The notes: generated by a model not told the origin, from the sequence alone. 64,000 nucleotides of DNA from a bacterium (GCA_963675755.2 CAXXMD010000003.1:256001-320000); one strand, 5' to 3'. Numbered from the stretch's first letter, positions 1 to 64,000 are shown. A program made the numbers and translations.

Positions 1-118
1 AAATATTTTCTAATGCATCATTAATTAATTCATCAGAAAATTTTGTATTAAATATTTTCGTAAAAGCTTGCGCTCTGTTGATTGTTTTGGGAAAGGTATG
101 GAAGAAAATTCTTAACAT
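1..118 (-). CDS. 5' part of an unknown protein running off the window edge (MLRIFFHTFPKTINRAQAFTKIFNTKFSDELINDALENI...)
   Basis: Hand-translated: ATG at 118 with GAGGA just upstream; frame open to position 1. Not in the ORF track. Confidence 0.55.
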   Translation of the reverse strand, partial: MLRIFFHTFPKTINRAQAFTKIFNTKFSDELINDALENI

Positions 119-458
119 TTGTCCTCGTGGTTTAACATAGCCGAATATTCAAAATACTGAGCCACGTAACAAGTTGATAATGTTAATAGTTAAATTATTT
201 GAATATATACAATTGTATTATTCTATATCAAGTTAATATTGTTACTTTATCTAGCAACGCTTGAAATATATAAAAAAAATCTACAAATTTTTACATACAA
301 ATTTTAACATACGCTAATATAAAACTTATCTAAATACGGTGCAATGTTTTTTTCGCTAATTCCATTTTTTTTGTAAAACAATGTAAACAACATTTGTTTA
401 CAATAAGCTCATAAAAAACACCACACTAGACCCAATATTTCTCATTTTGATATATTTT

Positions 459-2018
459 TTATTTAAAAGCAGGATTATATTCACCTCTTTTTTTGAAACC
501 TTTGAATTGTCTCATTCGACTAAAACGCGGATAGCTCTCAAAAATATCTCCATTTCCCGTTACACGGGGATCTCCCTGCTCTTTTAACAATTCGAACAAA
601 CGGTTTTTTAACTCAGAGAGTGTATCTTTATATTCATCCAGCTCAGCCAAATTTTCTATACAATCAGGATCTTTTTCCAGGTCAAACAATTCACTTTCAG
701 GTCGTTTGGCCATTGCCATTTCGAAATATTTTTTATATCCTTTTTTATCCTGATTGTCTATCAACAGTGTTTTGGAGGGGCATGCATCAATATCATGAAA
801 ACCCTCAGGATCACCTGAACCAAAAGGATCACCCGCCGGCCAACGGTCTGGTTTAAAATTGTGGATATATAAATATTTTCCATTATTGATAGCCCGGCTG
901 GGATACCCAAAATTCTCTGGACGGGCATGGGTGTGTCTTTCACGTCCGGTTAGCACATATTCCCTTTCCGCATCTATTGCTCCGGATTTTTCAGAGTACA
1001 ATAATGGCACAAGACTCTTGCCAATCATATCCGGATGAGGCTGTACACCCGCCACTTCAAGAAATGTAGGCGCATAATCAATAAAACTCACCAAATCTGT
1101 TATTTTGCGATTCCCTTTGATCTTTTTGGGCCAGCGCATAGCCAGAGGTAAATGGGTACCATGATCATACAAGTTGGCTTTGGCTCTTGGAAATGGCATT
1201 CCATTGTCAGCGGTTACTACAACCAGAGTGTTTTCCAGTTCGCCATTCTTTTCCAGCAATTCCAGGATGCGAGCCAAATGCATGTCAAACCACTCTATCT
1301 CTACTGCAAAATCGAGCATGTCGCTGCGAATTTCAAGTACATCCGGTAAATATTTGGGAACATCAACATCATCAGGATTTTTCCCCTTTTGTATGCCTGC
1401 ACCTTTTAAATAAGAACGATGCGGCTCATGCGCGCCAAACCAAAAGAAAAAGGGTTGGGTTTTATCACGATTCTCAAAAAAAGATTCAAAATTTGAAGCA
1501 TAGTCAGTATTGCTTATCCCCTTGGGTGCTTCCATCTGTTTTTCATTATATTCCGGCCCCACAGGATTACGAGTCCACCCTGCATCTTTCCAGTTACCCG
1601 GTGCCCACGGTTTACCGGTGTAACCCAACTGGTATCCCGATTCTTCAAGCATGTCTGTAAAAACCGTAAACTTTTTTGGAAACAAGCTGGCGTGTGTACC
1701 GGCTTCTTCAAGCTGCCAGATATTTCGACTGGTAAGAATTGACGCGCGTGAGGGACTGCATTGAGGAGCTACAGCGTACGCTCGTTCAAAAAGTACACCT
1801 TCTTTGGCTACACGGTCAAATGCAGGAGTGTTTACATACTTGCACCCTGAAATCCCTGTATACTTCCAGGTCTGATCATCTGATATTGCAAACAAAATAT
1901 TGGGAGGCGATGCTTTTGGTTTTGTGCAACTGTTCAAAGAAAGAATAGAAAACCCCGCTAAACTTGTCCCCATTCGTTTAAAAAACTCTCGTCTTTGCAT
2001 TGTTTGCATATCAGACAC
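459..2018 (-). CDS. Cys-type sulfatase, probable Tat-exported lipoprotein
   Basis: PNILFAISDD, CSPSRASILT formylglycine motif, YTGK, ADNG; RREFFK twin-Arg signal and LNSC lipobox. Confidence 0.92.
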   Translation of the reverse strand: MSDMQTMQRREFFKRMGTSLAGFSILSLNSCTKPKASPPNILFAISDDQTWKYTGISGCKYVNTPAFDRVAKEGVLFERAYAVAPQCSPSRASILTSRNIWQLEEAGTHASLFPKKFTVFTDMLEESGYQLGYTGKPWAPGNWKDAGWTRNPVGPEYNEKQMEAPKGISNTDYASNFESFFENRDKTQPFFFWFGAHEPHRSYLKGAGIQKGKNPDDVDVPKYLPDVLEIRSDMLDFAVEIEWFDMHLARILELLEKNGELENTLVVVTADNGMPFPRAKANLYDHGTHLPLAMRWPKKIKGNRKITDLVSFIDYAPTFLEVAGVQPHPDMIGKSLVPLLYSEKSGAIDAEREYVLTGRERHTHARPENFGYPSRAINNGKYLYIHNFKPDRWPAGDPFGSGDPEGFHDIDACPSKTLLIDNQDKKGYKKYFEMAMAKRPESELFDLEKDPDCIENLAELDEYKDTLSELKNRLFELLKEQGDPRVTGNGDIFESYPRFSRMRQFKGFKKRGEYNPAFK

Positions 2019-2026
2019 CTCCGGAT

Positions 2027-2602
2027 TTATTCTAATAAATTTGCCTTTTTGTATTTTTTTATTGAAGCTTGAGTGCCTTTATCCAGAATATAGGTCAAAG
2101 CCTGAGAAGATTTTTCAATAACAAGTGGAAGATCTTTTTTCTCATCAGGTTTAAATCCACCCAATACATACGCGGAAACATCTTCACCTTCTGCGGGACG
2201 AGACACGCCAATTCTGAATCGATAAAAATCACGGGTTCCCAGTCTTTGTGCTATGGATTTCAATCCATTGTGTCCGCCAAGCCCGCCGCCTTTTTTAACA
2301 TCCAGGTAGCCAAAGTCAAGTTCAATATCATCATAAACCACAAGCAACTCTTCCGGTTTTATTTTGAAAAAATGCAAAAGCTCTTGAACGGAATCACCGC
2401 TTTTGTTCATATAGGTTAACGGTTTCAGGAAATAAACCCGTTCTCCGTTAAACACCTGCACCGCGTACACACCTTTGAACTTTTTTACCCAGCTAAGCTG
2501 TTGTAAAAACTGACAGCATTCCGATATCATCCAACCCATATTATGGCGGGTACCGGAATATTTTTCACCGGGATTTCCTAAAAACGTTACAAATCTGAAC
2601 AT
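2027..2602 (-). CDS. pth: Peptidyl-tRNA hydrolase
   Basis: LGNPG..Y..TRHNMG, KPLTYMNKSG, GGHNGLKSI, RFRIGV. Confidence 0.96.
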   Translation of the reverse strand: MFRFVTFLGNPGEKYSGTRHNMGWMISECCQFLQQLSWVKKFKGVYAVQVFNGERVYFLKPLTYMNKSGDSVQELLHFFKIKPEELLVVYDDIELDFGYLDVKKGGGLGGHNGLKSIAQRLGTRDFYRFRIGVSRPAEGEDVSAYVLGGFKPDEKKDLPLVIEKSSQALTYILDKGTQASIKKYKKANLLE

Positions 2603-2636
2603 AAATAGTCTTTCATTTTAGTTTAATATATTTACA

Positions 2637-3353
2637 TCAAAAAGCAAAAGAAAAATGAACCATTAAAGGTTGAGATGATTCAGGCGCTTTGCATTCCACA
2701 AGCTCGGAAAATCCTTTGCCAATCAATGTGCCCAAAACGGCCCCGGCTACCACATCCGAAAACCAGTGCCAGTTTGAATGGATTCGCTGCAAGCCTGTTA
2801 CTGTTGCCATGGTATATGCAGGCACTCCAACATCCGCTCCATACAGTTCATACAAAACTGAAGCTACAACAAACGAGCTTGATGTATGCCCCGATGGAAA
2901 CGAATACTTGTTCTGCTTACCCGGTCGCTCACGTTTAACCAGAGATTTTACCGCAAAGGTAAATACACCATTTACGATAAATGCTTCATTGTAAACCTGA
3001 AGATAATCTTTAAACTCTTCCTTGGGGCGGTTACTGCTCCAATACTCTGCTGCAATAAAAGCATTTCCAACGATCCAATTCCATCCATTTCCATACATAT
3101 CAGCAACATGCGATACAGGTCCGGGCATCAACCTGCCCTGAAAGCTGTTTTTCACAGTATGATCAAAATATGCCGCTCCGGCTATTCCGCCGGCAGCCAG
3201 CAAATAATATGGATCATTAAAGCTGTTATGTACTCCATCCCCTAAACGATGAATATAATCTTCGGTCCTGCTTGCAAATGACGCAGAGGTGCATTGCGTG
3301 GTAATTAATAATAATAGAAAATATACAGAATATCTGCATAATGAGCAATTCAT
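2637..3353 (-). CDS. PAP2-family phosphatase
   Basis: KSLVKRERP, SFPSGH, RIHSNWHWFSDV motifs. Confidence 0.88.
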   Translation of the reverse strand: MNCSLCRYSVYFLLLLITTQCTSASFASRTEDYIHRLGDGVHNSFNDPYYLLAAGGIAGAAYFDHTVKNSFQGRLMPGPVSHVADMYGNGWNWIVGNAFIAAEYWSSNRPKEEFKDYLQVYNEAFIVNGVFTFAVKSLVKRERPGKQNKYSFPSGHTSSSFVVASVLYELYGADVGVPAYTMATVTGLQRIHSNWHWFSDVVAGAVLGTLIGKGFSELVECKAPESSQPLMVHFSFAF

Positions 3354-3356
3354 AAT

Positions 3357-4343
3357 TTATCCAAAAGGTTGAATTACAGTAATATCATTGAATATGGTTT
3401 GTATATCAGATAAATTTGAAGATTGAAACAACAATTTAACATTAGGGCCCGCGTCAATAGTTATATATACCGGTATTCCCTGCGCTCTCATTTGCCAAAC
3501 CTTGTGAAAGACAGCTACGGTTTCCGGCTGCCAATACAAGACCGGCGGCCAGGTATCGATCATGGTGGCATGCATAGCCAGCGCATTCGATTCGCTTGTC
3601 TTGCCCAGCAAATCAAAATCCTGTACTTTTAATGCAGTCAGAATCGCATCCAAATCATTTTCAACCCGCTTGGGCCAGTTTTCATAAAAAACAGAAGTAT
3701 CTACCGTTCGGTTCATGGCGTCACGGGAACTGACTGGCTTTTCAGATTCGGTTACATGCACAATGCCAATACAAAAGCCCGGCCAATCAAACGACAATCG
3801 CTTTGCAAAGCTGTCCATACCATTATCAAGCTCTCCTCTGTTCCACAAAACAAATCCCTGATAAATGGAACGACAAGCGCTGCCGCTTCCCATTCTGGCA
3901 AGGACCGATAACTGGTCTTTGCTCAATACGCCACCCAAAAGATCATTGATGGCCATAACCAGGGCCGCATATCCCGAAGCGGACGATGCAAGTCCCGCTG
4001 CCGTGGGGATATTGTTTTCTGTTTCTATTGTAAAAAATTGACCGCTGGGCCTAAACATGTCTAAAAACGCAATCAATCGTTTCACAAAAACAGATTCAGA
4101 ATTTAACGAGGCATGATTCAATAAAACACTGTCTGCTTTACGATTGAGAGAAATTACAGTGCGTGTACCCAAATCACCCAAAGATATAGACAGGCTCGAG
4201 GTTACAGGTAAATTCAACGATTTATCCCGCTTGCCCCAATATTTGCACAAGGCAATATTAGATGGAGCAAAAGCTGCACCTGTTTCTTTTACAGGTTCAA
4301 TAGTGCCCGGCAGGAATTGTTTGACAATATCGAATTTATTCAA
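3357..4343 (-). CDS. mvaD: Diphosphomevalonate decarboxylase
   Basis: NIALCKYWGKRD, PTAAGLASSASG, GSGSACRS, DAGPNVK. Confidence 0.96.
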   Translation of the reverse strand: MNKFDIVKQFLPGTIEPVKETGAAFAPSNIALCKYWGKRDKSLNLPVTSSLSISLGDLGTRTVISLNRKADSVLLNHASLNSESVFVKRLIAFLDMFRPSGQFFTIETENNIPTAAGLASSASGYAALVMAINDLLGGVLSKDQLSVLARMGSGSACRSIYQGFVLWNRGELDNGMDSFAKRLSFDWPGFCIGIVHVTESEKPVSSRDAMNRTVDTSVFYENWPKRVENDLDAILTALKVQDFDLLGKTSESNALAMHATMIDTWPPVLYWQPETVAVFHKVWQMRAQGIPVYITIDAGPNVKLLFQSSNLSDIQTIFNDITVIQPFG

Positions 4344-5268
4344 CGCGCAACCCTTCTCTACTTATTGACAGCGGCAACGTCTGATAGACGGGGAGAGTAC
4401 CTTTTCCTATAGAAACAATGCAGTCTCCCAGTCCTGATCCTGAAATCTTTGAGCCCCAAATGCCATCCTGCGCTCGTAGCGAGTAATTAATATCGGCAAG
4501 CAATTTATTGCTTACTCCAATGGCATCCATTAATCCCTGGTTCACATTCAGGATCTGTCCAAAGGATTTAAAATCATGTTTCTTCAAAACCTGCATTGCC
4601 TGTTCAACACTCGTATCCATAAGATCAAATATTTCATTATATAATTTCGGTTGAACATTATAACCCGTGTTCACAATTTCTATCACTTTAACTGTGGGTA
4701 ATTTGCTGCCCGAATAAACCACGGTAATAGGAAAAACCACGTCCAGAGGGTCTATCTCCAACGGTTCCATGCGATAACTCACAACACCACCAAAAACACT
4801 GGCAGCAAGGTCAGCTCCTGAACCTGTACCTTGAACCGCATGTATGACCTTTAAACCCTGGTCAAAGATTTGCCGTTTTATAATCTTTTTACCTGCGAGT
4901 TGACAAATGCCTCCCAGCATTGCGGCAGTTACCGCCGCGGAAGAACCCAGCCCAACCTGGTCTGAAAAATCTGTGGTTATCAAAAGATCAAACCCAAACT
5001 CCAACTCTTGCCCATAAAATCGTATTGCTTCCAGTATGAATCTAAATTTTGGATGATCACTCAACATTTCAAGGGTACTATTGTATTCTCCAAGATCTGA
5101 TTTGATATGAATTTCAGAATCATCACGTTTTGAAAAATCAAGATACATCCGCTGATCTACAGCGCAAACCAATGCCCGTCTTCCACGCAGAACGGCATGC
5201 TCTCCTAAAAGAAATAATTTACCAGGGGCAGATACCCTAAATGATTTTTGCACCTTTTTCCTCAACAC
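4336..5268 (-). CDS. GHMP kinase, probable phosphomevalonate kinase
   Basis: SAPGKLFLLGEHAV, GLGSSAA, QGTGSGAD, KISGSGLGDC; lies between mvk and mvaD. Confidence 0.85.
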   Translation of the reverse strand: MLRKKVQKSFRVSAPGKLFLLGEHAVLRGRRALVCAVDQRMYLDFSKRDDSEIHIKSDLGEYNSTLEMLSDHPKFRFILEAIRFYGQELEFGFDLLITTDFSDQVGLGSSAAVTAAMLGGICQLAGKKIIKRQIFDQGLKVIHAVQGTGSGADLAASVFGGVVSYRMEPLEIDPLDVVFPITVVYSGSKLPTVKVIEIVNTGYNVQPKLYNEIFDLMDTSVEQAMQVLKKHDFKSFGQILNVNQGLMDAIGVSNKLLADINYSLRAQDGIWGSKISGSGLGDCIVSIGKGTLPVYQTLPLSISREGLRVE

Positions 5269-6235
5269 TTATGGGAAATGCAGAATACCCAAATTTATCA
5301 ATAATATCCGGATCAACCTTTCCGGTATACATAACAATACCCGCGTTATCACCTCTTACCGCACCGGCTCCACATATTTTTGCCGCGCCGCCCAAATCTT
5401 GCACAATGGATATAAATTTTTGGACCTTTTCTGGTACCACTCCAATTTGGGTCAAAAGAGTATGGTTGTTACGTATAGTTTCTAAAAATCTATTTTCATT
5501 CTGCAATTCCAAAGATGCTTGCATCGTTTCAGTAACATCTTTGAACTCAGACCAAATACCGCTGTTTGTAAAATTTTCTCTTACGGCGTTAACACATTCG
5601 CCGGTCCCTGAAACCGGGTTCCCGGTATAGGCAATATTCAGTTCCCATACGGGTGATTGTATTTTTTCTGCCTGCTTGTTCTGGTATTTTACACACCCTC
5701 CATGCAGGGCAATATATGGATCAACACCACTGGAACGGCCATGCAGCAGATTTTCTGCTTCTAATGCAAGATTATAAAACTGTCCATCATCTTTTATATG
5801 TAAATGTGTGGCCATAGCCAATAGTGAGCTTACAATAACAGATGCCGAAGATCCCATACCACCCCCGATCGGTAGTTGGGATGAAACTGTTAAATCGAAT
5901 CCTTCATCCAGAGTCAAATTGTAAATTTCTGAAAAGCCGGTAATCAAATAAACAAACAAATGAATAGGATCACCCAATACCTGATTGGCTTCAATTTGTC
6001 CATTTAAAAATTTTTTATATTTCTTTTTTAATTCATCCCTGATCGCGGATAATTCTGTAATCGATACGCTTTTATCAATCCCAAGATCAGGTAAATGAAT
6101 CACAATATCTTTAACTTTTAATGGTTTAATCTGGCATGTTGAAAACCGGTCCACGGCCATGACCAAAGCCGGATTTCCATAGACAACCGCATGCTCTCCA
6201 CTGATAATGATTTTACCGGGAGCAACAGCCCTCAC
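5237..6235 (-). CDS. mvk: Mevalonate kinase
   Basis: APGKIIISGEHAVVYG, PIGGGMGSSA, HGRSSGVD, KICGAG. Confidence 0.92.
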   Translation of the reverse strand: MRAVAPGKIIISGEHAVVYGNPALVMAVDRFSTCQIKPLKVKDIVIHLPDLGIDKSVSITELSAIRDELKKKYKKFLNGQIEANQVLGDPIHLFVYLITGFSEIYNLTLDEGFDLTVSSQLPIGGGMGSSASVIVSSLLAMATHLHIKDDGQFYNLALEAENLLHGRSSGVDPYIALHGGCVKYQNKQAEKIQSPVWELNIAYTGNPVSGTGECVNAVRENFTNSGIWSEFKDVTETMQASLELQNENRFLETIRNNHTLLTQIGVVPEKVQKFISIVQDLGGAAKICGAGAVRGDNAGIVMYTGKVDPDIIDKFGYSAFPISVEEKGAKII

Positions 6236-7401
6236 TCTATCTCCTGATAGATGCGTTTCTGGTTCTGAATACCCGCCAATCGAAATCGACCGGTATGGTG
6301 TTTTTCTATTTCAATATCTTTATCAGATTTGGTATAGGCATTGTAAAATTCCGAGTATTCCGCGTATGTTAGAGATTTTCGATTGCTCAAAAAGTCCTGA
6401 CGTTCTTTTGTGTGCAAATATTTTTCATACCCCGATAAAATTTCGCCACTGAAAAACTCGCCCACACATCCGGAGCCATAACTGAACAAACCAATGGTTT
6501 TTCCGGTCAGATCACTGGAAGTATTGTCGAGTAGAGACAATAGCCCCAAAAACAATGACGCGGCATAGGTATTGCCAACAATTCGGTTATACACCAAAGA
6601 GTTTTCAATCTGGGCCATAATCTCTTCTTCAGTCATTTCTTTTTCGCAAAACGTTTTTGCGAGATGTAAATGCGCCTTTTCTCCCATACGGGAAAAAGGT
6701 AAATGATAACAAAAATAATCACAATCAGGATATGTTCTTCCGGATTCTCTGCTGTATTGCTGCCACGATTCGGATAATGCTTTTAAATACATCTTGATCG
6801 AAAATTTGCCATCTACCAGTGCCTCATCGCGATAGTTGGGGCGCCAAAAATCCATCACATCCTCGGTAAACATGCCCGATTCCGGGTGGAAAACAAGAAT
6901 ACGTGGATTTGCAGATATCACCATGGCCACGGCACCGGCGCCCTGGGTAGGTTCACCTGCAGAACCCAGACCATATCTGGCAATATCAGAAGCAACAACC
7001 AATATCTTTCTATCTGGTTTGGCATAAACATAAGGCAATGCCATTTGAATAGCAGCAGCACCGCTATAACAGGCTTGTTTGAGCTCAAACACTCTGCAAT
7101 TTTTATTTAAATTTAACAATTGATGTAAATATACACCTGCGGCTTTAGATTGGTCGATCCCTGATTCTGTGGCAAACATGACGGTATCAATTTTTTCCTT
7201 GTCAATACCTTCAAGTGCCTTGAACGCGGCATTTGCGGCCAGAGTTACTACATCTTCATCAGGAGGTGGTGTAGACATTTTTTCCTGTCCTATTCCACTG
7301 TAATATTTAGATACCGGTATGTTGCGTTCGTTTGCAATCTCTTCCAGATCCAGATAATAATGTGATGTAGCAAAATCAATTGATTCGATTCCAACTTTCA
7401 T
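6232..7401 (-). CDS. mvaS: HMG-CoA synthase
   Basis: ATESGIDQSKAA, ELKQACY catalytic Cys, GEPTQGAGAVAM, FSYGSG. Confidence 0.96.
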   Translation of the reverse strand: MKVGIESIDFATSHYYLDLEEIANERNIPVSKYYSGIGQEKMSTPPPDEDVVTLAANAAFKALEGIDKEKIDTVMFATESGIDQSKAAGVYLHQLLNLNKNCRVFELKQACYSGAAAIQMALPYVYAKPDRKILVVASDIARYGLGSAGEPTQGAGAVAMVISANPRILVFHPESGMFTEDVMDFWRPNYRDEALVDGKFSIKMYLKALSESWQQYSRESGRTYPDCDYFCYHLPFSRMGEKAHLHLAKTFCEKEMTEEEIMAQIENSLVYNRIVGNTYAASLFLGLLSLLDNTSSDLTGKTIGLFSYGSGCVGEFFSGEILSGYEKYLHTKERQDFLSNRKSLTYAEYSEFYNAYTKSDKDIEIEKHHTGRFRLAGIQNQKRIYQEIE

Positions 7402-7413
7402 AAATAACCTTTT

Positions 7414-8451
7414 TCAGATAATATCGTTCCAGTTTATAATTAATGAAAAATTACGATGTAATGATTTTATATTTTTCATACCCAGCAAAAACATTGCTGT
7501 TACAAATTCTTTTTTCAAGCGTTCAATCACCTCAATGACTTTGTCTGGCGATTCCATTGCAGGTTTTAAAAAAGGTTTGGCAATACCACATAATGTTGCT
7601 CCCAACACTACTGATTTTACCATGTCGATACCGTTCCGCACACCGCCGGATGCCGTCAATGTAATATTATTGTGATATTTTGCCAGTTTTCCAAGAGAGA
7701 CAGGAGTAGGTATTCCCCAATCCTGAAACAGCTCACCTAGATCTCCACCATCATTATTCCGATAATTTTCAATACGGCTCCACGAGGTGCCACCAGTTCC
7801 GGCAACATCAATATACCGAACACCAGCTTCAATCAGTAATTCAGCATCAACATCAGATATACCGGCACCAACCTCTTTGACAATCAGCGGTACGTTCAGA
7901 TCATTAACAATATCAGATATTTTACTTTTCAACCCGGAAAAATCAGTATCTCCTTCCGGTTGTATAGCCTCCTGTAATGGATTCAGATGAAAGTACAACG
8001 CATCTGCATCCAATATATCAATAGCACGTTTACAATGTAACAGATCAAAACCATAATTGAGTTGAACAGCACCTAAATTGGCAAACAACAAGATATCTGG
8101 GGCAAAAGATCTCAGATCAAAACTCTTTTCGGCCTGGGTATTTTTAAACATAACCCGCTGAGAGCCAACACCCATGGCAACACCGGTCTTCTGGGCCGCA
8201 ATAGCACAATTTTTATTAATTGTTCTCACCAGATCATGATCTCCACCCGTCATGGATGAAATCAACAATGGAAAGGATAGACGTTTTCCCATATAGACAA
8301 CAGAAGGATCAACTTCTTGAATAGAGATTTCTGGCAATGCCCGGTGAGTCAGCCGGATAGAGTCAAAATAGTTCTTTCCCCTGTCTATATGTTCTTTATC
8401 ATTAACAATATTGATGTGTTGAACTTTGCGCTCATTGGTGAGGTCGCTCAT
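7414..8451 (-). CDS. fni: Type 2 (FMN) isopentenyl-diphosphate isomerase
   Basis: SSMTGG, GVGSQR, HLNPLQEAIQPEGD, VKEVGAG, GTGGTSW. Confidence 0.96.
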   Translation of the reverse strand: MSDLTNERKVQHINIVNDKEHIDRGKNYFDSIRLTHRALPEISIQEVDPSVVYMGKRLSFPLLISSMTGGDHDLVRTINKNCAIAAQKTGVAMGVGSQRVMFKNTQAEKSFDLRSFAPDILLFANLGAVQLNYGFDLLHCKRAIDILDADALYFHLNPLQEAIQPEGDTDFSGLKSKISDIVNDLNVPLIVKEVGAGISDVDAELLIEAGVRYIDVAGTGGTSWSRIENYRNNDGGDLGELFQDWGIPTPVSLGKLAKYHNNITLTASGGVRNGIDMVKSVVLGATLCGIAKPFLKPAMESPDKVIEVIERLKKEFVTAMFLLGMKNIKSLHRNFSLIINWNDII

Positions 8452-9500
8452 TATCTCTCCATAGACTCATGCGTTTGCATCAGTTCTCCGGGGTTTGTCA
8501 ATGCTGCAAGTAATGACAATTCTCCACATAAAACTGTGGCTGCGGCAATTACGGCAAGGCGCTTTGCATTAGCGCCGGGTTCTCTTTTTTCATTACAGCC
8601 CAATAATTCAAGATTTTTGCTTACAAACTCTAAATCTTTACCATTGCCTACCGTACCCACAATTAAATGGGGTAAGGTGACTGAAAAATACAGGTCTCCA
8701 TTCCGCTCTTGAGCTAAAACAAAACCCTGAGAACCTTCTACAATATTGGCAGCATCCTGACCTGTAGCCAGATAAAATGCCAGTAACATATTGGCAAAAT
8801 GGGCATTTGCACTGCGTAATCCGCCTGCCAACATTGAACCAACCAGATTCTTTTTTATATTCAGATCAACAATCTTTTCAGGCGTTGTTTTCAGGTAACG
8901 GGTGCAGAGTTTTCTTGGAATTGTTACCTCTGCAATAACATTGCGTCCACGTCCCAATATTCCATTCACTGCAGACACTTTTTTATCTGAACAGAAATTA
9001 CCTGATACAGAAACATATTCCAGTTTTTCAAATTCATTCAACAGCCACACCAGAAAAGCATCGGCAGCTTTGGTCACCATATTATGGCCGGAAGCATCTC
9101 CTGATTGAATTTCAAGACGAATGTACAGCAAATTTGCTGTCAATTGATGATGTATATCCAAAAATGTTGCAAAACGACTTGTGGATTCTACTACGGCTTT
9201 GACCTTTTCGCGATTTGCATGCAAATACTGCACTACATTCAAAGCATATACTGCATCGGGAGCTTCTACCAATACAGATCTTGACATCCGGTCATCTACA
9301 ACAACAGCCTGAATACCACCCGAACGTAACGTAACACGGGCACCACGATTGGTAGAAGGCCATAATGGAGATTCAAAAGTGGCCATAGGAACCACTATTT
9401 CTTCGTTCACTACTGGTCCGTTAATTAACACAGGACCTATGGTCTGCATTGGAATTTGTGCAAATTGTTCGGGATGTTCTCCCATGAATTGATTACTCAC
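8451..9500 (-). CDS. HMG-CoA reductase, short soluble class I-like bacterial form
   Basis: VPMATFESPLWPS, GDASGHNM, SGNFCSDKK, TGQDAANIVEGS, GELSLLAA; GTG start. Confidence 0.93.
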   Translation of the reverse strand: MSNQFMGEHPEQFAQIPMQTIGPVLINGPVVNEEIVVPMATFESPLWPSTNRGARVTLRSGGIQAVVVDDRMSRSVLVEAPDAVYALNVVQYLHANREKVKAVVESTSRFATFLDIHHQLTANLLYIRLEIQSGDASGHNMVTKAADAFLVWLLNEFEKLEYVSVSGNFCSDKKVSAVNGILGRGRNVIAEVTIPRKLCTRYLKTTPEKIVDLNIKKNLVGSMLAGGLRSANAHFANMLLAFYLATGQDAANIVEGSQGFVLAQERNGDLYFSVTLPHLIVGTVGNGKDLEFVSKNLELLGCNEKREPGANAKRLAVIAAATVLCGELSLLAALTNPGELMQTHESMER

Positions 9501-9608
9501 TTTTGTTTCGAATTAATCTACTAATTTAGAGTTTTTTTTAATTTATCCAAGATTTAATCTGTATAAACAGCAAGAATATTCGAACAAAATCCCCCTTGAA
9601 AAAATTCT

Positions 9609-10727
9609 TTATTTTACATTTTTTTCATAAAAACGATAGGTTTTATATCGCTTTGCATCCAGATCTTCCAGAGATCCTATCATTCTTTTATTGGTTTCAA
9701 CAATAATAGAGCATTCTGATTGCGGAAAACCCATTTTGCGTCCCTGTTCTATGGAATTCAAATAGAATACAATTTCCAGGCCGCGGTGTCTGTATTCAGG
9801 CATAACACCCATTGCAATGGTGCGTAGATTGGTTATGTGCTTCATTTCATTTAGCATTTTAAAAATACCAAAAGGCAGCAGCCTTCCATTGGCTTTTTGA
9901 ATTGCCGGATTAGCATCTTTCAGGGTTAATGCAAAGCCCACACACTCGTCACCAACATAGGCGAAATAGCTCAATTCTTCAACCGCTACATATTTTAATT
10001 CTCCTGCCATATAATGCAATTGCGCATCTGTAAGCGGTACATGCCCCCAGTTTTCCATCCAGGCATAATTGAAAATTTTACCAACCTTAAATATTGCATC
10101 ATCCAGTTCTTTTATTGACAGGTTTTCAAGCCGGATATTATTTTGTTTTAGTACCCTGTCCCTGATTTTATAAAAAGAGGGTTTTATTTCTACATCCGAA
10201 TTTACCATAAAAGCATACCAGTCAATTGCTTTGCTCATGCCATAACCTTGTACAAGGTCATTATAATAAGGCGGATTATATGACAGCATTATTACCGGCA
10301 TAGAGTCAAATCCTTCATACAACATGGCACATTCATCATACAAAGTAAAACTGATAGGACCAACCATTTTACTTTTACCTTGTTCAGCCAGCCACGCAGA
10401 AGCTTTTTCCAGCAATGCATTTGCAACCTGTTGGTCATTTATACATTCAAAAAAACCAAAGAATCCTGTCTCTTTATCCTGATATTTTTCATACTGCCCG
10501 CTAATATGAGCAGAAATACGCCCCACAATTTTACCATCTTGCCAGGCAATAAAATATTCAGCCCTGCCAAATTCAAAAAATACACCTTTCTTTTTGTTCA
10601 AAAATCTGAGTTGATCAGAAATCAATGGGGGAACCCAATAAGGATCATTTTTGTAAAGCGAAAAAGGAAATTTAATAAATTTTTTCAAATCTTGCTTACT
10701 AACCACCCGGGTAACCAGTATTTGCAT
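9609..10727 (-). CDS. Tandem-GNAT acyltransferase (YghO-like; resembles bacterial ceramide synthase)
   Basis: LKKFIKFPFSLYKNDPYWVPPL, VGRISA, GFFGFFEC, YNPPYY, NWGHVP, GVMPEYRHRGLE. Confidence 0.75.
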   Translation of the reverse strand: MQILVTRVVSKQDLKKFIKFPFSLYKNDPYWVPPLISDQLRFLNKKKGVFFEFGRAEYFIAWQDGKIVGRISAHISGQYEKYQDKETGFFGFFECINDQQVANALLEKASAWLAEQGKSKMVGPISFTLYDECAMLYEGFDSMPVIMLSYNPPYYNDLVQGYGMSKAIDWYAFMVNSDVEIKPSFYKIRDRVLKQNNIRLENLSIKELDDAIFKVGKIFNYAWMENWGHVPLTDAQLHYMAGELKYVAVEELSYFAYVGDECVGFALTLKDANPAIQKANGRLLPFGIFKMLNEMKHITNLRTIAMGVMPEYRHRGLEIVFYLNSIEQGRKMGFPQSECSIIVETNKRMIGSLEDLDAKRYKTYRFYEKNVK

Positions 10728-10843
10728 AACTTGCTCCGTTTTTCACATGTTGAACAATTAATGTATTTTTTTATTGAATTTTATTTTTATATTTATTATA
10801 TTTCAAGGTTTTGATATTAAACATATAAATAGCGAGAGGTCCA

Positions 10844-11098
10844 ATGGCACATCATAAATCAGCAATTAAACGCATTCAAACCAATGCGCGTGATAACTTG
10901 AAGAATAAAGTTTACATGTCTTCATTAAAAACTCAGGTTAAAAAAGTAAGATCTGCATCTACTAAAGAAGAAGCTGAAACTCAGTTTCGCCTTGCTTCTT
11001 CCAAACTCGACAAACTGGTAAACAAGGGCATCATCCATCGCAATAAAGCTGCGAACCAGAAATCACGTCTTGCTGCGGTTGTCAATACTATTGAATAG
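10844..11098 (+). CDS. rpsT: 30S ribosomal protein S20
   Basis: MAHHKSAIKR...KGIIHRNKAANQKSRLA; GAGG RBS. Confidence 0.97.
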   Translation: MAHHKSAIKRIQTNARDNLKNKVYMSSLKTQVKKVRSASTKEEAETQFRLASSKLDKLVNKGIIHRNKAANQKSRLAAVVNTIE

Positions 11099-11117
11099 TA
11101 TTCAAAAACTTTTTGAC

Positions 11118-11156
11118 AAAAAAATAAACCGGGTCAATTTGAAACCCGGTTTTTTG
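11118..11156. terminator. Bidirectional intrinsic terminator between convergent rpsT and guaB
   Basis: AAACCGGGT / ACCCGGTTT stem flanked by an A-run and a T-run. Confidence 0.75.
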
Positions 11157-11174
11157 GTTTATATACTCGTTTAA

Positions 11175-12650
<1,476 letters not shown>

Positions 12651-12696
12651 TTATTCTCCAAAAATATATCTATTCCAAATGATTACCTATAATTGC

Positions 12697-12746
12697 ATAA
12701 AAGCTTATGATGTCAACATAGTTATCCTGTCATCATAAGCTTTTAT
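12697..12746 (-). promoter_or_regulatory. Perfect 16-bp inverted repeat in the guaB leader (terminator or attenuator candidate)
   Basis: ATAAAAGCTTATGATG (12697-12712) and CATCATAAGCTTTTAT (12731-12746). Confidence 0.6.
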
Positions 12747-12798
12747 CAGATTATCCAAATTTGTACTATCAAACATTTCTCCGGATAATGTATCTAAA

Positions 12799-12827
12799 AG
12801 TTTAACAATTTTTTAATTAAGAATCAA
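12799..12827 (-). promoter_or_regulatory. Candidate sigma70 promoter for guaB
   Basis: TTGATT-17bp-TAAACT with TG extension on the minus strand. Confidence 0.5.
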
Positions 12828-12872
12828 CAGTTTTTTCAAGTGATTAATACTGTTTTAGGTAATCCTGATGTT

Positions 12873-13556
12873 TTACAATTCCCCAATAGTCTGAAATTCC
12901 GCATACAATTTAAGTATTGCCGGAACATAACCCCGTGTTTCTTTCCATAAAATATTATCATTTTTATTAGATGCTAACCACAAACGGGCAATACGTGGTC
13001 CCGCATTATATGCTGCCAAACCACCATCATGATCGTACATGGTTACCATTTCATTCAGATACCTGCATCCCAGACGAATATTTACCAAAGGATCGTTCAA
13101 CAATTTGCTGGAAGTCCATTCAATCCCCTCTTCTGCAGCCAAATATTCCCCGGTTGACGGCATGATCTGCATCAGGCCAATTGCACCCACACGTGAAACG
13201 ATTTGCGGGTCCCAGGTATTGGCGCTTTCATGGGTAATGGTAGCCGCTATAAAATCTATATTCAGATTCGGATACTTTACACTCATCTCATAGATTTCGT
13301 TAGCAATATCAACTCTTTGGCTGTCATTCATTTCATTATTATATTTTTCAATAATATCTACAATTTTACGCACACTTTTGCTGCGTTCCTGATCTACTTG
13401 AGCCATAGATTCATGAATAATTAAACTTTTACTTATATCGGAAATATACTGTTCCTGGCTGTTCTTGCTTTCAATTACCGCAAAAGAAACAACTACCATC
13501 ACCAATATAATTAAAAGTGCACCAAACAGAATGCTAATACTGTATTTAATTTTCAC
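12873..13556 (-). CDS. Membrane-anchored lytic transglycosylase (SLT domain)
   Basis: N-terminal TM; ITHES catalytic Glu, GAIGLMQIMP, AAYNAGP, ETRGYV. Confidence 0.9.
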   Translation of the reverse strand: MKIKYSISILFGALLIILVMVVVSFAVIESKNSQEQYISDISKSLIIHESMAQVDQERSKSVRKIVDIIEKYNNEMNDSQRVDIANEIYEMSVKYPNLNIDFIAATITHESANTWDPQIVSRVGAIGLMQIMPSTGEYLAAEEGIEWTSSKLLNDPLVNIRLGCRYLNEMVTMYDHDGGLAAYNAGPRIARLWLASNKNDNILWKETRGYVPAILKLYAEFQTIGEL

Positions 13557-13830
13557 ATCTACTCCAAATTACTTCCAAAAGCTTATTAACAACACAATAT
13601 CAATTTTTATGCCAGAACAATATAAAAAAATCGATAAAAATCACAATAATTACGAATTACTGAATTCGTTTTCAACATTATACGCACAAAACCTCTCAAT
13701 AGATTCATTTTTTATATTCAACAATAGTAGTGTAGTAAAATAGTATGGTTTCTGCGCAAATTTTTCATTTGCATGAAAAATTAAACCCCTTTTTTTTTAC
13801 CCATCAATTTAAAAACATGAATGTAATCAC

Positions 13831-13859
13831 TTGACATATTTTCAATTCTTTTGTATACT
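13831..13859 (+). promoter_or_regulatory. Near-consensus sigma70 promoter of the fumarate hydratase genes
   Basis: TTGACA-17bp-TATACT; AGGAGG RBS before the ATG at 13913. Confidence 0.7.
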
Positions 13860-13912
13860 ACACAACATGAAGAATATTTGCTTACAGCCTTAAACAAATC
13901 AGGAGGCTAGTT

Positions 13913-14755
13913 ATGCGCGAATTACCGTATGATAGTGTGGTGCAAAACGTTGCTGAGCTTTGCATTAACGCAAACTATCAACTAGGTGATGATGTCATCC
14001 AGTCATTTCAGGATAACCTGAAAAAAGAAAACTCTCCCACCGGCCGTGCAATTCTTGAACAGCTCATTGAAAATGCAAAAATCTCTAAAAACGGTGTCTT
14101 CCCACTCTGTCAGGATACCGGTTTTTCAATATTTTTTGTAGAAATGGGCCAAGATGTGCATATAACCGGCGGAACTCTGAACCAGGCCATTAATGAGGGC
14201 GTTCGCTCTGGCTACAAAGATGGATATTTAAGAAAATCTATTGTTGAAGATCCTTTACGCAGGGTCAACACAAAAGATAACACACCTGCCATCATCTGGA
14301 CAGATATTGTTCCGGGAGACAAGTTAAAAATTACCATGGCCCCAAAAGGCGGTGGAAGTGAAAACATGAGCGAAGTTGCCATGCTCAAACCTGCCGATGG
14401 CGCCGAAGGCGTCAAAAACTTTGTGATAGATAAGGTCAGCAGATCTGGTGGAAATCCCTGCCCCCCTATTATTGTGGGTGTGGGCATTGGAGGTACTTTT
14501 GAAAAAGTCGCCTGGCTGGCAAAAAAATCACTTACACGTTCAATTGGTGACCGCAATCCGGATCCATTTTACGCGGATATGGAATTAGAATTGCTTGAAA
14601 AAGTGAACAAATTAGGCATTGGACCCCAGGGTTTAGGCGGCAATACAACAGCTCTTGATGTTCACATTGAAGTACATCCGTGTCACATTGCATCGTTACC
14701 GGCGTCAGTGAATATACAATGTCATTCGGCCCGGCATAAATCGGTTGAATTGTAA
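13913..14755 (+). CDS. Class I Fe-S fumarate (tartrate-type) hydratase alpha subunit
   Basis: PLCQDTG, PKGGGSEN, NPCPP..VGVGIGG, HIASLP..VNIQCH. Confidence 0.93.
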   Translation: MRELPYDSVVQNVAELCINANYQLGDDVIQSFQDNLKKENSPTGRAILEQLIENAKISKNGVFPLCQDTGFSIFFVEMGQDVHITGGTLNQAINEGVRSGYKDGYLRKSIVEDPLRRVNTKDNTPAIIWTDIVPGDKLKITMAPKGGGSENMSEVAMLKPADGAEGVKNFVIDKVSRSGGNPCPPIIVGVGIGGTFEKVAWLAKKSLTRSIGDRNPDPFYADMELELLEKVNKLGIGPQGLGGNTTALDVHIEVHPCHIASLPASVNIQCHSARHKSVEL

Positions 14756-14780
14756 TTTTGTAAAAACAGGGAAACCTATT

Positions 14781-15338
14781 ATGGCAGAAACAATATCTTT
14801 AACAACTCCACTTGATGAAAAACAAGTGGAAAAGCTGCATGCCGGAGACAATGTATTGATCACCGGTATTATCTACACAGCACGAGATGCGGCTCATAAA
14901 CGTCTTGTTGAACTGCTTGATTCAGGTCAGGACCTCCCCATTGATGTTAAAGGACACCTGATATATTATGTTGGTCCATCACCAGCGCGCCCCGGCCAGG
15001 TAATTGGTTCAGCGGGTCCCACTACAAGTTACCGTATGGATCCCTATGCTCCTAAGATTCTAAAAGCGGGTTCACGGGGAATGATTGGTAAAGGTGAAAT
15101 GGGTGCAAATGTAGCACAAGCTCTTCAAGAGTATAAAGGTGTTTACATGACAGCAGTTGGAGGTGCCGCAGCACTGATAGCCAAATCCATTCAAGACAGC
15201 CAGGTAGTGGCTTATGATGAACTTGGTGCTGAAGCAATTAGAATGTTAACAGTAAAAGATTTTCCGGCCGTAGTTGCTCAAGACGCACATGGCGGCAATA
15301 GTTTTGTAGACGGCCGGAATCAGTATAAATCTGAATAA
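14781..15338 (+). CDS. Class I fumarate hydratase beta subunit
   Basis: TARDAAHKR, AGPTTSYRM, MIGKG, GGAAAL; start moved to MAETI. Confidence 0.93.
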   Translation: MAETISLTTPLDEKQVEKLHAGDNVLITGIIYTARDAAHKRLVELLDSGQDLPIDVKGHLIYYVGPSPARPGQVIGSAGPTTSYRMDPYAPKILKAGSRGMIGKGEMGANVAQALQEYKGVYMTAVGGAAALIAKSIQDSQVVAYDELGAEAIRMLTVKDFPAVVAQDAHGGNSFVDGRNQYKSE

Positions 15339-15340
15339 AT

Positions 15341-15721
15341 TTAAGAACGGGCGCCAGCCAAATTGGCGCCTGTTAAATTTGCATCTCGGGTAACCGCCCC
15401 TGACATATCAGATTCACGCATATCGGAATTCCAAAGATTTGCATTTTTTAAATTCGCATTCGACAAATTTGCACCAATAAACTTGCATTCACGCAAATCG
15501 GCTTGCCATAAATCTGCACCCCTCAGATCAGCTTTAGTCAAATCTGACTTGCGTAGTTCTGCTCTTCGAAGATCTGCTTTGCGGAAATCGACACCTTTTA
15601 AATCCTCATTAAAAAAATCAATTCCCCTCAAATCTATACGTTCATTGGGATTCTTTTTTCTCCACTCGTTCCAACATTTTACACCCTTTTTCAATACCGC
15701 CACTTGTTCCGGATTTGCCAT
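15341..15721 (-). CDS. Pentapeptide-repeat protein
   Basis: MANPEQ..GVKCWNEWR leader, then ADLRR/AELRK/ANLSN repeats; GAGGA RBS. Confidence 0.9.
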   Translation of the reverse strand: MANPEQVAVLKKGVKCWNEWRKKNPNERIDLRGIDFFNEDLKGVDFRKADLRRAELRKSDLTKADLRGADLWQADLRECKFIGANLSNANLKNANLWNSDMRESDMSGAVTRDANLTGANLAGARS

Positions 15722-15795
15722 TTTCTTTTCCTCAACCTTAATATTTATTGCAATATAATGTATTTTCAATCAGCAATCAAATATTTTTTAACATT

Positions 15796-16626
15796 TTAGA
15801 CAGTCGGTTTGGGTGCTGCTGGAATATCAGGACTTTCAACAAAATCCTTATTAATTGGGATCAAATGTATACTTTTTTTGGCTTTACCTGTTTTCAAAGT
15901 TTTCAAAAACATTTCTTTTTTCAAGAGTTGAATAGCAAATGACGGATCTACATCTTTGGGGCAAACATCTGAACACGCACCCGCAAAGTGACAATTGGGT
16001 GCACCATGCCCGGAAAATGTAATTTCCAGCCGCTCATCGCTGCCTTCATCACGGGAATCTGCATTGTAACGATAGGCCTGCGCTAGCGCCTGAGGACCGG
16101 CAAACTGCTCATCCGTTGCAACCGTGGGACAAGCGGCAAGGCAGAGACCGCATTTAATACAATACGCAAACTGGATGTAATTGACAAGCTCTTCAGTACT
16201 CTGAAAGTATTCACCGGTTGGCATATTCTGCTCTTTAAGATCCTTCCGGATCAAATAAGGTTTAACCGATTTATGTTTTTGAAAAAAGCCTTCAAGATCA
16301 GGCACCAGATCCCGTATGATATCATAATTGGGTAAAGGTTTTATTTGAATACGGGATTTATGTATATGCAATATTTGATTATTACAAGCCAACCGCGGAT
16401 ATCCATTAATAAACATCCCGCAAGAACCGCAAACACCCATACGGCACGATGATCTCCAGGCAAGCCCCGGCTCAAGATGCTCTTTAATCCAGTGCAGACC
16501 GTCAAGAACTGTCATTCCCTTTGTTACCGGCACGGTATATTCCTGCATTCTCGGCGCATCATCGGTTTCAGGATTGTATCGTAATACTTCAAACACAACA
16601 TTTACTTTATCAGCTAGAGTAGTCAT
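15796..16626 (-). CDS. sdhB: Succinate dehydrogenase/fumarate reductase Fe-S subunit
   Basis: SCRMGVCGSC, CIKCGLCLAACP, CHFAGACSDVCP (3Fe-4S type); start moved to MTTLAD after AGGAG. Confidence 0.95.
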   Translation of the reverse strand: MTTLADKVNVVFEVLRYNPETDDAPRMQEYTVPVTKGMTVLDGLHWIKEHLEPGLAWRSSCRMGVCGSCGMFINGYPRLACNNQILHIHKSRIQIKPLPNYDIIRDLVPDLEGFFQKHKSVKPYLIRKDLKEQNMPTGEYFQSTEELVNYIQFAYCIKCGLCLAACPTVATDEQFAGPQALAQAYRYNADSRDEGSDERLEITFSGHGAPNCHFAGACSDVCPKDVDPSFAIQLLKKEMFLKTLKTGKAKKSIHLIPINKDFVESPDIPAAPKPTV

Positions 16627-16636
16627 AATAATTCTC

Positions 16637-16999
16637 CTAATTGACAAACACGAATACTGCCGCAAACGCGCCATAAGCAAACAAGGCCAGCCCAAGAATT
16701 GTTAAAAACACTGAAATGGATTTTTCAGCGCTTTTTGACATGGAAATCTCGAATAGAATATTTTTCAATCCATACAATCCATGATACAAAGCTGAACCCA
16801 ACAACAATATATAAGTGATCATGAAAAAAATATGCTTACTGCGGTGGAATACAGATTCCGCACTGATCGGTTCACGATATCCCAACCCAATGGCTGCCAG
16901 TATTTCATCCAGGTGCATAATAAACATGTGCATACCCAAAAGGAAAAATATTACAGCACCCGCTAAAAGATGAAAAACCCATAATTTACCTTCTCGCAT
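16637..16999 (-). CDS. sdhD: Succinate dehydrogenase small membrane anchor
   Basis: Three TM segments, YHGLYGLK haem-ligand His, operon position. Confidence 0.8.
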   Translation of the reverse strand: MREGKLWVFHLLAGAVIFFLLGMHMFIMHLDEILAAIGLGYREPISAESVFHRSKHIFFMITYILLLGSALYHGLYGLKNILFEISMSKSAEKSISVFLTILGLALFAYGAFAAVFVFVN

Positions 17000-17014
17000 A
17001 ACATTCTCCCTTTT

Positions 17015-17452
17015 TTACAATACGTAAAAATCCAAACCGCCCAAAACAATTAAAATAGCGGTTAAAACCATTGCCAGAATAAAAAACGGACGCTGTCTGC
17101 GTACCGCATTGGTATACGGAATGACCGGACGCCTGGGCTTACCCATCAACATTCCCAATTCTGTAAAGAGCAAACGTAAACCATTTAATGCATGGTAAGC
17201 AAATGCAACAAAGACTAAAAATTCACCAAATTTAAAAAAAGGAGTTTCCAAAGCATGCATTGTTTGGTCCCATGCCTCCTGGCCCCAAATTCGGGTACCT
17301 GTTGCAAAAATATGTAAAATAAAATACAATAAAATACCCAAACCTGTGAGACGGTGCAGGCTGTATGCATATCGCTCCATTCCATAGCGTCCACCGCCAA
17401 GCCAGCCCCACAGACCAAGATTATTTTTCTGTTTTTTTATCTCTTGATTCAT
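17015..17452 (-). CDS. sdhC: Succinate dehydrogenase cytochrome b subunit
   Basis: SLHRLTG, YHALNGLR, three TM segments (alternative start 17464). Confidence 0.9.
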   Translation of the reverse strand: MNQEIKKQKNNLGLWGWLGGGRYGMERYAYSLHRLTGLGILLYFILHIFATGTRIWGQEAWDQTMHALETPFFKFGEFLVFVAFAYHALNGLRLLFTELGMLMGKPRRPVIPYTNAVRRQRPFFILAMVLTAILIVLGGLDFYVL

Positions 17453-17466
17453 AGTAAGCTCCATGA

Positions 17467-19185
17467 TTAATACTTGCGTTCAACGGGTTTCCAGGTAGAT
17501 ATTACAACCGGCTTGTAAGAAAATTCAATACCACCGTCTTTGGGTGTTGCCAAAGTATGCTTTAACCAGTTATCATCATCCCGAACAGGATAATCACGTC
17601 GGGCATGCGCTCCACGGGTTTCTTTTCTTTCCAACCCTCCTGCAACCATAACCTCTGCCAATTCCAGTAAATTCATAAGCTCTAAAGCGTGGATTAAATT
17701 GGTATTATAAGCGCCTGATTTATCCTGTATATTTATTTTTTTGTAACGCTGTTTCAATTCTTTGATTTTATTTAATGCCGTTTCCATCCCCTCCTGTGTT
17801 CTGAAAACGCCAACATTTAAATCCATTGTTGAACGCAATTCGCGTCGAAGTTCATACAGGTTTTCTTCACCATCCATGGCTCGGATCTCATCGGTAACCC
17901 ATTTAACTTCTTCATTAAACCGCTTTTCGGATACCTTGGGCATTCCTGTTTGATCAGCACAATAATGTGCAGCCTGCTCACCCACAATTTTACCCCATAC
18001 CAGACACTCGGCGGTAGAGTTTGAACCCAGCCGGTTTGCTCCATGCAGACTTACGCATGCAGCTTCACCCGCTGCCCAAATTCCGGGAATACGTGTTGCC
18101 CCATCTATATCGGTTTCAATTCCACCCATGGAGTAATGCGCCACAGCACGACATGGGATAGGCTCCTTTATAGGATCCAGGTCATTGTAATGCAAACACA
18201 CTTCTCTGATCAATGGCAGCCTGTCATTTATCTTGTCTGCACCTAAATGACGCAAATCCAGATAAATATAATCCAGACCACCCGGGCCTTTAAATCCACG
18301 GCCGGCTTCAATTTCTTTAATTTCAGAACGCGACACCATGTCACGCGGAGCAAGTTCCATACGCTCCGGCGCGTATTCTTTCATAAAACGCTCACCCTCA
18401 CTATTGACAAGGTAACCGCCCTCACCACGACAGGCCTCGGTCATTAAAATACCGGAAGGAACCAAACCTGTAGGATGAAATTGTACAAATTCCATATCTT
18501 CCAATGGAATTCCTGCACGGTAAGCCAATGCAAGTCCGTCACCGGTAACAGTTTGAGAGTAGGTTGTAAAACCAAACAAGGTACCACTACCACCACTGGC
18601 AATAACAAGACCTTTACCACGGATCAGGTTAAACTCTCCACTTGCCATATTGAATGCCGTCAATCCCTGGAATTGATTATCTTCAACAATAATGGAGGTT
18701 ACAAAAAACTCGTTATAATGGGTTACATTGTCATATTTTAACAATGTATCGTACAGGGTCTGCAGTTCAAAAAATCCTGTTTTGTCTGCGGCCAATACAG
18801 CACGGGGATAACTGTGCCCGCCAAAGGGACGCTGTGCAATTTTACCGTCTTCCCAGCGGGTCCACGGAATTCCCCAATGTTCAAGCTGGCGAATCTCATC
18901 AGGAATGATACGCACAAAACGATGCACTACATCCTGGTCTGCAAGGAAATCACTACCTTTAACTGTATCCCAGGCGTGAAGATCAAAACTGTCTCCCTTG
19001 TCAAGACGCAAAACCGCTGCGGTTCCGCCTTCGGCGGCTACAGAATGGGCACGCATCATTTGATTTTTTGTGATAATTGCAATTTTCAACTTTCCCTCAG
19101 ACTGCCGTGACGCCTCAATAGCTGTGCGTAAACCCGCAAGTCCTGCACCAAAGATGACCAGATCGTGATCAAGGACATTTAGCAT
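17467..19185 (-). CDS. sdhA: Succinate dehydrogenase/fumarate reductase flavoprotein
   Basis: GAGLAG, RAHSVAAEGG (FAD-His), QFHPT, HYSMGGI, HGANRLGSNS. Confidence 0.97.
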   Translation of the reverse strand: MLNVLDHDLVIFGAGLAGLRTAIEASRQSEGKLKIAIITKNQMMRAHSVAAEGGTAAVLRLDKGDSFDLHAWDTVKGSDFLADQDVVHRFVRIIPDEIRQLEHWGIPWTRWEDGKIAQRPFGGHSYPRAVLAADKTGFFELQTLYDTLLKYDNVTHYNEFFVTSIIVEDNQFQGLTAFNMASGEFNLIRGKGLVIASGGSGTLFGFTTYSQTVTGDGLALAYRAGIPLEDMEFVQFHPTGLVPSGILMTEACRGEGGYLVNSEGERFMKEYAPERMELAPRDMVSRSEIKEIEAGRGFKGPGGLDYIYLDLRHLGADKINDRLPLIREVCLHYNDLDPIKEPIPCRAVAHYSMGGIETDIDGATRIPGIWAAGEAACVSLHGANRLGSNSTAECLVWGKIVGEQAAHYCADQTGMPKVSEKRFNEEVKWVTDEIRAMDGEENLYELRRELRSTMDLNVGVFRTQEGMETALNKIKELKQRYKKINIQDKSGAYNTNLIHALELMNLLELAEVMVAGGLERKETRGAHARRDYPVRDDDNWLKHTLATPKDGGIEFSYKPVVISTWKPVERKY

Positions 19186-19420
19186 GAATACCTCCGAAAA
19201 AATATCAAAAGGATAAATGATGGTATGGTATCATAAAGAATTTTGATAAAACATGGAAAACTTTGCAAGTGGGGAACCATACTCTTTACCAAGTTTTAAA
19301 ACATAGGTACAATAATGTTATGGTGTTCTCTACAAGATAGTATTCTTCTATACTGTTGTCAAGGGAATTTTAGACTTTTCGCTAAATATGTACAATTTAA
19401 CCGGGAATATTTGTTTTTTC

Positions 19421-19449
19421 TTGCGTATTCAAGCAGAGATTGCTATACT
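19421..19449 (+). promoter_or_regulatory. Candidate sigma70 promoter (extended -10) for the GlnE-like gene
   Basis: TTGCGT-17bp-TATACT with TG; supports a start at 19477 rather than 19315. Confidence 0.55.
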
Positions 19450-19476
19450 ACGTATGGGACAATGGAGAATTGCGGT

Positions 19477-22400
19477 ATGGATATTTATTTCGAACGGCTG
19501 AAAAACAGGGCCGGTGGTCTGGGTAACCATTACAAAAAGTATATTGTAACCATAGACAAATATCTCGATAAAATGATGGGGCGTCTTGAAATGGCCGGCG
19601 CTTTTGAAAGAGTGCATCTATGGGGAACCGCCCACGACTATGCAGAAGAAATGAATATCATTGCAGAACTGGGTAAGGATGAGCAGGAAAAGCTGGACGA
19701 TCTGGGATGTTATTTTGCTATTCAATTCCTGCAAATGAACATCAATGCGCTCGATGCATTGGTTCTGGAACTCACCCGTAACGAAAACAAACTCCAGGTC
19801 TACAAAACTTTTATGCTTCGCACCGGTCATGATTTCAGATTTCTTACCGCCGCCTATATGGAAAACCTGCTAAAGCTTTACATGCCTCCCGATATTAATC
19901 CGGAATTTGTTTTTCTGGGTGTGGGCACACGTTCCGATCAGGATGATATTGATATTGGTGTTGTAGACAAGGGAGACAAACACCGCGATGTTTTAAACAG
20001 ATGCATCGGTAAAATGAATGCAGAAATGTTTAAAAAAGCCATCAGTTTGCATTTTCACATCTCTGAACATGTTGGTAATGAAACTTCATATTCTGCTTCT
20101 ATTGCAGAATACAGCGAACTGCTCGACAATGAAATTCATGATTTTGTTATCATAACCGAGATGCTTGGCGCCGCCAGAATACTTGGCAGTCGTAAACTCT
20201 TTTTTGATTTCAGGCAAAATATAACTTCCCGTTATTATTATTACAATTCGGAAAGCAAAGGGCTTAAATTTCATGAAGGTTATCTGAGGGGAATCGTTGG
20301 TGAGACACGATCTTTTATGTTTAGAGAGCTGTCAAAAAAAATGATCAATCCCAAAACCGATGGCCTCAGAATGATCAAGGGATTGCTTTACGCTGCAAAA
20401 ACTATATATTATCTCCGCCAGGTAAATTCCTGGGCAATTCTGGACGAGTTATCACACAAAGATAAACGCAGAAGTCATTTATTTGCAAACCTGGAATGGC
20501 CACTCACATTTTTAGAGGTATTTCGCTACCTGTACCAGCTATTAATAGCGCAGGAAGAAGAAATATATCTCAACGACAGGGGCACAAAACACAATCTCGA
20601 TCAGATTGCAGAATTAATGGGTTACAAATCCATAGGTGCGGCATCCGCAACCGACTTTCTATTAACTGATTATTATAAAAATATAATGCAGGCTAAAAGC
20701 ACTGTAAAAAGCCTGGTGCCTTTTGCGGTTCAACACCTGGAATCTATTACTATCTTTGGTAAAGTGCTGCGCCATAAAAAAGTAACAGAAGAAGGTGAAA
20801 AACGTATTGGTAATCTTGCTGAACGTTTTTTAAAAGAAACCCTGTTTTTCAGAGGAACACGGTTCTGGGATGACATAATCACCGTACTGGACAGTAAAAA
20901 TGGCCGGGTATTGAAACGATTGGCAAATGATATAAACGCGCTTCCGGAAGATAAAAAAGAAAAAATCCTGGAAAAATTTAACCACTGGGGTTGGAATTCG
21001 TTTATCTCTCTATTTTCCTTGATTACGTTGTTTTACAAATACAGATATGAAATACCTGATCCTACGCTATATTCTCAATTAAATAAAATATTCTTTAAAC
21101 GTCTGATTGTTGCGGAAGAAATTGCGCAGAGAATCAGTACTGTATTTACACACTTTCCCCAGCTATTACATGAATATGTTTCACTGCTCAGTGAAGATCA
21201 GCAACGTAAATTATATCTTTCATTAGATTATAATGTTTGGGACAAAGAAGTAGAACCCGCCAGAGACAGACTGCGATACTTGCTGAAACTCTATTTTAGC
21301 ACCGGCAAGTATTACAAATTACGCATGAAATCTGTTTTGGCAAAGCATTCAGCGTACCTGAACTATCTTGACAGCTTTGAACAACTCTCACTTATTGGTA
21401 AAGGCACACTGGCAGAAGCAGAACGGACCAAACAAACCCGACAAAAATTTGCTCATTTAAAGTCTTATCACGAGTTTGAATTCTTTCGCGTTGGCATGGT
21501 TGCGCTTCACGAGACATCTTCCGTTGGCATTTCTGTGCAATACACAGATTTTTCAGACAATTATCTTCGTCTGCTGTTCGATACTTGTAAAAAGGAAGAA
21601 GACGAAAACCGTGGTTACAAAATCAAAACCCGCGACTTGCTGGGCGTTTTTGTAACTGGCGGACAGGGACAAATGCAGGCGTTTGATGATGATTATGATC
21701 TCATTATATTGCTCAACTCGGATGACAAGAATATACAAAATTATTGCTTCCATATCATAAAGAGAATGCACAAAGAGATCTTGAAATGCGGAATCCTTCC
21801 GCATTACCGCCTTGCGGATCTGATTGGAAGTTATATCTGCACGTTTTCACAACTGCGTTCAGTCCTTATGGATAAAACCTTTGACAGATTTATAGATAAA
21901 GCGCAACTCATTGGTGCCCGTATGATTATAGGCAGCAGTATCTTGCAAAAGGAATTTCAAGACAAACTATTAACTCCCTTTGTCTACAAAGACAAAGAAA
22001 ACTTTAGCTTTGAACTTGTAAATGAGATTGAATCCAGACATAAATATGAATTTGAAAACAAACCCAGCGAAATCAATATCAAAGAAACCAAAGGTGGTAT
22101 TAGAGATATTGAATTATTATTGTGTTTGTTTAGAGCAATATATCAGATACAGGAACCTTCAAATTTTAAACTGTTTATTTTACTACAGTCTATTTTACCC
22201 AATTACGCCCACGAGTTTAAAAAACTGTTCAGATCCTATGACTTTTTGCGCCGGATGCGCATTCTATACAGATTGAGTGTATCTGCGGAAGATAATATAG
22301 AGCAGGAACATTTGGCACAAGTCTTGGAGAATATGTCTCACCAGAATAAAAAGCTAACCCCTGAATTGTTGTTCAAAAGAATACAGAGCACAACCCGCTC

Positions 22401-22503
22401 TGTAAACCGAACAAACCAAAATATAATTCACAAAGTTATTCTGCCCCAAATTGCAGGGCAGAATAACAAAAATCTATCAATTAAAAAGAATAAGAAGCGG
22501 TAA
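19477..22503 (+). CDS. Divergent GlnE/GlnD-like protein with two nucleotidyltransferase modules
   Basis: GVGTRSDQDDIDIGVV plus NPKTDGLRMIK; VTGGQGQMQAFDDDYDLIIL plus NIKETKGGIRDIE and YDFLRR; about 1000 aa; GGAG RBS. Confidence 0.65.
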   Translation: MDIYFERLKNRAGGLGNHYKKYIVTIDKYLDKMMGRLEMAGAFERVHLWGTAHDYAEEMNIIAELGKDEQEKLDDLGCYFAIQFLQMNINALDALVLELTRNENKLQVYKTFMLRTGHDFRFLTAAYMENLLKLYMPPDINPEFVFLGVGTRSDQDDIDIGVVDKGDKHRDVLNRCIGKMNAEMFKKAISLHFHISEHVGNETSYSASIAEYSELLDNEIHDFVIITEMLGAARILGSRKLFFDFRQNITSRYYYYNSESKGLKFHEGYLRGIVGETRSFMFRELSKKMINPKTDGLRMIKGLLYAAKTIYYLRQVNSWAILDELSHKDKRRSHLFANLEWPLTFLEVFRYLYQLLIAQEEEIYLNDRGTKHNLDQIAELMGYKSIGAASATDFLLTDYYKNIMQAKSTVKSLVPFAVQHLESITIFGKVLRHKKVTEEGEKRIGNLAERFLKETLFFRGTRFWDDIITVLDSKNGRVLKRLANDINALPEDKKEKILEKFNHWGWNSFISLFSLITLFYKYRYEIPDPTLYSQLNKIFFKRLIVAEEIAQRISTVFTHFPQLLHEYVSLLSEDQQRKLYLSLDYNVWDKEVEPARDRLRYLLKLYFSTGKYYKLRMKSVLAKHSAYLNYLDSFEQLSLIGKGTLAEAERTKQTRQKFAHLKSYHEFEFFRVGMVALHETSSVGISVQYTDFSDNYLRLLFDTCKKEEDENRGYKIKTRDLLGVFVTGGQGQMQAFDDDYDLIILLNSDDKNIQNYCFHIIKRMHKEILKCGILPHYRLADLIGSYICTFSQLRSVLMDKTFDRFIDKAQLIGARMIIGSSILQKEFQDKLLTPFVYKDKENFSFELVNEIESRHKYEFENKPSEINIKETKGGIRDIELLLCLFRAIYQIQEPSNFKLFILLQSILPNYAHEFKKLFRSYDFLRRMRILYRLSVSAEDNIEQEHLAQVLENMSHQNKKLTPELLFKRIQSTTRSVNRTNQNIIHKVILPQIAGQNNKNLSIKKNKKR

Positions 22504-23263
22504 CAATTAAACCTTGAACGCGGATATTTTCCTGGTATTCTTCGCCATCCATATCTTCAAAGGTTTCAGTAAACAAGTCTGCACGGTAACCGGCGTTAAT
22601 GCCAAAGCCTGATGGAAAACGATAACCAACACCCAGGTTAATGGCTGCCAATGCCGCGCTGATATCTTCATCTTCTTCGCTTTCAGAGTAATTATCACTG
22701 GTATAAGTGTATTCCGGTGTCATTGAACCACCCATGCCTGCAAGAGAACCAAACAGGTATAATCCTTCAGAACCCAAAGGAATAACACCGGAAAGGCCTA
22801 AACCATACAGCATACCGCTTTCATCATACTCGATAGAGGTTGAACCACCATAGTAATCTTCAAATGAATAGTCCCAACCCAAGTTCAGATATTTTGCGCC
22901 AACAAAAATATTAATGTAACGATGAATTCTATAACCGAGAGTAAAATTCATGTCATTACGGCTCATATCAAAAGATTCACCCTGGCCTAATTCTTCACCA
23001 AGCACTTGCATATCATCAATGGGAAAAGTTCCCCACAACAGAGAGGCTCCAAAATTAACCTTGCCATGATTAATGCTGATATATGGACCAAAATTATTTC
23101 CATTGCCAATATCTGCAATTTTTTCACCGTCTTCGTCTTCAGAACTATAAGCTGCATTCCACCAGCTTCCGCCAAGTGTTACAATGGTGTTTTGTGCATA
23201 AATAGCACTAGAGAAAATAAAACATAGTACCAGAATGAATAATGTCAGCATGTTGCGTTTCAT
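22481..23263 (-). CDS. Outer-membrane beta-barrel protein
   Basis: Signal peptide, amphipathic strands (NLGVGYRF), C-terminal ASYSF; GGAGG RBS. Confidence 0.75.
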   Translation of the reverse strand: MKRNMLTLFILVLCFIFSSAIYAQNTIVTLGGSWWNAAYSSEDEDGEKIADIGNGNNFGPYISINHGKVNFGASLLWGTFPIDDMQVLGEELGQGESFDMSRNDMNFTLGYRIHRYINIFVGAKYLNLGWDYSFEDYYGGSTSIEYDESGMLYGLGLSGVIPLGSEGLYLFGSLAGMGGSMTPEYTYTSDNYSESEEDEDISAALAAINLGVGYRFPSGFGINAGYRADLFTETFEDMDGEEYQENIRVQGLIVTASYSF

Positions 23264-23278
23264 GATGCCCTCCATCAA

Positions 23279-24136
23279 TTAAAATACGGGTGGTAAATCC
23301 ACCGGTTTGTCTTTTTTTGATTCTTCTTTACTTTTTGGACGTGGTTTTTGTTGCTCCGGTTGTTCCTGAGGTTTTTCTTTTGGTGGTGCACTTATAACCG
23401 AAGTAGTTAAACGTACATTATCACCCAGGTGAATCATTGTTTTAACCCGAACAATCTGGGCTTCGCTATATTCTTTTTTTACATTTACAATTTTAATAAA
23501 TCCGATTTTATCTTCAGCACGGCCAACCGCTGAGCCACTAAGATCGGTAATAACATCACCAATCCGAACAACTTCAAGTACTTGCCCCACTTTAATGCCA
23601 TGAATGCTGCCAAGGTCAACCAAAATATTACTTTCAGTAACTTTGATAATTTTACCTTCAACAATCACTTTTTGAGAAATAACACTAACCAACTCTTTAA
23701 TTGCGGTAGGCAGGCCATCTTCCCCATTGGTAGTTTTGGTGTTCTCTGCAAGCTCAAGTACACCTGTTTCCACATCAACCAGACGTGTGTTGATAATGTA
23801 TGTACTCCCTAAACGGCTTACACTCCCAATCATGATTTTTTCTACATTCAAGAGTTTACCAATTTCGGCAGCTTTGTCCATATCCGTCACACCCGTCATT
23901 TGAAGCTGCTGTTCCTCAAGCACACGGGTCATTGCCTGACGTTCAATTACCTCAAACCGGTTGGTGTTAAACAACTCTGTTCCCATAATGTCAGCAACAG
24001 CCTCTGCTGTTTCCGGGTTTACATTTTTGGCTTCAAAATCCAACACTGCTATTCGTGTTTTATTTTGGGCCATTACCGGCAAGCTGATCAAACAAATCAG
24101 TATAGTACACAGTAAATCTCGATGTAATTTTTTCAT
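23279..24136 (-). CDS. CsgG/HfaB (TolB-N-like) domain protein with FlgT-C-like domain
   Basis: RIAVLDF, RFEVIER, AEIGKLLNV, RLVDVETG; VDLGSIHGIKVGQ; Pro/Lys tail. Confidence 0.75.
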   Translation of the reverse strand: MKKLHRDLLCTILICLISLPVMAQNKTRIAVLDFEAKNVNPETAEAVADIMGTELFNTNRFEVIERQAMTRVLEEQQLQMTGVTDMDKAAEIGKLLNVEKIMIGSVSRLGSTYIINTRLVDVETGVLELAENTKTTNGEDGLPTAIKELVSVISQKVIVEGKIIKVTESNILVDLGSIHGIKVGQVLEVVRIGDVITDLSGSAVGRAEDKIGFIKIVNVKKEYSEAQIVRVKTMIHLGDNVRLTTSVISAPPKEKPQEQPEQQKPRPKSKEESKKDKPVDLPPVF

Positions 24137-24319
24137 TTTTTTCTCTTCTGGTTACAAACAGATTTCTACCTGTGTGAAATATAAACAGACAACCCAATAT
24201 ATACAAGAGATAATTGAATTGTTGTGACACAGAACAAATTTTATCATTAAAAAAAAATTTCAATCATTCTAATAACAGTAGCCCCCTACTATTCATTCCC
24301 TTATAGATGCCAAATACTA

Positions 24320-24910
24320 TTAATAATTCTCGTTTTCAACAAACTCTGCCAGCCTGTCTCGCAATGCAAGACGTGCCCGATGCAGATTTGATTTAACGGC
24401 AGCAAGGCTCATTTCTGTCATTTCAGATATTTCTTTCAAGGAAAAGCCCTCAATATCTTTGAGGACAAATACACTGCGGAACTTGGGGGGAAGGTCTTCT
24501 ATCGCCTCTTCCATCTCTTTTTTCAATTCATTATTCATCACCGAACGCAAAGGGTTCACTCCTAAGGAATCGTTGAACACTTTGAGCGTTTCAGGCTTAA
24601 TATGGGTTTCCGAATCGTCCAGATTATCCATCTGCTTTTTCTTTCCCCGCAGGCGCATAAGCGCAAAGTTTGTAGCTATTCGGTAAATCCAGGTTGAAAG
24701 AGAGGATTGTCCTTTAAAATCAGGAATGGCTTGAAATACTTTTAAAAAAGTTTCCTGTAATACACATTCAGCCTCCTGCTCATTAGCAAGCAGCTTTAGT
24801 GCAGTATTAAACACCAAGCCTTCATTCTCGGCCACAATTTGAGAAAGGGCTTGTCTGTCTCCCTGCTTTGCTTTTTCTACAAGAATATTTTCTGATTCAA
24901 AATTGGACAT
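24320..24910 (-). CDS. ECF RNA polymerase sigma factor
   Basis: LQETFLK, FKGQSSLSTWIYRIATN, SLKEISE...VKSNLHRAR. Confidence 0.93.
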   Translation of the reverse strand: MSNFESENILVEKAKQGDRQALSQIVAENEGLVFNTALKLLANEQEAECVLQETFLKVFQAIPDFKGQSSLSTWIYRIATNFALMRLRGKKKQMDNLDDSETHIKPETLKVFNDSLGVNPLRSVMNNELKKEMEEAIEDLPPKFRSVFVLKDIEGFSLKEISEMTEMSLAAVKSNLHRARLALRDRLAEFVENENY

Positions 24911-25008
24911 CTTGACCTGTCATTTAATTCACTCAAGATGTCCAAAATAGGTAAATTTTTTCTATAATTCAAGTATTTTTCAAAACACAAATGGATAAAA
25001 GCAGATTT

Positions 25009-25446
25009 TTAGTTCGTGTTGCTTTCGCTTGGAAAAATTTCATATTCAATATCAATATCAACTGCTTTTTTCAACATGGCAGAAGCAGAACAATATGTAC
25101 CCTCTGACAATTCTATTGCTCGTTTTACATCGGCTTCTTTAATATCGTTTCCCCAAAATTTAAAAATCAATTTCACGCTGGTAAATACTTTGGGATGCTC
25201 ATCCGCACGTTCTGCTTCTATATGGCACTCGTATTTCTCTACATTATTTCGTTTTTTCTTTAATATAGAGATTACATCCATTGATGTACAACCACCCAAG
25301 CCCATCAAAAATAACTCGATAGGCTTTGTACCAGCATCCGAGCCACCCATCATTTTGGGACCATCCATCATTACCCAGTGCCCGGAATCGGCTTTACCTG
25401 CCAGTGTTAATCCTTCTACTTGTTTAATTTCTATCTTCATTATCAA
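25009..25446 (-). CDS. OsmC/YhfA family protein
   Basis: PIELFLMGLGGCTSMDV, HPKVFT, YCSAS. Confidence 0.9.
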   Translation of the reverse strand: MIMKIEIKQVEGLTLAGKADSGHWVMMDGPKMMGGSDAGTKPIELFLMGLGGCTSMDVISILKKKRNNVEKYECHIEAERADEHPKVFTSVKLIFKFWGNDIKEADVKRAIELSEGTYCSASAMLKKAVDIDIEYEIFPSESNTN

Positions 25447-25464
25447 TTTCCATTAATTTTATTT

Positions 25465-26019
25465 TTACTTTTTCAACAAGGCCAAAATATCAGACTCGAA
25501 CACGCTTTTATCATTGTAACCAATATATTTTTTATAAACCTGACCTTTTTGATCGATAACAAAAGTTGTAGGAATACTTCGTATAGGACCAAAAGTATTC
25601 ATAATTTGATCATTGGCCATAGCATTTTTATAAGGAATCTGGTATTCATTAATGAATTGTTGTACTGCAGCCGCACCATTTCGGCCAAAAGCAACGCCCA
25701 ATATCTCTAAACCTTTGCCATTATACTCGTTGTATAGTTCAATAAAATGAGGAATTTCTTTTCTACAAGGCGGACACCAGGTATCCCAGAAATCCAAAAT
25801 CAATACTTTGCCTTTAAAATCTGTCAACTGATAAGATTCGCCGGAAAGTGATGAAACGGTAAAATTGCTTACTCCGGCCTTGCTGCTTGTTTGTGCCGTA
25901 TTGCTCGTATTTGCTTTTGCCTGGTCCGGATGACTTTCATTCTTGCTGCATGAGGAAAGACCAATTACAAACACAGCTGCCAACATAACTACCAGTATAT
26001 TTCTCACTGTTTTTTTCAT
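25465..26019 (-). CDS. TlpA-family thiol:disulfide oxidoreductase lipoprotein
   Basis: LSSC lipobox, DFWDTWCPPCRKEIP, SIPTTFVID. Confidence 0.92.
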   Translation of the reverse strand: MKKTVRNILVVMLAAVFVIGLSSCSKNESHPDQAKANTSNTAQTSSKAGVSNFTVSSLSGESYQLTDFKGKVLILDFWDTWCPPCRKEIPHFIELYNEYNGKGLEILGVAFGRNGAAAVQQFINEYQIPYKNAMANDQIMNTFGPIRSIPTTFVIDQKGQVYKKYIGYNDKSVFESDILALLKK

Positions 26020-26023
26020 TTCC

Positions 26024-26251
26024 CTAATTCTCCAGTTTTTTATTCATACCTGATTTATCAAAGGTTTGCGTTATTATTTCATCAACATAATTTCTTAGAC
26101 GATTTATAGTCTCGTTATCTCTGCATTCAACGCCCAACTCCATACACATACGGTCTTTGAGCATTTCAGCAATGTTGCGGCTTCGACAGGATTGAATGCG
26201 CTCCTGTATATTTCCGCAATATTTTTCAATTTGAATATTTTTAAATTCCAT
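26024..26251 (-). CDS. Small hypothetical protein with four Cys
   Basis: AGGAGG RBS; first gene of the hyp-tlpA-osmC run. Confidence 0.65.
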   Translation of the reverse strand: MEFKNIQIEKYCGNIQERIQSCRSRNIAEMLKDRMCMELGVECRDNETINRLRNYVDEIITQTFDKSGMNKKLEN

Positions 26252-26398
26252 TTTTCTAACCTCCTGTACATTTCATTAGATGAGGCAGAAAAATAAAAGA
26301 TTCAACAAAGGATAGTTTATAATAACACTTTTCATGAAAAATCATAGCTTTTGTTTAAAAAAATCTGTAATTTAGCACAAACATGTAAATTTTATTAA

Positions 26399-27604
26399 AT
26401 GAAAGCAAGTCCTATGGTTAAAAATTTCAATATAGCCATGATAATTGCCGGCATATTCCTTTCAAGCATCCCGGCTCTATCGCAAAATGAACTAATAAAA
26501 GATCAGAAAACCCATAAAGAATTATTAAACTATCTTGAATCCATATGCCAATGGGCTATTGATTCAGATCTAAAAAGTGGTGAATTAAAGATCACTGCAA
26601 AGAGAAGAACCTCTGTATTTATTAACAGCAATCTGGCCCGTATTCTGGTAGCCGGTTATGATCTGACCGGAAAACAGGAATATCTGGATGAAGCGATTCG
26701 CTGGTTTGATCTGCTTGTTGAACTACAACAACCCGCAACAACCGCGGATGGTAAAAAAGCTGGTTGGTGGGGCGACTTTTCTCCTGATGGGAACATATAT
26801 TTTGGTGATGCAGGAACAAGCGCTACCGCTTTGGCAGGCGTTATAAGATATGTAGATGGAGAAAGACGTGATAAATACATGAACGCACTTGAGCTTTATG
26901 CCAACTTTGTGCGTTTTGGCTCGGACAAAGATCCTCAAGACAAGGGCCGTAGCGGTTCAAACGGATGGATCATTCAGGATGGAGAAGAAAAAGGTGCCGT
27001 TGGATGTGGATATTATCGTAACGAGCTTTCCGAATATCCTTATACTATCTCCACAAGTGTTACGGGTGCAGCCTTTTTCTCTTGCATGTACGAACTCACC
27101 GGTAATAACGAATATCAGGAAATTGCCGAAAACGCGGTAAAATGGCTATTAAAAAAACGTACTCCTTTTGGTGAATTCCTCTATATCCTGCATCAAAAAC
27201 AACTCGACGAGTGGCCGCTTGACACCATGAGTTATGTAGCCGATGGTGTTGTTGGTGCATATATGCGCTCAAACAATCAGGAATTTAAAACCATGGTTGA
27301 AAAACAAATTGCCCGCAGTGTTCAATGGTTACTGGTAGGTCAGAACAAAGATGGTGTTTGGGGTGAATTGCGTAGCGAAGACCAACAACGCAGCCAGGGC
27401 GTTTTAAACCTTATTGTATGGTATTACCATGATGTTACAAAATATAAAGAAGTTAAAAAAATGGTACAGGCAAATTACAACTTTTTCCTCGATGCTGACA
27501 ACTCGAAGGCTTTTGGAGTTAAAGAACTGCCAATTACCACAGGTTTTGTAGGCCTGGGAATTGCTGAAGTGCTTGAACCTGGCGTAACATATAGATTGAA
27601 ATAA
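26399..27604 (+). CDS. Secreted (alpha/alpha)-toroid protein, glycoside hydrolase-like
   Basis: Signal peptide; repeated helices YDLTGKQEYLDEA and YELTGNNEYQEIA. Confidence 0.55.
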   Translation: MKASPMVKNFNIAMIIAGIFLSSIPALSQNELIKDQKTHKELLNYLESICQWAIDSDLKSGELKITAKRRTSVFINSNLARILVAGYDLTGKQEYLDEAIRWFDLLVELQQPATTADGKKAGWWGDFSPDGNIYFGDAGTSATALAGVIRYVDGERRDKYMNALELYANFVRFGSDKDPQDKGRSGSNGWIIQDGEEKGAVGCGYYRNELSEYPYTISTSVTGAAFFSCMYELTGNNEYQEIAENAVKWLLKKRTPFGEFLYILHQKQLDEWPLDTMSYVADGVVGAYMRSNNQEFKTMVEKQIARSVQWLLVGQNKDGVWGELRSEDQQRSQGVLNLIVWYYHDVTKYKEVKKMVQANYNFFLDADNSKAFGVKELPITTGFVGLGIAEVLEPGVTYRLK

Positions 27605-27608
27605 TTTC

Positions 27609-28574
27609 ATGTATCAAAGAATTATAACACATCAGGATTTTGACGGCGTAGTGAGCGCAGCATTGTGCTCACACGCTCTCAACGTCAATCAGCTTGTATT
27701 TACCCAACCTCGCACGGTCTCTGACGCACGCATCACGATAACCGATTTAGATGTTGTATGCGACCTGCCATATCCATTGGATTGCGGCATGTGGTTTGAT
27801 CATCACGAAGGCAACCTAGAAGATTTGCAATACCGCAAAATTGATCCTGCGGATCTTGAAGGAAAATTTGAGATCAAAGACTCGTGTGCGCGGGTTGTAT
27901 TTGATTATTTCAATGATTTCCCGGACCACTTTACAGCGATGGTTGACGAAGCTGATATTATTGATGCGTTCAACTATAAAAATATTGATGACTGGCGGCA
28001 GGAAACACCCGGCAAGATGATTGACGCTGCAATTAAGTTAATGGAAAATAGTCAGGAACAAAAACGCCAGTTTTTAAGAAGTTTGGTTAACCTGCTCAAA
28101 GAAAGACCTCTTGATAAAGTAGCAGAAACACAGGGCATTATTAAACGCTATAAACAATTTCAAAATGAAGAGCAAGAGATGCTCGAAATTCTTGAAAAAA
28201 ACATCAGTTTTCTATCAAAAGATACAGATAAAAATCTAATCATTATCGATCTTACCCCCTATACAAAAAAGCCTTTCCTATACAAACATCTGGCCTACCT
28301 GCTTGAACCAAAATCTCAGGCGGTCATACAGATCAGCAACATTTACAGAAACCGGGTTAAAACCAATGACATCTCGCTTTCAATGTCCCTAAGTGTGAAC
28401 ATGAACCAAACAGAACATTCAAAAGACATTGGAGAAATAATGCGATTGTTAAATATCGGAAACGGTCACCCTGGTGCGGCCTCGGGTATGCTGTATTGCG
28501 ATTCAAAACAAGAGATGCTAAAAGAAAAAGACGAGATACTTGAACAAATTTACGACATGTTTTTAAATCAATAA
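27609..28574 (+). CDS. DHH-family phosphoesterase
   Basis: THQDFDG, DLPY, WFDHH, SCAR, GNGHPGAA. Confidence 0.8.
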   Translation: MYQRIITHQDFDGVVSAALCSHALNVNQLVFTQPRTVSDARITITDLDVVCDLPYPLDCGMWFDHHEGNLEDLQYRKIDPADLEGKFEIKDSCARVVFDYFNDFPDHFTAMVDEADIIDAFNYKNIDDWRQETPGKMIDAAIKLMENSQEQKRQFLRSLVNLLKERPLDKVAETQGIIKRYKQFQNEEQEMLEILEKNISFLSKDTDKNLIIIDLTPYTKKPFLYKHLAYLLEPKSQAVIQISNIYRNRVKTNDISLSMSLSVNMNQTEHSKDIGEIMRLLNIGNGHPGAASGMLYCDSKQEMLKEKDEILEQIYDMFLNQ

Positions 28575-28578
28575 CCTG

Positions 28579-28965
28579 TCATTTATTGCTTTTTCCGTTT
28601 TTCTTACCATATTTTTCCACATTCTCCTGCACCCTGAATTGCACCATCCTTTTTATCAAATCATAAGGCAATGGTTTGTCCAATGGAAATTTTACCGATC
28701 CTTTGGCGTATTCGTAACTACTCAGCTCGGATTTAAATTTTTCGATACCGGAAGGTGTGGGATAAAAACCAATATGCGTTTTATATGCGGCAAAATGTAC
28801 GAGATTGCCATATAGGGTAAAGGTTGGTATCTGGTAACTGATAGTTTCCTGAGCATCCGGAGCAGCTTTACGAATCAACGTCCTTATTTCTAACAAAATC
28901 TCCTGAACATGTTTCGGAAAACCATCAATATATTCATCAATATTAACAGGTTTATCTTTCATCAT
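28579..28965 (-). CDS. DUF1801/YdhG-like protein
   Basis: IDEYI, ETISYQIPTF, HIGFYP, KGSVKFP. Confidence 0.88.
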   Translation of the reverse strand: MMKDKPVNIDEYIDGFPKHVQEILLEIRTLIRKAAPDAQETISYQIPTFTLYGNLVHFAAYKTHIGFYPTPSGIEKFKSELSSYEYAKGSVKFPLDKPLPYDLIKRMVQFRVQENVEKYGKKNGKSNK

Positions 28966-29041
28966 AAACTGATTCCATTTGTGAAATAATAGGAATTAAC
29001 AAACAGGAAAGATATTTTATTCACTGGGATCCCCTAAAAAC

Positions 29042-29069
29042 AAAAAAGCCTGATGTTTCCATCAGGCTT
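29042..29069 (-). terminator. Intrinsic terminator after tRNA-Asn
   Basis: AAGCCTGATG / CATCAGGCTT stem with a U-tract on the minus strand. Confidence 0.8.
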
Positions 29070-29075
29070 GTCCTG

Positions 29076-29148
29076 CTCCGGTGGTAGGACTCGAACCTAC
29101 AACCTAGTGGTTAACAGCCACCCGCTCTGCCGGTTGAGCTACACCGGA
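29076..29148 (-). tRNA. tRNA-Asn (GTT); 3' CCA not encoded
   Basis: TCCGGTG..CACCGGA acceptor stem, CT-GTT-AA anticodon loop, GGTTCGAGTCC T-arm, followed by G-CAG. Confidence 0.97.
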
Positions 29149-29159
29149 TCAAGTCTATA

Positions 29160-29188
29160 AATATAAGGAAATAATTTTTTAATGTCAA
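29160..29188 (-). promoter_or_regulatory. sigma70 promoter of tRNA-Asn
   Basis: TTGACA-17bp-TATATT; the -35 overlaps the upstream gene's TGA. Confidence 0.65.
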
Positions 29189-30171
29189 GTTTTTTTGATT
29201 GATATCATATCGTTTTTAATTTTTTTTTGCTCGCCAAAATATAAAAATCGATCCAGCAGCTTGACAAATGTGCTCCAACGGTTGTCATGCTTTTTCTCTT
29301 TGGCATAAATCCGTTCAAATGCATTCATTTTAGAATCAAGCTCATCCGCAGAATAAAGTAAGAAAGCCTCTCTGCTCATTGGCACAACCGGAGAGCCTTG
29401 CTCAGGCTTGCCCTGGTGTGAAAGTACCAGGTGCAGTAATTCATTTCTTTTATTCTCATCAAAATCCGGTAGAGCATCCATTTTAGATGCTATCATTTGA
29501 TAACCAATTACAATATGTCCCAACAAACGTCCCTGATCAGTATAATCTATAACCGGTCCCGGACTCAATTCATGAATTTTACCAATGTCATGCAGCAGTG
29601 CACCAGCCAGTAACAGATCTTTATCTATACTACTGTACAAGGCACTTGTCCGTTCTACAATACGTGCAACATTCAATGAATGTTCCAGCAAACCTCCTTC
29701 GTAACAATGGTGCCAAAGTTTACCTCCACTTGCCCGCATGATTTTAACTAAAAGTTTTTCATCTCTATAAATACTATTCAACAACTGAACAAGCTGTGGA
29801 TCATGAATTCCATCAATATATTCATATACCTGTTCCAATAGCTGTTGAGCTGTAATTTGGGATTTTGGTATAAAATCGTTCAGTTTTACAGAGTCACGCT
29901 CTGTGACCAAACGGATTTTATTTATGGATAAATGCGGTCTGTTTTTCCAATTGATAACTTTGGCTTTTACTTTAACAAGGTCCCCCTCGTTTAAAAGTTC
30001 TGTGGTCTTTTCAATATTATCCCACAAGGTGCCAAAAATACGACCGGAAGAATCCCCCAATTCGAGAGATAAATATGGTTCTTTTTTCTTTTCGCTGGTG
30101 CGTAATTTTATTTTACGCAATACAAAATAGCTGTCAATACGCTGACCGGGTAAAATATCGTTAACCACCAA
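29185..30171 (-). CDS. yhaM: YhaM/Cbf1-family 3'-5' exoribonuclease (OB-fold plus HD)
   Basis: LGDSSGRI OB-fold, HHCYEGGLLEHS, LLHDIGK, GRLLGHI, LSHQG. Confidence 0.88.
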   Translation of the reverse strand: MVVNDILPGQRIDSYFVLRKIKLRTSEKKKEPYLSLELGDSSGRIFGTLWDNIEKTTELLNEGDLVKVKAKVINWKNRPHLSINKIRLVTERDSVKLNDFIPKSQITAQQLLEQVYEYIDGIHDPQLVQLLNSIYRDEKLLVKIMRASGGKLWHHCYEGGLLEHSLNVARIVERTSALYSSIDKDLLLAGALLHDIGKIHELSPGPVIDYTDQGRLLGHIVIGYQMIASKMDALPDFDENKRNELLHLVLSHQGKPEQGSPVVPMSREAFLLYSADELDSKMNAFERIYAKEKKHDNRWSTFVKLLDRFLYFGEQKKIKNDMISIKKT

Positions 30172-30205
30172 CTCCCTCCTGTTGGATTATGGTTTAGAAC
30201 ATCGG

Positions 30206-30877
30206 TTATCTGCGTCTTTCACTACCTCTGCTGCCACCTGAATTGGATTCCCGGCGGGAGCTTGTTGTACTGCTGTCGTTACTATCCGTACTTACTGATG
30301 AACTTGAGCTATCAGAACTGGAACTGTGTGATCCACTTCTGGAGCTGCGTGTGGCTGGTGTATAACTTTGACTACCACCGCGCTGAGAATCTCTGCGGTC
30401 GTCAGATGTACTACTGCTGCTTCCGCCCGCATCCGGTATCGCCACTTTACTACTTCCTACATTCGTAGGTATAAACACAGGACCGCTTGTGGCAGCAGGT
30501 ACAGGCACCGGTACAAGTCCGTGGGTGCCTGAAGACCCGGGCACAGCAGGACCGGTAATCATCGCAGGATCATCATAATCAATATATTGTGTGCGTATTG
30601 GGGGCAGATCATATGAATCTTCCCACCAGGCAGTTTGATAGAAAAATTCCCAGGCTTTTTTGCCCTTAACTCCATCCGGCAATATGGTTGTTGTACCACT
30701 AAATGCTTCCTGGTGGCACTCTATACACCCGTTTTGCAGATGCACATCACCCAATTCGAGCGGTTCACCATCGGATCCGTTTTGTGGGTGTCTGAATTCT
30801 GTATAGGTATAGCACCCGTTCAACAGGAACAGCATGCTGCCTAACAAAACAATTGATTTTTTATTTGATCGTACCAT
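30206..30877 (-). CDS. Lipoprotein with one CxxCH motif and a Ser/Arg-rich disordered tail
   Basis: LLNGC lipobox, CIECH at 30713-30727; start moved to MVRSNKK. Confidence 0.7.
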   Translation of the reverse strand: MVRSNKKSIVLLGSMLFLLNGCYTYTEFRHPQNGSDGEPLELGDVHLQNGCIECHQEAFSGTTTILPDGVKGKKAWEFFYQTAWWEDSYDLPPIRTQYIDYDDPAMITGPAVPGSSGTHGLVPVPVPAATSGPVFIPTNVGSSKVAIPDAGGSSSSTSDDRRDSQRGGSQSYTPATRSSRSGSHSSSSDSSSSSVSTDSNDSSTTSSRRESNSGGSRGSERRR

Positions 30878-31715
30878 AGTATACAAATTTAAGAATACGT
30901 TTCGGTTCAACATTGGTCTCATTGTCCTTTACAAGCAAGTTTTTGAAATCAAATTCAATAAACATATAATCGGTAAATGCCCATCTAACACCAGCATTAA
31001 AATACCCGGTGTTGTTATTGGCGCCTCTAACTTCATCATCATTTGTCGCAAAGTCATATTCAAAGAGCAGTGCAATATCACGGCTGATCAAAGCATCAAT
31101 AGCCAGAAACAAATTGGGATCTTTATCTCCATCACCATCTTCCAGGCTGTAATTGATACCACCGTGCATACCAAACTTGATCAAAGAATTATAACCTTTT
31201 GATGCCACTGCAAAAACACCGCGTGATTTGTTTGCATATCGATCAGAGATCAAAGCGGGATCACCCTCTTCAGGCAATGTCTGACTGGGAACATTTTTCC
31301 AAAAAGGTCCATAGCCTTGAGAATCAAAACCCAACACAAATGCCGGCATTGCCAGCGTTTCTTCCATCAGGCGATACATGAAATGTATGCCAGGATTGTC
31401 ATTCCATTTGACAATCTGATCTCCAATAATGTTTACACCGCCAAAAGATACTCCAAACATCATCCGGTTTGAAATACCAACGGATAACCTGCCAATAGCG
31501 CCACCCTGTTCAAACAGACGAATGCTGGTTTTGATATCTCCTCCACGCAAAATACTCGCAGTGGGCATATCAATCATTTGTACGGGTTTGGATAAATATG
31601 AATCAGGATTAATTCCCGGCAATCTCTGGTTTGACAATAGAGAACGGTCATCAAACTGACCAAACACCGCCGATGTCAGAAATGCCAGCAAAATACATAT
31701 TATCCCTTTTTTCAT
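30861..31715 (-). CDS. YjbH-like outer-membrane beta-barrel protein
   Basis: Signal peptide, IDMPTA motif, amphipathic strands (FNAGVRW). Confidence 0.6.
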   Translation of the reverse strand: MKKGIICILLAFLTSAVFGQFDDRSLLSNQRLPGINPDSYLSKPVQMIDMPTASILRGGDIKTSIRLFEQGGAIGRLSVGISNRMMFGVSFGGVNIIGDQIVKWNDNPGIHFMYRLMEETLAMPAFVLGFDSQGYGPFWKNVPSQTLPEEGDPALISDRYANKSRGVFAVASKGYNSLIKFGMHGGINYSLEDGDGDKDPNLFLAIDALISRDIALLFEYDFATNDDEVRGANNNTGYFNAGVRWAFTDYMFIEFDFKNLLVKDNETNVEPKRILKFVYYGTIK

Positions 31716-31768
31716 CTTTTCGCGTTTCCTTTGTTTGATTTAGAAACATGCTCCAACAACAGTAAATA

Positions 31769-32356
31769 TTATAAAACGACAAATACGGAAAAGCCTACAC
31801 CAATTTTAAAGATCGTCCGCGGTTCATCATATATAGGGCCATTTGGCATCAAATAAATTACATCTGCCTGAACGCGTAATACAGAAGACTTGCTCATAGC
31901 GGAACGCGTACCAATTCCCAGAGATAAAGCAGGTCCCGAATAGACATCACCACTCTGTTCTTCGTCGTCATTGGAAAATCCATCAATCCACATACCGGCT
32001 TTCACATTTCCATACACACCCGCCGCACTGCCAAGATCTCGTTTACGATATCGTTGACGTGCGTAATCATCGGGTACAATATCAAATATACGTTGCGATA
32101 TACCAACCAGCAATATAGTAGAAACCTGAGACTGGCCATTCTGAAAATTCATATTTATTACAGGTTCAAACTCTGTTGCCGTACTGCGGCCCCAGTGATA
32201 ACCAATTACCCAGCGGACGTCAAAATTGCTATAACTTGAATCACCGGAATTGGATTGAAAAGAAAACAAACCACCGGTATCTACAGAACCTTTTCGTTGT
32301 GCAAAACCAGCAGTAGCCATAGTCAAAACAAGAATGAAAAGTAATTTTTTAGACAT
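31769..32356 (-). CDS. Small outer-membrane beta-barrel protein
   Basis: GGAG RBS, MSKKLL signal (AFA-like cleavage), terminal strand IGVGFSVF. Confidence 0.6.
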   Translation of the reverse strand: MSKKLLFILVLTMATAGFAQRKGSVDTGGLFSFQSNSGDSSYSNFDVRWVIGYHWGRSTATEFEPVINMNFQNGQSQVSTILLVGISQRIFDIVPDDYARQRYRKRDLGSAAGVYGNVKAGMWIDGFSNDDEEQSGDVYSGPALSLGIGTRSAMSKSSVLRVQADVIYLMPNGPIYDEPRTIFKIGVGFSVFVVL

Positions 32357-32480
32357 AGTTTCTCCAAATTTCGGAATTGCACAAAGCAATTCCCGGTTTA
32401 CCAGTTTCTTAAATGTATAAAAAATTACTGAATAAAACAAGACATGCAGAAAACGAACATTGCTTATCAGTTAAATTTTT

Positions 32481-33254
32481 TTATGTAGGTGGTAATTTGT
32501 CTTTTTCTAAAAGTTCTTTTAATCGGTTGTCCAATTGATCAAGCATAATCAATGCCTTGGGCATAAAACGTGATGAATCCTGAGCTTTTTCGCGTATCAG
32601 AAATTTAGCAGCCACAATTTGTTTAATCAAGGTCTCTTTAACTTGAGGCCTAAACTCACATTCCGGATATATATCATAAAACTCGTCAAACAAAGTAAAC
32701 GAAGCAACAACTTCAGTAAGAATATCCTGCCATTTTACCCGCGATTCATTGTCAAGTGCCAAACGGATAATATATTTCTTGTCATGCCTGCGCGAGGGAT
32801 TGTCCCACTGGGCAAGTGCAATATATTTCATGAACAAGCGCTGCAAATATATATTTTTTTGATACATACTGTCTTCAAGGGCAATTTTTCTTTTCAGGTC
32901 TTCCACATCATGCAGCCAAACACGATGTTCAAATTCAACTTTGTGCAGTTTGTATCTCAATTCAAGATGGGTCCATGAACTAACTGTTTTCCCCTTTAAC
33001 CTGGCCGGTATATATTTGACAGATTTGGCATATTCAATTGCTGCACTGTCTAGCATGGCATTGCCGGATGAACGAACAATATTGGTTTCCTGGGGCATGC
33101 CTTTATCGCTTACAAAAACGCCGACCAAAGCGCTGCCTTCTATCTTTTCAATTTGAGCATCAAGGGGATAGTTTAGATCTCGATCAATAATAACCTTGGG
33201 GGCTTTATAGTCCAATAGAGATGCATTACCCCCGCAAGAAATGAATCCCACCAT
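32481..33254 (-). CDS. TonB C-terminal-domain protein with a helical extension; start uncertain
   Basis: YPLDAQIEKIEG, RSSGNAMLDSAA, YIPAR. Confidence 0.75.
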   Translation of the reverse strand: MVGFISCGGNASLLDYKAPKVIIDRDLNYPLDAQIEKIEGSALVGVFVSDKGMPQETNIVRSSGNAMLDSAAIEYAKSVKYIPARLKGKTVSSWTHLELRYKLHKVEFEHRVWLHDVEDLKRKIALEDSMYQKNIYLQRLFMKYIALAQWDNPSRRHDKKYIIRLALDNESRVKWQDILTEVVASFTLFDEFYDIYPECEFRPQVKETLIKQIVAAKFLIREKAQDSSRFMPKALIMLDQLDNRLKELLEKDKLPPT

Positions 33255-33325
33255 AATTAAAACACAAATAACACACCAATACAGCCCCCTTTTAAAAGGG
33301 GTGCTGTAGGTGTGAGATACATGTT

Positions 33326-34747
33326 TTAAAATCTTATCGATAATGTTCCTACTACTTTGGTAAACGATTTATCTTCAACCGTGGTCGTATTGGTTAAACC
33401 ATCATAAACGGATTGTTCCCAACTACCCTTCATTGATGCAATATCAACCATCACTTGTTTATCCAGCATCAAACTTATACCTGCTGTAAGATATTCCTTA
33501 TCTGGCTTTTCATCAGCATATTTATATGGCGACGGGCTGGTCGAATATCCACCACGCAACCTTATATTTATTACAGGAACAAATACTTCGGCACCCAAAT
33601 GTACTTTGGTCACTGCCTGCAGGTTTTGTTTTATATTAACATTAGCTTCGCTCATAGTAATTCCCGAAACCGGGGGTTCTGATTTAAATTTTGCCTGTGA
33701 CCAATCCTGAAATTCTAAACCACCAGACAAGAGAAGGTTCAACAGTTTAAAAGAGGCTCCCGCCGCAATAGAATAGGGTTCCTGTATTTTATATTCAAAT
33801 TCACCTTCATATTTCAACTGTTCCAGCGGATCAACGCCGTCATATGTTTCATCAAATGTTTCTGACCAATTTTCGGTGATTGTATAAGTAGTTGGAAACA
33901 GGATTGTGGCTCCCAAGCGCAGTGCATCGTTATAGCGATACAAAGCACCTACCTTGAGATTGGTAGCACTAAAATCAGAAACTATTCCCTGAGTATAAGA
34001 CCAGGTATCCAGATCGTTCATAATTACATTGGTCACGCCATTTTCATCTTCATATTCCAAATATGAATTATAAATATTCATCAAATCTTTTTCAGTAAAG
34101 ATCAGATTATAATCATCTTTTCCACTAATAAAGTTAAGAGATGCACCCAGGAAAAAATTCTTTTGTACTTCAACCGCACCAGATACCACAAAATGATTCA
34201 TGGTGCCTTCTTCAATCAAAGACTCGTATTGATTTAACGAATCATCAATATCGGTAAAGTATTCAAAATCATCGTCCGCACCCCAGTTGGGCAATACATA
34301 ATCCGCATATGAGGAATAATCCGTATTGAATCCATCCAGTTCAAGCACATTATCAAAATCATGAACACGGTTATAACCGGCAGCAAAGACCATACTGCCT
34401 TGATAGGTTGGTACAGGAAATACAAAACCAAATGAATTTAAACGGGTAGCACTATTGGTACTATTAAATGTTGATCCCAAAAAGTTGAGATCATTTTCAG
34501 CTATATTGTGTGAAAAACCGATATTCATTTCCATTCTTCGGATCTGGCCCAAACCCGCGGGATTCCAGTATACTGCAGAATAATCATCTGCTATTCCTGA
34601 GAATGCGCCACCCATACCAATAGCACGGGCACCAATACCGGTTTCGTGTCCTAAAAAGAAAATCTCTTCCTGGGCTGTTGCCGCTCCCGGCAACAATATA
34701 CCAGCCAGCACACAAACAGCAATACTCATCATGATTAATTTACGCAT
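33326..34747 (-). CDS. OmpP1/FadL-family outer-membrane transporter
   Basis: GARAIGMGGAFSGIADDYSAVYWNPAGL, RGGYSTSPSPY, terminal LSIRF. Confidence 0.85.
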   Translation of the reverse strand: MRKLIMMSIAVCVLAGILLPGAATAQEEIFFLGHETGIGARAIGMGGAFSGIADDYSAVYWNPAGLGQIRRMEMNIGFSHNIAENDLNFLGSTFNSTNSATRLNSFGFVFPVPTYQGSMVFAAGYNRVHDFDNVLELDGFNTDYSSYADYVLPNWGADDDFEYFTDIDDSLNQYESLIEEGTMNHFVVSGAVEVQKNFFLGASLNFISGKDDYNLIFTEKDLMNIYNSYLEYEDENGVTNVIMNDLDTWSYTQGIVSDFSATNLKVGALYRYNDALRLGATILFPTTYTITENWSETFDETYDGVDPLEQLKYEGEFEYKIQEPYSIAAGASFKLLNLLLSGGLEFQDWSQAKFKSEPPVSGITMSEANVNIKQNLQAVTKVHLGAEVFVPVINIRLRGGYSTSPSPYKYADEKPDKEYLTAGISLMLDKQVMVDIASMKGSWEQSVYDGLTNTTTVEDKSFTKVVGTLSIRF

Positions 34748-34789
34748 AATATATTCTCCTATCTCACGTTGCCGTTAGTTTGTTTACTG

Positions 34790-35908
34790 TTAACGTCTGC
34801 CGCCTGACCTGCTGCTGCTCCCTGATGAACTTGAAGAAGATCTTCCGCTTGAGCTTGAGCTTGAAGAACTGCTTCCTGAACTGCTGCTGGAGCTGCCTGA
34901 AGATCTCGAAACGCTTGAAGATCTTGATCTTCCAGAGCTACTGCTGCTGCTTCTGCTGGAAGATGAAGGTTTGCTATAAGATCCACTACTACTGCTGCTG
35001 CTCCTTGTTTTACGGGTAACGGTTCTTGATCTGCTGTCAGAACTGTTGCTTGAGCTAGAGCTTGATCTTGAACGTGTTGAACTAACGGTTCCTGACGAAC
35101 TTGAAGATGAACGAGTACTGTTCCGTGTTACTTCACGTGTTGTTGAAGAATTATTGCTTGAACGACGGCTTGTACTTGAAACTGCAGACGGAATCTTGAC
35201 TTTTCTGGTCCGTGTTGTACTTCTGCGAATTTCACTGCTATTCGTACTGGTTGTCGGTTTGCGTGTAACTGTACTCGTTCTGCCATCAGTAGTTGTACCG
35301 CGTCTTGCTGTACGAGTTGTACTGTTTGCAATGGACTCACTACTACTGCGTCCTGTGTTGGGTGTAATATTACCGGCAACTGAACGGCTTGCAGAGCGGA
35401 TAGGATTATAAGACCGACGATCAAAATCACGCTGTTGCTGAACATGACCGGCGTATCCTACACCGCCATAATAGTTTCGGGGGTAATAGCCATTGTGATA
35501 ATGATGATGTCCATACCAGGCCCATCCACCATAATATGATACAGGTGCCCAGTAATAGGGATCATAATGCCAGCGATAATAATCATATCCCCACCAGGGG
35601 TCCCAATAATTATGATGTCTCCACCAGAAAGAACTGGTAGGATAATACCAACTGTCATAATACCAGGGATTATAAACATCATGATAAACATAAACATCAT
35701 GATCATACTGATAGTATTCAACCTCAGATTCATCCTGAACTTGTTCTTCAGGGACGTAATCATTTTCAACTACGTCATACTCTGCATAATAATCATCTTC
35801 GGCTGTAGTTCTGATTGTCTCCGAACCAAAGCGGGTATAACAACCAGTCATACTTGTTGCGATGAATATAATGAACAACAAAGCCGGAATATTTTTAATT
35901 TTCTTCAT
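34790..35908 (-). CDS. Lipoprotein with a Trp/Tyr/His-rich core and a long Ser/Arg/Thr-rich tail
   Basis: MTGC lipobox, AGGAGG RBS, low-complexity C-terminal half ending GGRR. Confidence 0.8.
   Translation of the reverse strand: MKKIKNIPALLFIIFIATSMTGCYTRFGSETIRTTAEDDYYAEYDVVENDYVPEEQVQDESEVEYYQYDHDVYVYHDVYNPWYYDSWYYPTSSFWWRHHNYWDPWWGYDYYRWHYDPYYWAPVSYYGGWAWYGHHHYHNGYYPRNYYGGVGYAGHVQQQRDFDRRSYNPIRSASRSVAGNITPNTGRSSSESIANSTTRTARRGTTTDGRTSTVTRKPTTSTNSSEIRRSTTRTRKVKIPSAVSSTSRRSSNNSSTTREVTRNSTRSSSSSSGTVSSTRSRSSSSSSNSSDSRSRTVTRKTRSSSSSSGSYSKPSSSSRSSSSSSGRSRSSSVSRSSGSSSSSSGSSSSSSSSSGRSSSSSSGSSSRSGGRR
34793..35350 (-). repeat. Low-complexity poly-Ser/Arg coding tract
   Basis: Runs such as SSSSSGR encoded by mixed AGC/TCT/TCA codons. 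Confidence 0.8.
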
Positions 35909-36024
35909 AGGATTTGCCTCCTTTCAGGCGCACCAAAAACACATAATTCTCAATCAGCAAGTAATATAACACGTTTCAGCTCTCATTTATTTGACGTATC
36001 TGGCAAAAAAAACGTTTACATGAT

Positions 36025-36645
36025 TTATCGATTTTCAAAACTATACTCACACGTGGTCCACATTTCAATTGATTTCGCATTTGCTTTTGCAGGCAAATAC
36101 CTGCTCTTGTAAGCAGCGGAAACCGCTGCCAATTGACAATCTTGATTGCCTGTCGTGTTTTTAGAGACCACTACATCGACCACTTTGCCAGTATGATCGA
36201 TCTTTATATGTAATTTTACGTTTCCACCGACTTTTTGTTTCTGCAAGTTTTTAGGATATTCCGGTAAAACCTGCACAAGTGGTCGTGGAGGAATCGTATC
36301 CGGAGCACCGATGGTAAGCCCGGCGTTCCCATCCGGAGAATCACCCAGGTCCCAGATTACATTGGTTTCGTCGATTGTCTCATCATCCGGAATTTGTGGA
36401 TCTTCTGATGGAACCGGAATTACAGGACGTTCAGGGCGCGGGTTTCCGCGTCTAACATGCTGCGTGGTAACCGGTATATCTGCAAAGACAAAATCGAATT
36501 TTATAACCTGAGGTTTACGGGGAACATGGTTAAACTTTTTGGGCAAGATTTGAAAAAATAGTATGAACAGAAAAAGTACAAGGGCAATGGCCTGATTCAA
36601 GCGTAAATAATAAAAACGGTGCTCGATTTTATTCTTTTTATTCAT
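36025..36645 (-). CDS. tonB: TonB energy transducer
   Basis: N-terminal TM, Pro-rich linker, PEYPKNL...GNVKLHIKIDHTGKV. Confidence 0.75.
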   Translation of the reverse strand: MNKKNKIEHRFYYLRLNQAIALVLFLFILFFQILPKKFNHVPRKPQVIKFDFVFADIPVTTQHVRRGNPRPERPVIPVPSEDPQIPDDETIDETNVIWDLGDSPDGNAGLTIGAPDTIPPRPLVQVLPEYPKNLQKQKVGGNVKLHIKIDHTGKVVDVVVSKNTTGNQDCQLAAVSAAYKSRYLPAKANAKSIEMWTTCEYSFENR

Positions 36646-36680
36646 GTAAACCAAAAGTTACAAAAGCTGCCATTATCTAT

Positions 36681-37436
36681 TTAAATAACTTCCAATGCAC
36701 TCTTTTTCATCCATCCAACTTTACCATCGGCCAGTTCAATTTTCACAAAATCACCGGATTCGTCCGTTATTCTTACTTTTAGACCTTCGTGAAGCGCAAA
36801 AACTTCCGTTGCATCGCGTGCCGGGGAGCTCATTATGTCAATTTTTTCTACAAGAATCACACCATATTTATGATATATATCTTCCTGTACCCGTTGTACA
36901 AAAACCAGAGTACTGAAAATACATATAATTAAAACAGGAATAAAAGCAATTTTAGCAAACCTTTTAACTTGTTCATTACGTAAAACCAAGCGTAACATTA
37001 ATAACACCATTAACAAGACATAAATAATCAATGTAACAGTGCCCAATTGAGATATATTTAGCGCATTTTTAACACTATTCCACAATTTGGTAAAAATAAA
37101 TGGCGGTGGAACTGCCAGTTTATCTACCACCTGCAATTGAGCAATCTCTAAATTATAGGCAACATCGGGATCATGGGGTTGTATTTTGAGGGCTTTTTCA
37201 TAATACAATATACTATGCCCAATATCACCTAGCTTGTAATATGAATTACCCAGATTATAATACAATTCGGGACTTGTGTAACCGGTCTCTATTGCAGACT
37301 GGTATTTTTCCACAGCTTCAATGTATTTTCCCTGCTGGTACATTTCGTTTCCAGCTTGAAAATTGGCAAGCACCTGGCCCTCCTGGGCTTTGGGTGCCAA
37401 CAATAAAACAATGTATGCAATTATCCACATATTCAT
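36681..37436 (-). CDS. batE: BatE (TPR, TM pair, SH3)
   Basis: YYNLGNSYYK TPR; FALHEGLKV...LADGKVGW SH3b; operon order. Confidence 0.88.
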   Translation of the reverse strand: MNMWIIAYIVLLLAPKAQEGQVLANFQAGNEMYQQGKYIEAVEKYQSAIETGYTSPELYYNLGNSYYKLGDIGHSILYYEKALKIQPHDPDVAYNLEIAQLQVVDKLAVPPPFIFTKLWNSVKNALNISQLGTVTLIIYVLLMVLLMLRLVLRNEQVKRFAKIAFIPVLIICIFSTLVFVQRVQEDIYHKYGVILVEKIDIMSSPARDATEVFALHEGLKVRITDESGDFVKIELADGKVGWMKKSALEVI

Positions 37437-39284
37437 TTATAAAGTTTTTTCCAGACTGATTATTGCTTCTTTTGCCTTTCCTAAAAAGGCTTCCATTTCA
37501 TCAAGTTTAACATTTGCCGGTGCAAACCTTTGGTAATCACAGTGTTGTACCAGCTCTAAATACTGTTGAATTATCTGCGGTTCAACATTCTTGCTTTTTA
37601 AATGCGATTCCAGCTCTGTAGATATAATACCCGCTTCTGCCAGATTCAATTTATCTGCCGCAAAACCCAACAATGCTCTTGAAACTGCCGCATAATATTC
37701 TTTTTGCGTGTCTTCGGATAACAGTTTTTTGGCTTTTGATAAATGTTTAAGAGCCATTGCATTTGCACGACGACTACGCGCATAAGCAACATTACCGCTC
37801 ATTTTCACCAAATGCTTATTATAAGCTATGGAACCCATCAATAAAAGTAAAGGGAAAATAATTACCGTATAAAAAGAAAAGCTCTTGTAAATTCTATAGT
37901 TTAGCGGGATAATTCTTTCCTGGCTGAGCTTGATAAACCGAATATCCTGGCCTACCAACCTTACTTCTTCTTTACTCAAACCAGAGCCGCTAACCGCAAC
38001 AAACTCGTCGTTTCCCTTGTCTACCTGTATTACAAATTCCGGGGTTGTCAACGTTTTATACTTTTTATCTTTGAGATCAAAAAATGTCAACACATAGGGT
38101 TTAATATGCTGTTCGCCCGGAAATCGCGGTACCAGTACAAATTCAAAACTTTTGGTTCCGGTAACACCTGTTTTCTGTCTTGATATATTTTCAGTAGATT
38201 TAGGCGCGTATTGTTCAAAATCTCCGGGAATAGTTAATTCCGGCTCTGGGATCATTTTAATATTACCGCTTCCCGCAATATCAATTTTCAAGGTTATAGC
38301 TTCATTGGTGGTAACATGGTTTTTATCCAGACTTGCGGTCATTTTAAAATCACCAACAAGTCCTGAAAAATTGGCAGGTTTACCAGCCTGAGGTAAAGAC
38401 ATTACTTCAATATCGAGTGGTTTTGAAAAGATGGTCTTTGTTACCGTACGTGAGAAAAAAGAATTGTCAAAAAAATCGTTAAATATATCTCTACTATTAC
38501 TCCGTTGCGGAACACGTATATTACAATCAATTGCCAACTCGCCAATGGTCTTTTTGCCGGGTGATGTTGGAAACAATACCTGTTTTTTGATATCGGCAAG
38601 TACATATTTTTTGCCATTAATTACTTCTTCCCAAACTTTGGGACGCGTACCCAAGTCTACCTCTTCCGCCCAGAAACCAACATTTTCCGGTAATTTTGAA
38701 GGCACATAATTTTCAAATCCCAGTCCGGCAGCAATAAATACCCGATACGTAACAATTACAGGCTCATTCTGATATACTTTTTTCTTGTTCACAATACCAC
38801 GTATAAACAATTCGTCAGAAGTTGCTCCCGCCACCTGTTGTGATTTACCATCTGCACCCGGCTGCGCCTGGGCTTTTTCATCAGCTTTCAAGATTGTTAA
38901 TTTAACGGGTTGCGAGCTCACCTGGTCGTTCTTTAGACTGACTGTCATTGCAGGAATGGTATATGAACCTTCTTTGACAGCCATATAATAATATTTCTGA
39001 GATTTGGTTACAGACATTTTGCCATTGATAAACTGGATATTCTGCGAAGTACCGCCAGAGCCCATAAAACGAAAGAAACCTCCCATATCCGGGGGATCAG
39101 GCAGCTCTACTTTATTCGCATCTTTGCCAGACAATTCAATTGTCAGCAATAATTGTTGATTAACAGCAAGTGCTGTTTTATCTACAATAGCACGTAATGA
39201 CAAGGGATCCTGGGCAAACAGCGTTCCTGTTAAAACCCAGCCCCATAACACAATAAAAAATAATTTTGCAAATTTGTTATTCAT
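37437..39284 (-). CDS. batD: BatD
   Basis: Ig-like repeats, KPANFSGLVGDF, GSGNI, DIRFIK, C-terminal TM, YQRFAP. Confidence 0.9.
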   Translation of the reverse strand: MNNKFAKLFFIVLWGWVLTGTLFAQDPLSLRAIVDKTALAVNQQLLLTIELSGKDANKVELPDPPDMGGFFRFMGSGGTSQNIQFINGKMSVTKSQKYYYMAVKEGSYTIPAMTVSLKNDQVSSQPVKLTILKADEKAQAQPGADGKSQQVAGATSDELFIRGIVNKKKVYQNEPVIVTYRVFIAAGLGFENYVPSKLPENVGFWAEEVDLGTRPKVWEEVINGKKYVLADIKKQVLFPTSPGKKTIGELAIDCNIRVPQRSNSRDIFNDFFDNSFFSRTVTKTIFSKPLDIEVMSLPQAGKPANFSGLVGDFKMTASLDKNHVTTNEAITLKIDIAGSGNIKMIPEPELTIPGDFEQYAPKSTENISRQKTGVTGTKSFEFVLVPRFPGEQHIKPYVLTFFDLKDKKYKTLTTPEFVIQVDKGNDEFVAVSGSGLSKEEVRLVGQDIRFIKLSQERIIPLNYRIYKSFSFYTVIIFPLLLLMGSIAYNKHLVKMSGNVAYARSRRANAMALKHLSKAKKLLSEDTQKEYYAAVSRALLGFAADKLNLAEAGIISTELESHLKSKNVEPQIIQQYLELVQHCDYQRFAPANVKLDEMEAFLGKAKEAIISLEKTL

Positions 39285-39298
39285 CAACACCAATCCTG

Positions 39299-40114
<816 letters not shown>

Positions 40115-40119
40115 AAAAC

Positions 40120-41151
40120 CTACATAAAACGTCCACGCCATTCCTGTTTGATTCTTTTACGCTCGGGTAAAATAAACTCTATTACCAGTAACAACAATCC
40201 AATAACAACAAAATACTGGTAACGATCTTCAAACTGAGAAAACTTTAAAGAGCCCAGCTCTTTTTTATCCATAGAATCAATATCTTTATAGATCTTGTCA
40301 AGCTCATCTTCACCACTGGATGCTCTAAAATATTTACCACCGGTTTGCAGGGCAATTTTTTCCAGAGTAATTTCATCCAGCTTGGTGATTACCACCTGAC
40401 CAGAACGATCTTTTTTAAAACCCATTTCACCATTACCATCCTGTGCTATGGGAATTGGCTCGCCTTTGGGAGAACCAATACCTACACAGTAAATGATAAT
40501 ACCTTCTTTTTCAGCGGCTTCGGCAAATTTCATCACTTCGCCCTGATGATCTTCACCATCAGTGATCAACACCATCACTTTGTGTTTGCGCTCTTTTTGA
40601 TCAAAGGTTTCTATAGCTTTCTCTATCACCTTGCCCAGATTAGTACCGGGTGTGGGAATCAGATCCGGATCCATAATGTCCAGAAATATTTTAGCCGCAC
40701 CATAGTCAAGTGTTAACGGACATTGTACAAACGGCACTCCTGAAAATGCAATCAAACCAATTCGGTCACCGCGCAGTCTGTCAATAAATCCTTCTACCTC
40801 ATGCTTGGCTTTTTCAAGACGACTGGGTTGTATATCCCTTGCCATCATGGAGCGGGAAACATCAAGTGCTACAACAATATCAATACCTTCACGCTTTACC
40901 TCTTCAAGCTTTGTGCCAATCTGAGGTCGGGCAAGAGCAATTACCAAAAACATGATTGCAAACAGAATCAAACTGATCTTGCCAAACTGACGTGCCCGGC
41001 TGGTATTCCGGGAAAGTTTTTTCAACAGCTCTAAATTTCCAAATTTTTGCATCGCGCGTTTTTTTGCACGAAACGCAAAAAAGTAAAAAACAATCAAAAG
41101 TGGTATCAACCACATCAAGTGTAAAGCATAAATTTGAGCAAAACGTATCAT
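40120..41151 (-). CDS. batB: BatB vWA-domain protein
   Basis: LARPQ, DVSRSM MIDAS, PSRLEKAK, ITDGEDH. Confidence 0.92.
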   Translation of the reverse strand: MIRFAQIYALHLMWLIPLLIVFYFFAFRAKKRAMQKFGNLELLKKLSRNTSRARQFGKISLILFAIMFLVIALARPQIGTKLEEVKREGIDIVVALDVSRSMMARDIQPSRLEKAKHEVEGFIDRLRGDRIGLIAFSGVPFVQCPLTLDYGAAKIFLDIMDPDLIPTPGTNLGKVIEKAIETFDQKERKHKVMVLITDGEDHQGEVMKFAEAAEKEGIIIYCVGIGSPKGEPIPIAQDGNGEMGFKKDRSGQVVITKLDEITLEKIALQTGGKYFRASSGEDELDKIYKDIDSMDKKELGSLKFSQFEDRYQYFVVIGLLLLVIEFILPERKRIKQEWRGRFM

Positions 41152-41172
41152 CTACTTTTCACACCTTTATCC

Positions 41173-42165
41173 TTAGGGTATCTTGCGGAACACGGTATTG
41201 GCTAAAAAGACTTCTATCATCAACAAAACAATGGCAGCCAATAACCAGGGTAAAAACAATTCTTTATAACGGGTATACTCTTTAACTTCAATTTTCGTTT
41301 TTTCCATTTCACCAATCTCTTTATAGATTTGTTCAAGACTGGATTCATCTGTAGCCCTGAAATACTGTCCACCTGTTATTTCAGAGACCCGCCGTAACAA
41401 ATTTTCATCAATTTCTACAGGCATTTTCACATAACGTTTGCCGAAAATGGGATCATCAATGGGATACATGGCCTCACCCCGCTTACCTGCGCCAATGGTA
41501 TAAATGCGCACGCCAAAAGCTTTGCCCACATTGGCAGCCGTTATAGGATCAAGCTCACCGCGGTTATTTCTTCCATCTGTAAGCAGGATAACCACTTTAC
41601 TTTTGGCTTTGCTCTCTTTGAGCCGGTTAACACAATTTCCAATGGCCATACCAATAGCGGTACCATCATCAATCATACCAATATGAATATCTTCAAGAAA
41701 CCGTAATAAAATCCCATAATCCAGCGTCAGGGGGCACTGGGTAAAGCTGAGTCCTGAAAAAACAACTAGTCCAATGCGATCATTGGTGCGTCCCTTGATA
41801 AATTCAGACGCCACAACTTTGGCTGCTTCAAGACGATTTTTGGGTTTAAAATCTTCGGCTTTCATACTACTCGAAACATCCATCGCCAGGATGATATCAA
41901 TTCCCTCGGTAATAATCTCTTCTTCACTTCTTCCTGATTGCGGTCTGGCAAAACAAAAGATAAGAATAATAACAACAAGGGTACGTAATACAAATAAAAT
42001 ATGACGAAAGCGTTTTTTAGGTGAAGATTTTACACTTTTTACTATTCCCAAATTGGAATAGCGCATGGTTGCGGATACGGTTTTATTTTTCCGCAGATAC
42101 CACCAGATCATGACCGGTACAATAACAAGAAGCGCCAGAAATTCGGGATTTGCAAATCTAAACAT
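41173..42165 (-). CDS. batA: BatA vWA-domain protein
   Basis: MFRFANP, DVSSSM MIDAS, GTAIGMA, LLTDGRNN, TGGQYFRA. Confidence 0.93.
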   Translation of the reverse strand: MFRFANPEFLALLVIVPVMIWWYLRKNKTVSATMRYSNLGIVKSVKSSPKKRFRHILFVLRTLVVIILIFCFARPQSGRSEEEIITEGIDIILAMDVSSSMKAEDFKPKNRLEAAKVVASEFIKGRTNDRIGLVVFSGLSFTQCPLTLDYGILLRFLEDIHIGMIDDGTAIGMAIGNCVNRLKESKAKSKVVILLTDGRNNRGELDPITAANVGKAFGVRIYTIGAGKRGEAMYPIDDPIFGKRYVKMPVEIDENLLRRVSEITGGQYFRATDESSLEQIYKEIGEMEKTKIEVKEYTRYKELFLPWLLAAIVLLMIEVFLANTVFRKIP

Positions 42166-42166
42166 A

Positions 42167-43246
42167 TTATGCTTCCTCCCCGTCTTTACGTTCCGGTTCT
42201 TCAAGTGCCGGTTCAGAAGAATCGATTTCTGTCAATTCCTTTTGTTTTTCTTCATCCGCTTCCAGCTCGGCAGGTTTTTCATCAACCGGCTCAGTCGCTT
42301 CCTCACTGATGGGTTCTTCTATAATCATTTTTGTCTTTTCAACAAAGTCAAACGCCAGATCTGTACTATTTTTTGTTTCTAATTCCTGTGGTACATACTT
42401 GGCAAATTTTACAAGATCGCAACCATTTAAAAATGTGTCCATCATATCACGATATTCGGTATCCAGCTGCTGACGCTCCATCTCGTCCAACAATTGAGAC
42501 GTTGTCATTTCCGGTGCATCAATGTAAAACCGGTTACGAATGTAATGACGAACAATATCAGACAATTCAATGTAATATGCTTTGAATTGCTTTTCCTCTA
42601 AAAGATTGCCTGCAACCAATGCATTCAAAGCTTCAAGTGCCACCTCATGTGCTGGCCTGGGTGGCGCTTGTCTTACAGGCAATATGGATTTACCCTGTTT
42701 ATAACGACGATAAAAATACCACGCCGCAAAAACAGCTGCCAATACCAGCAACACAATGCCGCCAATGATAATATATTGACGGTAGCTCATTGGAGGTACG
42801 CGCATGGGCTTGATATCCCGAATATCACTATCAATTTCAGGATTCAAACTCTGTATTGTAATCATTATGGGTTCGGTTTTGATGAACCGTACTGTAGAAT
42901 CACTCTCGGTAGAATACCCAATTTGCAATTCCGGGATTTCGTATTCACCGGTATCAAAGGTTGACAAGAGATAATCCGTTTGAGATACGGTTTTTCCGTC
43001 TTCCTCTTGAGGATCAAGGACCTTATAGTCCCGCAGTTCAAACATACCCAAGTTGGTTGCCAGTTCCGGCATATACACCTTAACATCGGGATCATGAGTA
43101 AGGATGACCGAGTATTGGATCACATCGCCAATATAAATTGTGCTCTTGTCTACTTTGGATTCTATAGAAATGCTTCCCTGCGCCCAAAGTACGGTTTGGC
43201 ACAATAACAAGATAATGGCGAAAATGCTTTTCTTCATTGTACGCAT
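42167..43246 (-). CDS. Bat-operon membrane protein (Ig-like domain, TM, DUF4381-like C-terminus)
   Basis: IRDIKP-TM-PAHEVAL, EMTTSQ, DLVKFAK; sits just before batA. Confidence 0.75.
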   Translation of the reverse strand: MRTMKKSIFAIILLLCQTVLWAQGSISIESKVDKSTIYIGDVIQYSVILTHDPDVKVYMPELATNLGMFELRDYKVLDPQEEDGKTVSQTDYLLSTFDTGEYEIPELQIGYSTESDSTVRFIKTEPIMITIQSLNPEIDSDIRDIKPMRVPPMSYRQYIIIGGIVLLVLAAVFAAWYFYRRYKQGKSILPVRQAPPRPAHEVALEALNALVAGNLLEEKQFKAYYIELSDIVRHYIRNRFYIDAPEMTTSQLLDEMERQQLDTEYRDMMDTFLNGCDLVKFAKYVPQELETKNSTDLAFDFVEKTKMIIEEPISEEATEPVDEKPAELEADEEKQKELTEIDSSEPALEEPERKDGEEA

Positions 43247-43265
43247 TTTAATTGCTGTATTCCTT

Positions 43266-44204
43266 TTACTGAATCCGGCTTTCATAAAACTTGACACCTT
43301 CAGCCCTGATCATTTTTTCAACCAATTCCGCATAAGCCTGCTGATATTTTTGCTGATACAAGGCCTGCATTACCTGTTCTTTAACTTCATTCAGGGATTT
43401 TTGTTTTACAATATTTCCATCTGCATCTTTGTCTGCAAAATCGTCTTTATGTGCTTCATAATACAATTCAACATCATTGGCCTCAACATCCACTTTTTCA
43501 GCCACACGTTCCTGCAATAACTTGCGGACCATAATTGCTTTTTTAGCCTGAAATGCACTTTCAATAACTTCTGAGTCATTATCAAGGCCTGAACGTTTTG
43601 CTGTATCATACAACAACTCGGTTGCAACAAATTCACGCAAAAACTCTAATTTTTTGTCCTTGTTGGTAAACTGTTCACGAACCATTGGCGGTAACTGTGA
43701 CAGCTCAAAATCAAGATCGCCCTGGGTAACCTCACGGTTGCCCACGCGCGCCAGGACCTCACCGGGACGTTTTTTGCTTACTTTGGAAGGATCCAGTTGA
43801 ACAGCTTCATCAAGCACCTGCTGCGCATCTTCGGATCGCTCCAAACGTTCCAGACAGGCAATGATCTTTTTATTAACTTCCGGCATTAAACTTTCTTCAG
43901 GATACAAATGTTTGATTTCCAGATAATGAGCAAGTGCACTTTCATAATCTTTAATTCTTTCAAAGTAGGTATTGGCAATAATATAATTGACATTTGCCCG
44001 CTCACGTGTTGCTACCTTGTAATCATCCAGATACGTTTCATAAGCTTCAATCGCATCTTTGTACAGGGCTTTGTTGATCAAATCACCCGCGTACTCACGC
44101 ATTTTATCTGCACTGACTGCGGGTTTGTTACCCTGATTACACCCCACCAACATGACTGCTACTACCAAAAGCACCCCTGCTTTTTGAAAAAATTGCATCC
44201 TCAT
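43266..44204 (-). CDS. Lipoprotein with TPR plus a SurA/PrsA-like chaperone region
   Basis: LVGC lipobox, TPR-like helices, VLARVGNREVT, ELYYEAHKDDF. Confidence 0.6.
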   Translation of the reverse strand: MRMQFFQKAGVLLVVAVMLVGCNQGNKPAVSADKMREYAGDLINKALYKDAIEAYETYLDDYKVATRERANVNYIIANTYFERIKDYESALAHYLEIKHLYPEESLMPEVNKKIIACLERLERSEDAQQVLDEAVQLDPSKVSKKRPGEVLARVGNREVTQGDLDFELSQLPPMVREQFTNKDKKLEFLREFVATELLYDTAKRSGLDNDSEVIESAFQAKKAIMVRKLLQERVAEKVDVEANDVELYYEAHKDDFADKDADGNIVKQKSLNEVKEQVMQALYQQKYQQAYAELVEKMIRAEGVKFYESRIQ

Positions 44205-44214
44205 CTCCCGTTCA

Positions 44215-45093
44215 TTATCTAAATCTCTTTGCTCGCATTCTAAAAAACCGGATCAACGGCTCGAAATACGATTCATCTGTACGAATATCTATATGGTCTA
44301 CATTCAAAGACCTGAACAACTTTTCTCTGACTGTTTGATTCTCCTGTGTTTTACCGACAAACTCTTTTCTGACCGCAGGGTCAGAAGTGTCCAGCAAAAA
44401 GGTTTCACCCGTTTCTGCGTCTTCCAGCTCTATAAAACCGATGCTGGGCAAATCTACTTCACGGGGGTCCGTTACGGTTATGGCAACAATATCATGCCGT
44501 TTATTGGCTATCTGTAGTGGCTTGTCATAACCTGTGCTGATAAAGTCAGAAACCAAAAACACAACTGCACGGCGTTTTGTTACACGGCTCAAATATTCCA
44601 ACGCTGCGCCAATATTGGTTTTACGTCCCTGAGGTTTATGATAAAGCAACTCACGGACAACTCGCAACACATGCGATTTACCCTTTTTGGGTGCCACAAA
44701 CTTTTCAACCGTATCAGAAAAAATGATCAAACCCACTTTGTCATTATTCTTGATTGCCGAAAAAGCCAGCAAAGCACAAATCTCCGCGGCGATTTCACCT
44801 TTCATCTGTTCAAAGGTACCAAATTCTCCAGAAGAACTCACATCCACCAACAACATAACGGTCAGTTCGCGCTCTTCTTCAAACACCTTCACAAATGGGT
44901 GACCCTGGCGCGCAGTCACATTCCAGTCAATAGTACGGATATCATCCCCGATCTGGTATTCACGCACTTCGGCAAACTCCATTCCGCGTCCCTTGAACAC
45001 CGAATGATACTCGCCAGAAAACACATCATTAACCATACCACGTGTCTGGATCTCTATCCGTTTTACTTTTTTTAATATTTCCTTAGGTATCAC
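44215..45093 (-). CDS. DUF58 vWA-like protein
   Basis: GRGMEFAEVREYQIGDDIRTIDWNVTAR, DVSSSG, SDF. Confidence 0.95.
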   Translation of the reverse strand: MIPKEILKKVKRIEIQTRGMVNDVFSGEYHSVFKGRGMEFAEVREYQIGDDIRTIDWNVTARQGHPFVKVFEEERELTVMLLVDVSSSGEFGTFEQMKGEIAAEICALLAFSAIKNNDKVGLIIFSDTVEKFVAPKKGKSHVLRVVRELLYHKPQGRKTNIGAALEYLSRVTKRRAVVFLVSDFISTGYDKPLQIANKRHDIVAITVTDPREVDLPSIGFIELEDAETGETFLLDTSDPAVRKEFVGKTQENQTVREKLFRSLNVDHIDIRTDESYFEPLIRFFRMRAKRFR

Positions 45094-45112
45094 GATATCA
45101 TCTTAGTTTTAA

Positions 45113-46102
45113 TTAAGGAACTTCAATTTTGTTTAACACTTTACGAACGACATCTTCTGCTGTAATCTCTTCAGCTTCTGCCTCATAGGTCACAATTACA
45201 CGATGTCTGAGCACGTCTAAACCGATTGAGCGAACATCTTCGGGTGTTACATAACCACGGCGGCGCAAAAACGCATGTGCGCGCGCTGCCATGCTGAGAT
45301 TGATAGACGCACGGGGAGACGCTCCAAAAGAGATCAACTCGTCCAGTTCGTCCAGTCCATATTCCTTGGGTGTACGTGTTGCAAAAACAATATCTATAAT
45401 ATAATTTTCAATCTTGGGATCAATATACACCTCGTGTACAACCTCTTTTGCCCGAAGAATTTCTTCAGGAGTAACAACCGGCTTAACCGTAGGTATATCT
45501 TTACGGGTCATACGTCGCATAATTTCCAACTCTTCATCGCGATTTGGGTACCCGACTGAAAGTTTCAGCATAAAACGGTCAACCTGTGCTTCAGGCAAGG
45601 GGTAAGTTCCTTCCTGTTCAATGGGGTTTTGGGTTGCCAGTACCAGAAAAGGCGAAGGCAGCTTGAATGTTTCGTCACCCAAAGTTACCTGACGTTCCTG
45701 CATAGCTTCCAACAATGCGGATTGTACCTTTGCCGGAGAACGGTTGATTTCATCCGCAAGTACAAGGTTTGAAAAAATAGGACCTTTTTTGGTTTTAAAA
45801 TCACCGGATTTTTGATCGAGCAGCATGGTACCAACAATATCTGCCGGCAAGAGGTCCGGAGTAAACTGGATGCGCTGAAACTGGGTTTTAATTACCGATG
45901 ACAATGTTTTTACAGCCATGGTTTTCGCCAAACCCGGCACACCTTCCAAAAGAATGTGACCATCAGCTAATAGACCAACCAACAGTCTTTCAATCATGTA
46001 CTTTTGCCCGACAATCACATTGCCGACCTCGTTCATGATCTTTTCTACAAATTCACTTTCTTTTTGGATCTTTTCATTAATTGCTTGAATATCGAATTCC
46101 AT
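45113..46102 (-). CDS. moxR: MoxR-family AAA+ ATPase
   Basis: GVPGLAKT, RIQFTPDLLPAD, LADEINRSPAKVQSALL, ATQNPIEQEGTYPLPEAQVDRF. Confidence 0.96.
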   Translation of the reverse strand: MEFDIQAINEKIQKESEFVEKIMNEVGNVIVGQKYMIERLLVGLLADGHILLEGVPGLAKTMAVKTLSSVIKTQFQRIQFTPDLLPADIVGTMLLDQKSGDFKTKKGPIFSNLVLADEINRSPAKVQSALLEAMQERQVTLGDETFKLPSPFLVLATQNPIEQEGTYPLPEAQVDRFMLKLSVGYPNRDEELEIMRRMTRKDIPTVKPVVTPEEILRAKEVVHEVYIDPKIENYIIDIVFATRTPKEYGLDELDELISFGASPRASINLSMAARAHAFLRRRGYVTPEDVRSIGLDVLRHRVIVTYEAEAEEITAEDVVRKVLNKIEVP

Positions 46103-46134
46103 TTATCCTCCCAAAATCATTAACTCTCAGGGAT

Positions 46135-47103
46135 TTATTCATTTTCATTATTTTCATCGTGGATGGTTTCAATTTCACCACGTAAAGATTTATACAGATT
46201 GGTATCTAACAAACCGTACAAACGTTCCAACTCTTGTTTTGACGCCTGGTTCCCGGAAAATTTCAAAACATCCGCAGTAACCAGAATTTGCTCAATATCA
46301 TTGCAAAAACTCTGATCAATGTTAGAATTTTTGAGCTCTTTGATGATATCTTCTGTGGGCTTGCTGCCGACCATAATCTCAAATTTTTCATTCAGGAAGC
46401 GTTTCAAAATTTTCACAGTTAAATTGATACCATTCATCACATCCAGTGCAGGATCATTCAAATTAACAGCTGCTTTCAACTCTTCCAATAGCTTTTTTTC
46501 AACAGGACGGTTACGTTCGGCTTCTTCCTCTTTCAATGCCTGTTTTTCAGCTTTTCGTTTGCTCAAATTTATAACCAGATATACAGCCGCAATCACCAAA
46601 ACAATTCCTAGCGCAAGCCAGATCAACCATGTTTTGTCACCCGGTTCAGCAACAGGATCCGTCACCTTGATCTCTATACGGTTTGTGGTAAGCGTCAAAT
46701 CCGTATCCAGCTTTAAATCCGTATAGCGAATAATTACACTCTCTACATATCCCATTCCCAGGGATTGCGGTTTCAATGTAAAAGTGTATTCATGGGTGGC
46801 AAAACTTTTTCCCTGTTTTGTTGTTACCTTGTTAGCTGAAGAATTGGCAACAATCTCGAAATTATTTAAAATGGGATTATCAAAAGGAAATATCTCGTAT
46901 CTATCAAGATCGCCATACCATTCCAGGGTAAACACAACATCAACGGTTCTATTCATTGGAACATCAGACTGCTCAACTTTTGCCGAAAGTTTGATACCTG
47001 TATCGCCAATAGTATCTGTAGAATCTGTCTGCGCGTTTACAAAAGCAAACGCAGTAATAACAATCATGGCTGTTAAAACGAAAAACTGCCTCAACTTTGC
47101 CAT
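46135..47103 (-). CDS. Second BatD-like / DUF4381-like membrane protein
   Basis: Signal peptide, one Ig-like domain, TM, ADVLKFS; start MAKLRQ after GGAG. Confidence 0.65.
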   Translation of the reverse strand: MAKLRQFFVLTAMIVITAFAFVNAQTDSTDTIGDTGIKLSAKVEQSDVPMNRTVDVVFTLEWYGDLDRYEIFPFDNPILNNFEIVANSSANKVTTKQGKSFATHEYTFTLKPQSLGMGYVESVIIRYTDLKLDTDLTLTTNRIEIKVTDPVAEPGDKTWLIWLALGIVLVIAAVYLVINLSKRKAEKQALKEEEAERNRPVEKKLLEELKAAVNLNDPALDVMNGINLTVKILKRFLNEKFEIMVGSKPTEDIIKELKNSNIDQSFCNDIEQILVTADVLKFSGNQASKQELERLYGLLDTNLYKSLRGEIETIHDENNENE

Positions 47104-47137
47104 TTTAAACTCCAAGTTATCAATTGAAAATTGCCAC

Positions 47138-47224
47138 AAAAAAGCCGATGATGGGCAATTGAAAGCCCCAAAAATCGGCGGTTGATTTGAATTACAGAAT
47201 ATGCGTTAATCCCCCTTAACGCAA
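47138..47224 (-). promoter_or_regulatory. Bat-operon promoter with an overlapping palindrome, followed by a terminator-like leader hairpin
   Basis: TTGCGT-17bp-TATTCT; TGCGTTAA-N6-TTAACGCA; GCCGAT..ATCGGC stem plus U6. Confidence 0.55.
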
Positions 47225-47237
47225 GAAACATATAAAC

Positions 47238-47732
47238 TTATTGGCCGCTGCTTCCCAACTGAAGTTCAATATCGCTAATATCTTCACCCAGATGGTTCAA
47301 TTCCCATCTAACAGAAGAAGTCAATTCATGTTCAGGGAATTTATCCAAAAATGCCTGGTATGCCTCTTTGGCTTTATCAAGATCTTTAACGTCATTTGCA
47401 TAACGGTAACCAATCATAAAATAAGCCTGAACCACCAGGTTACTTTCCGGATAGTTTTCGATCAATCTATAATAGGTATCAATGGACTTTTGAAAATCAC
47501 CAAAGCTGCTCGCGTACAAGCCTGCCAACTGGTAAAGATTTTCATCTGCTTTTGCGGATTCAGGAAAACGGTCAATCAACTGTTCGTAAACTTTGACAAC
47601 CTCTTCCCATTGCTCTTTATTTTCATAATCGAGGGCTTTGGCCCGTAATTGTTCTTCAGTCAATTTTTGACCACAACCGATTAAAAGACCAACCATCAGA
47701 AACGCAAAAAACAAACCGAACCAACGTTTCAT
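47238..47732 (-). CDS. TPR lipoprotein (BamD/CpoB-like)
   Basis: AGGAGG RBS, LIGC lipobox, repeats ending RFPES / NYPES / KFPEH. Confidence 0.75.
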   Translation of the reverse strand: MKRWFGLFFAFLMVGLLIGCGQKLTEEQLRAKALDYENKEQWEEVVKVYEQLIDRFPESAKADENLYQLAGLYASSFGDFQKSIDTYYRLIENYPESNLVVQAYFMIGYRYANDVKDLDKAKEAYQAFLDKFPEHELTSSVRWELNHLGEDISDIELQLGSSGQ

Positions 47733-47813
47733 CAACAAACCTCCTGAATTTTTGATATATTCAACTAGATAATCCCTAAAGAGTTCCATAAGAAAAAAAA
47801 TGTATCCTTTTTT

Positions 47814-50417
47814 TTATACAAAATCAAGGGAATTCTCCTTTAAAACAACTTGTATCGTATCTCCTGCATGGAACTTGCCCTCTATCAAGCGGGTAGCCAG
47901 CGGATTTACGATTGCCTTTTGTACCAGACGTTTTAATGGACGCGCACCAAACGCAGGATCATAGCCATGCTCTGCCAGAAAGGATTCCGCTTCTTCGGTC
48001 AGACTTAGGTTCAAATTCTGTGACTTGAGCATTTTTTGTACCTGCTTGATTTGCATACGAATAATCTGGCGTATATGATCACGACTCAGTGTATGAAAAA
48101 CAATCACATCATCAATACGGTTCAAAAACTCGGGACGGAGTTGTTGTTTCAACAGTCCTTCAATCTTTTGCGATATTTCTTCATGTATGCGATCTTTGTT
48201 TTCTTCGGTAATCTGCGATGACATTTCCATCAAATATTGAGCACCAATATTAGACGTCATAATGATTATGGCGTTCTTGAAACTAACCGTACGGCCCTTG
48301 TTATCCGTCAATCGACCATCATCAAGTACCTGCAATAACACATTAAACACTTCCGGGTGCGCTTTTTCGATTTCGTCAAGAAGCACAACAGAATAGGGTC
48401 GCCTTCTGATCGCCTCGGTCAACTGTCCGCCTTCATCAAAACCCACATATCCCGGTGGGGCACCAATCAATCGCGAAACCGCGTGGCGCTCCATATATTC
48501 AGACATGTCAATTCGCACCATAGCCTGTTCATCATCAAACAGAAACTCGGCTAACGCGCGCGCAAGTTCAGTCTTGCCCACACCTGTAGATCCTAGAAAG
48601 ATAAAAGAACCAATGGGCCGAGCCTGGTCCTGCAAGCCCGCTCGAGACCTGCGGATTGCATCGGCTACAGCCTTGACCGCGTCTTCCTGATTTACCAAAC
48701 GCTGATGAATACGGTCTTCCATCTTTAACAATTTTTCTTTTTCACTTTCAAGCATGCGGCTTATGGGTATACCAGTCCATCTGCCTACAATTTCTGCAAC
48801 ATCCTGCTCATCTACTTCTTCTTTCAGCATCTGCCGATTTTCCTGCAAACGAATCAGCTTGGAGTTTGCCTGAGACAGCCGATCTTCCAACTCACGGGTT
48901 TTGCCATATTTCAATTCCGCGGCCAGGGTCAGATTCCCTTCACGCTCTGCACGTACCGATTCAGCGCGTGTCTGCTCAATTTTTTCTTTAAGCGCACGGA
49001 TGTCAGAAATCACTGCTTTTTCCTGCATCCAGTGTGTCCGCAGGTCACCTCTTTCAATATCCAGTTTCTCTATTTCTTCAGAAACGCTGGCCAGTCGTTT
49101 TTTCGAAGCATCATCTTTTTCTTTTTTAAGCGCTTCCCGCTCTATTTCCAATTGTTTTAATTTACGCTCAATTTTCTCCAGTTCTTCGGGCATACTGTCG
49201 ATTTCAATACGCAATTTCGACGCAGCTTCATCAATCAGATCAATAGCCTTGTCCGGCAAAAAACGATCTGCAATATAACGATCAGACATGGTTGCCGCCG
49301 CTATCAAGGCACCATCCTGAATTCGTACACCATGATGGACTTCGTATTTTTCTTTCAAGCCACGTAAAATAGAGATGGTATCTTCAACAGAGGGTTGATC
49401 AACCAGTACCTGTTGAAAACGGCGTTCAAGTGCTGCATCTTTTTCAATATATTTTCGGTATTCATCCAAAGTTGTGGCACCAATACAGCGCAGCTCTCCA
49501 CGCGCCAAAGCAGGTTTCAACATGTTTGATGCATCCATAGCACCCTCGGCAGCTCCCGCGCCAACCAGTGTATGCAGCTCGTCAATAAAGAGAATAATCT
49601 CTCCATCCGCCTCACCAATCTCTTTTAACACCGCTTTGAGGCGTTCTTCAAATTCTCCACGAAACTTGGCACCGGCAATAAGCGATCCCAAATCCAGCGC
49701 TACAATACGTTTGGTTTTCAAATTTTCGGGCACATCACCGTCAATAATCCGCTTAGCAATGCCTTCTGCAATAGCAGTTTTACCAACGCCCGGTTCACCA
49801 ATCAACACCGGGTTATTTTTGGTGCGGCGGGACAATACCTGCAACACCCTGCGCACTTCATCATCCCGGCCAATTACAGGGTCCAGCTTGTCCCTGCGTG
49901 CAAGATCATTCAAATCTTTGGTATACCGTTTCAAGGCCTGGTATTTTTCTTCAGGATTTTGATCGGTAACACGCTGTGATCCTCTTACCTCTTTTAAAAC
50001 CTTGAGTACCACATCACGTGTAATACCGGACTTGCGCAATATATCTCCTGCTGTAGATTTATCTTCAGCAAGGGCTAAAACAATATGTTCAATGCTAACA
50101 AATTCATCACGCAAGGTATTGGCTTCTTTCAAAGCCGTATCAAACAGAACATTTGCAGCCGAAGACAGGTAAAGTTGTCCTATACCTCCACTCACTTTTG
50201 GAAGTCTGGAAATTTCCTGCTCAACGCGTGATAAAACCATACCCGGCTCAATACCGGCTTTACTGAATATATTACGGGAAATACTTTCTTCCGGTTCTAA
50301 AATACCGGTCAGAATATGCAACGGCTCAATTTGTTGATGCCCATTGTCCGAAGCCTTTTGTTGCGCTTTGCCCAGCGCTTCTTGCGCTTTTATTGTCAAT
50401 TTTTCAAACGATAACAT
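47814..50417 (-). CDS. clpB: Disaggregase ClpB
   Basis: Two AAA modules ([16 protein letters not shown]), long M-domain, [11 protein letters not shown]. Confidence 0.97.
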
Positions 50418-50434
50418 GTACAACACCCCTTTTC

Positions 50435-50469
50435 AAAAAAGGCGGGAAATTTAAAAAAACTCCCCGCCC
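50435..50469 (-). terminator. Intrinsic terminator between dnaK and clpB
   Basis: GGCGGG / CCCGCC stem with U6 on the minus strand. Confidence 0.6.
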
Positions 50470-50498
50470 TTATATCTATTACTTTTGGTCAATTTCCA

Positions 50499-52418
50499 TT
50501 ATTTCTTATCGTCATCAACCACTTCAAAATCTGCTTCTTCAGCATCATCTTCCTGACCACCCTGGGCATCTGCCTGAGCATCTGCTCCCGGTTGCGGGCC
50601 GCCCTGTGCTTCCTGGCCGCCTGCAGCTTCATACATCTTTGATGCTGCATCGCTCCACAATTTGCTAAGGGCTTCAACAGAAGATTTAATCTCGTCAAGA
50701 TTGTCTGTCTTGATCGCTTCTTTAACACGGCCTACAGCCGCTTCAAGACTACTGATCATATCGCTTGCAATCTTGTCTTTATTTTCATTCATATGCTTTT
50801 CAGTCTGATAAACCAGTTGATCAGCCTGATTGCGAGCATCAATCAACTCGCGACGTTTTTTATCATCAGCCGCATGATCTTTGGCATCATCAACCATTTT
50901 GTCGATTTCTTCTTTTGACAATCCGGTTGAAGCTTCAATGCGGATCGATTGTTCTTTATTGGTTGCTTTATCTTTTGCAGACACATTCAGAATACCGTTT
51001 GCATCAATATCAAAAGTTACTTCAACCTGTGGGATACCACGCGGGGCCGGTGGAATTCCATCGAGATGGAAACGACCCAATGTACGGTTATCTACCGCCA
51101 TCTCACGTTCACCCTGCAATACATGAATCTCTACAGAAGTCTGACTATCTGCAGCTGTAGAAAAAACTTCTGACTTGCGTGTAGGAATGGTTGTATTTTT
51201 TTCAATCAACTTTGTTGCCACACCACCCAGGGTTTCAATACCCAAAGAAAGCGGGGTAACATCCAACAGCAATACATCAGAAACATCACCGGCTAAAACA
51301 CCACCCTGAATTGCTGCACCAATTGCAACTACTTCGTCCGGGTTTACACCGCGGTGAGGTTCTTTGCCAAACAGCTCTTTAACCATTTCCTGTACCTTGG
51401 GCATACGGGTAGAACCACCCACAAGTACCACTTCATCAATTTCACTCTTGCTCATGCCAGCATCTTTGACTGCCATTTCACAAGGATTTACCAGGCGCTG
51501 GAACAAATCGTCACACAATTGTTCATATTTAGCACGGGTCAGGTTCATATTTAAATGTTTTGGGCCCGTATCGGTCGCCGTAATAAATGGCAGATTGATT
51601 TCAGTCTGCGCTGTAGAAGAAAGTTCACACTTGGCTTTTTCTGCCGCTTCTTTTAAACGCTGCAAAGCCATAGGATCTTTACTCAGATCCACACCTTCTG
51701 CCTTTAAAAACTCATCAACCAGCCAGTCAATTACACGCTGATCAAAATCATCACCACCCAGGTGAGTATCACCATTGGTGGATTTTACTTCAAATACACC
51801 GTCACCAATTTCTAATATAGAAATATCAAAAGTACCACCACCAAGGTCAAATACGGCAATTTTCTCATTGCTCTTTTTATCCAAACCATAGGCCAATGCT
51901 GCGGCAGTGGGCTCGTTGATAATACGTTTCACTTTCAAGCCGGCAATTTCTCCAGCTTCTTTTGTAGCTTGACGTTGACCGTCATTAAAATATGCAGGTA
52001 CGGTAATAACCGCTTCAGAGATTTTTTCTCCCAAATAATCTTCAGCAGTTTGTTTCATTTTCTGCAATACCATTGCTGAAATTTCCTGCGGAGAATATTC
52101 TTTATCGTCTATTTGAACTTTTGCAACATCGTTTTGGCCCTTAACAACCTTGTAAGGCACTTCACCAATTTCAGTTTTTACCTCGTTAAAACGACGTCCC
52201 ATAAAACGTTTAATCGAATAAATAGTCTTGTCCGGATTGGTAATAGCCTGGCGCTTTGCCACTTGACCTACCAGCCGTTCACCTGTCTTGCTAAACGCAA
52301 CCACTGATGGAGTAGTACGCGCGCCTTCAGAATTTTGTACTACAGTCGGCTCGCCACCTTCCATTACCGCCACACAAGAGTTTGTGGTTCCAAGATCGAT
52401 TCCAATAATTTTACCCAT
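50499..52418 (-). CDS. dnaK: Chaperone DnaK
   Basis: [26 protein letters not shown]; AGGAG RBS before MGKII. Confidence 0.99.
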
Positions 52419-52480
52419 CAAAAAAACTCCTTTAAAATTTATATTCATTCATAAAAATTCATTTTCATTATTATGCTTTT

Positions 52481-52496
52481 TGCAACTTGCATGCCA
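52481..52496 (-). promoter_or_regulatory. sigma54 -24/-12 promoter of dnaK
   Basis: TGGCATGCAAGTTGCA (GG-N10-GC). Confidence 0.8.
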
Positions 52497-52591
52497 TGAA
52501 ACAAAAACAAGCACAACCCATACAAAAACAGGTACTTGCAGCAATTACAAGCACCTGTTAAAATTCCATTCACCATTTTATTGACACACTA

Positions 52592-52611
52592 AATTATGTC
52601 AATTTGGCAGA
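52592..52611. promoter_or_regulatory. Putative enhancer (activator binding site) upstream of dnaK
   Basis: AATTATGTCAATTTGGCAGA; 19/20 identical to the reverse complement of 56108-56127. Confidence 0.7.
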
Positions 52612-52640
52612 TATTGCGTCAACTCGTCAAACCTCAAGTA

Positions 52641-52862
52641 TCACGCAGCTGCCTTGTCAGATTTTGATTTTTTTGACTTTTTATCTTTATAATCTGTAAT
52701 ATAAAATCCGGATCCCTTGAATATCAATCCGGTACCACCACTGATTAACCGCTCTACTTTGCCGCCACAGTGGGGACATGCAGCCAGAGGCTTTTCAGAG
52801 ATACTCTGAAAAGCCTCAAAATTTTTACCACATGATTTACATTTATAATCATAGGTTGGCAT
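52641..52862 (-). CDS. FmdB-family zinc-ribbon protein
   Basis: MPTYDYKCKSC, CPHCGG, FKGSGFYITDY. Confidence 0.93.
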   Translation of the reverse strand: MPTYDYKCKSCGKNFEAFQSISEKPLAACPHCGGKVERLISGGTGLIFKGSGFYITDYKDKKSKKSKSDKAAA

Positions 52863-52877
52863 AGAAATCTTGCTCCC

Positions 52878-54392
52878 TTATTCTTTATCCTTTTCAGGAA
52901 CTCGTAGTGCTTCAAAAAAGCTGGTATCACCGCTCTTCATTCTAAACAAGACAATATCACCGGGTTCAAGGCCTTTGAGCTGCTTGTTAAAATCACCAAC
53001 ATCTTTAACCGTTACGCGATTTACAGCCAGAATCAAAAATCCGGGACGTATACCTTTTTTAGAAGCTTCAGAACCAGATTCAACGTCTACTACCAATACA
53101 CCCTGATCATCTTCTGTCAGGCGATATCTGTTACGCAATTCCGGAGTCAGATTCTGAACTTCAATTCCCAAATGAGTTTCTATCTCTTCATTTGCTTTTT
53201 GGCTGCTGCTGCCACCACTTGCAAGCTTGTCAAGATCGCGTTCACCCAATGTTACGGTGATATCTTTCATTTTATTGTCGCGCCAAACTTTTAATTTCAC
53301 TTTTTCATCCGGCATTTTCGAACCAATAATCATAGTCAAATGATCGCTGCTGGTAATATCTTTATCATCCACTTTGAGAATAATATCACCGTCTTTGAGT
53401 CCGGCTTTTTCAGCAGGACTGCCATCGACAACATCAGACACCAAAGCACCGTTAGTAGACTCGAGACCAAAGCCCATTGCAAGATCTTCATCTACATTGG
53501 CGATTAGAACACCCAGCCAACCACGAACAACTTTGCCTTCGTTGATCAACTGTTCCATTACATTGCGTGCCAGATTGATAGGTATGGCGAAACCAATACC
53601 AATGTTGGCCTGACCCACAATAGCAGTATTGATACCCACCAGCTCACCACGCAGATTCACCAATGGACCACCACTGTTACCGGGGTTAATTGCGGCATCG
53701 GTTTGAATAAAATCTTCATACGTAATACCGGAACCACGCATCAGGCTTTTACGACCTTTGGCGCTTACAATACCGGCGGTTACGGTTTTATTCAAATCAG
53801 ATGAGAACGGGTTTCCAATAGCCATTACCCATTCACCAACTTCCAGACTCTCAGAGTCACCCAATTTGACTGGAACCAAACCCTCTTTATCAATCTTGAC
53901 CACTGCCAGATCGCTCTCAGGATCACGTCCAACAATCTCTGCGTCATATTCTTTACCGTCAACAGTAACAGAAATTTCATCTGCATCTGCAACAACATGA
54001 TTGTTGGTCAAAATATAACCGTCAGCGTTAACAACTACACCAGAGCCAAGACCACGTCTTACCTGATCCTGTTGTTCCGGCATGCGGAAAAAGTAACGGA
54101 AAAACTCGTCATCACCAAATGGATTTTGACGGGCCTTAACAACTACTTCGCTGTTGATTGTAACAACGGAAGGACTTACTTCTTTGGATACAGCAACAAA
54201 AGCCTTGCTGAGATTTTCAAGTCCTGCCAATTCTTGTGAAACCGGTTGGGTTGATCCCAACACAACGGTTTCAGCATTATATGCAGCAATGCTTTTATTT
54301 GAAATATCCAAATTGGATGAAATAACCAAACCGGTCACAATACCTACAAACACAGCTAAAATAACCAAAAGTGACACTTTACCAGATTTCAT
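52878..54392 (-). CDS. degP: DegP/DegQ (HtrA) serine protease with two PDZ domains
   Basis: GSGVVV, TNNHVV, DLAVVK, QTDAAINPGNSGGPL, RGWLGV. Confidence 0.93.
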   Translation of the reverse strand: MKSGKVSLLVILAVFVGIVTGLVISSNLDISNKSIAAYNAETVVLGSTQPVSQELAGLENLSKAFVAVSKEVSPSVVTINSEVVVKARQNPFGDDEFFRYFFRMPEQQDQVRRGLGSGVVVNADGYILTNNHVVADADEISVTVDGKEYDAEIVGRDPESDLAVVKIDKEGLVPVKLGDSESLEVGEWVMAIGNPFSSDLNKTVTAGIVSAKGRKSLMRGSGITYEDFIQTDAAINPGNSGGPLVNLRGELVGINTAIVGQANIGIGFAIPINLARNVMEQLINEGKVVRGWLGVLIANVDEDLAMGFGLESTNGALVSDVVDGSPAEKAGLKDGDIILKVDDKDITSSDHLTMIIGSKMPDEKVKLKVWRDNKMKDITVTLGERDLDKLASGGSSSQKANEEIETHLGIEVQNLTPELRNRYRLTEDDQGVLVVDVESGSEASKKGIRPGFLILAVNRVTVKDVGDFNKQLKGLEPGDIVLFRMKSGDTSFFEALRVPEKDKE

Positions 54393-54487
54393 AATAACTT
54401 CCTTTCGTTTGTTCTCCAGTATCTTTTGTTATTTTTTAAACATCATGTTTATTAACATGTTCCAAAATTAAATTACATAAATACATT

Positions 54488-55414
54488 TCAATAGGGCAAA
54501 CCTTCTTCTTTGGCAAATTGTTCCAACAATTGTTTTCCTTTTTTGCCCAAAGACTTGGGAGCCTCAATAACCAACTCTACAATATGGTCACCACTTTTAC
54601 CATTAGCCTTAACTCCCATACCCGTAAGTTTTAACTTTTTACCACTCTTTGATCCGGCAGGGATTTTGAGTTCAACGGTATTCCCTTCAAAAGTCGTTAC
54701 CCGAACTTTGGAACCCAAAGCAGCCTGTACAATATTTATTACTGCGTTACTATACAAATCCAACCCGGTTCTTTTGAACACAGGATGCTCTGCAACATGC
54801 AGAGTTATAAATAAATTGCCTGCAGGGCCGCCATTTGGAGAGGCTTCGCCCTGGCCGGTGAGACGCATGGTCTTTCCATCTTCTGTTCCGGGCGGAATAT
54901 TGATAGACAATTTTTGACTTTTGCCTCCCCTGTTCAAAGAAACCATATGCTTGCCGCCACGAACCGCCAAATCAAAGGGGATTGTAACTTCGGCTTTAAT
55001 GTCTTGTCCAGGTGTGGTATGCCTGCGGGCTCCGCCACGAGAAGTCGAACTGCCGCCAAACAAATCGCTGAACAAATCACCAAAATCAGATCCAGCACTA
55101 CGTCGACTACTTTTACCTCCTCCAAATATAGAGCTCAAATCGTCGAAATTCATCCCGGAGAATCCGCCATACCCACCTTGTCCACCAAAACCACCAGCGC
55201 CAAACTTTCGCATTTGATCGTATTTCTGGCGCTTTTCCTTATTTCCTATAACAGCATAAGCCTCAGAGATTTCCTTAAACTTTTCATCATTCCGCTTATC
55301 ATTTGGATGTTTATCAGGATGGTGTTTTTTTGCAAGATCTCTGTATGCTTTTTTTATATCACTATCAGAGGCGCTTTCAGACACACCCAGTATTTTATAA
55401 AAATCCTTATTCAT
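54488..55414 (-). CDS. Class B J-domain co-chaperone (DnaJ/CbpA-like, no zinc fingers)
   Basis: J-domain HHPD, G/F-rich linker, C-terminal domains, no CxxCxGxG. Confidence 0.9.
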   Translation of the reverse strand: MNKDFYKILGVSESASDSDIKKAYRDLAKKHHPDKHPNDKRNDEKFKEISEAYAVIGNKEKRQKYDQMRKFGAGGFGGQGGYGGFSGMNFDDLSSIFGGGKSSRRSAGSDFGDLFSDLFGGSSTSRGGARRHTTPGQDIKAEVTIPFDLAVRGGKHMVSLNRGGKSQKLSINIPPGTEDGKTMRLTGQGEASPNGGPAGNLFITLHVAEHPVFKRTGLDLYSNAVINIVQAALGSKVRVTTFEGNTVELKIPAGSKSGKKLKLTGMGVKANGKSGDHIVELVIEAPKSLGKKGKQLLEQFAKEEGLPY

Positions 55415-55961
55415 TTACCTGTTCGCTCTCTTTACCTTCTGCAACCATTACCCGAGCCGGTCTGATTAATCTGCCTTTTAACTGATAACCACGCTGCCAT
55501 ACCTGAAGAATTTCACCCGGTTTTGCTTCATCGGTTTTTTCCAGGCGTACAGCTTCGTGCATCTCGGGATCAAAAAGTACATTTTCAGTTTCTACTGTTT
55601 CCAGACCCAATTTCTCAAGAATTGAAAACATTTTATCATATATCATTTTTACGCCCTGTACCGGCAGATGCTCTTTATCATCCGTGTTGTGCAAAAACAG
55701 ATAATCAAAATCATCCATAACCGGCAGCAGCTCGCTGATAACATTGCGGACAGAATTGTCTGCCCAATCGCTCTGCATTTTTTCCATGCGACGCTTGTAA
55801 TTTATAAATTCTGCCTGCAATCTTTGCAGCTGCTCGAGATAATTGGTATTTTCATCACTCCCCGAGGGTGAGGCTTCCTGTTCTGTCACTTCTTCACTCA
55901 TCGGGGCGTTCATTTCATTTTCTTCATTAACCTTTTTTTCTTCAGTATTATTGCCGCTCAT
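55407..55961 (-). CDS. grpE: Nucleotide exchange factor GrpE
   Basis: RLQAEFINYKRR, FDPEMHEAV, GYQLKGRLIRPARVMV. Confidence 0.96.
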   Translation of the reverse strand: MSGNNTEEKKVNEENEMNAPMSEEVTEQEASPSGSDENTNYLEQLQRLQAEFINYKRRMEKMQSDWADNSVRNVISELLPVMDDFDYLFLHNTDDKEHLPVQGVKMIYDKMFSILEKLGLETVETENVLFDPEMHEAVRLEKTDEAKPGEILQVWQRGYQLKGRLIRPARVMVAEGKESEQVNE

Positions 55962-56005
55962 TTTTCTCCCTTACAAATCGTTATATATTTCATTACAGAA
56001 CTATA

Positions 56006-56021
56006 TGCAAGCCTTGTGCCA
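56006..56021 (-). promoter_or_regulatory. sigma54 -24/-12 promoter of grpE
   Basis: TGGCACAAGGCTTGCA, matching TGGCAC-N5-TTGCA exactly. Confidence 0.85.
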
Positions 56022-56107
56022 CTAAAAAAAATCGATATAACATACTATTTTTAAATAAATTAAACAAACTCACACAATCAATCAACTCAAGCAATCATGT
56101 CATAATG

Positions 56108-56127
56108 TCTGCCAATTTGACATAATT
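56108..56127. promoter_or_regulatory. Putative enhancer upstream of grpE
   Basis: TCTGCCAATTTGACATAATT; inverted copy of 52592-52611. Confidence 0.7.
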
Positions 56128-56131
56128 ACAT

Positions 56132-56162
56132 AAAAAAAGGAGAGATAAAATCCCTCCTTTTT
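56132..56162 (-). terminator. Terminator after the zinc peptidase gene
   Basis: AAAAAGGAG / CTCCTTTTT stem with an A-run on the plus strand (U-tract on minus). Confidence 0.65.
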
Positions 56163-56185
56163 AAAATGGATATTTTAAAATAAAC

Positions 56186-56863
56186 TCAATCATCGCCACG
56201 TAAAAGGATCAATCGCAAGAGCTGCAATACTGCCATTGCAGCAGCTGCTACATATGTTAAAGCTGCAGCATCCAGCACTTTCTTAGCTCCCTGCACTTCA
56301 TCCTGACGCAGATAACCACCATTACTCAACTGGGCCATTGCCCTGCTGCTGGCATTAAACTCTACCGGAAGCGTAACCAGATGGAACAGAACCGCACCGG
56401 CAAATACAATAATTCCCAGGTCAATCAACGGTTTCATGCTGAACAGGAAACCGATAAAAAACATAGGAATGCCCAAAGTTGAGCCCAAATTGGCTACAGG
56501 AAAAATCGTCTGCCGCCAGCTCAAAGGCGCATACGATAAACTATCTTGAATGGCATGACCGGTTTCATGCGCTGCTACACCCAACGCAGCAAGTGATGAT
56601 GAATGATATACATCACTTGACAGGCGCAGTTTTTTACTACGAGAGTCATAATGGTCCGTTAACGAACCTGGCGTTTCCTCTACAGTAACATCATAAATAT
56701 TATTTCTCTGTAATAAACTTTGTGCAACCTGCGCACCTGTCATACCTGATGCCGCTCTACGCTTACTCATCTCATTAAAAGCACTCTTTACTTTAAATTG
56801 TGCATAAATTGTCAACGCAAGCGCCGGCAATATCAATATCATTGTAGAATCAAAGAAAAACAT
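56186..56863 (-). CDS. YugP-like membrane neutral zinc metallopeptidase
   Basis: LTDHYD, VAAHETGHAIQ, TLPVEFNASSRA, AAALTYVAA. Confidence 0.92.
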   Translation of the reverse strand: MFFFDSTMILILPALALTIYAQFKVKSAFNEMSKRRAASGMTGAQVAQSLLQRNNIYDVTVEETPGSLTDHYDSRSKKLRLSSDVYHSSSLAALGVAAHETGHAIQDSLSYAPLSWRQTIFPVANLGSTLGIPMFFIGFLFSMKPLIDLGIIVFAGAVLFHLVTLPVEFNASSRAMAQLSNGGYLRQDEVQGAKKVLDAAALTYVAAAAMAVLQLLRLILLRGDD

Positions 56864-56913
56864 ATTTCCTCCATATCATTTAAATATTTGATGCACATAC
56901 TATACAACAAGTT

Positions 56914-57111
56914 TCACTTGACAGAAAAAATTTTCATTTTTCTGCCGGGAACCAATAACATCAAACCATATACAATCAAAAGAATTCCGGGTATTATCGG
57001 CAAAACCAATCCCAGTATTCCAATTAACAATAGAGGAATTGCATACAAGGACCGAGTTTTGCGAAAATCACGAATCTCTTCTTTCAACTTTTTCTTTGCC
57101 CGAATTTTCAA
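56914..57111 (-). CDS. Small two-TM membrane protein
   Basis: GILGLVLPIIPG hairpin; overlaps the upstream stop by 4 nt. Confidence 0.6.
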   Translation of the reverse strand: MKIRAKKKLKEEIRDFRKTRSLYAIPLLLIGILGLVLPIIPGILLIVYGLMLLVPGRKMKIFSVK

Positions 57112-57755
57112 ATAAAATCCTTTATTACCTTATCCAATTCCTTTTCGTAGCCTGACAACCGTTTTTGTCTGTATTCCATTTCCTCGTTTTTGGTTTTTAA
57201 CGATATTAAACGCTCCTGCTGCAAAATGGTTTCACTAATTCCGGCACCGGGACTAAAATATCGCTGATAAAGCAGCATTCCTGCCAGTACAACAATGCCC
57301 AAAATCAAAGCCAAATAAAAGAAAACAGAACGGTCAAATTGCGCCCAGATAAACATACCCGTTATATACAAAAGGGTACACAAAATCTGGAAAATCAACA
57401 TGGATTGTTTCCGGATTTTGTATACCCTCACATCTTTTTGGATCTGATGGATCTGTTCTTTTAGCTCTGCAATGGTCTGAATTTCGTTCTTTATTCGATT
57501 TTCAAGTGACAAGAGCGATACATCTTTGCGCATATTGATAATGTCACGCATAATTTGCGCTTTTTCAGATTTGGGATTTTTATCAATAGCGATTCGATTA
57601 AAATACAAAGCCTGTTCAAGGTCACCATCTTTGAGTTTGTTTACGGAAAGATTGTGATAGACATAATCTGGCAGCCATTTTTTGTTCTCTGCAAATTTAT
57701 AACCCAGTCTGAACAAACCAATGGTAACAAAGGATGGAATTACAGGAAAAGGCAT
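57108..57755 (-). CDS. Hypothetical protein (TPR-like repeat, coiled coil, two TM)
   Basis: GGGAG RBS; ALYFNRIAIDKNP; hydrophobic segment pair. Confidence 0.65.
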   Translation of the reverse strand: MPFPVIPSFVTIGLFRLGYKFAENKKWLPDYVYHNLSVNKLKDGDLEQALYFNRIAIDKNPKSEKAQIMRDIINMRKDVSLLSLENRIKNEIQTIAELKEQIHQIQKDVRVYKIRKQSMLIFQILCTLLYITGMFIWAQFDRSVFFYLALILGIVVLAGMLLYQRYFSPGAGISETILQQERLISLKTKNEEMEYRQKRLSGYEKELDKVIKDFI

Positions 57756-57768
57756 TTTTCACGCTCCC

Positions 57769-58077
57769 TTATTTCAGGGCCAACGCTCTTTCTAAATATT
57801 CTACTGCCTTTGGGTATTTTTCACGTACCTGTTCCCATTCCTGTTCTGACAAATCTTTGGGCTCTTTACCGGTAACCGTTTTAGCACCATCATATGCCAA
57901 TTGGATCAAATCTTTATTGGCATTCATAACACCCAGGGTTGCTCCGGCAGCTTCAAGTACACCATCAATAAAATCAACACCCATAGCGGATTCCAATCCG
58001 CGTTCTACAATAAATCCCGCAATGCCGCCAACAGCACCGTGCGTTACACTCTTTTTTATACGTTCAATTTTGCTCAT
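57769..58077 (-). CDS. Small Gly/Ala-rich amphipathic protein
   Basis: GGAGG RBS; GAVGGIAG...AAGATLG. Confidence 0.7.
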   Translation of the reverse strand: MSKIERIKKSVTHGAVGGIAGFIVERGLESAMGVDFIDGVLEAAGATLGVMNANKDLIQLAYDGAKTVTGKEPKDLSEQEWEQVREKYPKAVEYLERALALK

Positions 58078-58288
58078 TCTTCTTTTTTTCCTCCGTTTCT
58101 ATAGTTTTCAGGGATTTTTTAATTAAATCATCCTTTTTCTGGATGATACCCTGTAAACGCCGAACCTCCCTTTCCAGTTCCCTTAAACGCTTGTTGCCAA
58201 AAATCATTCCATAGATCTTTTCAACAATGATCAAAACTGCAATAGCGATCACAATTCCAAATACAAAACTAAGAACATCCAACTGCAT
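58064..58288 (-). CDS. Small single-TM plus coiled-coil protein
   Basis: ATG directly abuts the upstream TAA; TM followed by RLRELEREVRRLQ. Confidence 0.7.
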   Translation of the reverse strand: MQLDVLSFVFGIVIAIAVLIIVEKIYGMIFGNKRLRELEREVRRLQGIIQKKDDLIKKSLKTIETEEKKKNEQN

Positions 58289-59182
58289 TTAAACTCTCTC
58301 TATTGTTTGTTCAGGTTCCGGCGCCAGCTTTTTAACCATGATCAGACGATTTTCACCTTCAGGCATGATTTTATAGCTAACTTCATCCATAGAACGTTTA
58401 ATAATGGGTAAACCCATTCCACCACGTTTACGATTATCAACAGCTTCTTCGGCATCAAATATCACCAAATTATCTACATTAAAGCCGTCTCCTTTATCAT
58501 ACACCGTAATACGTAAAATATTCGGATAGGTTTCTACTCCTACCTTGACTGATTTTGTAGGATCAGAATGATAAGCATGTTCAATCACATTAATACATGC
58601 CTCATAAACTGATATTTTAATTTTACTTACATCAGCATCACCAAAACCCATATTTCTCGATATATTAACAACAAAATCACATGCTTTATATAATGAATCT
58701 ACCTTGCTGGGAATTTCAATAAAAACCTGACTTACAGCCTGCCCTTGATGAATTGATTCCATCATTCGGTTATCAATCTCTATCTCTTCATCAAAGTCTA
58801 CCTGTTTTGCAGACAAAATCCGCTCTTCAAAGCGATTAAGAGCTGTATTTTCAAAAACTTCATCGGCTAGATAACTGAACGGCTCAAATATTTCAAAATC
58901 CCGACGCGCGTTATCCGAGATGTTTAACAGATTGACATCTCCGCCCATGCGCCTGGCTTTGGCTGTTATTTCAAAAATAGCAACAATCAGACTGGGTGGC
59001 AATTCATCCAGATTGGCCAGGTCAAATAAAAAGAATTTCTTGTTGTCACGCAGACAGCTGTCAAATGCCGTTAAAATCTCTGGTACCAAAGAAATATCTT
59101 TGGCATTTACCAAAGGTTTTAATTTTATAATTTCCTCAAAAGCACTGACGTTACTAATTTCTACCAGTTCTTTTTCCATCAA
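58289..59182 (-). CDS. STAS domain fused to an RsbW-like HATPase (anti-sigma kinase-like)
   Basis: FDLANL...RRMGGDVNLLN; EACINVIEHAY, DKGDGF, GGMGLPII. Confidence 0.82.
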   Translation of the reverse strand: MMEKELVEISNVSAFEEIIKLKPLVNAKDISLVPEILTAFDSCLRDNKKFFLFDLANLDELPPSLIVAIFEITAKARRMGGDVNLLNISDNARRDFEIFEPFSYLADEVFENTALNRFEERILSAKQVDFDEEIEIDNRMMESIHQGQAVSQVFIEIPSKVDSLYKACDFVVNISRNMGFGDADVSKIKISVYEACINVIEHAYHSDPTKSVKVGVETYPNILRITVYDKGDGFNVDNLVIFDAEEAVDNRKRGGMGLPIIKRSMDEVSYKIMPEGENRLIMVKKLAPEPEQTIERV

Positions 59183-60834
59183 AAACTGTTTTCCTTTAAT
59201 TGTCGTTTCATCACTTTGCCCAGAAAATTACGTGGAAACCTTTCAACAAATTCAAATGAACGCGGTACTTTATATTTTGCCAATCGTTCCCGGCAATATG
59301 CTTCCAGTTCCTTTTTATCAGGTTTTTCTGCGTCCTTTAAAACCAAAAACGCCTTTACTACCTGACCGTAATAATCGTCTTCAACACCCACTACAGCGGC
59401 TTCTTTAACCTGTGGATGGTCACTCAAGACCATCTCAATTTCTGCAGGATAAATACTTTCTCCACCATAAAATATAATATCTTTTTTGCGGTCTGCAATA
59501 CAAAAAAATCCATCCGGATCAATACTTGCTAAATCTCCGGTTTTTAACCACCCATCAACCATCTTTACATGGTTTGTCTCCTCAGGACTTTGCCAATATT
59601 CTAACATAACCTGGGGACCTTTGACTTCAAGCTCTCCAATTTCACCCGCAGGCAATTCTTTACCACTTTCAACATCGACTATACGGGCATCAGTATTAGG
59701 CCAGGGTATACCAATACTTTTTTCTTTCCGCTTCCCATAAACAGGGTTACAGTGCGTAATGGGAGAAGCCTCGGTTAAACCATAACCTTCAATCAACTTG
59801 GCGCCGGTCAACGCTTCAAACTCTTGCTGAATCTTTAGCGGCAAGGGTGCACCACCACTTATACATACCCTAACAGGTAATGATTTTATTTCTCTACGTT
59901 TCAGTTCTTCTATCATTGCTGAATACATTGTTGGTACTCCTGGAAAAATACCAACTTTGTATTTAATTATATCGTCAAGAATCCGTTTCACGTTATAACG
60001 AGGATATAACAACAAAACAGATTGTGTTTGAACAGCCAAATGATGACAAGCTGTCATACCGTAACTATGTATCAAGGGCAAAGCACCTACAATTACTTCT
60101 TTGCTCACCTGAAAATCAGTAATCCAATAACGCGCTTGCAAAGCGTTGGCCACCAGATTACGGTGTGTCAAAACAGCAGCCTTGGGCGTGCCGGTTACAC
60201 CTCCGGTAAAAATCAAAACCGCAGGGTCTTGCGGCGAGATTGCTTCCGGCTCAAGGTCTTTATGTTCGTTTAAAAGTTCACGAAACAGCAAAACAGGCAG
60301 CTTTTTATAAGTCTCTTTTTGCTCATTCACAAACTGTTTTTTAATTTGAAACGCCACATTCATGAAAAATGGCATATATGTCTCTAAACCAGCTGCAATA
60401 ATATATTTCAAGCGACTTTTGCTAAATATTTCATCAATTTTATTCAACTGCCTGTCAAGAACAATAGCAATATCCGCTCCACTTGTTTGTACCTGGTGTA
60501 AAAGTTCCCGCGGGGTCAATAATGGATTTACAAGAACACATATTGCGCCCAATTTCAATACAGCCCAATATGCAATTACAAATTGTGGTATATTGGGTAA
60601 AGCCAGTACAACACGGTCCCCTTTTTTGACTCCAACAGACAATAAACCCAAAGCAAACCTATCCACCAAATTCTGCAGATGTAAATAGCTGATATGCTTG
60701 CCAAAATATGCAAGCGCGGTCTGTTCAGGTGCCAACCTTGTCGCATCTACCAGAAAGCGATTCAATGTTATATCCGGGATTTCCAAAGTCTTGGGTACAC
60801 CGGACTCATAATTTTTAAACCAGACTTTATCCAT
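59179..60834 (-). CDS. fadD: Long-chain fatty-acid--CoA ligase
   Basis: FTGGVTGTPKA, EGYGLTEASP, LKTGDL, DRKKD, YPAEIE. Confidence 0.88.
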   Translation of the reverse strand: MDKVWFKNYESGVPKTLEIPDITLNRFLVDATRLAPEQTALAYFGKHISYLHLQNLVDRFALGLLSVGVKKGDRVVLALPNIPQFVIAYWAVLKLGAICVLVNPLLTPRELLHQVQTSGADIAIVLDRQLNKIDEIFSKSRLKYIIAAGLETYMPFFMNVAFQIKKQFVNEQKETYKKLPVLLFRELLNEHKDLEPEAISPQDPAVLIFTGGVTGTPKAAVLTHRNLVANALQARYWITDFQVSKEVIVGALPLIHSYGMTACHHLAVQTQSVLLLYPRYNVKRILDDIIKYKVGIFPGVPTMYSAMIEELKRREIKSLPVRVCISGGAPLPLKIQQEFEALTGAKLIEGYGLTEASPITHCNPVYGKRKEKSIGIPWPNTDARIVDVESGKELPAGEIGELEVKGPQVMLEYWQSPEETNHVKMVDGWLKTGDLASIDPDGFFCIADRKKDIIFYGGESIYPAEIEMVLSDHPQVKEAAVVGVEDDYYGQVVKAFLVLKDAEKPDKKELEAYCRERLAKYKVPRSFEFVERFPRNFLGKVMKRQLKENSF

Positions 60835-60909
60835 GAATTCAGCAAATATTATGAAACGGATTCATTTTATAATTTTTTAAATATAAAATATTTTTTTGAT
60901 AAAAACAAC

Positions 60910-62433
60910 TCAGATAAAAGATTCGGGACCCTGTTGTAATACGGTAACATAGATACCTTTAGTACCAACTAACGGACATTTGTTCTCACAAATTCCACAG
61001 CCAGTGCATAAATCCTGATTTACATAAGGAAATTTTACTGTCGCCAGACTACCATCAGGTTTTTCAACCTCTTTAATATCGAACTTGATCGCTTTCTCGG
61101 GCAAGGGACAATGTTCTTCGCATACCAGGCAATCTTTGAGATTGTACCAGGGTATACAAATATCCTTGTTAAAATATGCGGTTCCCATCTTTATCTTTTG
61201 TTTTTCTTTTAACGATAGATTTTGTATAGCACCAGTTGGGCAAATCTTCCCGCAAAGATTACAACTAAATTCACAATACCCGGATGAAAAATCCAATACA
61301 GGGGACCAAAACCCTTCAATCCCAGCCTTTAAAACGGCTGGCTGCAAACATCCGCCAGTCGAAGAACAAATTTTCACACATTCCTGGCATCGGATGCACC
61401 GATCGAGAAAATCCTGTTCATCCAGCGAACCAGGGGGTCTTAAAGGGGCATTACCTGAAACTGCCTGTCGGGTAGTGCTGAGCACAATGGCGCCCACAAC
61501 TCCCGTTGTACCGGCTTGTAAAAAATGGCGTTTGCTCAAATCAATTTTATTATTATCATTGGGTTTGGAAAAACGAAACGATATTGATCCCGGTTTACAA
61601 GTATCCACACAATCAGCACACTCGATACACTCTACAACATGACTCGAGTAATCATCTTCAATTGCATTCATTTTGCAAAGCGACAAACATTTTCCGCACT
61701 GGTTACAGGTTGAATCAACGTAACGATTTAAAATCCGGAATTTTGAAAAAAGACCAAGCAACGCTCCCAGGGGACAAATATTCCGGCACCAGAAACGTTT
61801 ACTAATTATTGTGGCAATAAGGATTAATAAGAATAATAAAAGCACTAAAATACTGGAATTAAATGTCGGCTGTCGAAGAGGTAAAACAGATTGCTGTAAC
61901 AAATCATAGGTCCAATATACCGGTTCGTCCAAAAACCCAACTCTGAATAGTATGTTAAACAATCCATTCACCACCCAAACGAATGCCGGAAAAACCGTCA
62001 AAGTAAACGTTCGGGTAAGCAAAGCAATAGGATCAAAAAACCATACAAATTGAACTGAAAATAAAGATGCCAATAATATAAAAATTAAAATATAAAATTT
62101 TAAATTACGGAGCTTTTTATCTCTAAATGAATTTGAAATGTTTCTTTTTTTTACAAAATATTTATCATTTATATCTATCAGAGTGCCCAGGGGACAAATC
62201 CAACCGCAAAAAAACCTGCCAAATGGGATTGTTAACAAGAGTATAAATATCCCTGGTAATAGCAATAATCCCAGGGAGCGTGATGATAAAGCAGTTACCA
62301 ATCCTATCAATGGATCAAAACGTAAAAACAGATCAGAAGGGACCCGTGTCCCATAAGGAAAACGGGCAAGAAAAAACAAGCCGAGAAAAAATAGCAAAAA
62401 CAGGATTTGAGAGATTCTGCGAAATCGTTTCAA
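60910..62433 (-). CDS. Membrane polyferredoxin: NapH/MauN-like plus NapG/MauM-like fusion
   Basis: GRFFCGWICPLG, RFWCRNICPLG, CxxCxxC motifs, LRPPGS...CIRCQECVKIC. Confidence 0.85.
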   Translation of the reverse strand: MKRFRRISQILFLLFFLGLFFLARFPYGTRVPSDLFLRFDPLIGLVTALSSRSLGLLLLPGIFILLLTIPFGRFFCGWICPLGTLIDINDKYFVKKRNISNSFRDKKLRNLKFYILIFILLASLFSVQFVWFFDPIALLTRTFTLTVFPAFVWVVNGLFNILFRVGFLDEPVYWTYDLLQQSVLPLRQPTFNSSILVLLLFLLILIATIISKRFWCRNICPLGALLGLFSKFRILNRYVDSTCNQCGKCLSLCKMNAIEDDYSSHVVECIECADCVDTCKPGSISFRFSKPNDNNKIDLSKRHFLQAGTTGVVGAIVLSTTRQAVSGNAPLRPPGSLDEQDFLDRCIRCQECVKICSSTGGCLQPAVLKAGIEGFWSPVLDFSSGYCEFSCNLCGKICPTGAIQNLSLKEKQKIKMGTAYFNKDICIPWYNLKDCLVCEEHCPLPEKAIKFDIKEVEKPDGSLATVKFPYVNQDLCTGCGICENKCPLVGTKGIYVTVLQQGPESFI

Positions 62434-62463
62434 GCGAAAATTCCAAAAGATTATATTATTGAA

Positions 62464-63381
62464 TTATGCAGATAAATCGATCGAACGAATATTTAATTTT
62501 TCAAGATCAGCCACACCCAACCCGCGAGAAGCAGCATTTTGTAAATATTCCAGTTCCTGTGGGTGAATTCCAAACAAATCAGCAGCACAAGCGTCAGCAG
62601 CCACACGGTCAGCGGATACTATCACTGTTTTCTTTTCTTCAACATCATTAATATTACCACCTGAAGGACCATTTCGCAACAGAACCCGGTAAGCATCTAT
62701 AATAGTAAGGGTAGTATGTATTCCTGTATTCACATCAACAATCGCGGTATGAAAATCGCGGTGTAATTGTCCTCGGTCACCACCCAAAACACCCATAATA
62801 TTTTTCATACCCAAAGTTAATCTGGAAACCGTATGATCTTTGGCTATGGGTATATTGATTAAAACATCAAAATCCAATACATCTTTATAAACAGGCCATT
62901 TTTTTATTAATACACCCTGGGGCAAATCCACATCAATAAAACGGCTGTCAACAACATGGCGAACCTGTGCACCTGCATCTTTGGCGGCTTTTTCAATACC
63001 GCTATTTAGATAGCATCGCTTTGGTTCATTGCAGGTACGATCCAAAACCCTTATCCGCTTAGCACCTTGTTCTTTACACATTTTAACAACCTGGGCAACA
63101 ATTTCAGGATTTGTATTGGCAGCCTGTTCGGGTAAACGGTCCCACCCAATATTGGGCTTAATCAATACAGATTGTCCTTTTTTAACAAAGCTCTGCATTC
63201 CCCCAAGATTATCAATAGCATGTTTTACAAGTGTGGCTGGATTGGCATTTTGCGTTATTACAACATGAGGAAATGATTGGTTATCAGACTGACCCGCAGC
63301 TAGGGCATAAACTCCCAACCCTGTTATTGTAGCAGTTTTTATAAAATGTCTACGGTCTAATTCCTGCAAAACAGACCTCAT
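62464..63381 (-). CDS. DUF362-domain protein with a Tat-like signal
   Basis: DRRHFIK, VLIKPNIGWDR, INIPIAKDH, LGMKNIMG, DRVAAD. Confidence 0.88.
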   Translation of the reverse strand: MRSVLQELDRRHFIKTATITGLGVYALAAGQSDNQSFPHVVITQNANPATLVKHAIDNLGGMQSFVKKGQSVLIKPNIGWDRLPEQAANTNPEIVAQVVKMCKEQGAKRIRVLDRTCNEPKRCYLNSGIEKAAKDAGAQVRHVVDSRFIDVDLPQGVLIKKWPVYKDVLDFDVLINIPIAKDHTVSRLTLGMKNIMGVLGGDRGQLHRDFHTAIVDVNTGIHTTLTIIDAYRVLLRNGPSGGNINDVEEKKTVIVSADRVAADACAADLFGIHPQELEYLQNAASRGLGVADLEKLNIRSIDLSA

Positions 63382-63395
63382 TTTTGATTAAAAAC

Positions 63396-63421
63396 AAAAA
63401 AGGCCCGCAAGAGCGGGCCTT
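63396..63421 (-). terminator. Intrinsic terminator after the TPR gene
   Basis: AAGGCCCGC / GCGGGCCTT stem plus U-tract. Confidence 0.8.
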
Positions 63422-63427
63422 GAAATT

Positions 63428-64000
63428 TTATAAACCTTTTTCAATCAACTCTAGCTCATATTGAGCACTCTTGCGCCAACGGCTATCCCGTTCAGCAGCC
63501 TGAAAGAACTGCTTGGCTTGCGCAATATCACCAAGAGCTTTACTGGCAACACCTGCTTCGTAATTGGCACCACCCTTATAATTTGCAGGTTTTACCAAAC
63601 AAGCTTTTGCTGCTGCAAGTGCTTCTGTATAATTACCTTGTTTATTATAAGCAGTAGCAAGTTGAAAATTTGTACGTGCATCATCCGCTTTAACAGCTAG
63701 AGCATTTTGTAATGCCATAATAGCATCATCAAGTTTACCCATTTCAATAAAAGTTTCACCCATCTGGGTAAATGCTTTAATGTAATTTGGTTTTACCTGA
63801 GTTGCCATTCTTAAATATTTGATGGCTTCTTCAAAAGATTTGGTCTTGTTGTAAACAAGTGCAAGATTGTACATTGAAGATTCGCTTTGTGGATTAAGTT
63901 CAATAGATTTTTTATAAGCTTCTATCGATTTATCAAATTGACGCAAGCGATTATAGGCGTTACCCATTGCAGCATAAGCCATATCATAACTTGGATCAAT
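63428..64000 (-). CDS. TPR-repeat protein, 3' part (runs off the window)
   Basis: Tandem TPRs (AMGNAY, YNLALVY); frame open to 64000. Confidence 0.85.
   Translation of the reverse strand: MDPSYDMAYAAMGNAYNRLRQFDKSIEAYKKSIELNPQSESSMYNLALVYNKTKSFEEAIKYLRMATQVKPNYIKAFTQMGETFIEMGKLDDAIMALQNALAVKADDARTNFQLATAYNKQGNYTEALAAAKACLVKPANYKGGANYEAGVASKALGDIAQAKQFFQAAERDSRWRKSAQYELELIEKGL

Follow-up and report, generated by a model that had tools for sequence, protein, structure and literature searches.

The locus raises the question of how its core chaperone genes are switched on. A preliminary description of the window (the whole stretch of 64,000 nucleotides analysed here) had proposed that grpE and dnaK are read from sigma-54 promoters which share an upstream enhancer motif, and that both belong to a heat-shock regulon. 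We re-examined the two promoter regions together with the surrounding genes and compared them with related loci.

Organization of the chaperone locus

All genes considered here are located on the minus strand. grpE (55407..55961; Pfam GrpE, E = 2.2e-40) is followed by a gene for a DnaJ-like co-chaperone with a J domain and a C-terminal domain (54488..55414; Pfam DnaJ and DnaJ_C, while the zinc-finger domain gave no Pfam match), by an htrA/degP-type serine protease gene encoding two PDZ domains (52878..54392; Trypsin_2, PDZ_2) and by the last gene of the operon, which encodes an FmdB-type zinc-ribbon protein of 73 aa (52641..52862; Zn_ribbon_8, E = 4.4e-20). fmdB is also the last gene before dnaK in the related loci L001, L002, L003, L005 and L017, whose GrpE proteins are 98%, 55%, 44%, 39% and 33% identical to that of the window. 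The operon ends in a predicted intrinsic terminator on the minus strand (52527..52559; -19.7 kcal/mol, z = -5.45). Its hairpin is kept in four of four species with one compensatory pair and sits between the candidate enhancer and the promoter of dnaK.

dnaK (50499..52418; Pfam HSP70, E = 6e-273) likely starts at the ATG at 52418, which has AGGAG ahead of it. The longest open reading frame begins at 52448; within this long form the HSP70 domain begins at residue 14, and the 639-aa form aligns with homologues over the full length. A strong hairpin with a T-run lies 3' of dnaK (50435..50471, minus strand; -21.2 kcal/mol, z = -4.88) and ends ~10-20 nt before the start of the disaggregase gene clpB (47814..50426; Pfam AAA_2, Clp_N, ClpB_D2-small). 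Since this leaves no space for a promoter after the dnaK terminator, clpB probably depends on read-through transcripts that start at the dnaK promoter. On the other side of the locus, the Zn-peptidase gene upstream has a terminator hairpin (56134..56162, minus strand, inverted repeat I3; -13.6 kcal/mol, z = -3.50), which is found directly upstream of the grpE candidate enhancer.

Predicted sigma-54 promoters in front of grpE and dnaK

The grpE operon is preceded by TGGCAC-N5-TTGCA (TGGCACAAGGCTTGCA, 56006..56021) and dnaK by TGGCAT-N5-TTGCA (TGGCATGCAAGTTGCA, 52481..52496), both exact matches to the -24/-12 consensus of sigma-54 promoters. Both elements are on the minus strand, i.e. the coding strand of grpE and dnaK, and fall into the short intergenic regions 5' of these genes, the 3' end of the match being 45 nt from the ATG at grpE and 63 nt at dnaK. 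The GG-GC spacing is exactly 10 nt in either case (tested in the context TGGCAC-N5-TTGCW), in agreement with the correct spacing claimed before. With position -12 assigned to the C of the GC element, transcription is predicted to start at ~55995 (grpE) and ~52470 (dnaK).

The two sites are the only exact copies of TGGCAN6TTGCW in the 64 kb window. Shuffled windows contain 0.70 copies on average, and the match count alone is weak evidence because 14 of 100 shuffles reach two or more. Matches with one mismatch are not enriched over the whole window either (18 seen vs 14.3 expected). Support for the sigma-54 promoters rests on position and conservation, not on the match count.

A shared dyad upstream of both promoters

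Upstream of each promoter we find the same 20-mer, as had been noticed before, at 56108..56127 on the minus strand (grpE) and at 52592..52611 on the plus strand (dnaK). The copies are identical at 19 of 20 bases and have opposite orientations relative to their own genes. Allowing up to three mismatches, the 20-mer occurs twice in the window, compared to a mean of 0.07 in shuffles, none of which (0/100) reaches two copies. Each copy contains a dyad, with the core TGTCA-AAT-TGGCA at grpE (56110-56122) and, read on the gene strand, TGCCA-AAT-TGACA at dnaK (52597-52609). The dyad centres (56116 and 52603) are located 96 bp upstream of the -24 GG at grpE and 108 bp upstream at dnaK, corresponding to ~-121 and ~-133 from the predicted start sites and thus within the range of about 110-140 bp given in the preliminary description.

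The pseudo-palindromic core and the partial half-sites described next to it were likewise recovered. At dnaK, a second full dyad (TGACG-AGT-TGACG, 52617..52629, minus strand), seen in the four-species alignment, has its centre 20 bp away from that of the main one. At grpE, a weaker site (TGACA-TGA-TTGCT, 56090..56102, minus strand) was read from the sequence 20 bp from the main dyad towards the promoter, as part of inverted repeat I2. Its TGACA half is kept in L001 and L003. We include this site in the candidate enhancer tentatively because its offset varies between relatives (18-23 bp in L002 and L003). Exact copies of TGYCA-N3-TGRCA are found twice in the window, namely at the two promoters, whereas near-matches with one mismatch are not enriched (10 vs 9.1 expected).

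Promoters and dyads are conserved in relatives

Comparison of orthologous upstream regions, which the preliminary description had suggested as a check, reveals -24/-12 elements and dyads at the same places in L001, L002 and L003, all three with the exact sigma-54 consensus before grpE as well as dnaK. In L005 the exact consensus precedes grpE and in L017 it precedes hsp20-dnaK-clpB, so that the expected target hsp20 is encountered in one relative. Within 500 bp upstream of grpE the exact consensus occurs in 4 of 80 loci of our collection (L001, L002, L003 and L005). GrpE identity ranks these four as the nearest relatives; the remaining 76 loci do not have it.

L001, L002 and L003 carry two exact copies of TGYCA-N3-TGRCA each, all at the grpE and dnaK promoters, and in all eight exact copies including those of the window the centre is located 96-135 bp upstream of a -24 GG. 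A single copy is present in 75 unrelated grpE loci (1.16 Mb), which have 57% GC compared to ~40% here. The two dnaK dyads, 20 bp apart, align in four of four species with TG.C.A..TG.C invariant (alignment A3). In L005 the promoter is present and the dyad is absent even with one mismatch; in L017 the dyad is found only with one mismatch, a match that at least once per locus also arises in 66 of 200 shuffles.

The window and L001 are 91.5% identical in nucleotide sequence over the whole locus, rising to 100% from the grpE promoter to the ATG. Their intergenic DNA has diverged except for dyad, promoter, leader and terminator, and the same blocks are the only ones that line up in the four-species intergenic alignment. 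The sequences and positions of promoters and dyads, their conservation and their specificity across the relatives are matters of observation. The earlier idea of sigma-54 promoters with a shared enhancer is thereby strongly backed, as the elements are kept in place amid diverged intergenic DNA.

Other modes of heat-shock control

HrcA/CIRCE and sigma-32 control the same set of genes elsewhere (grpE, dnaJ, dnaK, clpB), and hrcA commonly adjoins grpE. Here the upstream neighbour of grpE encodes a Zn_peptidase_2 protein and not HrcA. No CIRCE-like element is found in the window with up to three mismatches to the consensus, and a Pfam search of the 62 open reading frames of the window yields no HrcA, HspR/MerR, RpoN or sigma-54 activator domain, the only PF00158 match being a side-hit from ClpB. 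The reported absence of CIRCE, hrcA and hspR from the window is therefore reproduced. Genes for rpoN or PF00158 activators are also not seen in the scanned reading frames of L002 (15), L005 (3) and L017 (9). Whereas HrcA/CIRCE and sigma-32 systems use promoters of the sigma-70 family, the promoters here belong to the activator-dependent -24/-12 class. With no CIRCE in the window and no hrcA beside grpE, HrcA/CIRCE control of the two operons is not supported.

The leaders of grpE and dnaK are unstructured (fold z = +1.40 and +0.41), which makes an RNA thermometer unlikely in these leaders. Rfam returned no family at its gathering score.

Weighing alternative explanations

Two exact sigma-54 matches per 64 kb, as pointed out above, can be obtained by shuffling, and one might regard the -24/-12-like strings and the 20-mer as having no regulatory role. 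Given the comparative data such a chance resemblance is untenable. Both -24/-12 elements have the intergenic location and the strand that promoters of grpE and dnaK require, orthologous copies persist amid diverged flanks in relatives whose GrpE identity is as low as 33-44%, no shuffle contains the pair of 20-mers and the dyad is nearly absent from the control loci. Hardly more credible is a role of the dyad as a conventional repressor or activator operator, or as the -35 region of a sigma-70 promoter for basal dnaK expression, with the -24/-12 elements served by another upstream site. The main dnaK dyad does hold TTGACA, with TAAAAT 16 nt further on (together an 11/12 match to a sigma-70-type promoter), and it is not obvious how a promoter under strict activator control would provide the basal level that dnaK usually requires. 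A transcript starting there would, however, meet the conserved terminator (52559-52527) at once, and L001 retains only a degraded form of the -10-like hexamer. Nor can a -35 box account for a dyad of two-fold symmetry that occurs at grpE as well as dnaK and in either orientation. For a classic operator the dyad, at ~-100 to -150, is too far upstream, and besides the terminators it is the sole conserved block upstream of the promoters.

More weight, though still on the unlikely side, is due to the idea that promoters and enhancer are real and respond to something other than heat, e.g. envelope/periplasmic or osmotic stress, growth phase or a cue from host or environment. The chaperones would then be part of a broader regulon for protein quality and envelope. 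The sequence itself names no particular signal, and the gene for the periplasmic protease HtrA is located within the grpE operon. The targets nevertheless form the classic cytoplasmic heat-shock set of grpE, dnaJ, dnaK, clpB and, in L017, hsp20, and a search for other heat-shock control elements (CIRCE, structured leaders) found none.

A model for activation

We assign a probability of about 0.78 to the reading that the two sigma-54 promoters and their upstream dyad enhancers respond to a heat or proteotoxic signal through an AAA+ activator encoded elsewhere. One promoter would drive grpE-dnaJ-htrA-fmdB and the other dnaK, probably along with clpB by terminator read-through. The dyad TGYCA-WWW-TGRCA upstream of each promoter would represent the enhancer unit, with two dyads 20 bp (~two helical turns) apart at dnaK and one strong plus one weaker dyad at grpE. 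An AAA+ enhancer-binding protein, its gene located elsewhere in the genome, would bind the dyads as dimers and assemble into a hexamer upon heat or another proteotoxic signal. The hexamer may then contact the closed sigma-54 polymerase complex via a loop of ~100 bp AT-rich DNA, and its ATP hydrolysis would open the promoter. We infer that sigma-54 and the activator exist in this genome and that the latter recognizes the dyad; heat or unfolded protein as signal is deduced from gene content only.

Comparison with known sigma-54 enhancers

The geometry of the dyad fits that of known sigma-54 enhancers. In the consulted part of PMC11443567, the LuxO site TTGCA-W3-TGCAA is present in one to two copies at -89 to -120 of the Vibrio qrr promoters. 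Our element resembles it as a 13-bp dyad with half-sites of 5 bp and an A/T spacer of 3 bp, in one or two copies ~90-120 bp upstream of a predicted sigma-54 start site. In contrast to LuxO, the half-site is TGYCA instead of TTGCA, and the targets are chaperones in another phylum instead of quorum-sensing small RNAs. A LuxO-type enhancer was rejected, as the 5-3-5 layout with A/T spacer is present and the consensus TTGCA-W3-TGCAA is not. The likeness concerns site architecture only and says nothing on activator orthology.

NorR acts on tandem GT-N7-AC dyads at the norVW and hmp promoters, according to the portions of PMC2831303 and PMC1274295 considered. Tandem dyads upstream of a predicted sigma-54 promoter are found here at dnaK, with a weaker second site at grpE, and the symmetric form TGTCA-N3-TGACA, represented by both L002 sites, contains GT-N7-AC. 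Six of the eight exact dyads lose this core through a TGCCA or TGGCA half, so that the full core is restricted to the two L002 sites. There are two sites here compared to three for NorR, the targets are chaperones, and Pfam reveals no norR or NO-detoxification genes among the reading frames of the window. A NorR-type enhancer was rejected on these grounds.

The preliminary description had named HsfA of Myxococcus, a sigma-54 activator with an assigned heat-shock role, as precedent; the primary reference for HsfA/HsfB of M. xanthus is reportedly the work of Ueki and Inouye. As far as the seen part of PMC3892784 describes it, the pair consists of an NtrC-type response regulator and a kinase and activates the heat-shock gene lonD, unlike the core genes dnaK and grpE considered here, and the phylum is distant. 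No comparable two-component pair is found near the targets in the window or in the flanks of L002, L005 and L017. HsfA is not the closest precedent, since sigma-54 promoters of core chaperone genes have been mapped in Flavobacterium psychrophilum and are predicted in Bacteroidota and Planctomycetota.

Precedents in Bacteroidota and the lineage of the window

The excerpts of PMC9723704 at hand report sigma-54 promoters, mapped by their TSS, before dnaK, grpE-dnaJ, clpB, groESL, lon and htpG of F. psychrophilum. The -24/-12 elements directly before dnaK and grpE-dnaJ here resemble this 'SM4' class. clpB, which has its own sigma-54 promoter in F. psychrophilum, here follows the dnaK terminator without one. 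As in F. psychrophilum, the regulon takes in an envelope quality-control gene, htrA here and skp there. Of the other F. psychrophilum targets, groESL, lon and htpG are located neither in the window nor in the related loci compared. In F. psychrophilum the starts are mapped; here the promoters are recognized by sequence conservation. The same excerpts list blood agar, high osmotic pressure, plasma and freshwater as inducing conditions, not heat, and note three PF00158 proteins, none of them named as the activator. Beyond this species, the available part of PMC12316311 states that in Bacteroidota and Planctomycetota sigma-54 promoters are predicted, and enriched, before GroEL/ES, IbpA, GrpE, DnaJ and DnaK. 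A conserved enhancer dyad is defined here, whereas the parts of PMC9723704 and PMC12316311 considered describe no upstream activating site; in the text of the latter 'UAS' and 'upstream activat' do not occur.

The best named matches of DnaK are from candidate division KSB1 (87%), Calditrichaeota (83-84%) and Zhuqueibacterota. Because of this affinity, the lineage is probably a neighbour of Bacteroidota that differs from it at phylum level. The submitters' labels on the relatives disagree and read 'Cytophagia', 'Deferribacteres' or 'bacterium'.

It is tempting to regard the dyad TGYCA-WWW-TGRCA as the site of one dedicated AAA+ activator that would be the master heat-shock regulator of a KSB1/Calditrichota-like branch, with orthologues in the same role in Bacteroidota, and that would fill the place of sigma-32 and HrcA throughout these phyla; we consider this extension doubtful. 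Less likely still is that the FmdB zinc-ribbon protein feeds back on the AAA+ activator or sigma-54. Sigma-54 control of core chaperones is not new in kind, being already known in Bacteroidota, and the novelty implied by the preliminary description was overstated in view of the cited parts of PMC9723704 and PMC12316311. What is new is the lineage, with a DnaK closest to those of KSB1 and Calditrichaeota, and the candidate enhancer motif.

Gene layout of the chaperone region

All genes in the 47.8-56.9 kb region of the window are encoded on the minus strand. A Zn_peptidase_2 gene (56186-56863) lies upstream of grpE (55407-55961), followed by a dnaJ-like gene (54488-55414), the protease gene htrA/degP (52878-54392) and an FmdB-type zinc-ribbon gene of 73 aa (52641-52862, Pfam Zn_ribbon_8). 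dnaK (50499-52418, ATG at 52418 preceded by AGGAG) and clpB (47814-50426, starting with GTG at 50426 or ATG at 50417) complete the region.

The search with GrpE returned few close relatives. Its 15 best matches were aligned (A1), and one scan of species-representative genomes yielded 80 grpE loci; the partial relatives P0002-P0012 entered as proteins only, outside the DNA-level comparison. The nearest locus, L001 (OY843751.1), shows 98% GrpE identity and is 91.5% identical to the window at the DNA level over 12 kb. Gene order is common to four more distant loci, L002, L003, L005 and L017, with GrpE identities of 55%, 44%, 39% and 33% (L003 was outside the Pfam scan). The other 75 loci, from unrelated phyla, served as controls.

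The DnaJ-like protein of the operon consists of a J domain and a C-terminal domain and has no match to the Pfam zinc-finger domain. The same holds for the proteins of L002 and L017, while that of L005 carries the domain. Throughout this lineage no other gene intervenes between the zinc-ribbon gene and the dnaK (or hsp20-dnaK) unit (L001 13099-13317, L002 13159-13353, L003 12732-12929, L005 2045-2257, L017 7643-7939). By tblastn it is found in seven of the 80 loci, namely the five relatives, L075 and L062. In L017 a spacer of ~500 bp (7940-8450) separates this gene from the sigma-54 promoter of hsp20. It contains nested inverted repeats, among them a perfect 23-nt inverted pair (8018-8040 and 8272-8294, 231 nt apart), possibly a small inserted element.

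Several neighbouring features were recorded as well. A 297-aa protein (58289-59182, minus strand) carries an RsbW-like HATPase_c_2 domain in its C-terminal half, preceded by ~150 N-terminal residues without Pfam match; its gene is found at the corresponding position upstream of grpE in L002 as well, and no connection with the chaperone promoters was found. A long Bat/MoxR-type cluster (36681-47139, minus strand) comprises a MoxR AAA_3 ATPase, a DUF58 protein, two BatA-VWA proteins and several BatD and TPR proteins, and its start follows clpB in L002, too. Further away, a complete-looking mevalonate pathway cluster (3357-9500, minus strand) encodes diphosphomevalonate decarboxylase, two GHMP kinases, HMG-CoA synthase, HMG-CoA reductase and an FMN-dependent dehydrogenase-type protein, possibly a type 2 IPP isomerase. 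The sole Pfam match of a 1062-aa protein (19315-22503, plus strand) is a C-terminal GlnD_UR_UTase domain (residues 902-1037), leaving the first 900 residues unexplained. Every 4-kb bin has a negative GC skew (-0.065 to -0.232), and the minus strand carries most of the genes, consistent with its being the leading strand across the window.

Predicted sigma-54 promoters precede grpE and dnaK

The preliminary description had proposed a sigma-54 promoter for each of the two genes. Both strings are present exactly as quoted on the coding strand, upstream of dnaK (52496..52481) and of grpE (56021..56006). They are the only two matches to TGGCAN6TTGCW in the window, compared to a shuffle mean of 0.70, with two or more matches in 14 of 100 shuffles. 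Allowing one mismatch gives 18 matches where 14.3 are expected, i.e. no enrichment. Since such counts are weak on their own, the case rests on the location of the matches and on their conservation.

An exact consensus on the same strand within 500 bp upstream of grpE occurs in only four of the 80 loci, and these are L001, L002, L003 and L005; six further loci have a one-mismatch match alone. A second exact consensus lies upstream of dnaK in L001, L002 and L003. The comparison of orthologous upstream regions that had been suggested as a check thus finds the promoters conserved for both genes in L001-L003 and for grpE in L005. In L001 the sequence running from the grpE promoter to the ATG does not differ from that of the window, whereas the DNA upstream of the promoter has diverged. 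In L017 the sole exact consensus precedes an hsp20 gene, which is followed by dnaK and clpB. One match in L011 was taken as chance.

A 13-bp dyad as candidate enhancer

The 20-mer shared by the two upstream regions (52592-52611, plus strand; 56108-56127, minus strand) has two matches in the window at up to three mismatches against 0.07 expected, and none of 100 shuffles reaches two. The pseudo-palindrome originally seen in it could be refined, using the upstream regions of the relatives, to the dyad TGYCA-N3-TGRCA, whose spacer is always A/T. The window, L001, L002 and L003 contain two exact copies each, and all eight lie upstream of a sigma-54 promoter. The distance from the dyad centre to the -24 GG is 96 and 108 bp in the window and in L001, 106 and 135 bp in L002, and 96 and 106 bp in L003. 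In the 75 control loci (1.16 Mb, but with 57% GC) there is a single exact copy, whose spacer is not A/T. The candidate enhancer motif is a well-delimited dyad of 13 bp and hardly occurs elsewhere.

L005 has no exact copy and no dyad even at one mismatch. L017 has a single one-mismatch dyad, 114 bp upstream of its promoter; as a match of this quality turns up at one or more places of the locus in 66 of 200 shuffles, it is supportive only.

Upstream of dnaK two dyads lie 20 bp apart (the second at 52617-52629, minus strand), and both are conserved in the four-species alignment. grpE has a weaker second site, TGACA (56090-56102, minus strand), at variable offset from the main dyad. In the window, L001 and L003 the dyad is asymmetric and has opposite orientations at grpE and dnaK, while in L002 the dyads at both genes are symmetric.

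Terminators in and next to the regulatory regions

The terminator belonging to the preceding gene is directly followed by the grpE enhancer, and the dnaK enhancer lies just past the zinc-ribbon stop codon. Between the latter enhancer and the promoter of dnaK sits the terminator of the grpE operon (52559-52527, minus strand; -19.7 kcal/mol, z = -5.45), so that the putative DNA loop would span a terminator. This layout is kept in four of four species, with one compensatory base pair among them. Another strong hairpin with a T-run is located 3' of dnaK (50435-50471, minus strand; -21.2 kcal/mol, z = -4.88). As no more than 10-20 nt separate its end from the start codon of clpB, transcription of clpB probably relies on read-through starting at the dnaK promoter.

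Alternative controls

Other modes of heat-shock control were considered for the same region. An RNA thermometer is disfavoured, as the predicted leaders of grpE and dnaK show no more stable folding than shuffled sequences (z = +1.40 and +0.41). Rfam gave no family above threshold within 47000-57000, the two sub-threshold matches being sraA (27.9 bits vs 56) and Histone3 (22.4 vs 34). In line with the preliminary description, neither a CIRCE element in the window nor an HrcA or HspR-type gene among its 62 ORFs was found. These ORFs likewise include no RpoN or sigma-54 activator gene, and no activator gene was detected among the scanned ORFs of L002 (15), L005 (3) and L017 (9), L003 lying outside the Pfam scan.

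A sigma-70-like promoter, TTGACA-16-TAAAAT, overlaps the dnaK dyad in the window. It would fire into the conserved terminator and is degraded in L001. Moreover, it leaves unexplained a two-fold symmetric element common to both genes, and we rejected it as the main function of the dyad. A HAIR-like half-site, CTTGAG(T), occurs near both enhancers of the window, but was dropped because it is not kept in L001.

Proposed mechanism and relation to known systems

Based on established properties of sigma-54 promoters and the sequence evidence at this locus, a putative activator of the AAA+ enhancer-binding class would bind the dyads, oligomerise once switched on, loop the ~100 bp of AT-rich DNA towards the promoter and open the closed sigma-54 complex. 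The activator, rpoN, the start sites (predicted near 52470 and 55995) and the signal are all presumed for this genome. Judged by the target genes, heat or unfolded protein is the most likely inducer. A wider signal, envelope or osmotic, competes seriously with this reading, given htrA within the grpE operon and the inducing conditions described for Flavobacterium psychrophilum (PMC9723704).

The dyad resembles binding sites of known activators in layout. The LuxO consensus, TTGCA-W3-TGCAA at -89 to -120 according to the accessible text of PMC11443567, is alike in arrangement, not in sequence. The NorR core GT-N7-AC (excerpts of PMC2831303 and PMC1274295) matches only in part; we thus did not assign the dyad to the NorR type and keep this as a resemblance. 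A heat-shock NtrC-type pair, HsfA/HsfB, is described for Myxococcus (PMC3892784, in part).

Taken together, the promoters, the 20-mer and their positions were reproduced, and the reading of sigma-54 promoters with a shared enhancer is supported as far as sequence comparison reaches. Heat sensing in bacteria beyond the sigma-32, HrcA and HspR systems is poorly understood. The type of system as such has been reported before from a neighbouring phylum. The start-site map of F. psychrophilum, in the sections available, places a -24/-12 motif before groES-groEL, lon, dnaK, grpE-dnaJ, htpG, skp and clpB, and mentions three PF00158 proteins while leaving the activator unnamed (PMC9723704). Sigma-54 matrix matches are enriched before GroEL/ES, IbpA, GrpE, DnaJ and DnaK in Bacteroidota and Planctomycetota (PMC12316311); the terms 'UAS', 'upstream activat', 'KSB1' and 'Calditrich' are absent from that study. 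No activator, inducing signal or upstream site of sigma-54 chaperone promoters, and no connection of KSB1 or Calditrichota with sigma-54, was found in the literature covered, with subscription journals and bioRxiv supplements outside it.

The best-matching proteins for DnaK of the window carry the labels candidate division KSB1 (87%), Calditrichaeota (83-84%) and Zhuqueibacterota, so the lineage is probably a neighbour of Bacteroidota. Submitter labels of the syntenic relatives conflict ('uncultured Cytophagia' for L002, 'uncultured Deferribacteres' for L017), and at least some are probably wrong. What the locus adds is a well-defined candidate enhancer motif. The dyad offers a practical handle for regulon scans of genomes, for picking out the activator through its phylogenetic co-occurrence or through autoregulatory sites, and for its capture by DNA affinity or DAP-seq. 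Beyond this, an uncultured lineage close to KSB1 and Calditrichota emerges as a second one wired like the chaperone genes of Bacteroidota, which suggests an early origin of the sigma-54 chaperone arrangement within this group of phyla.
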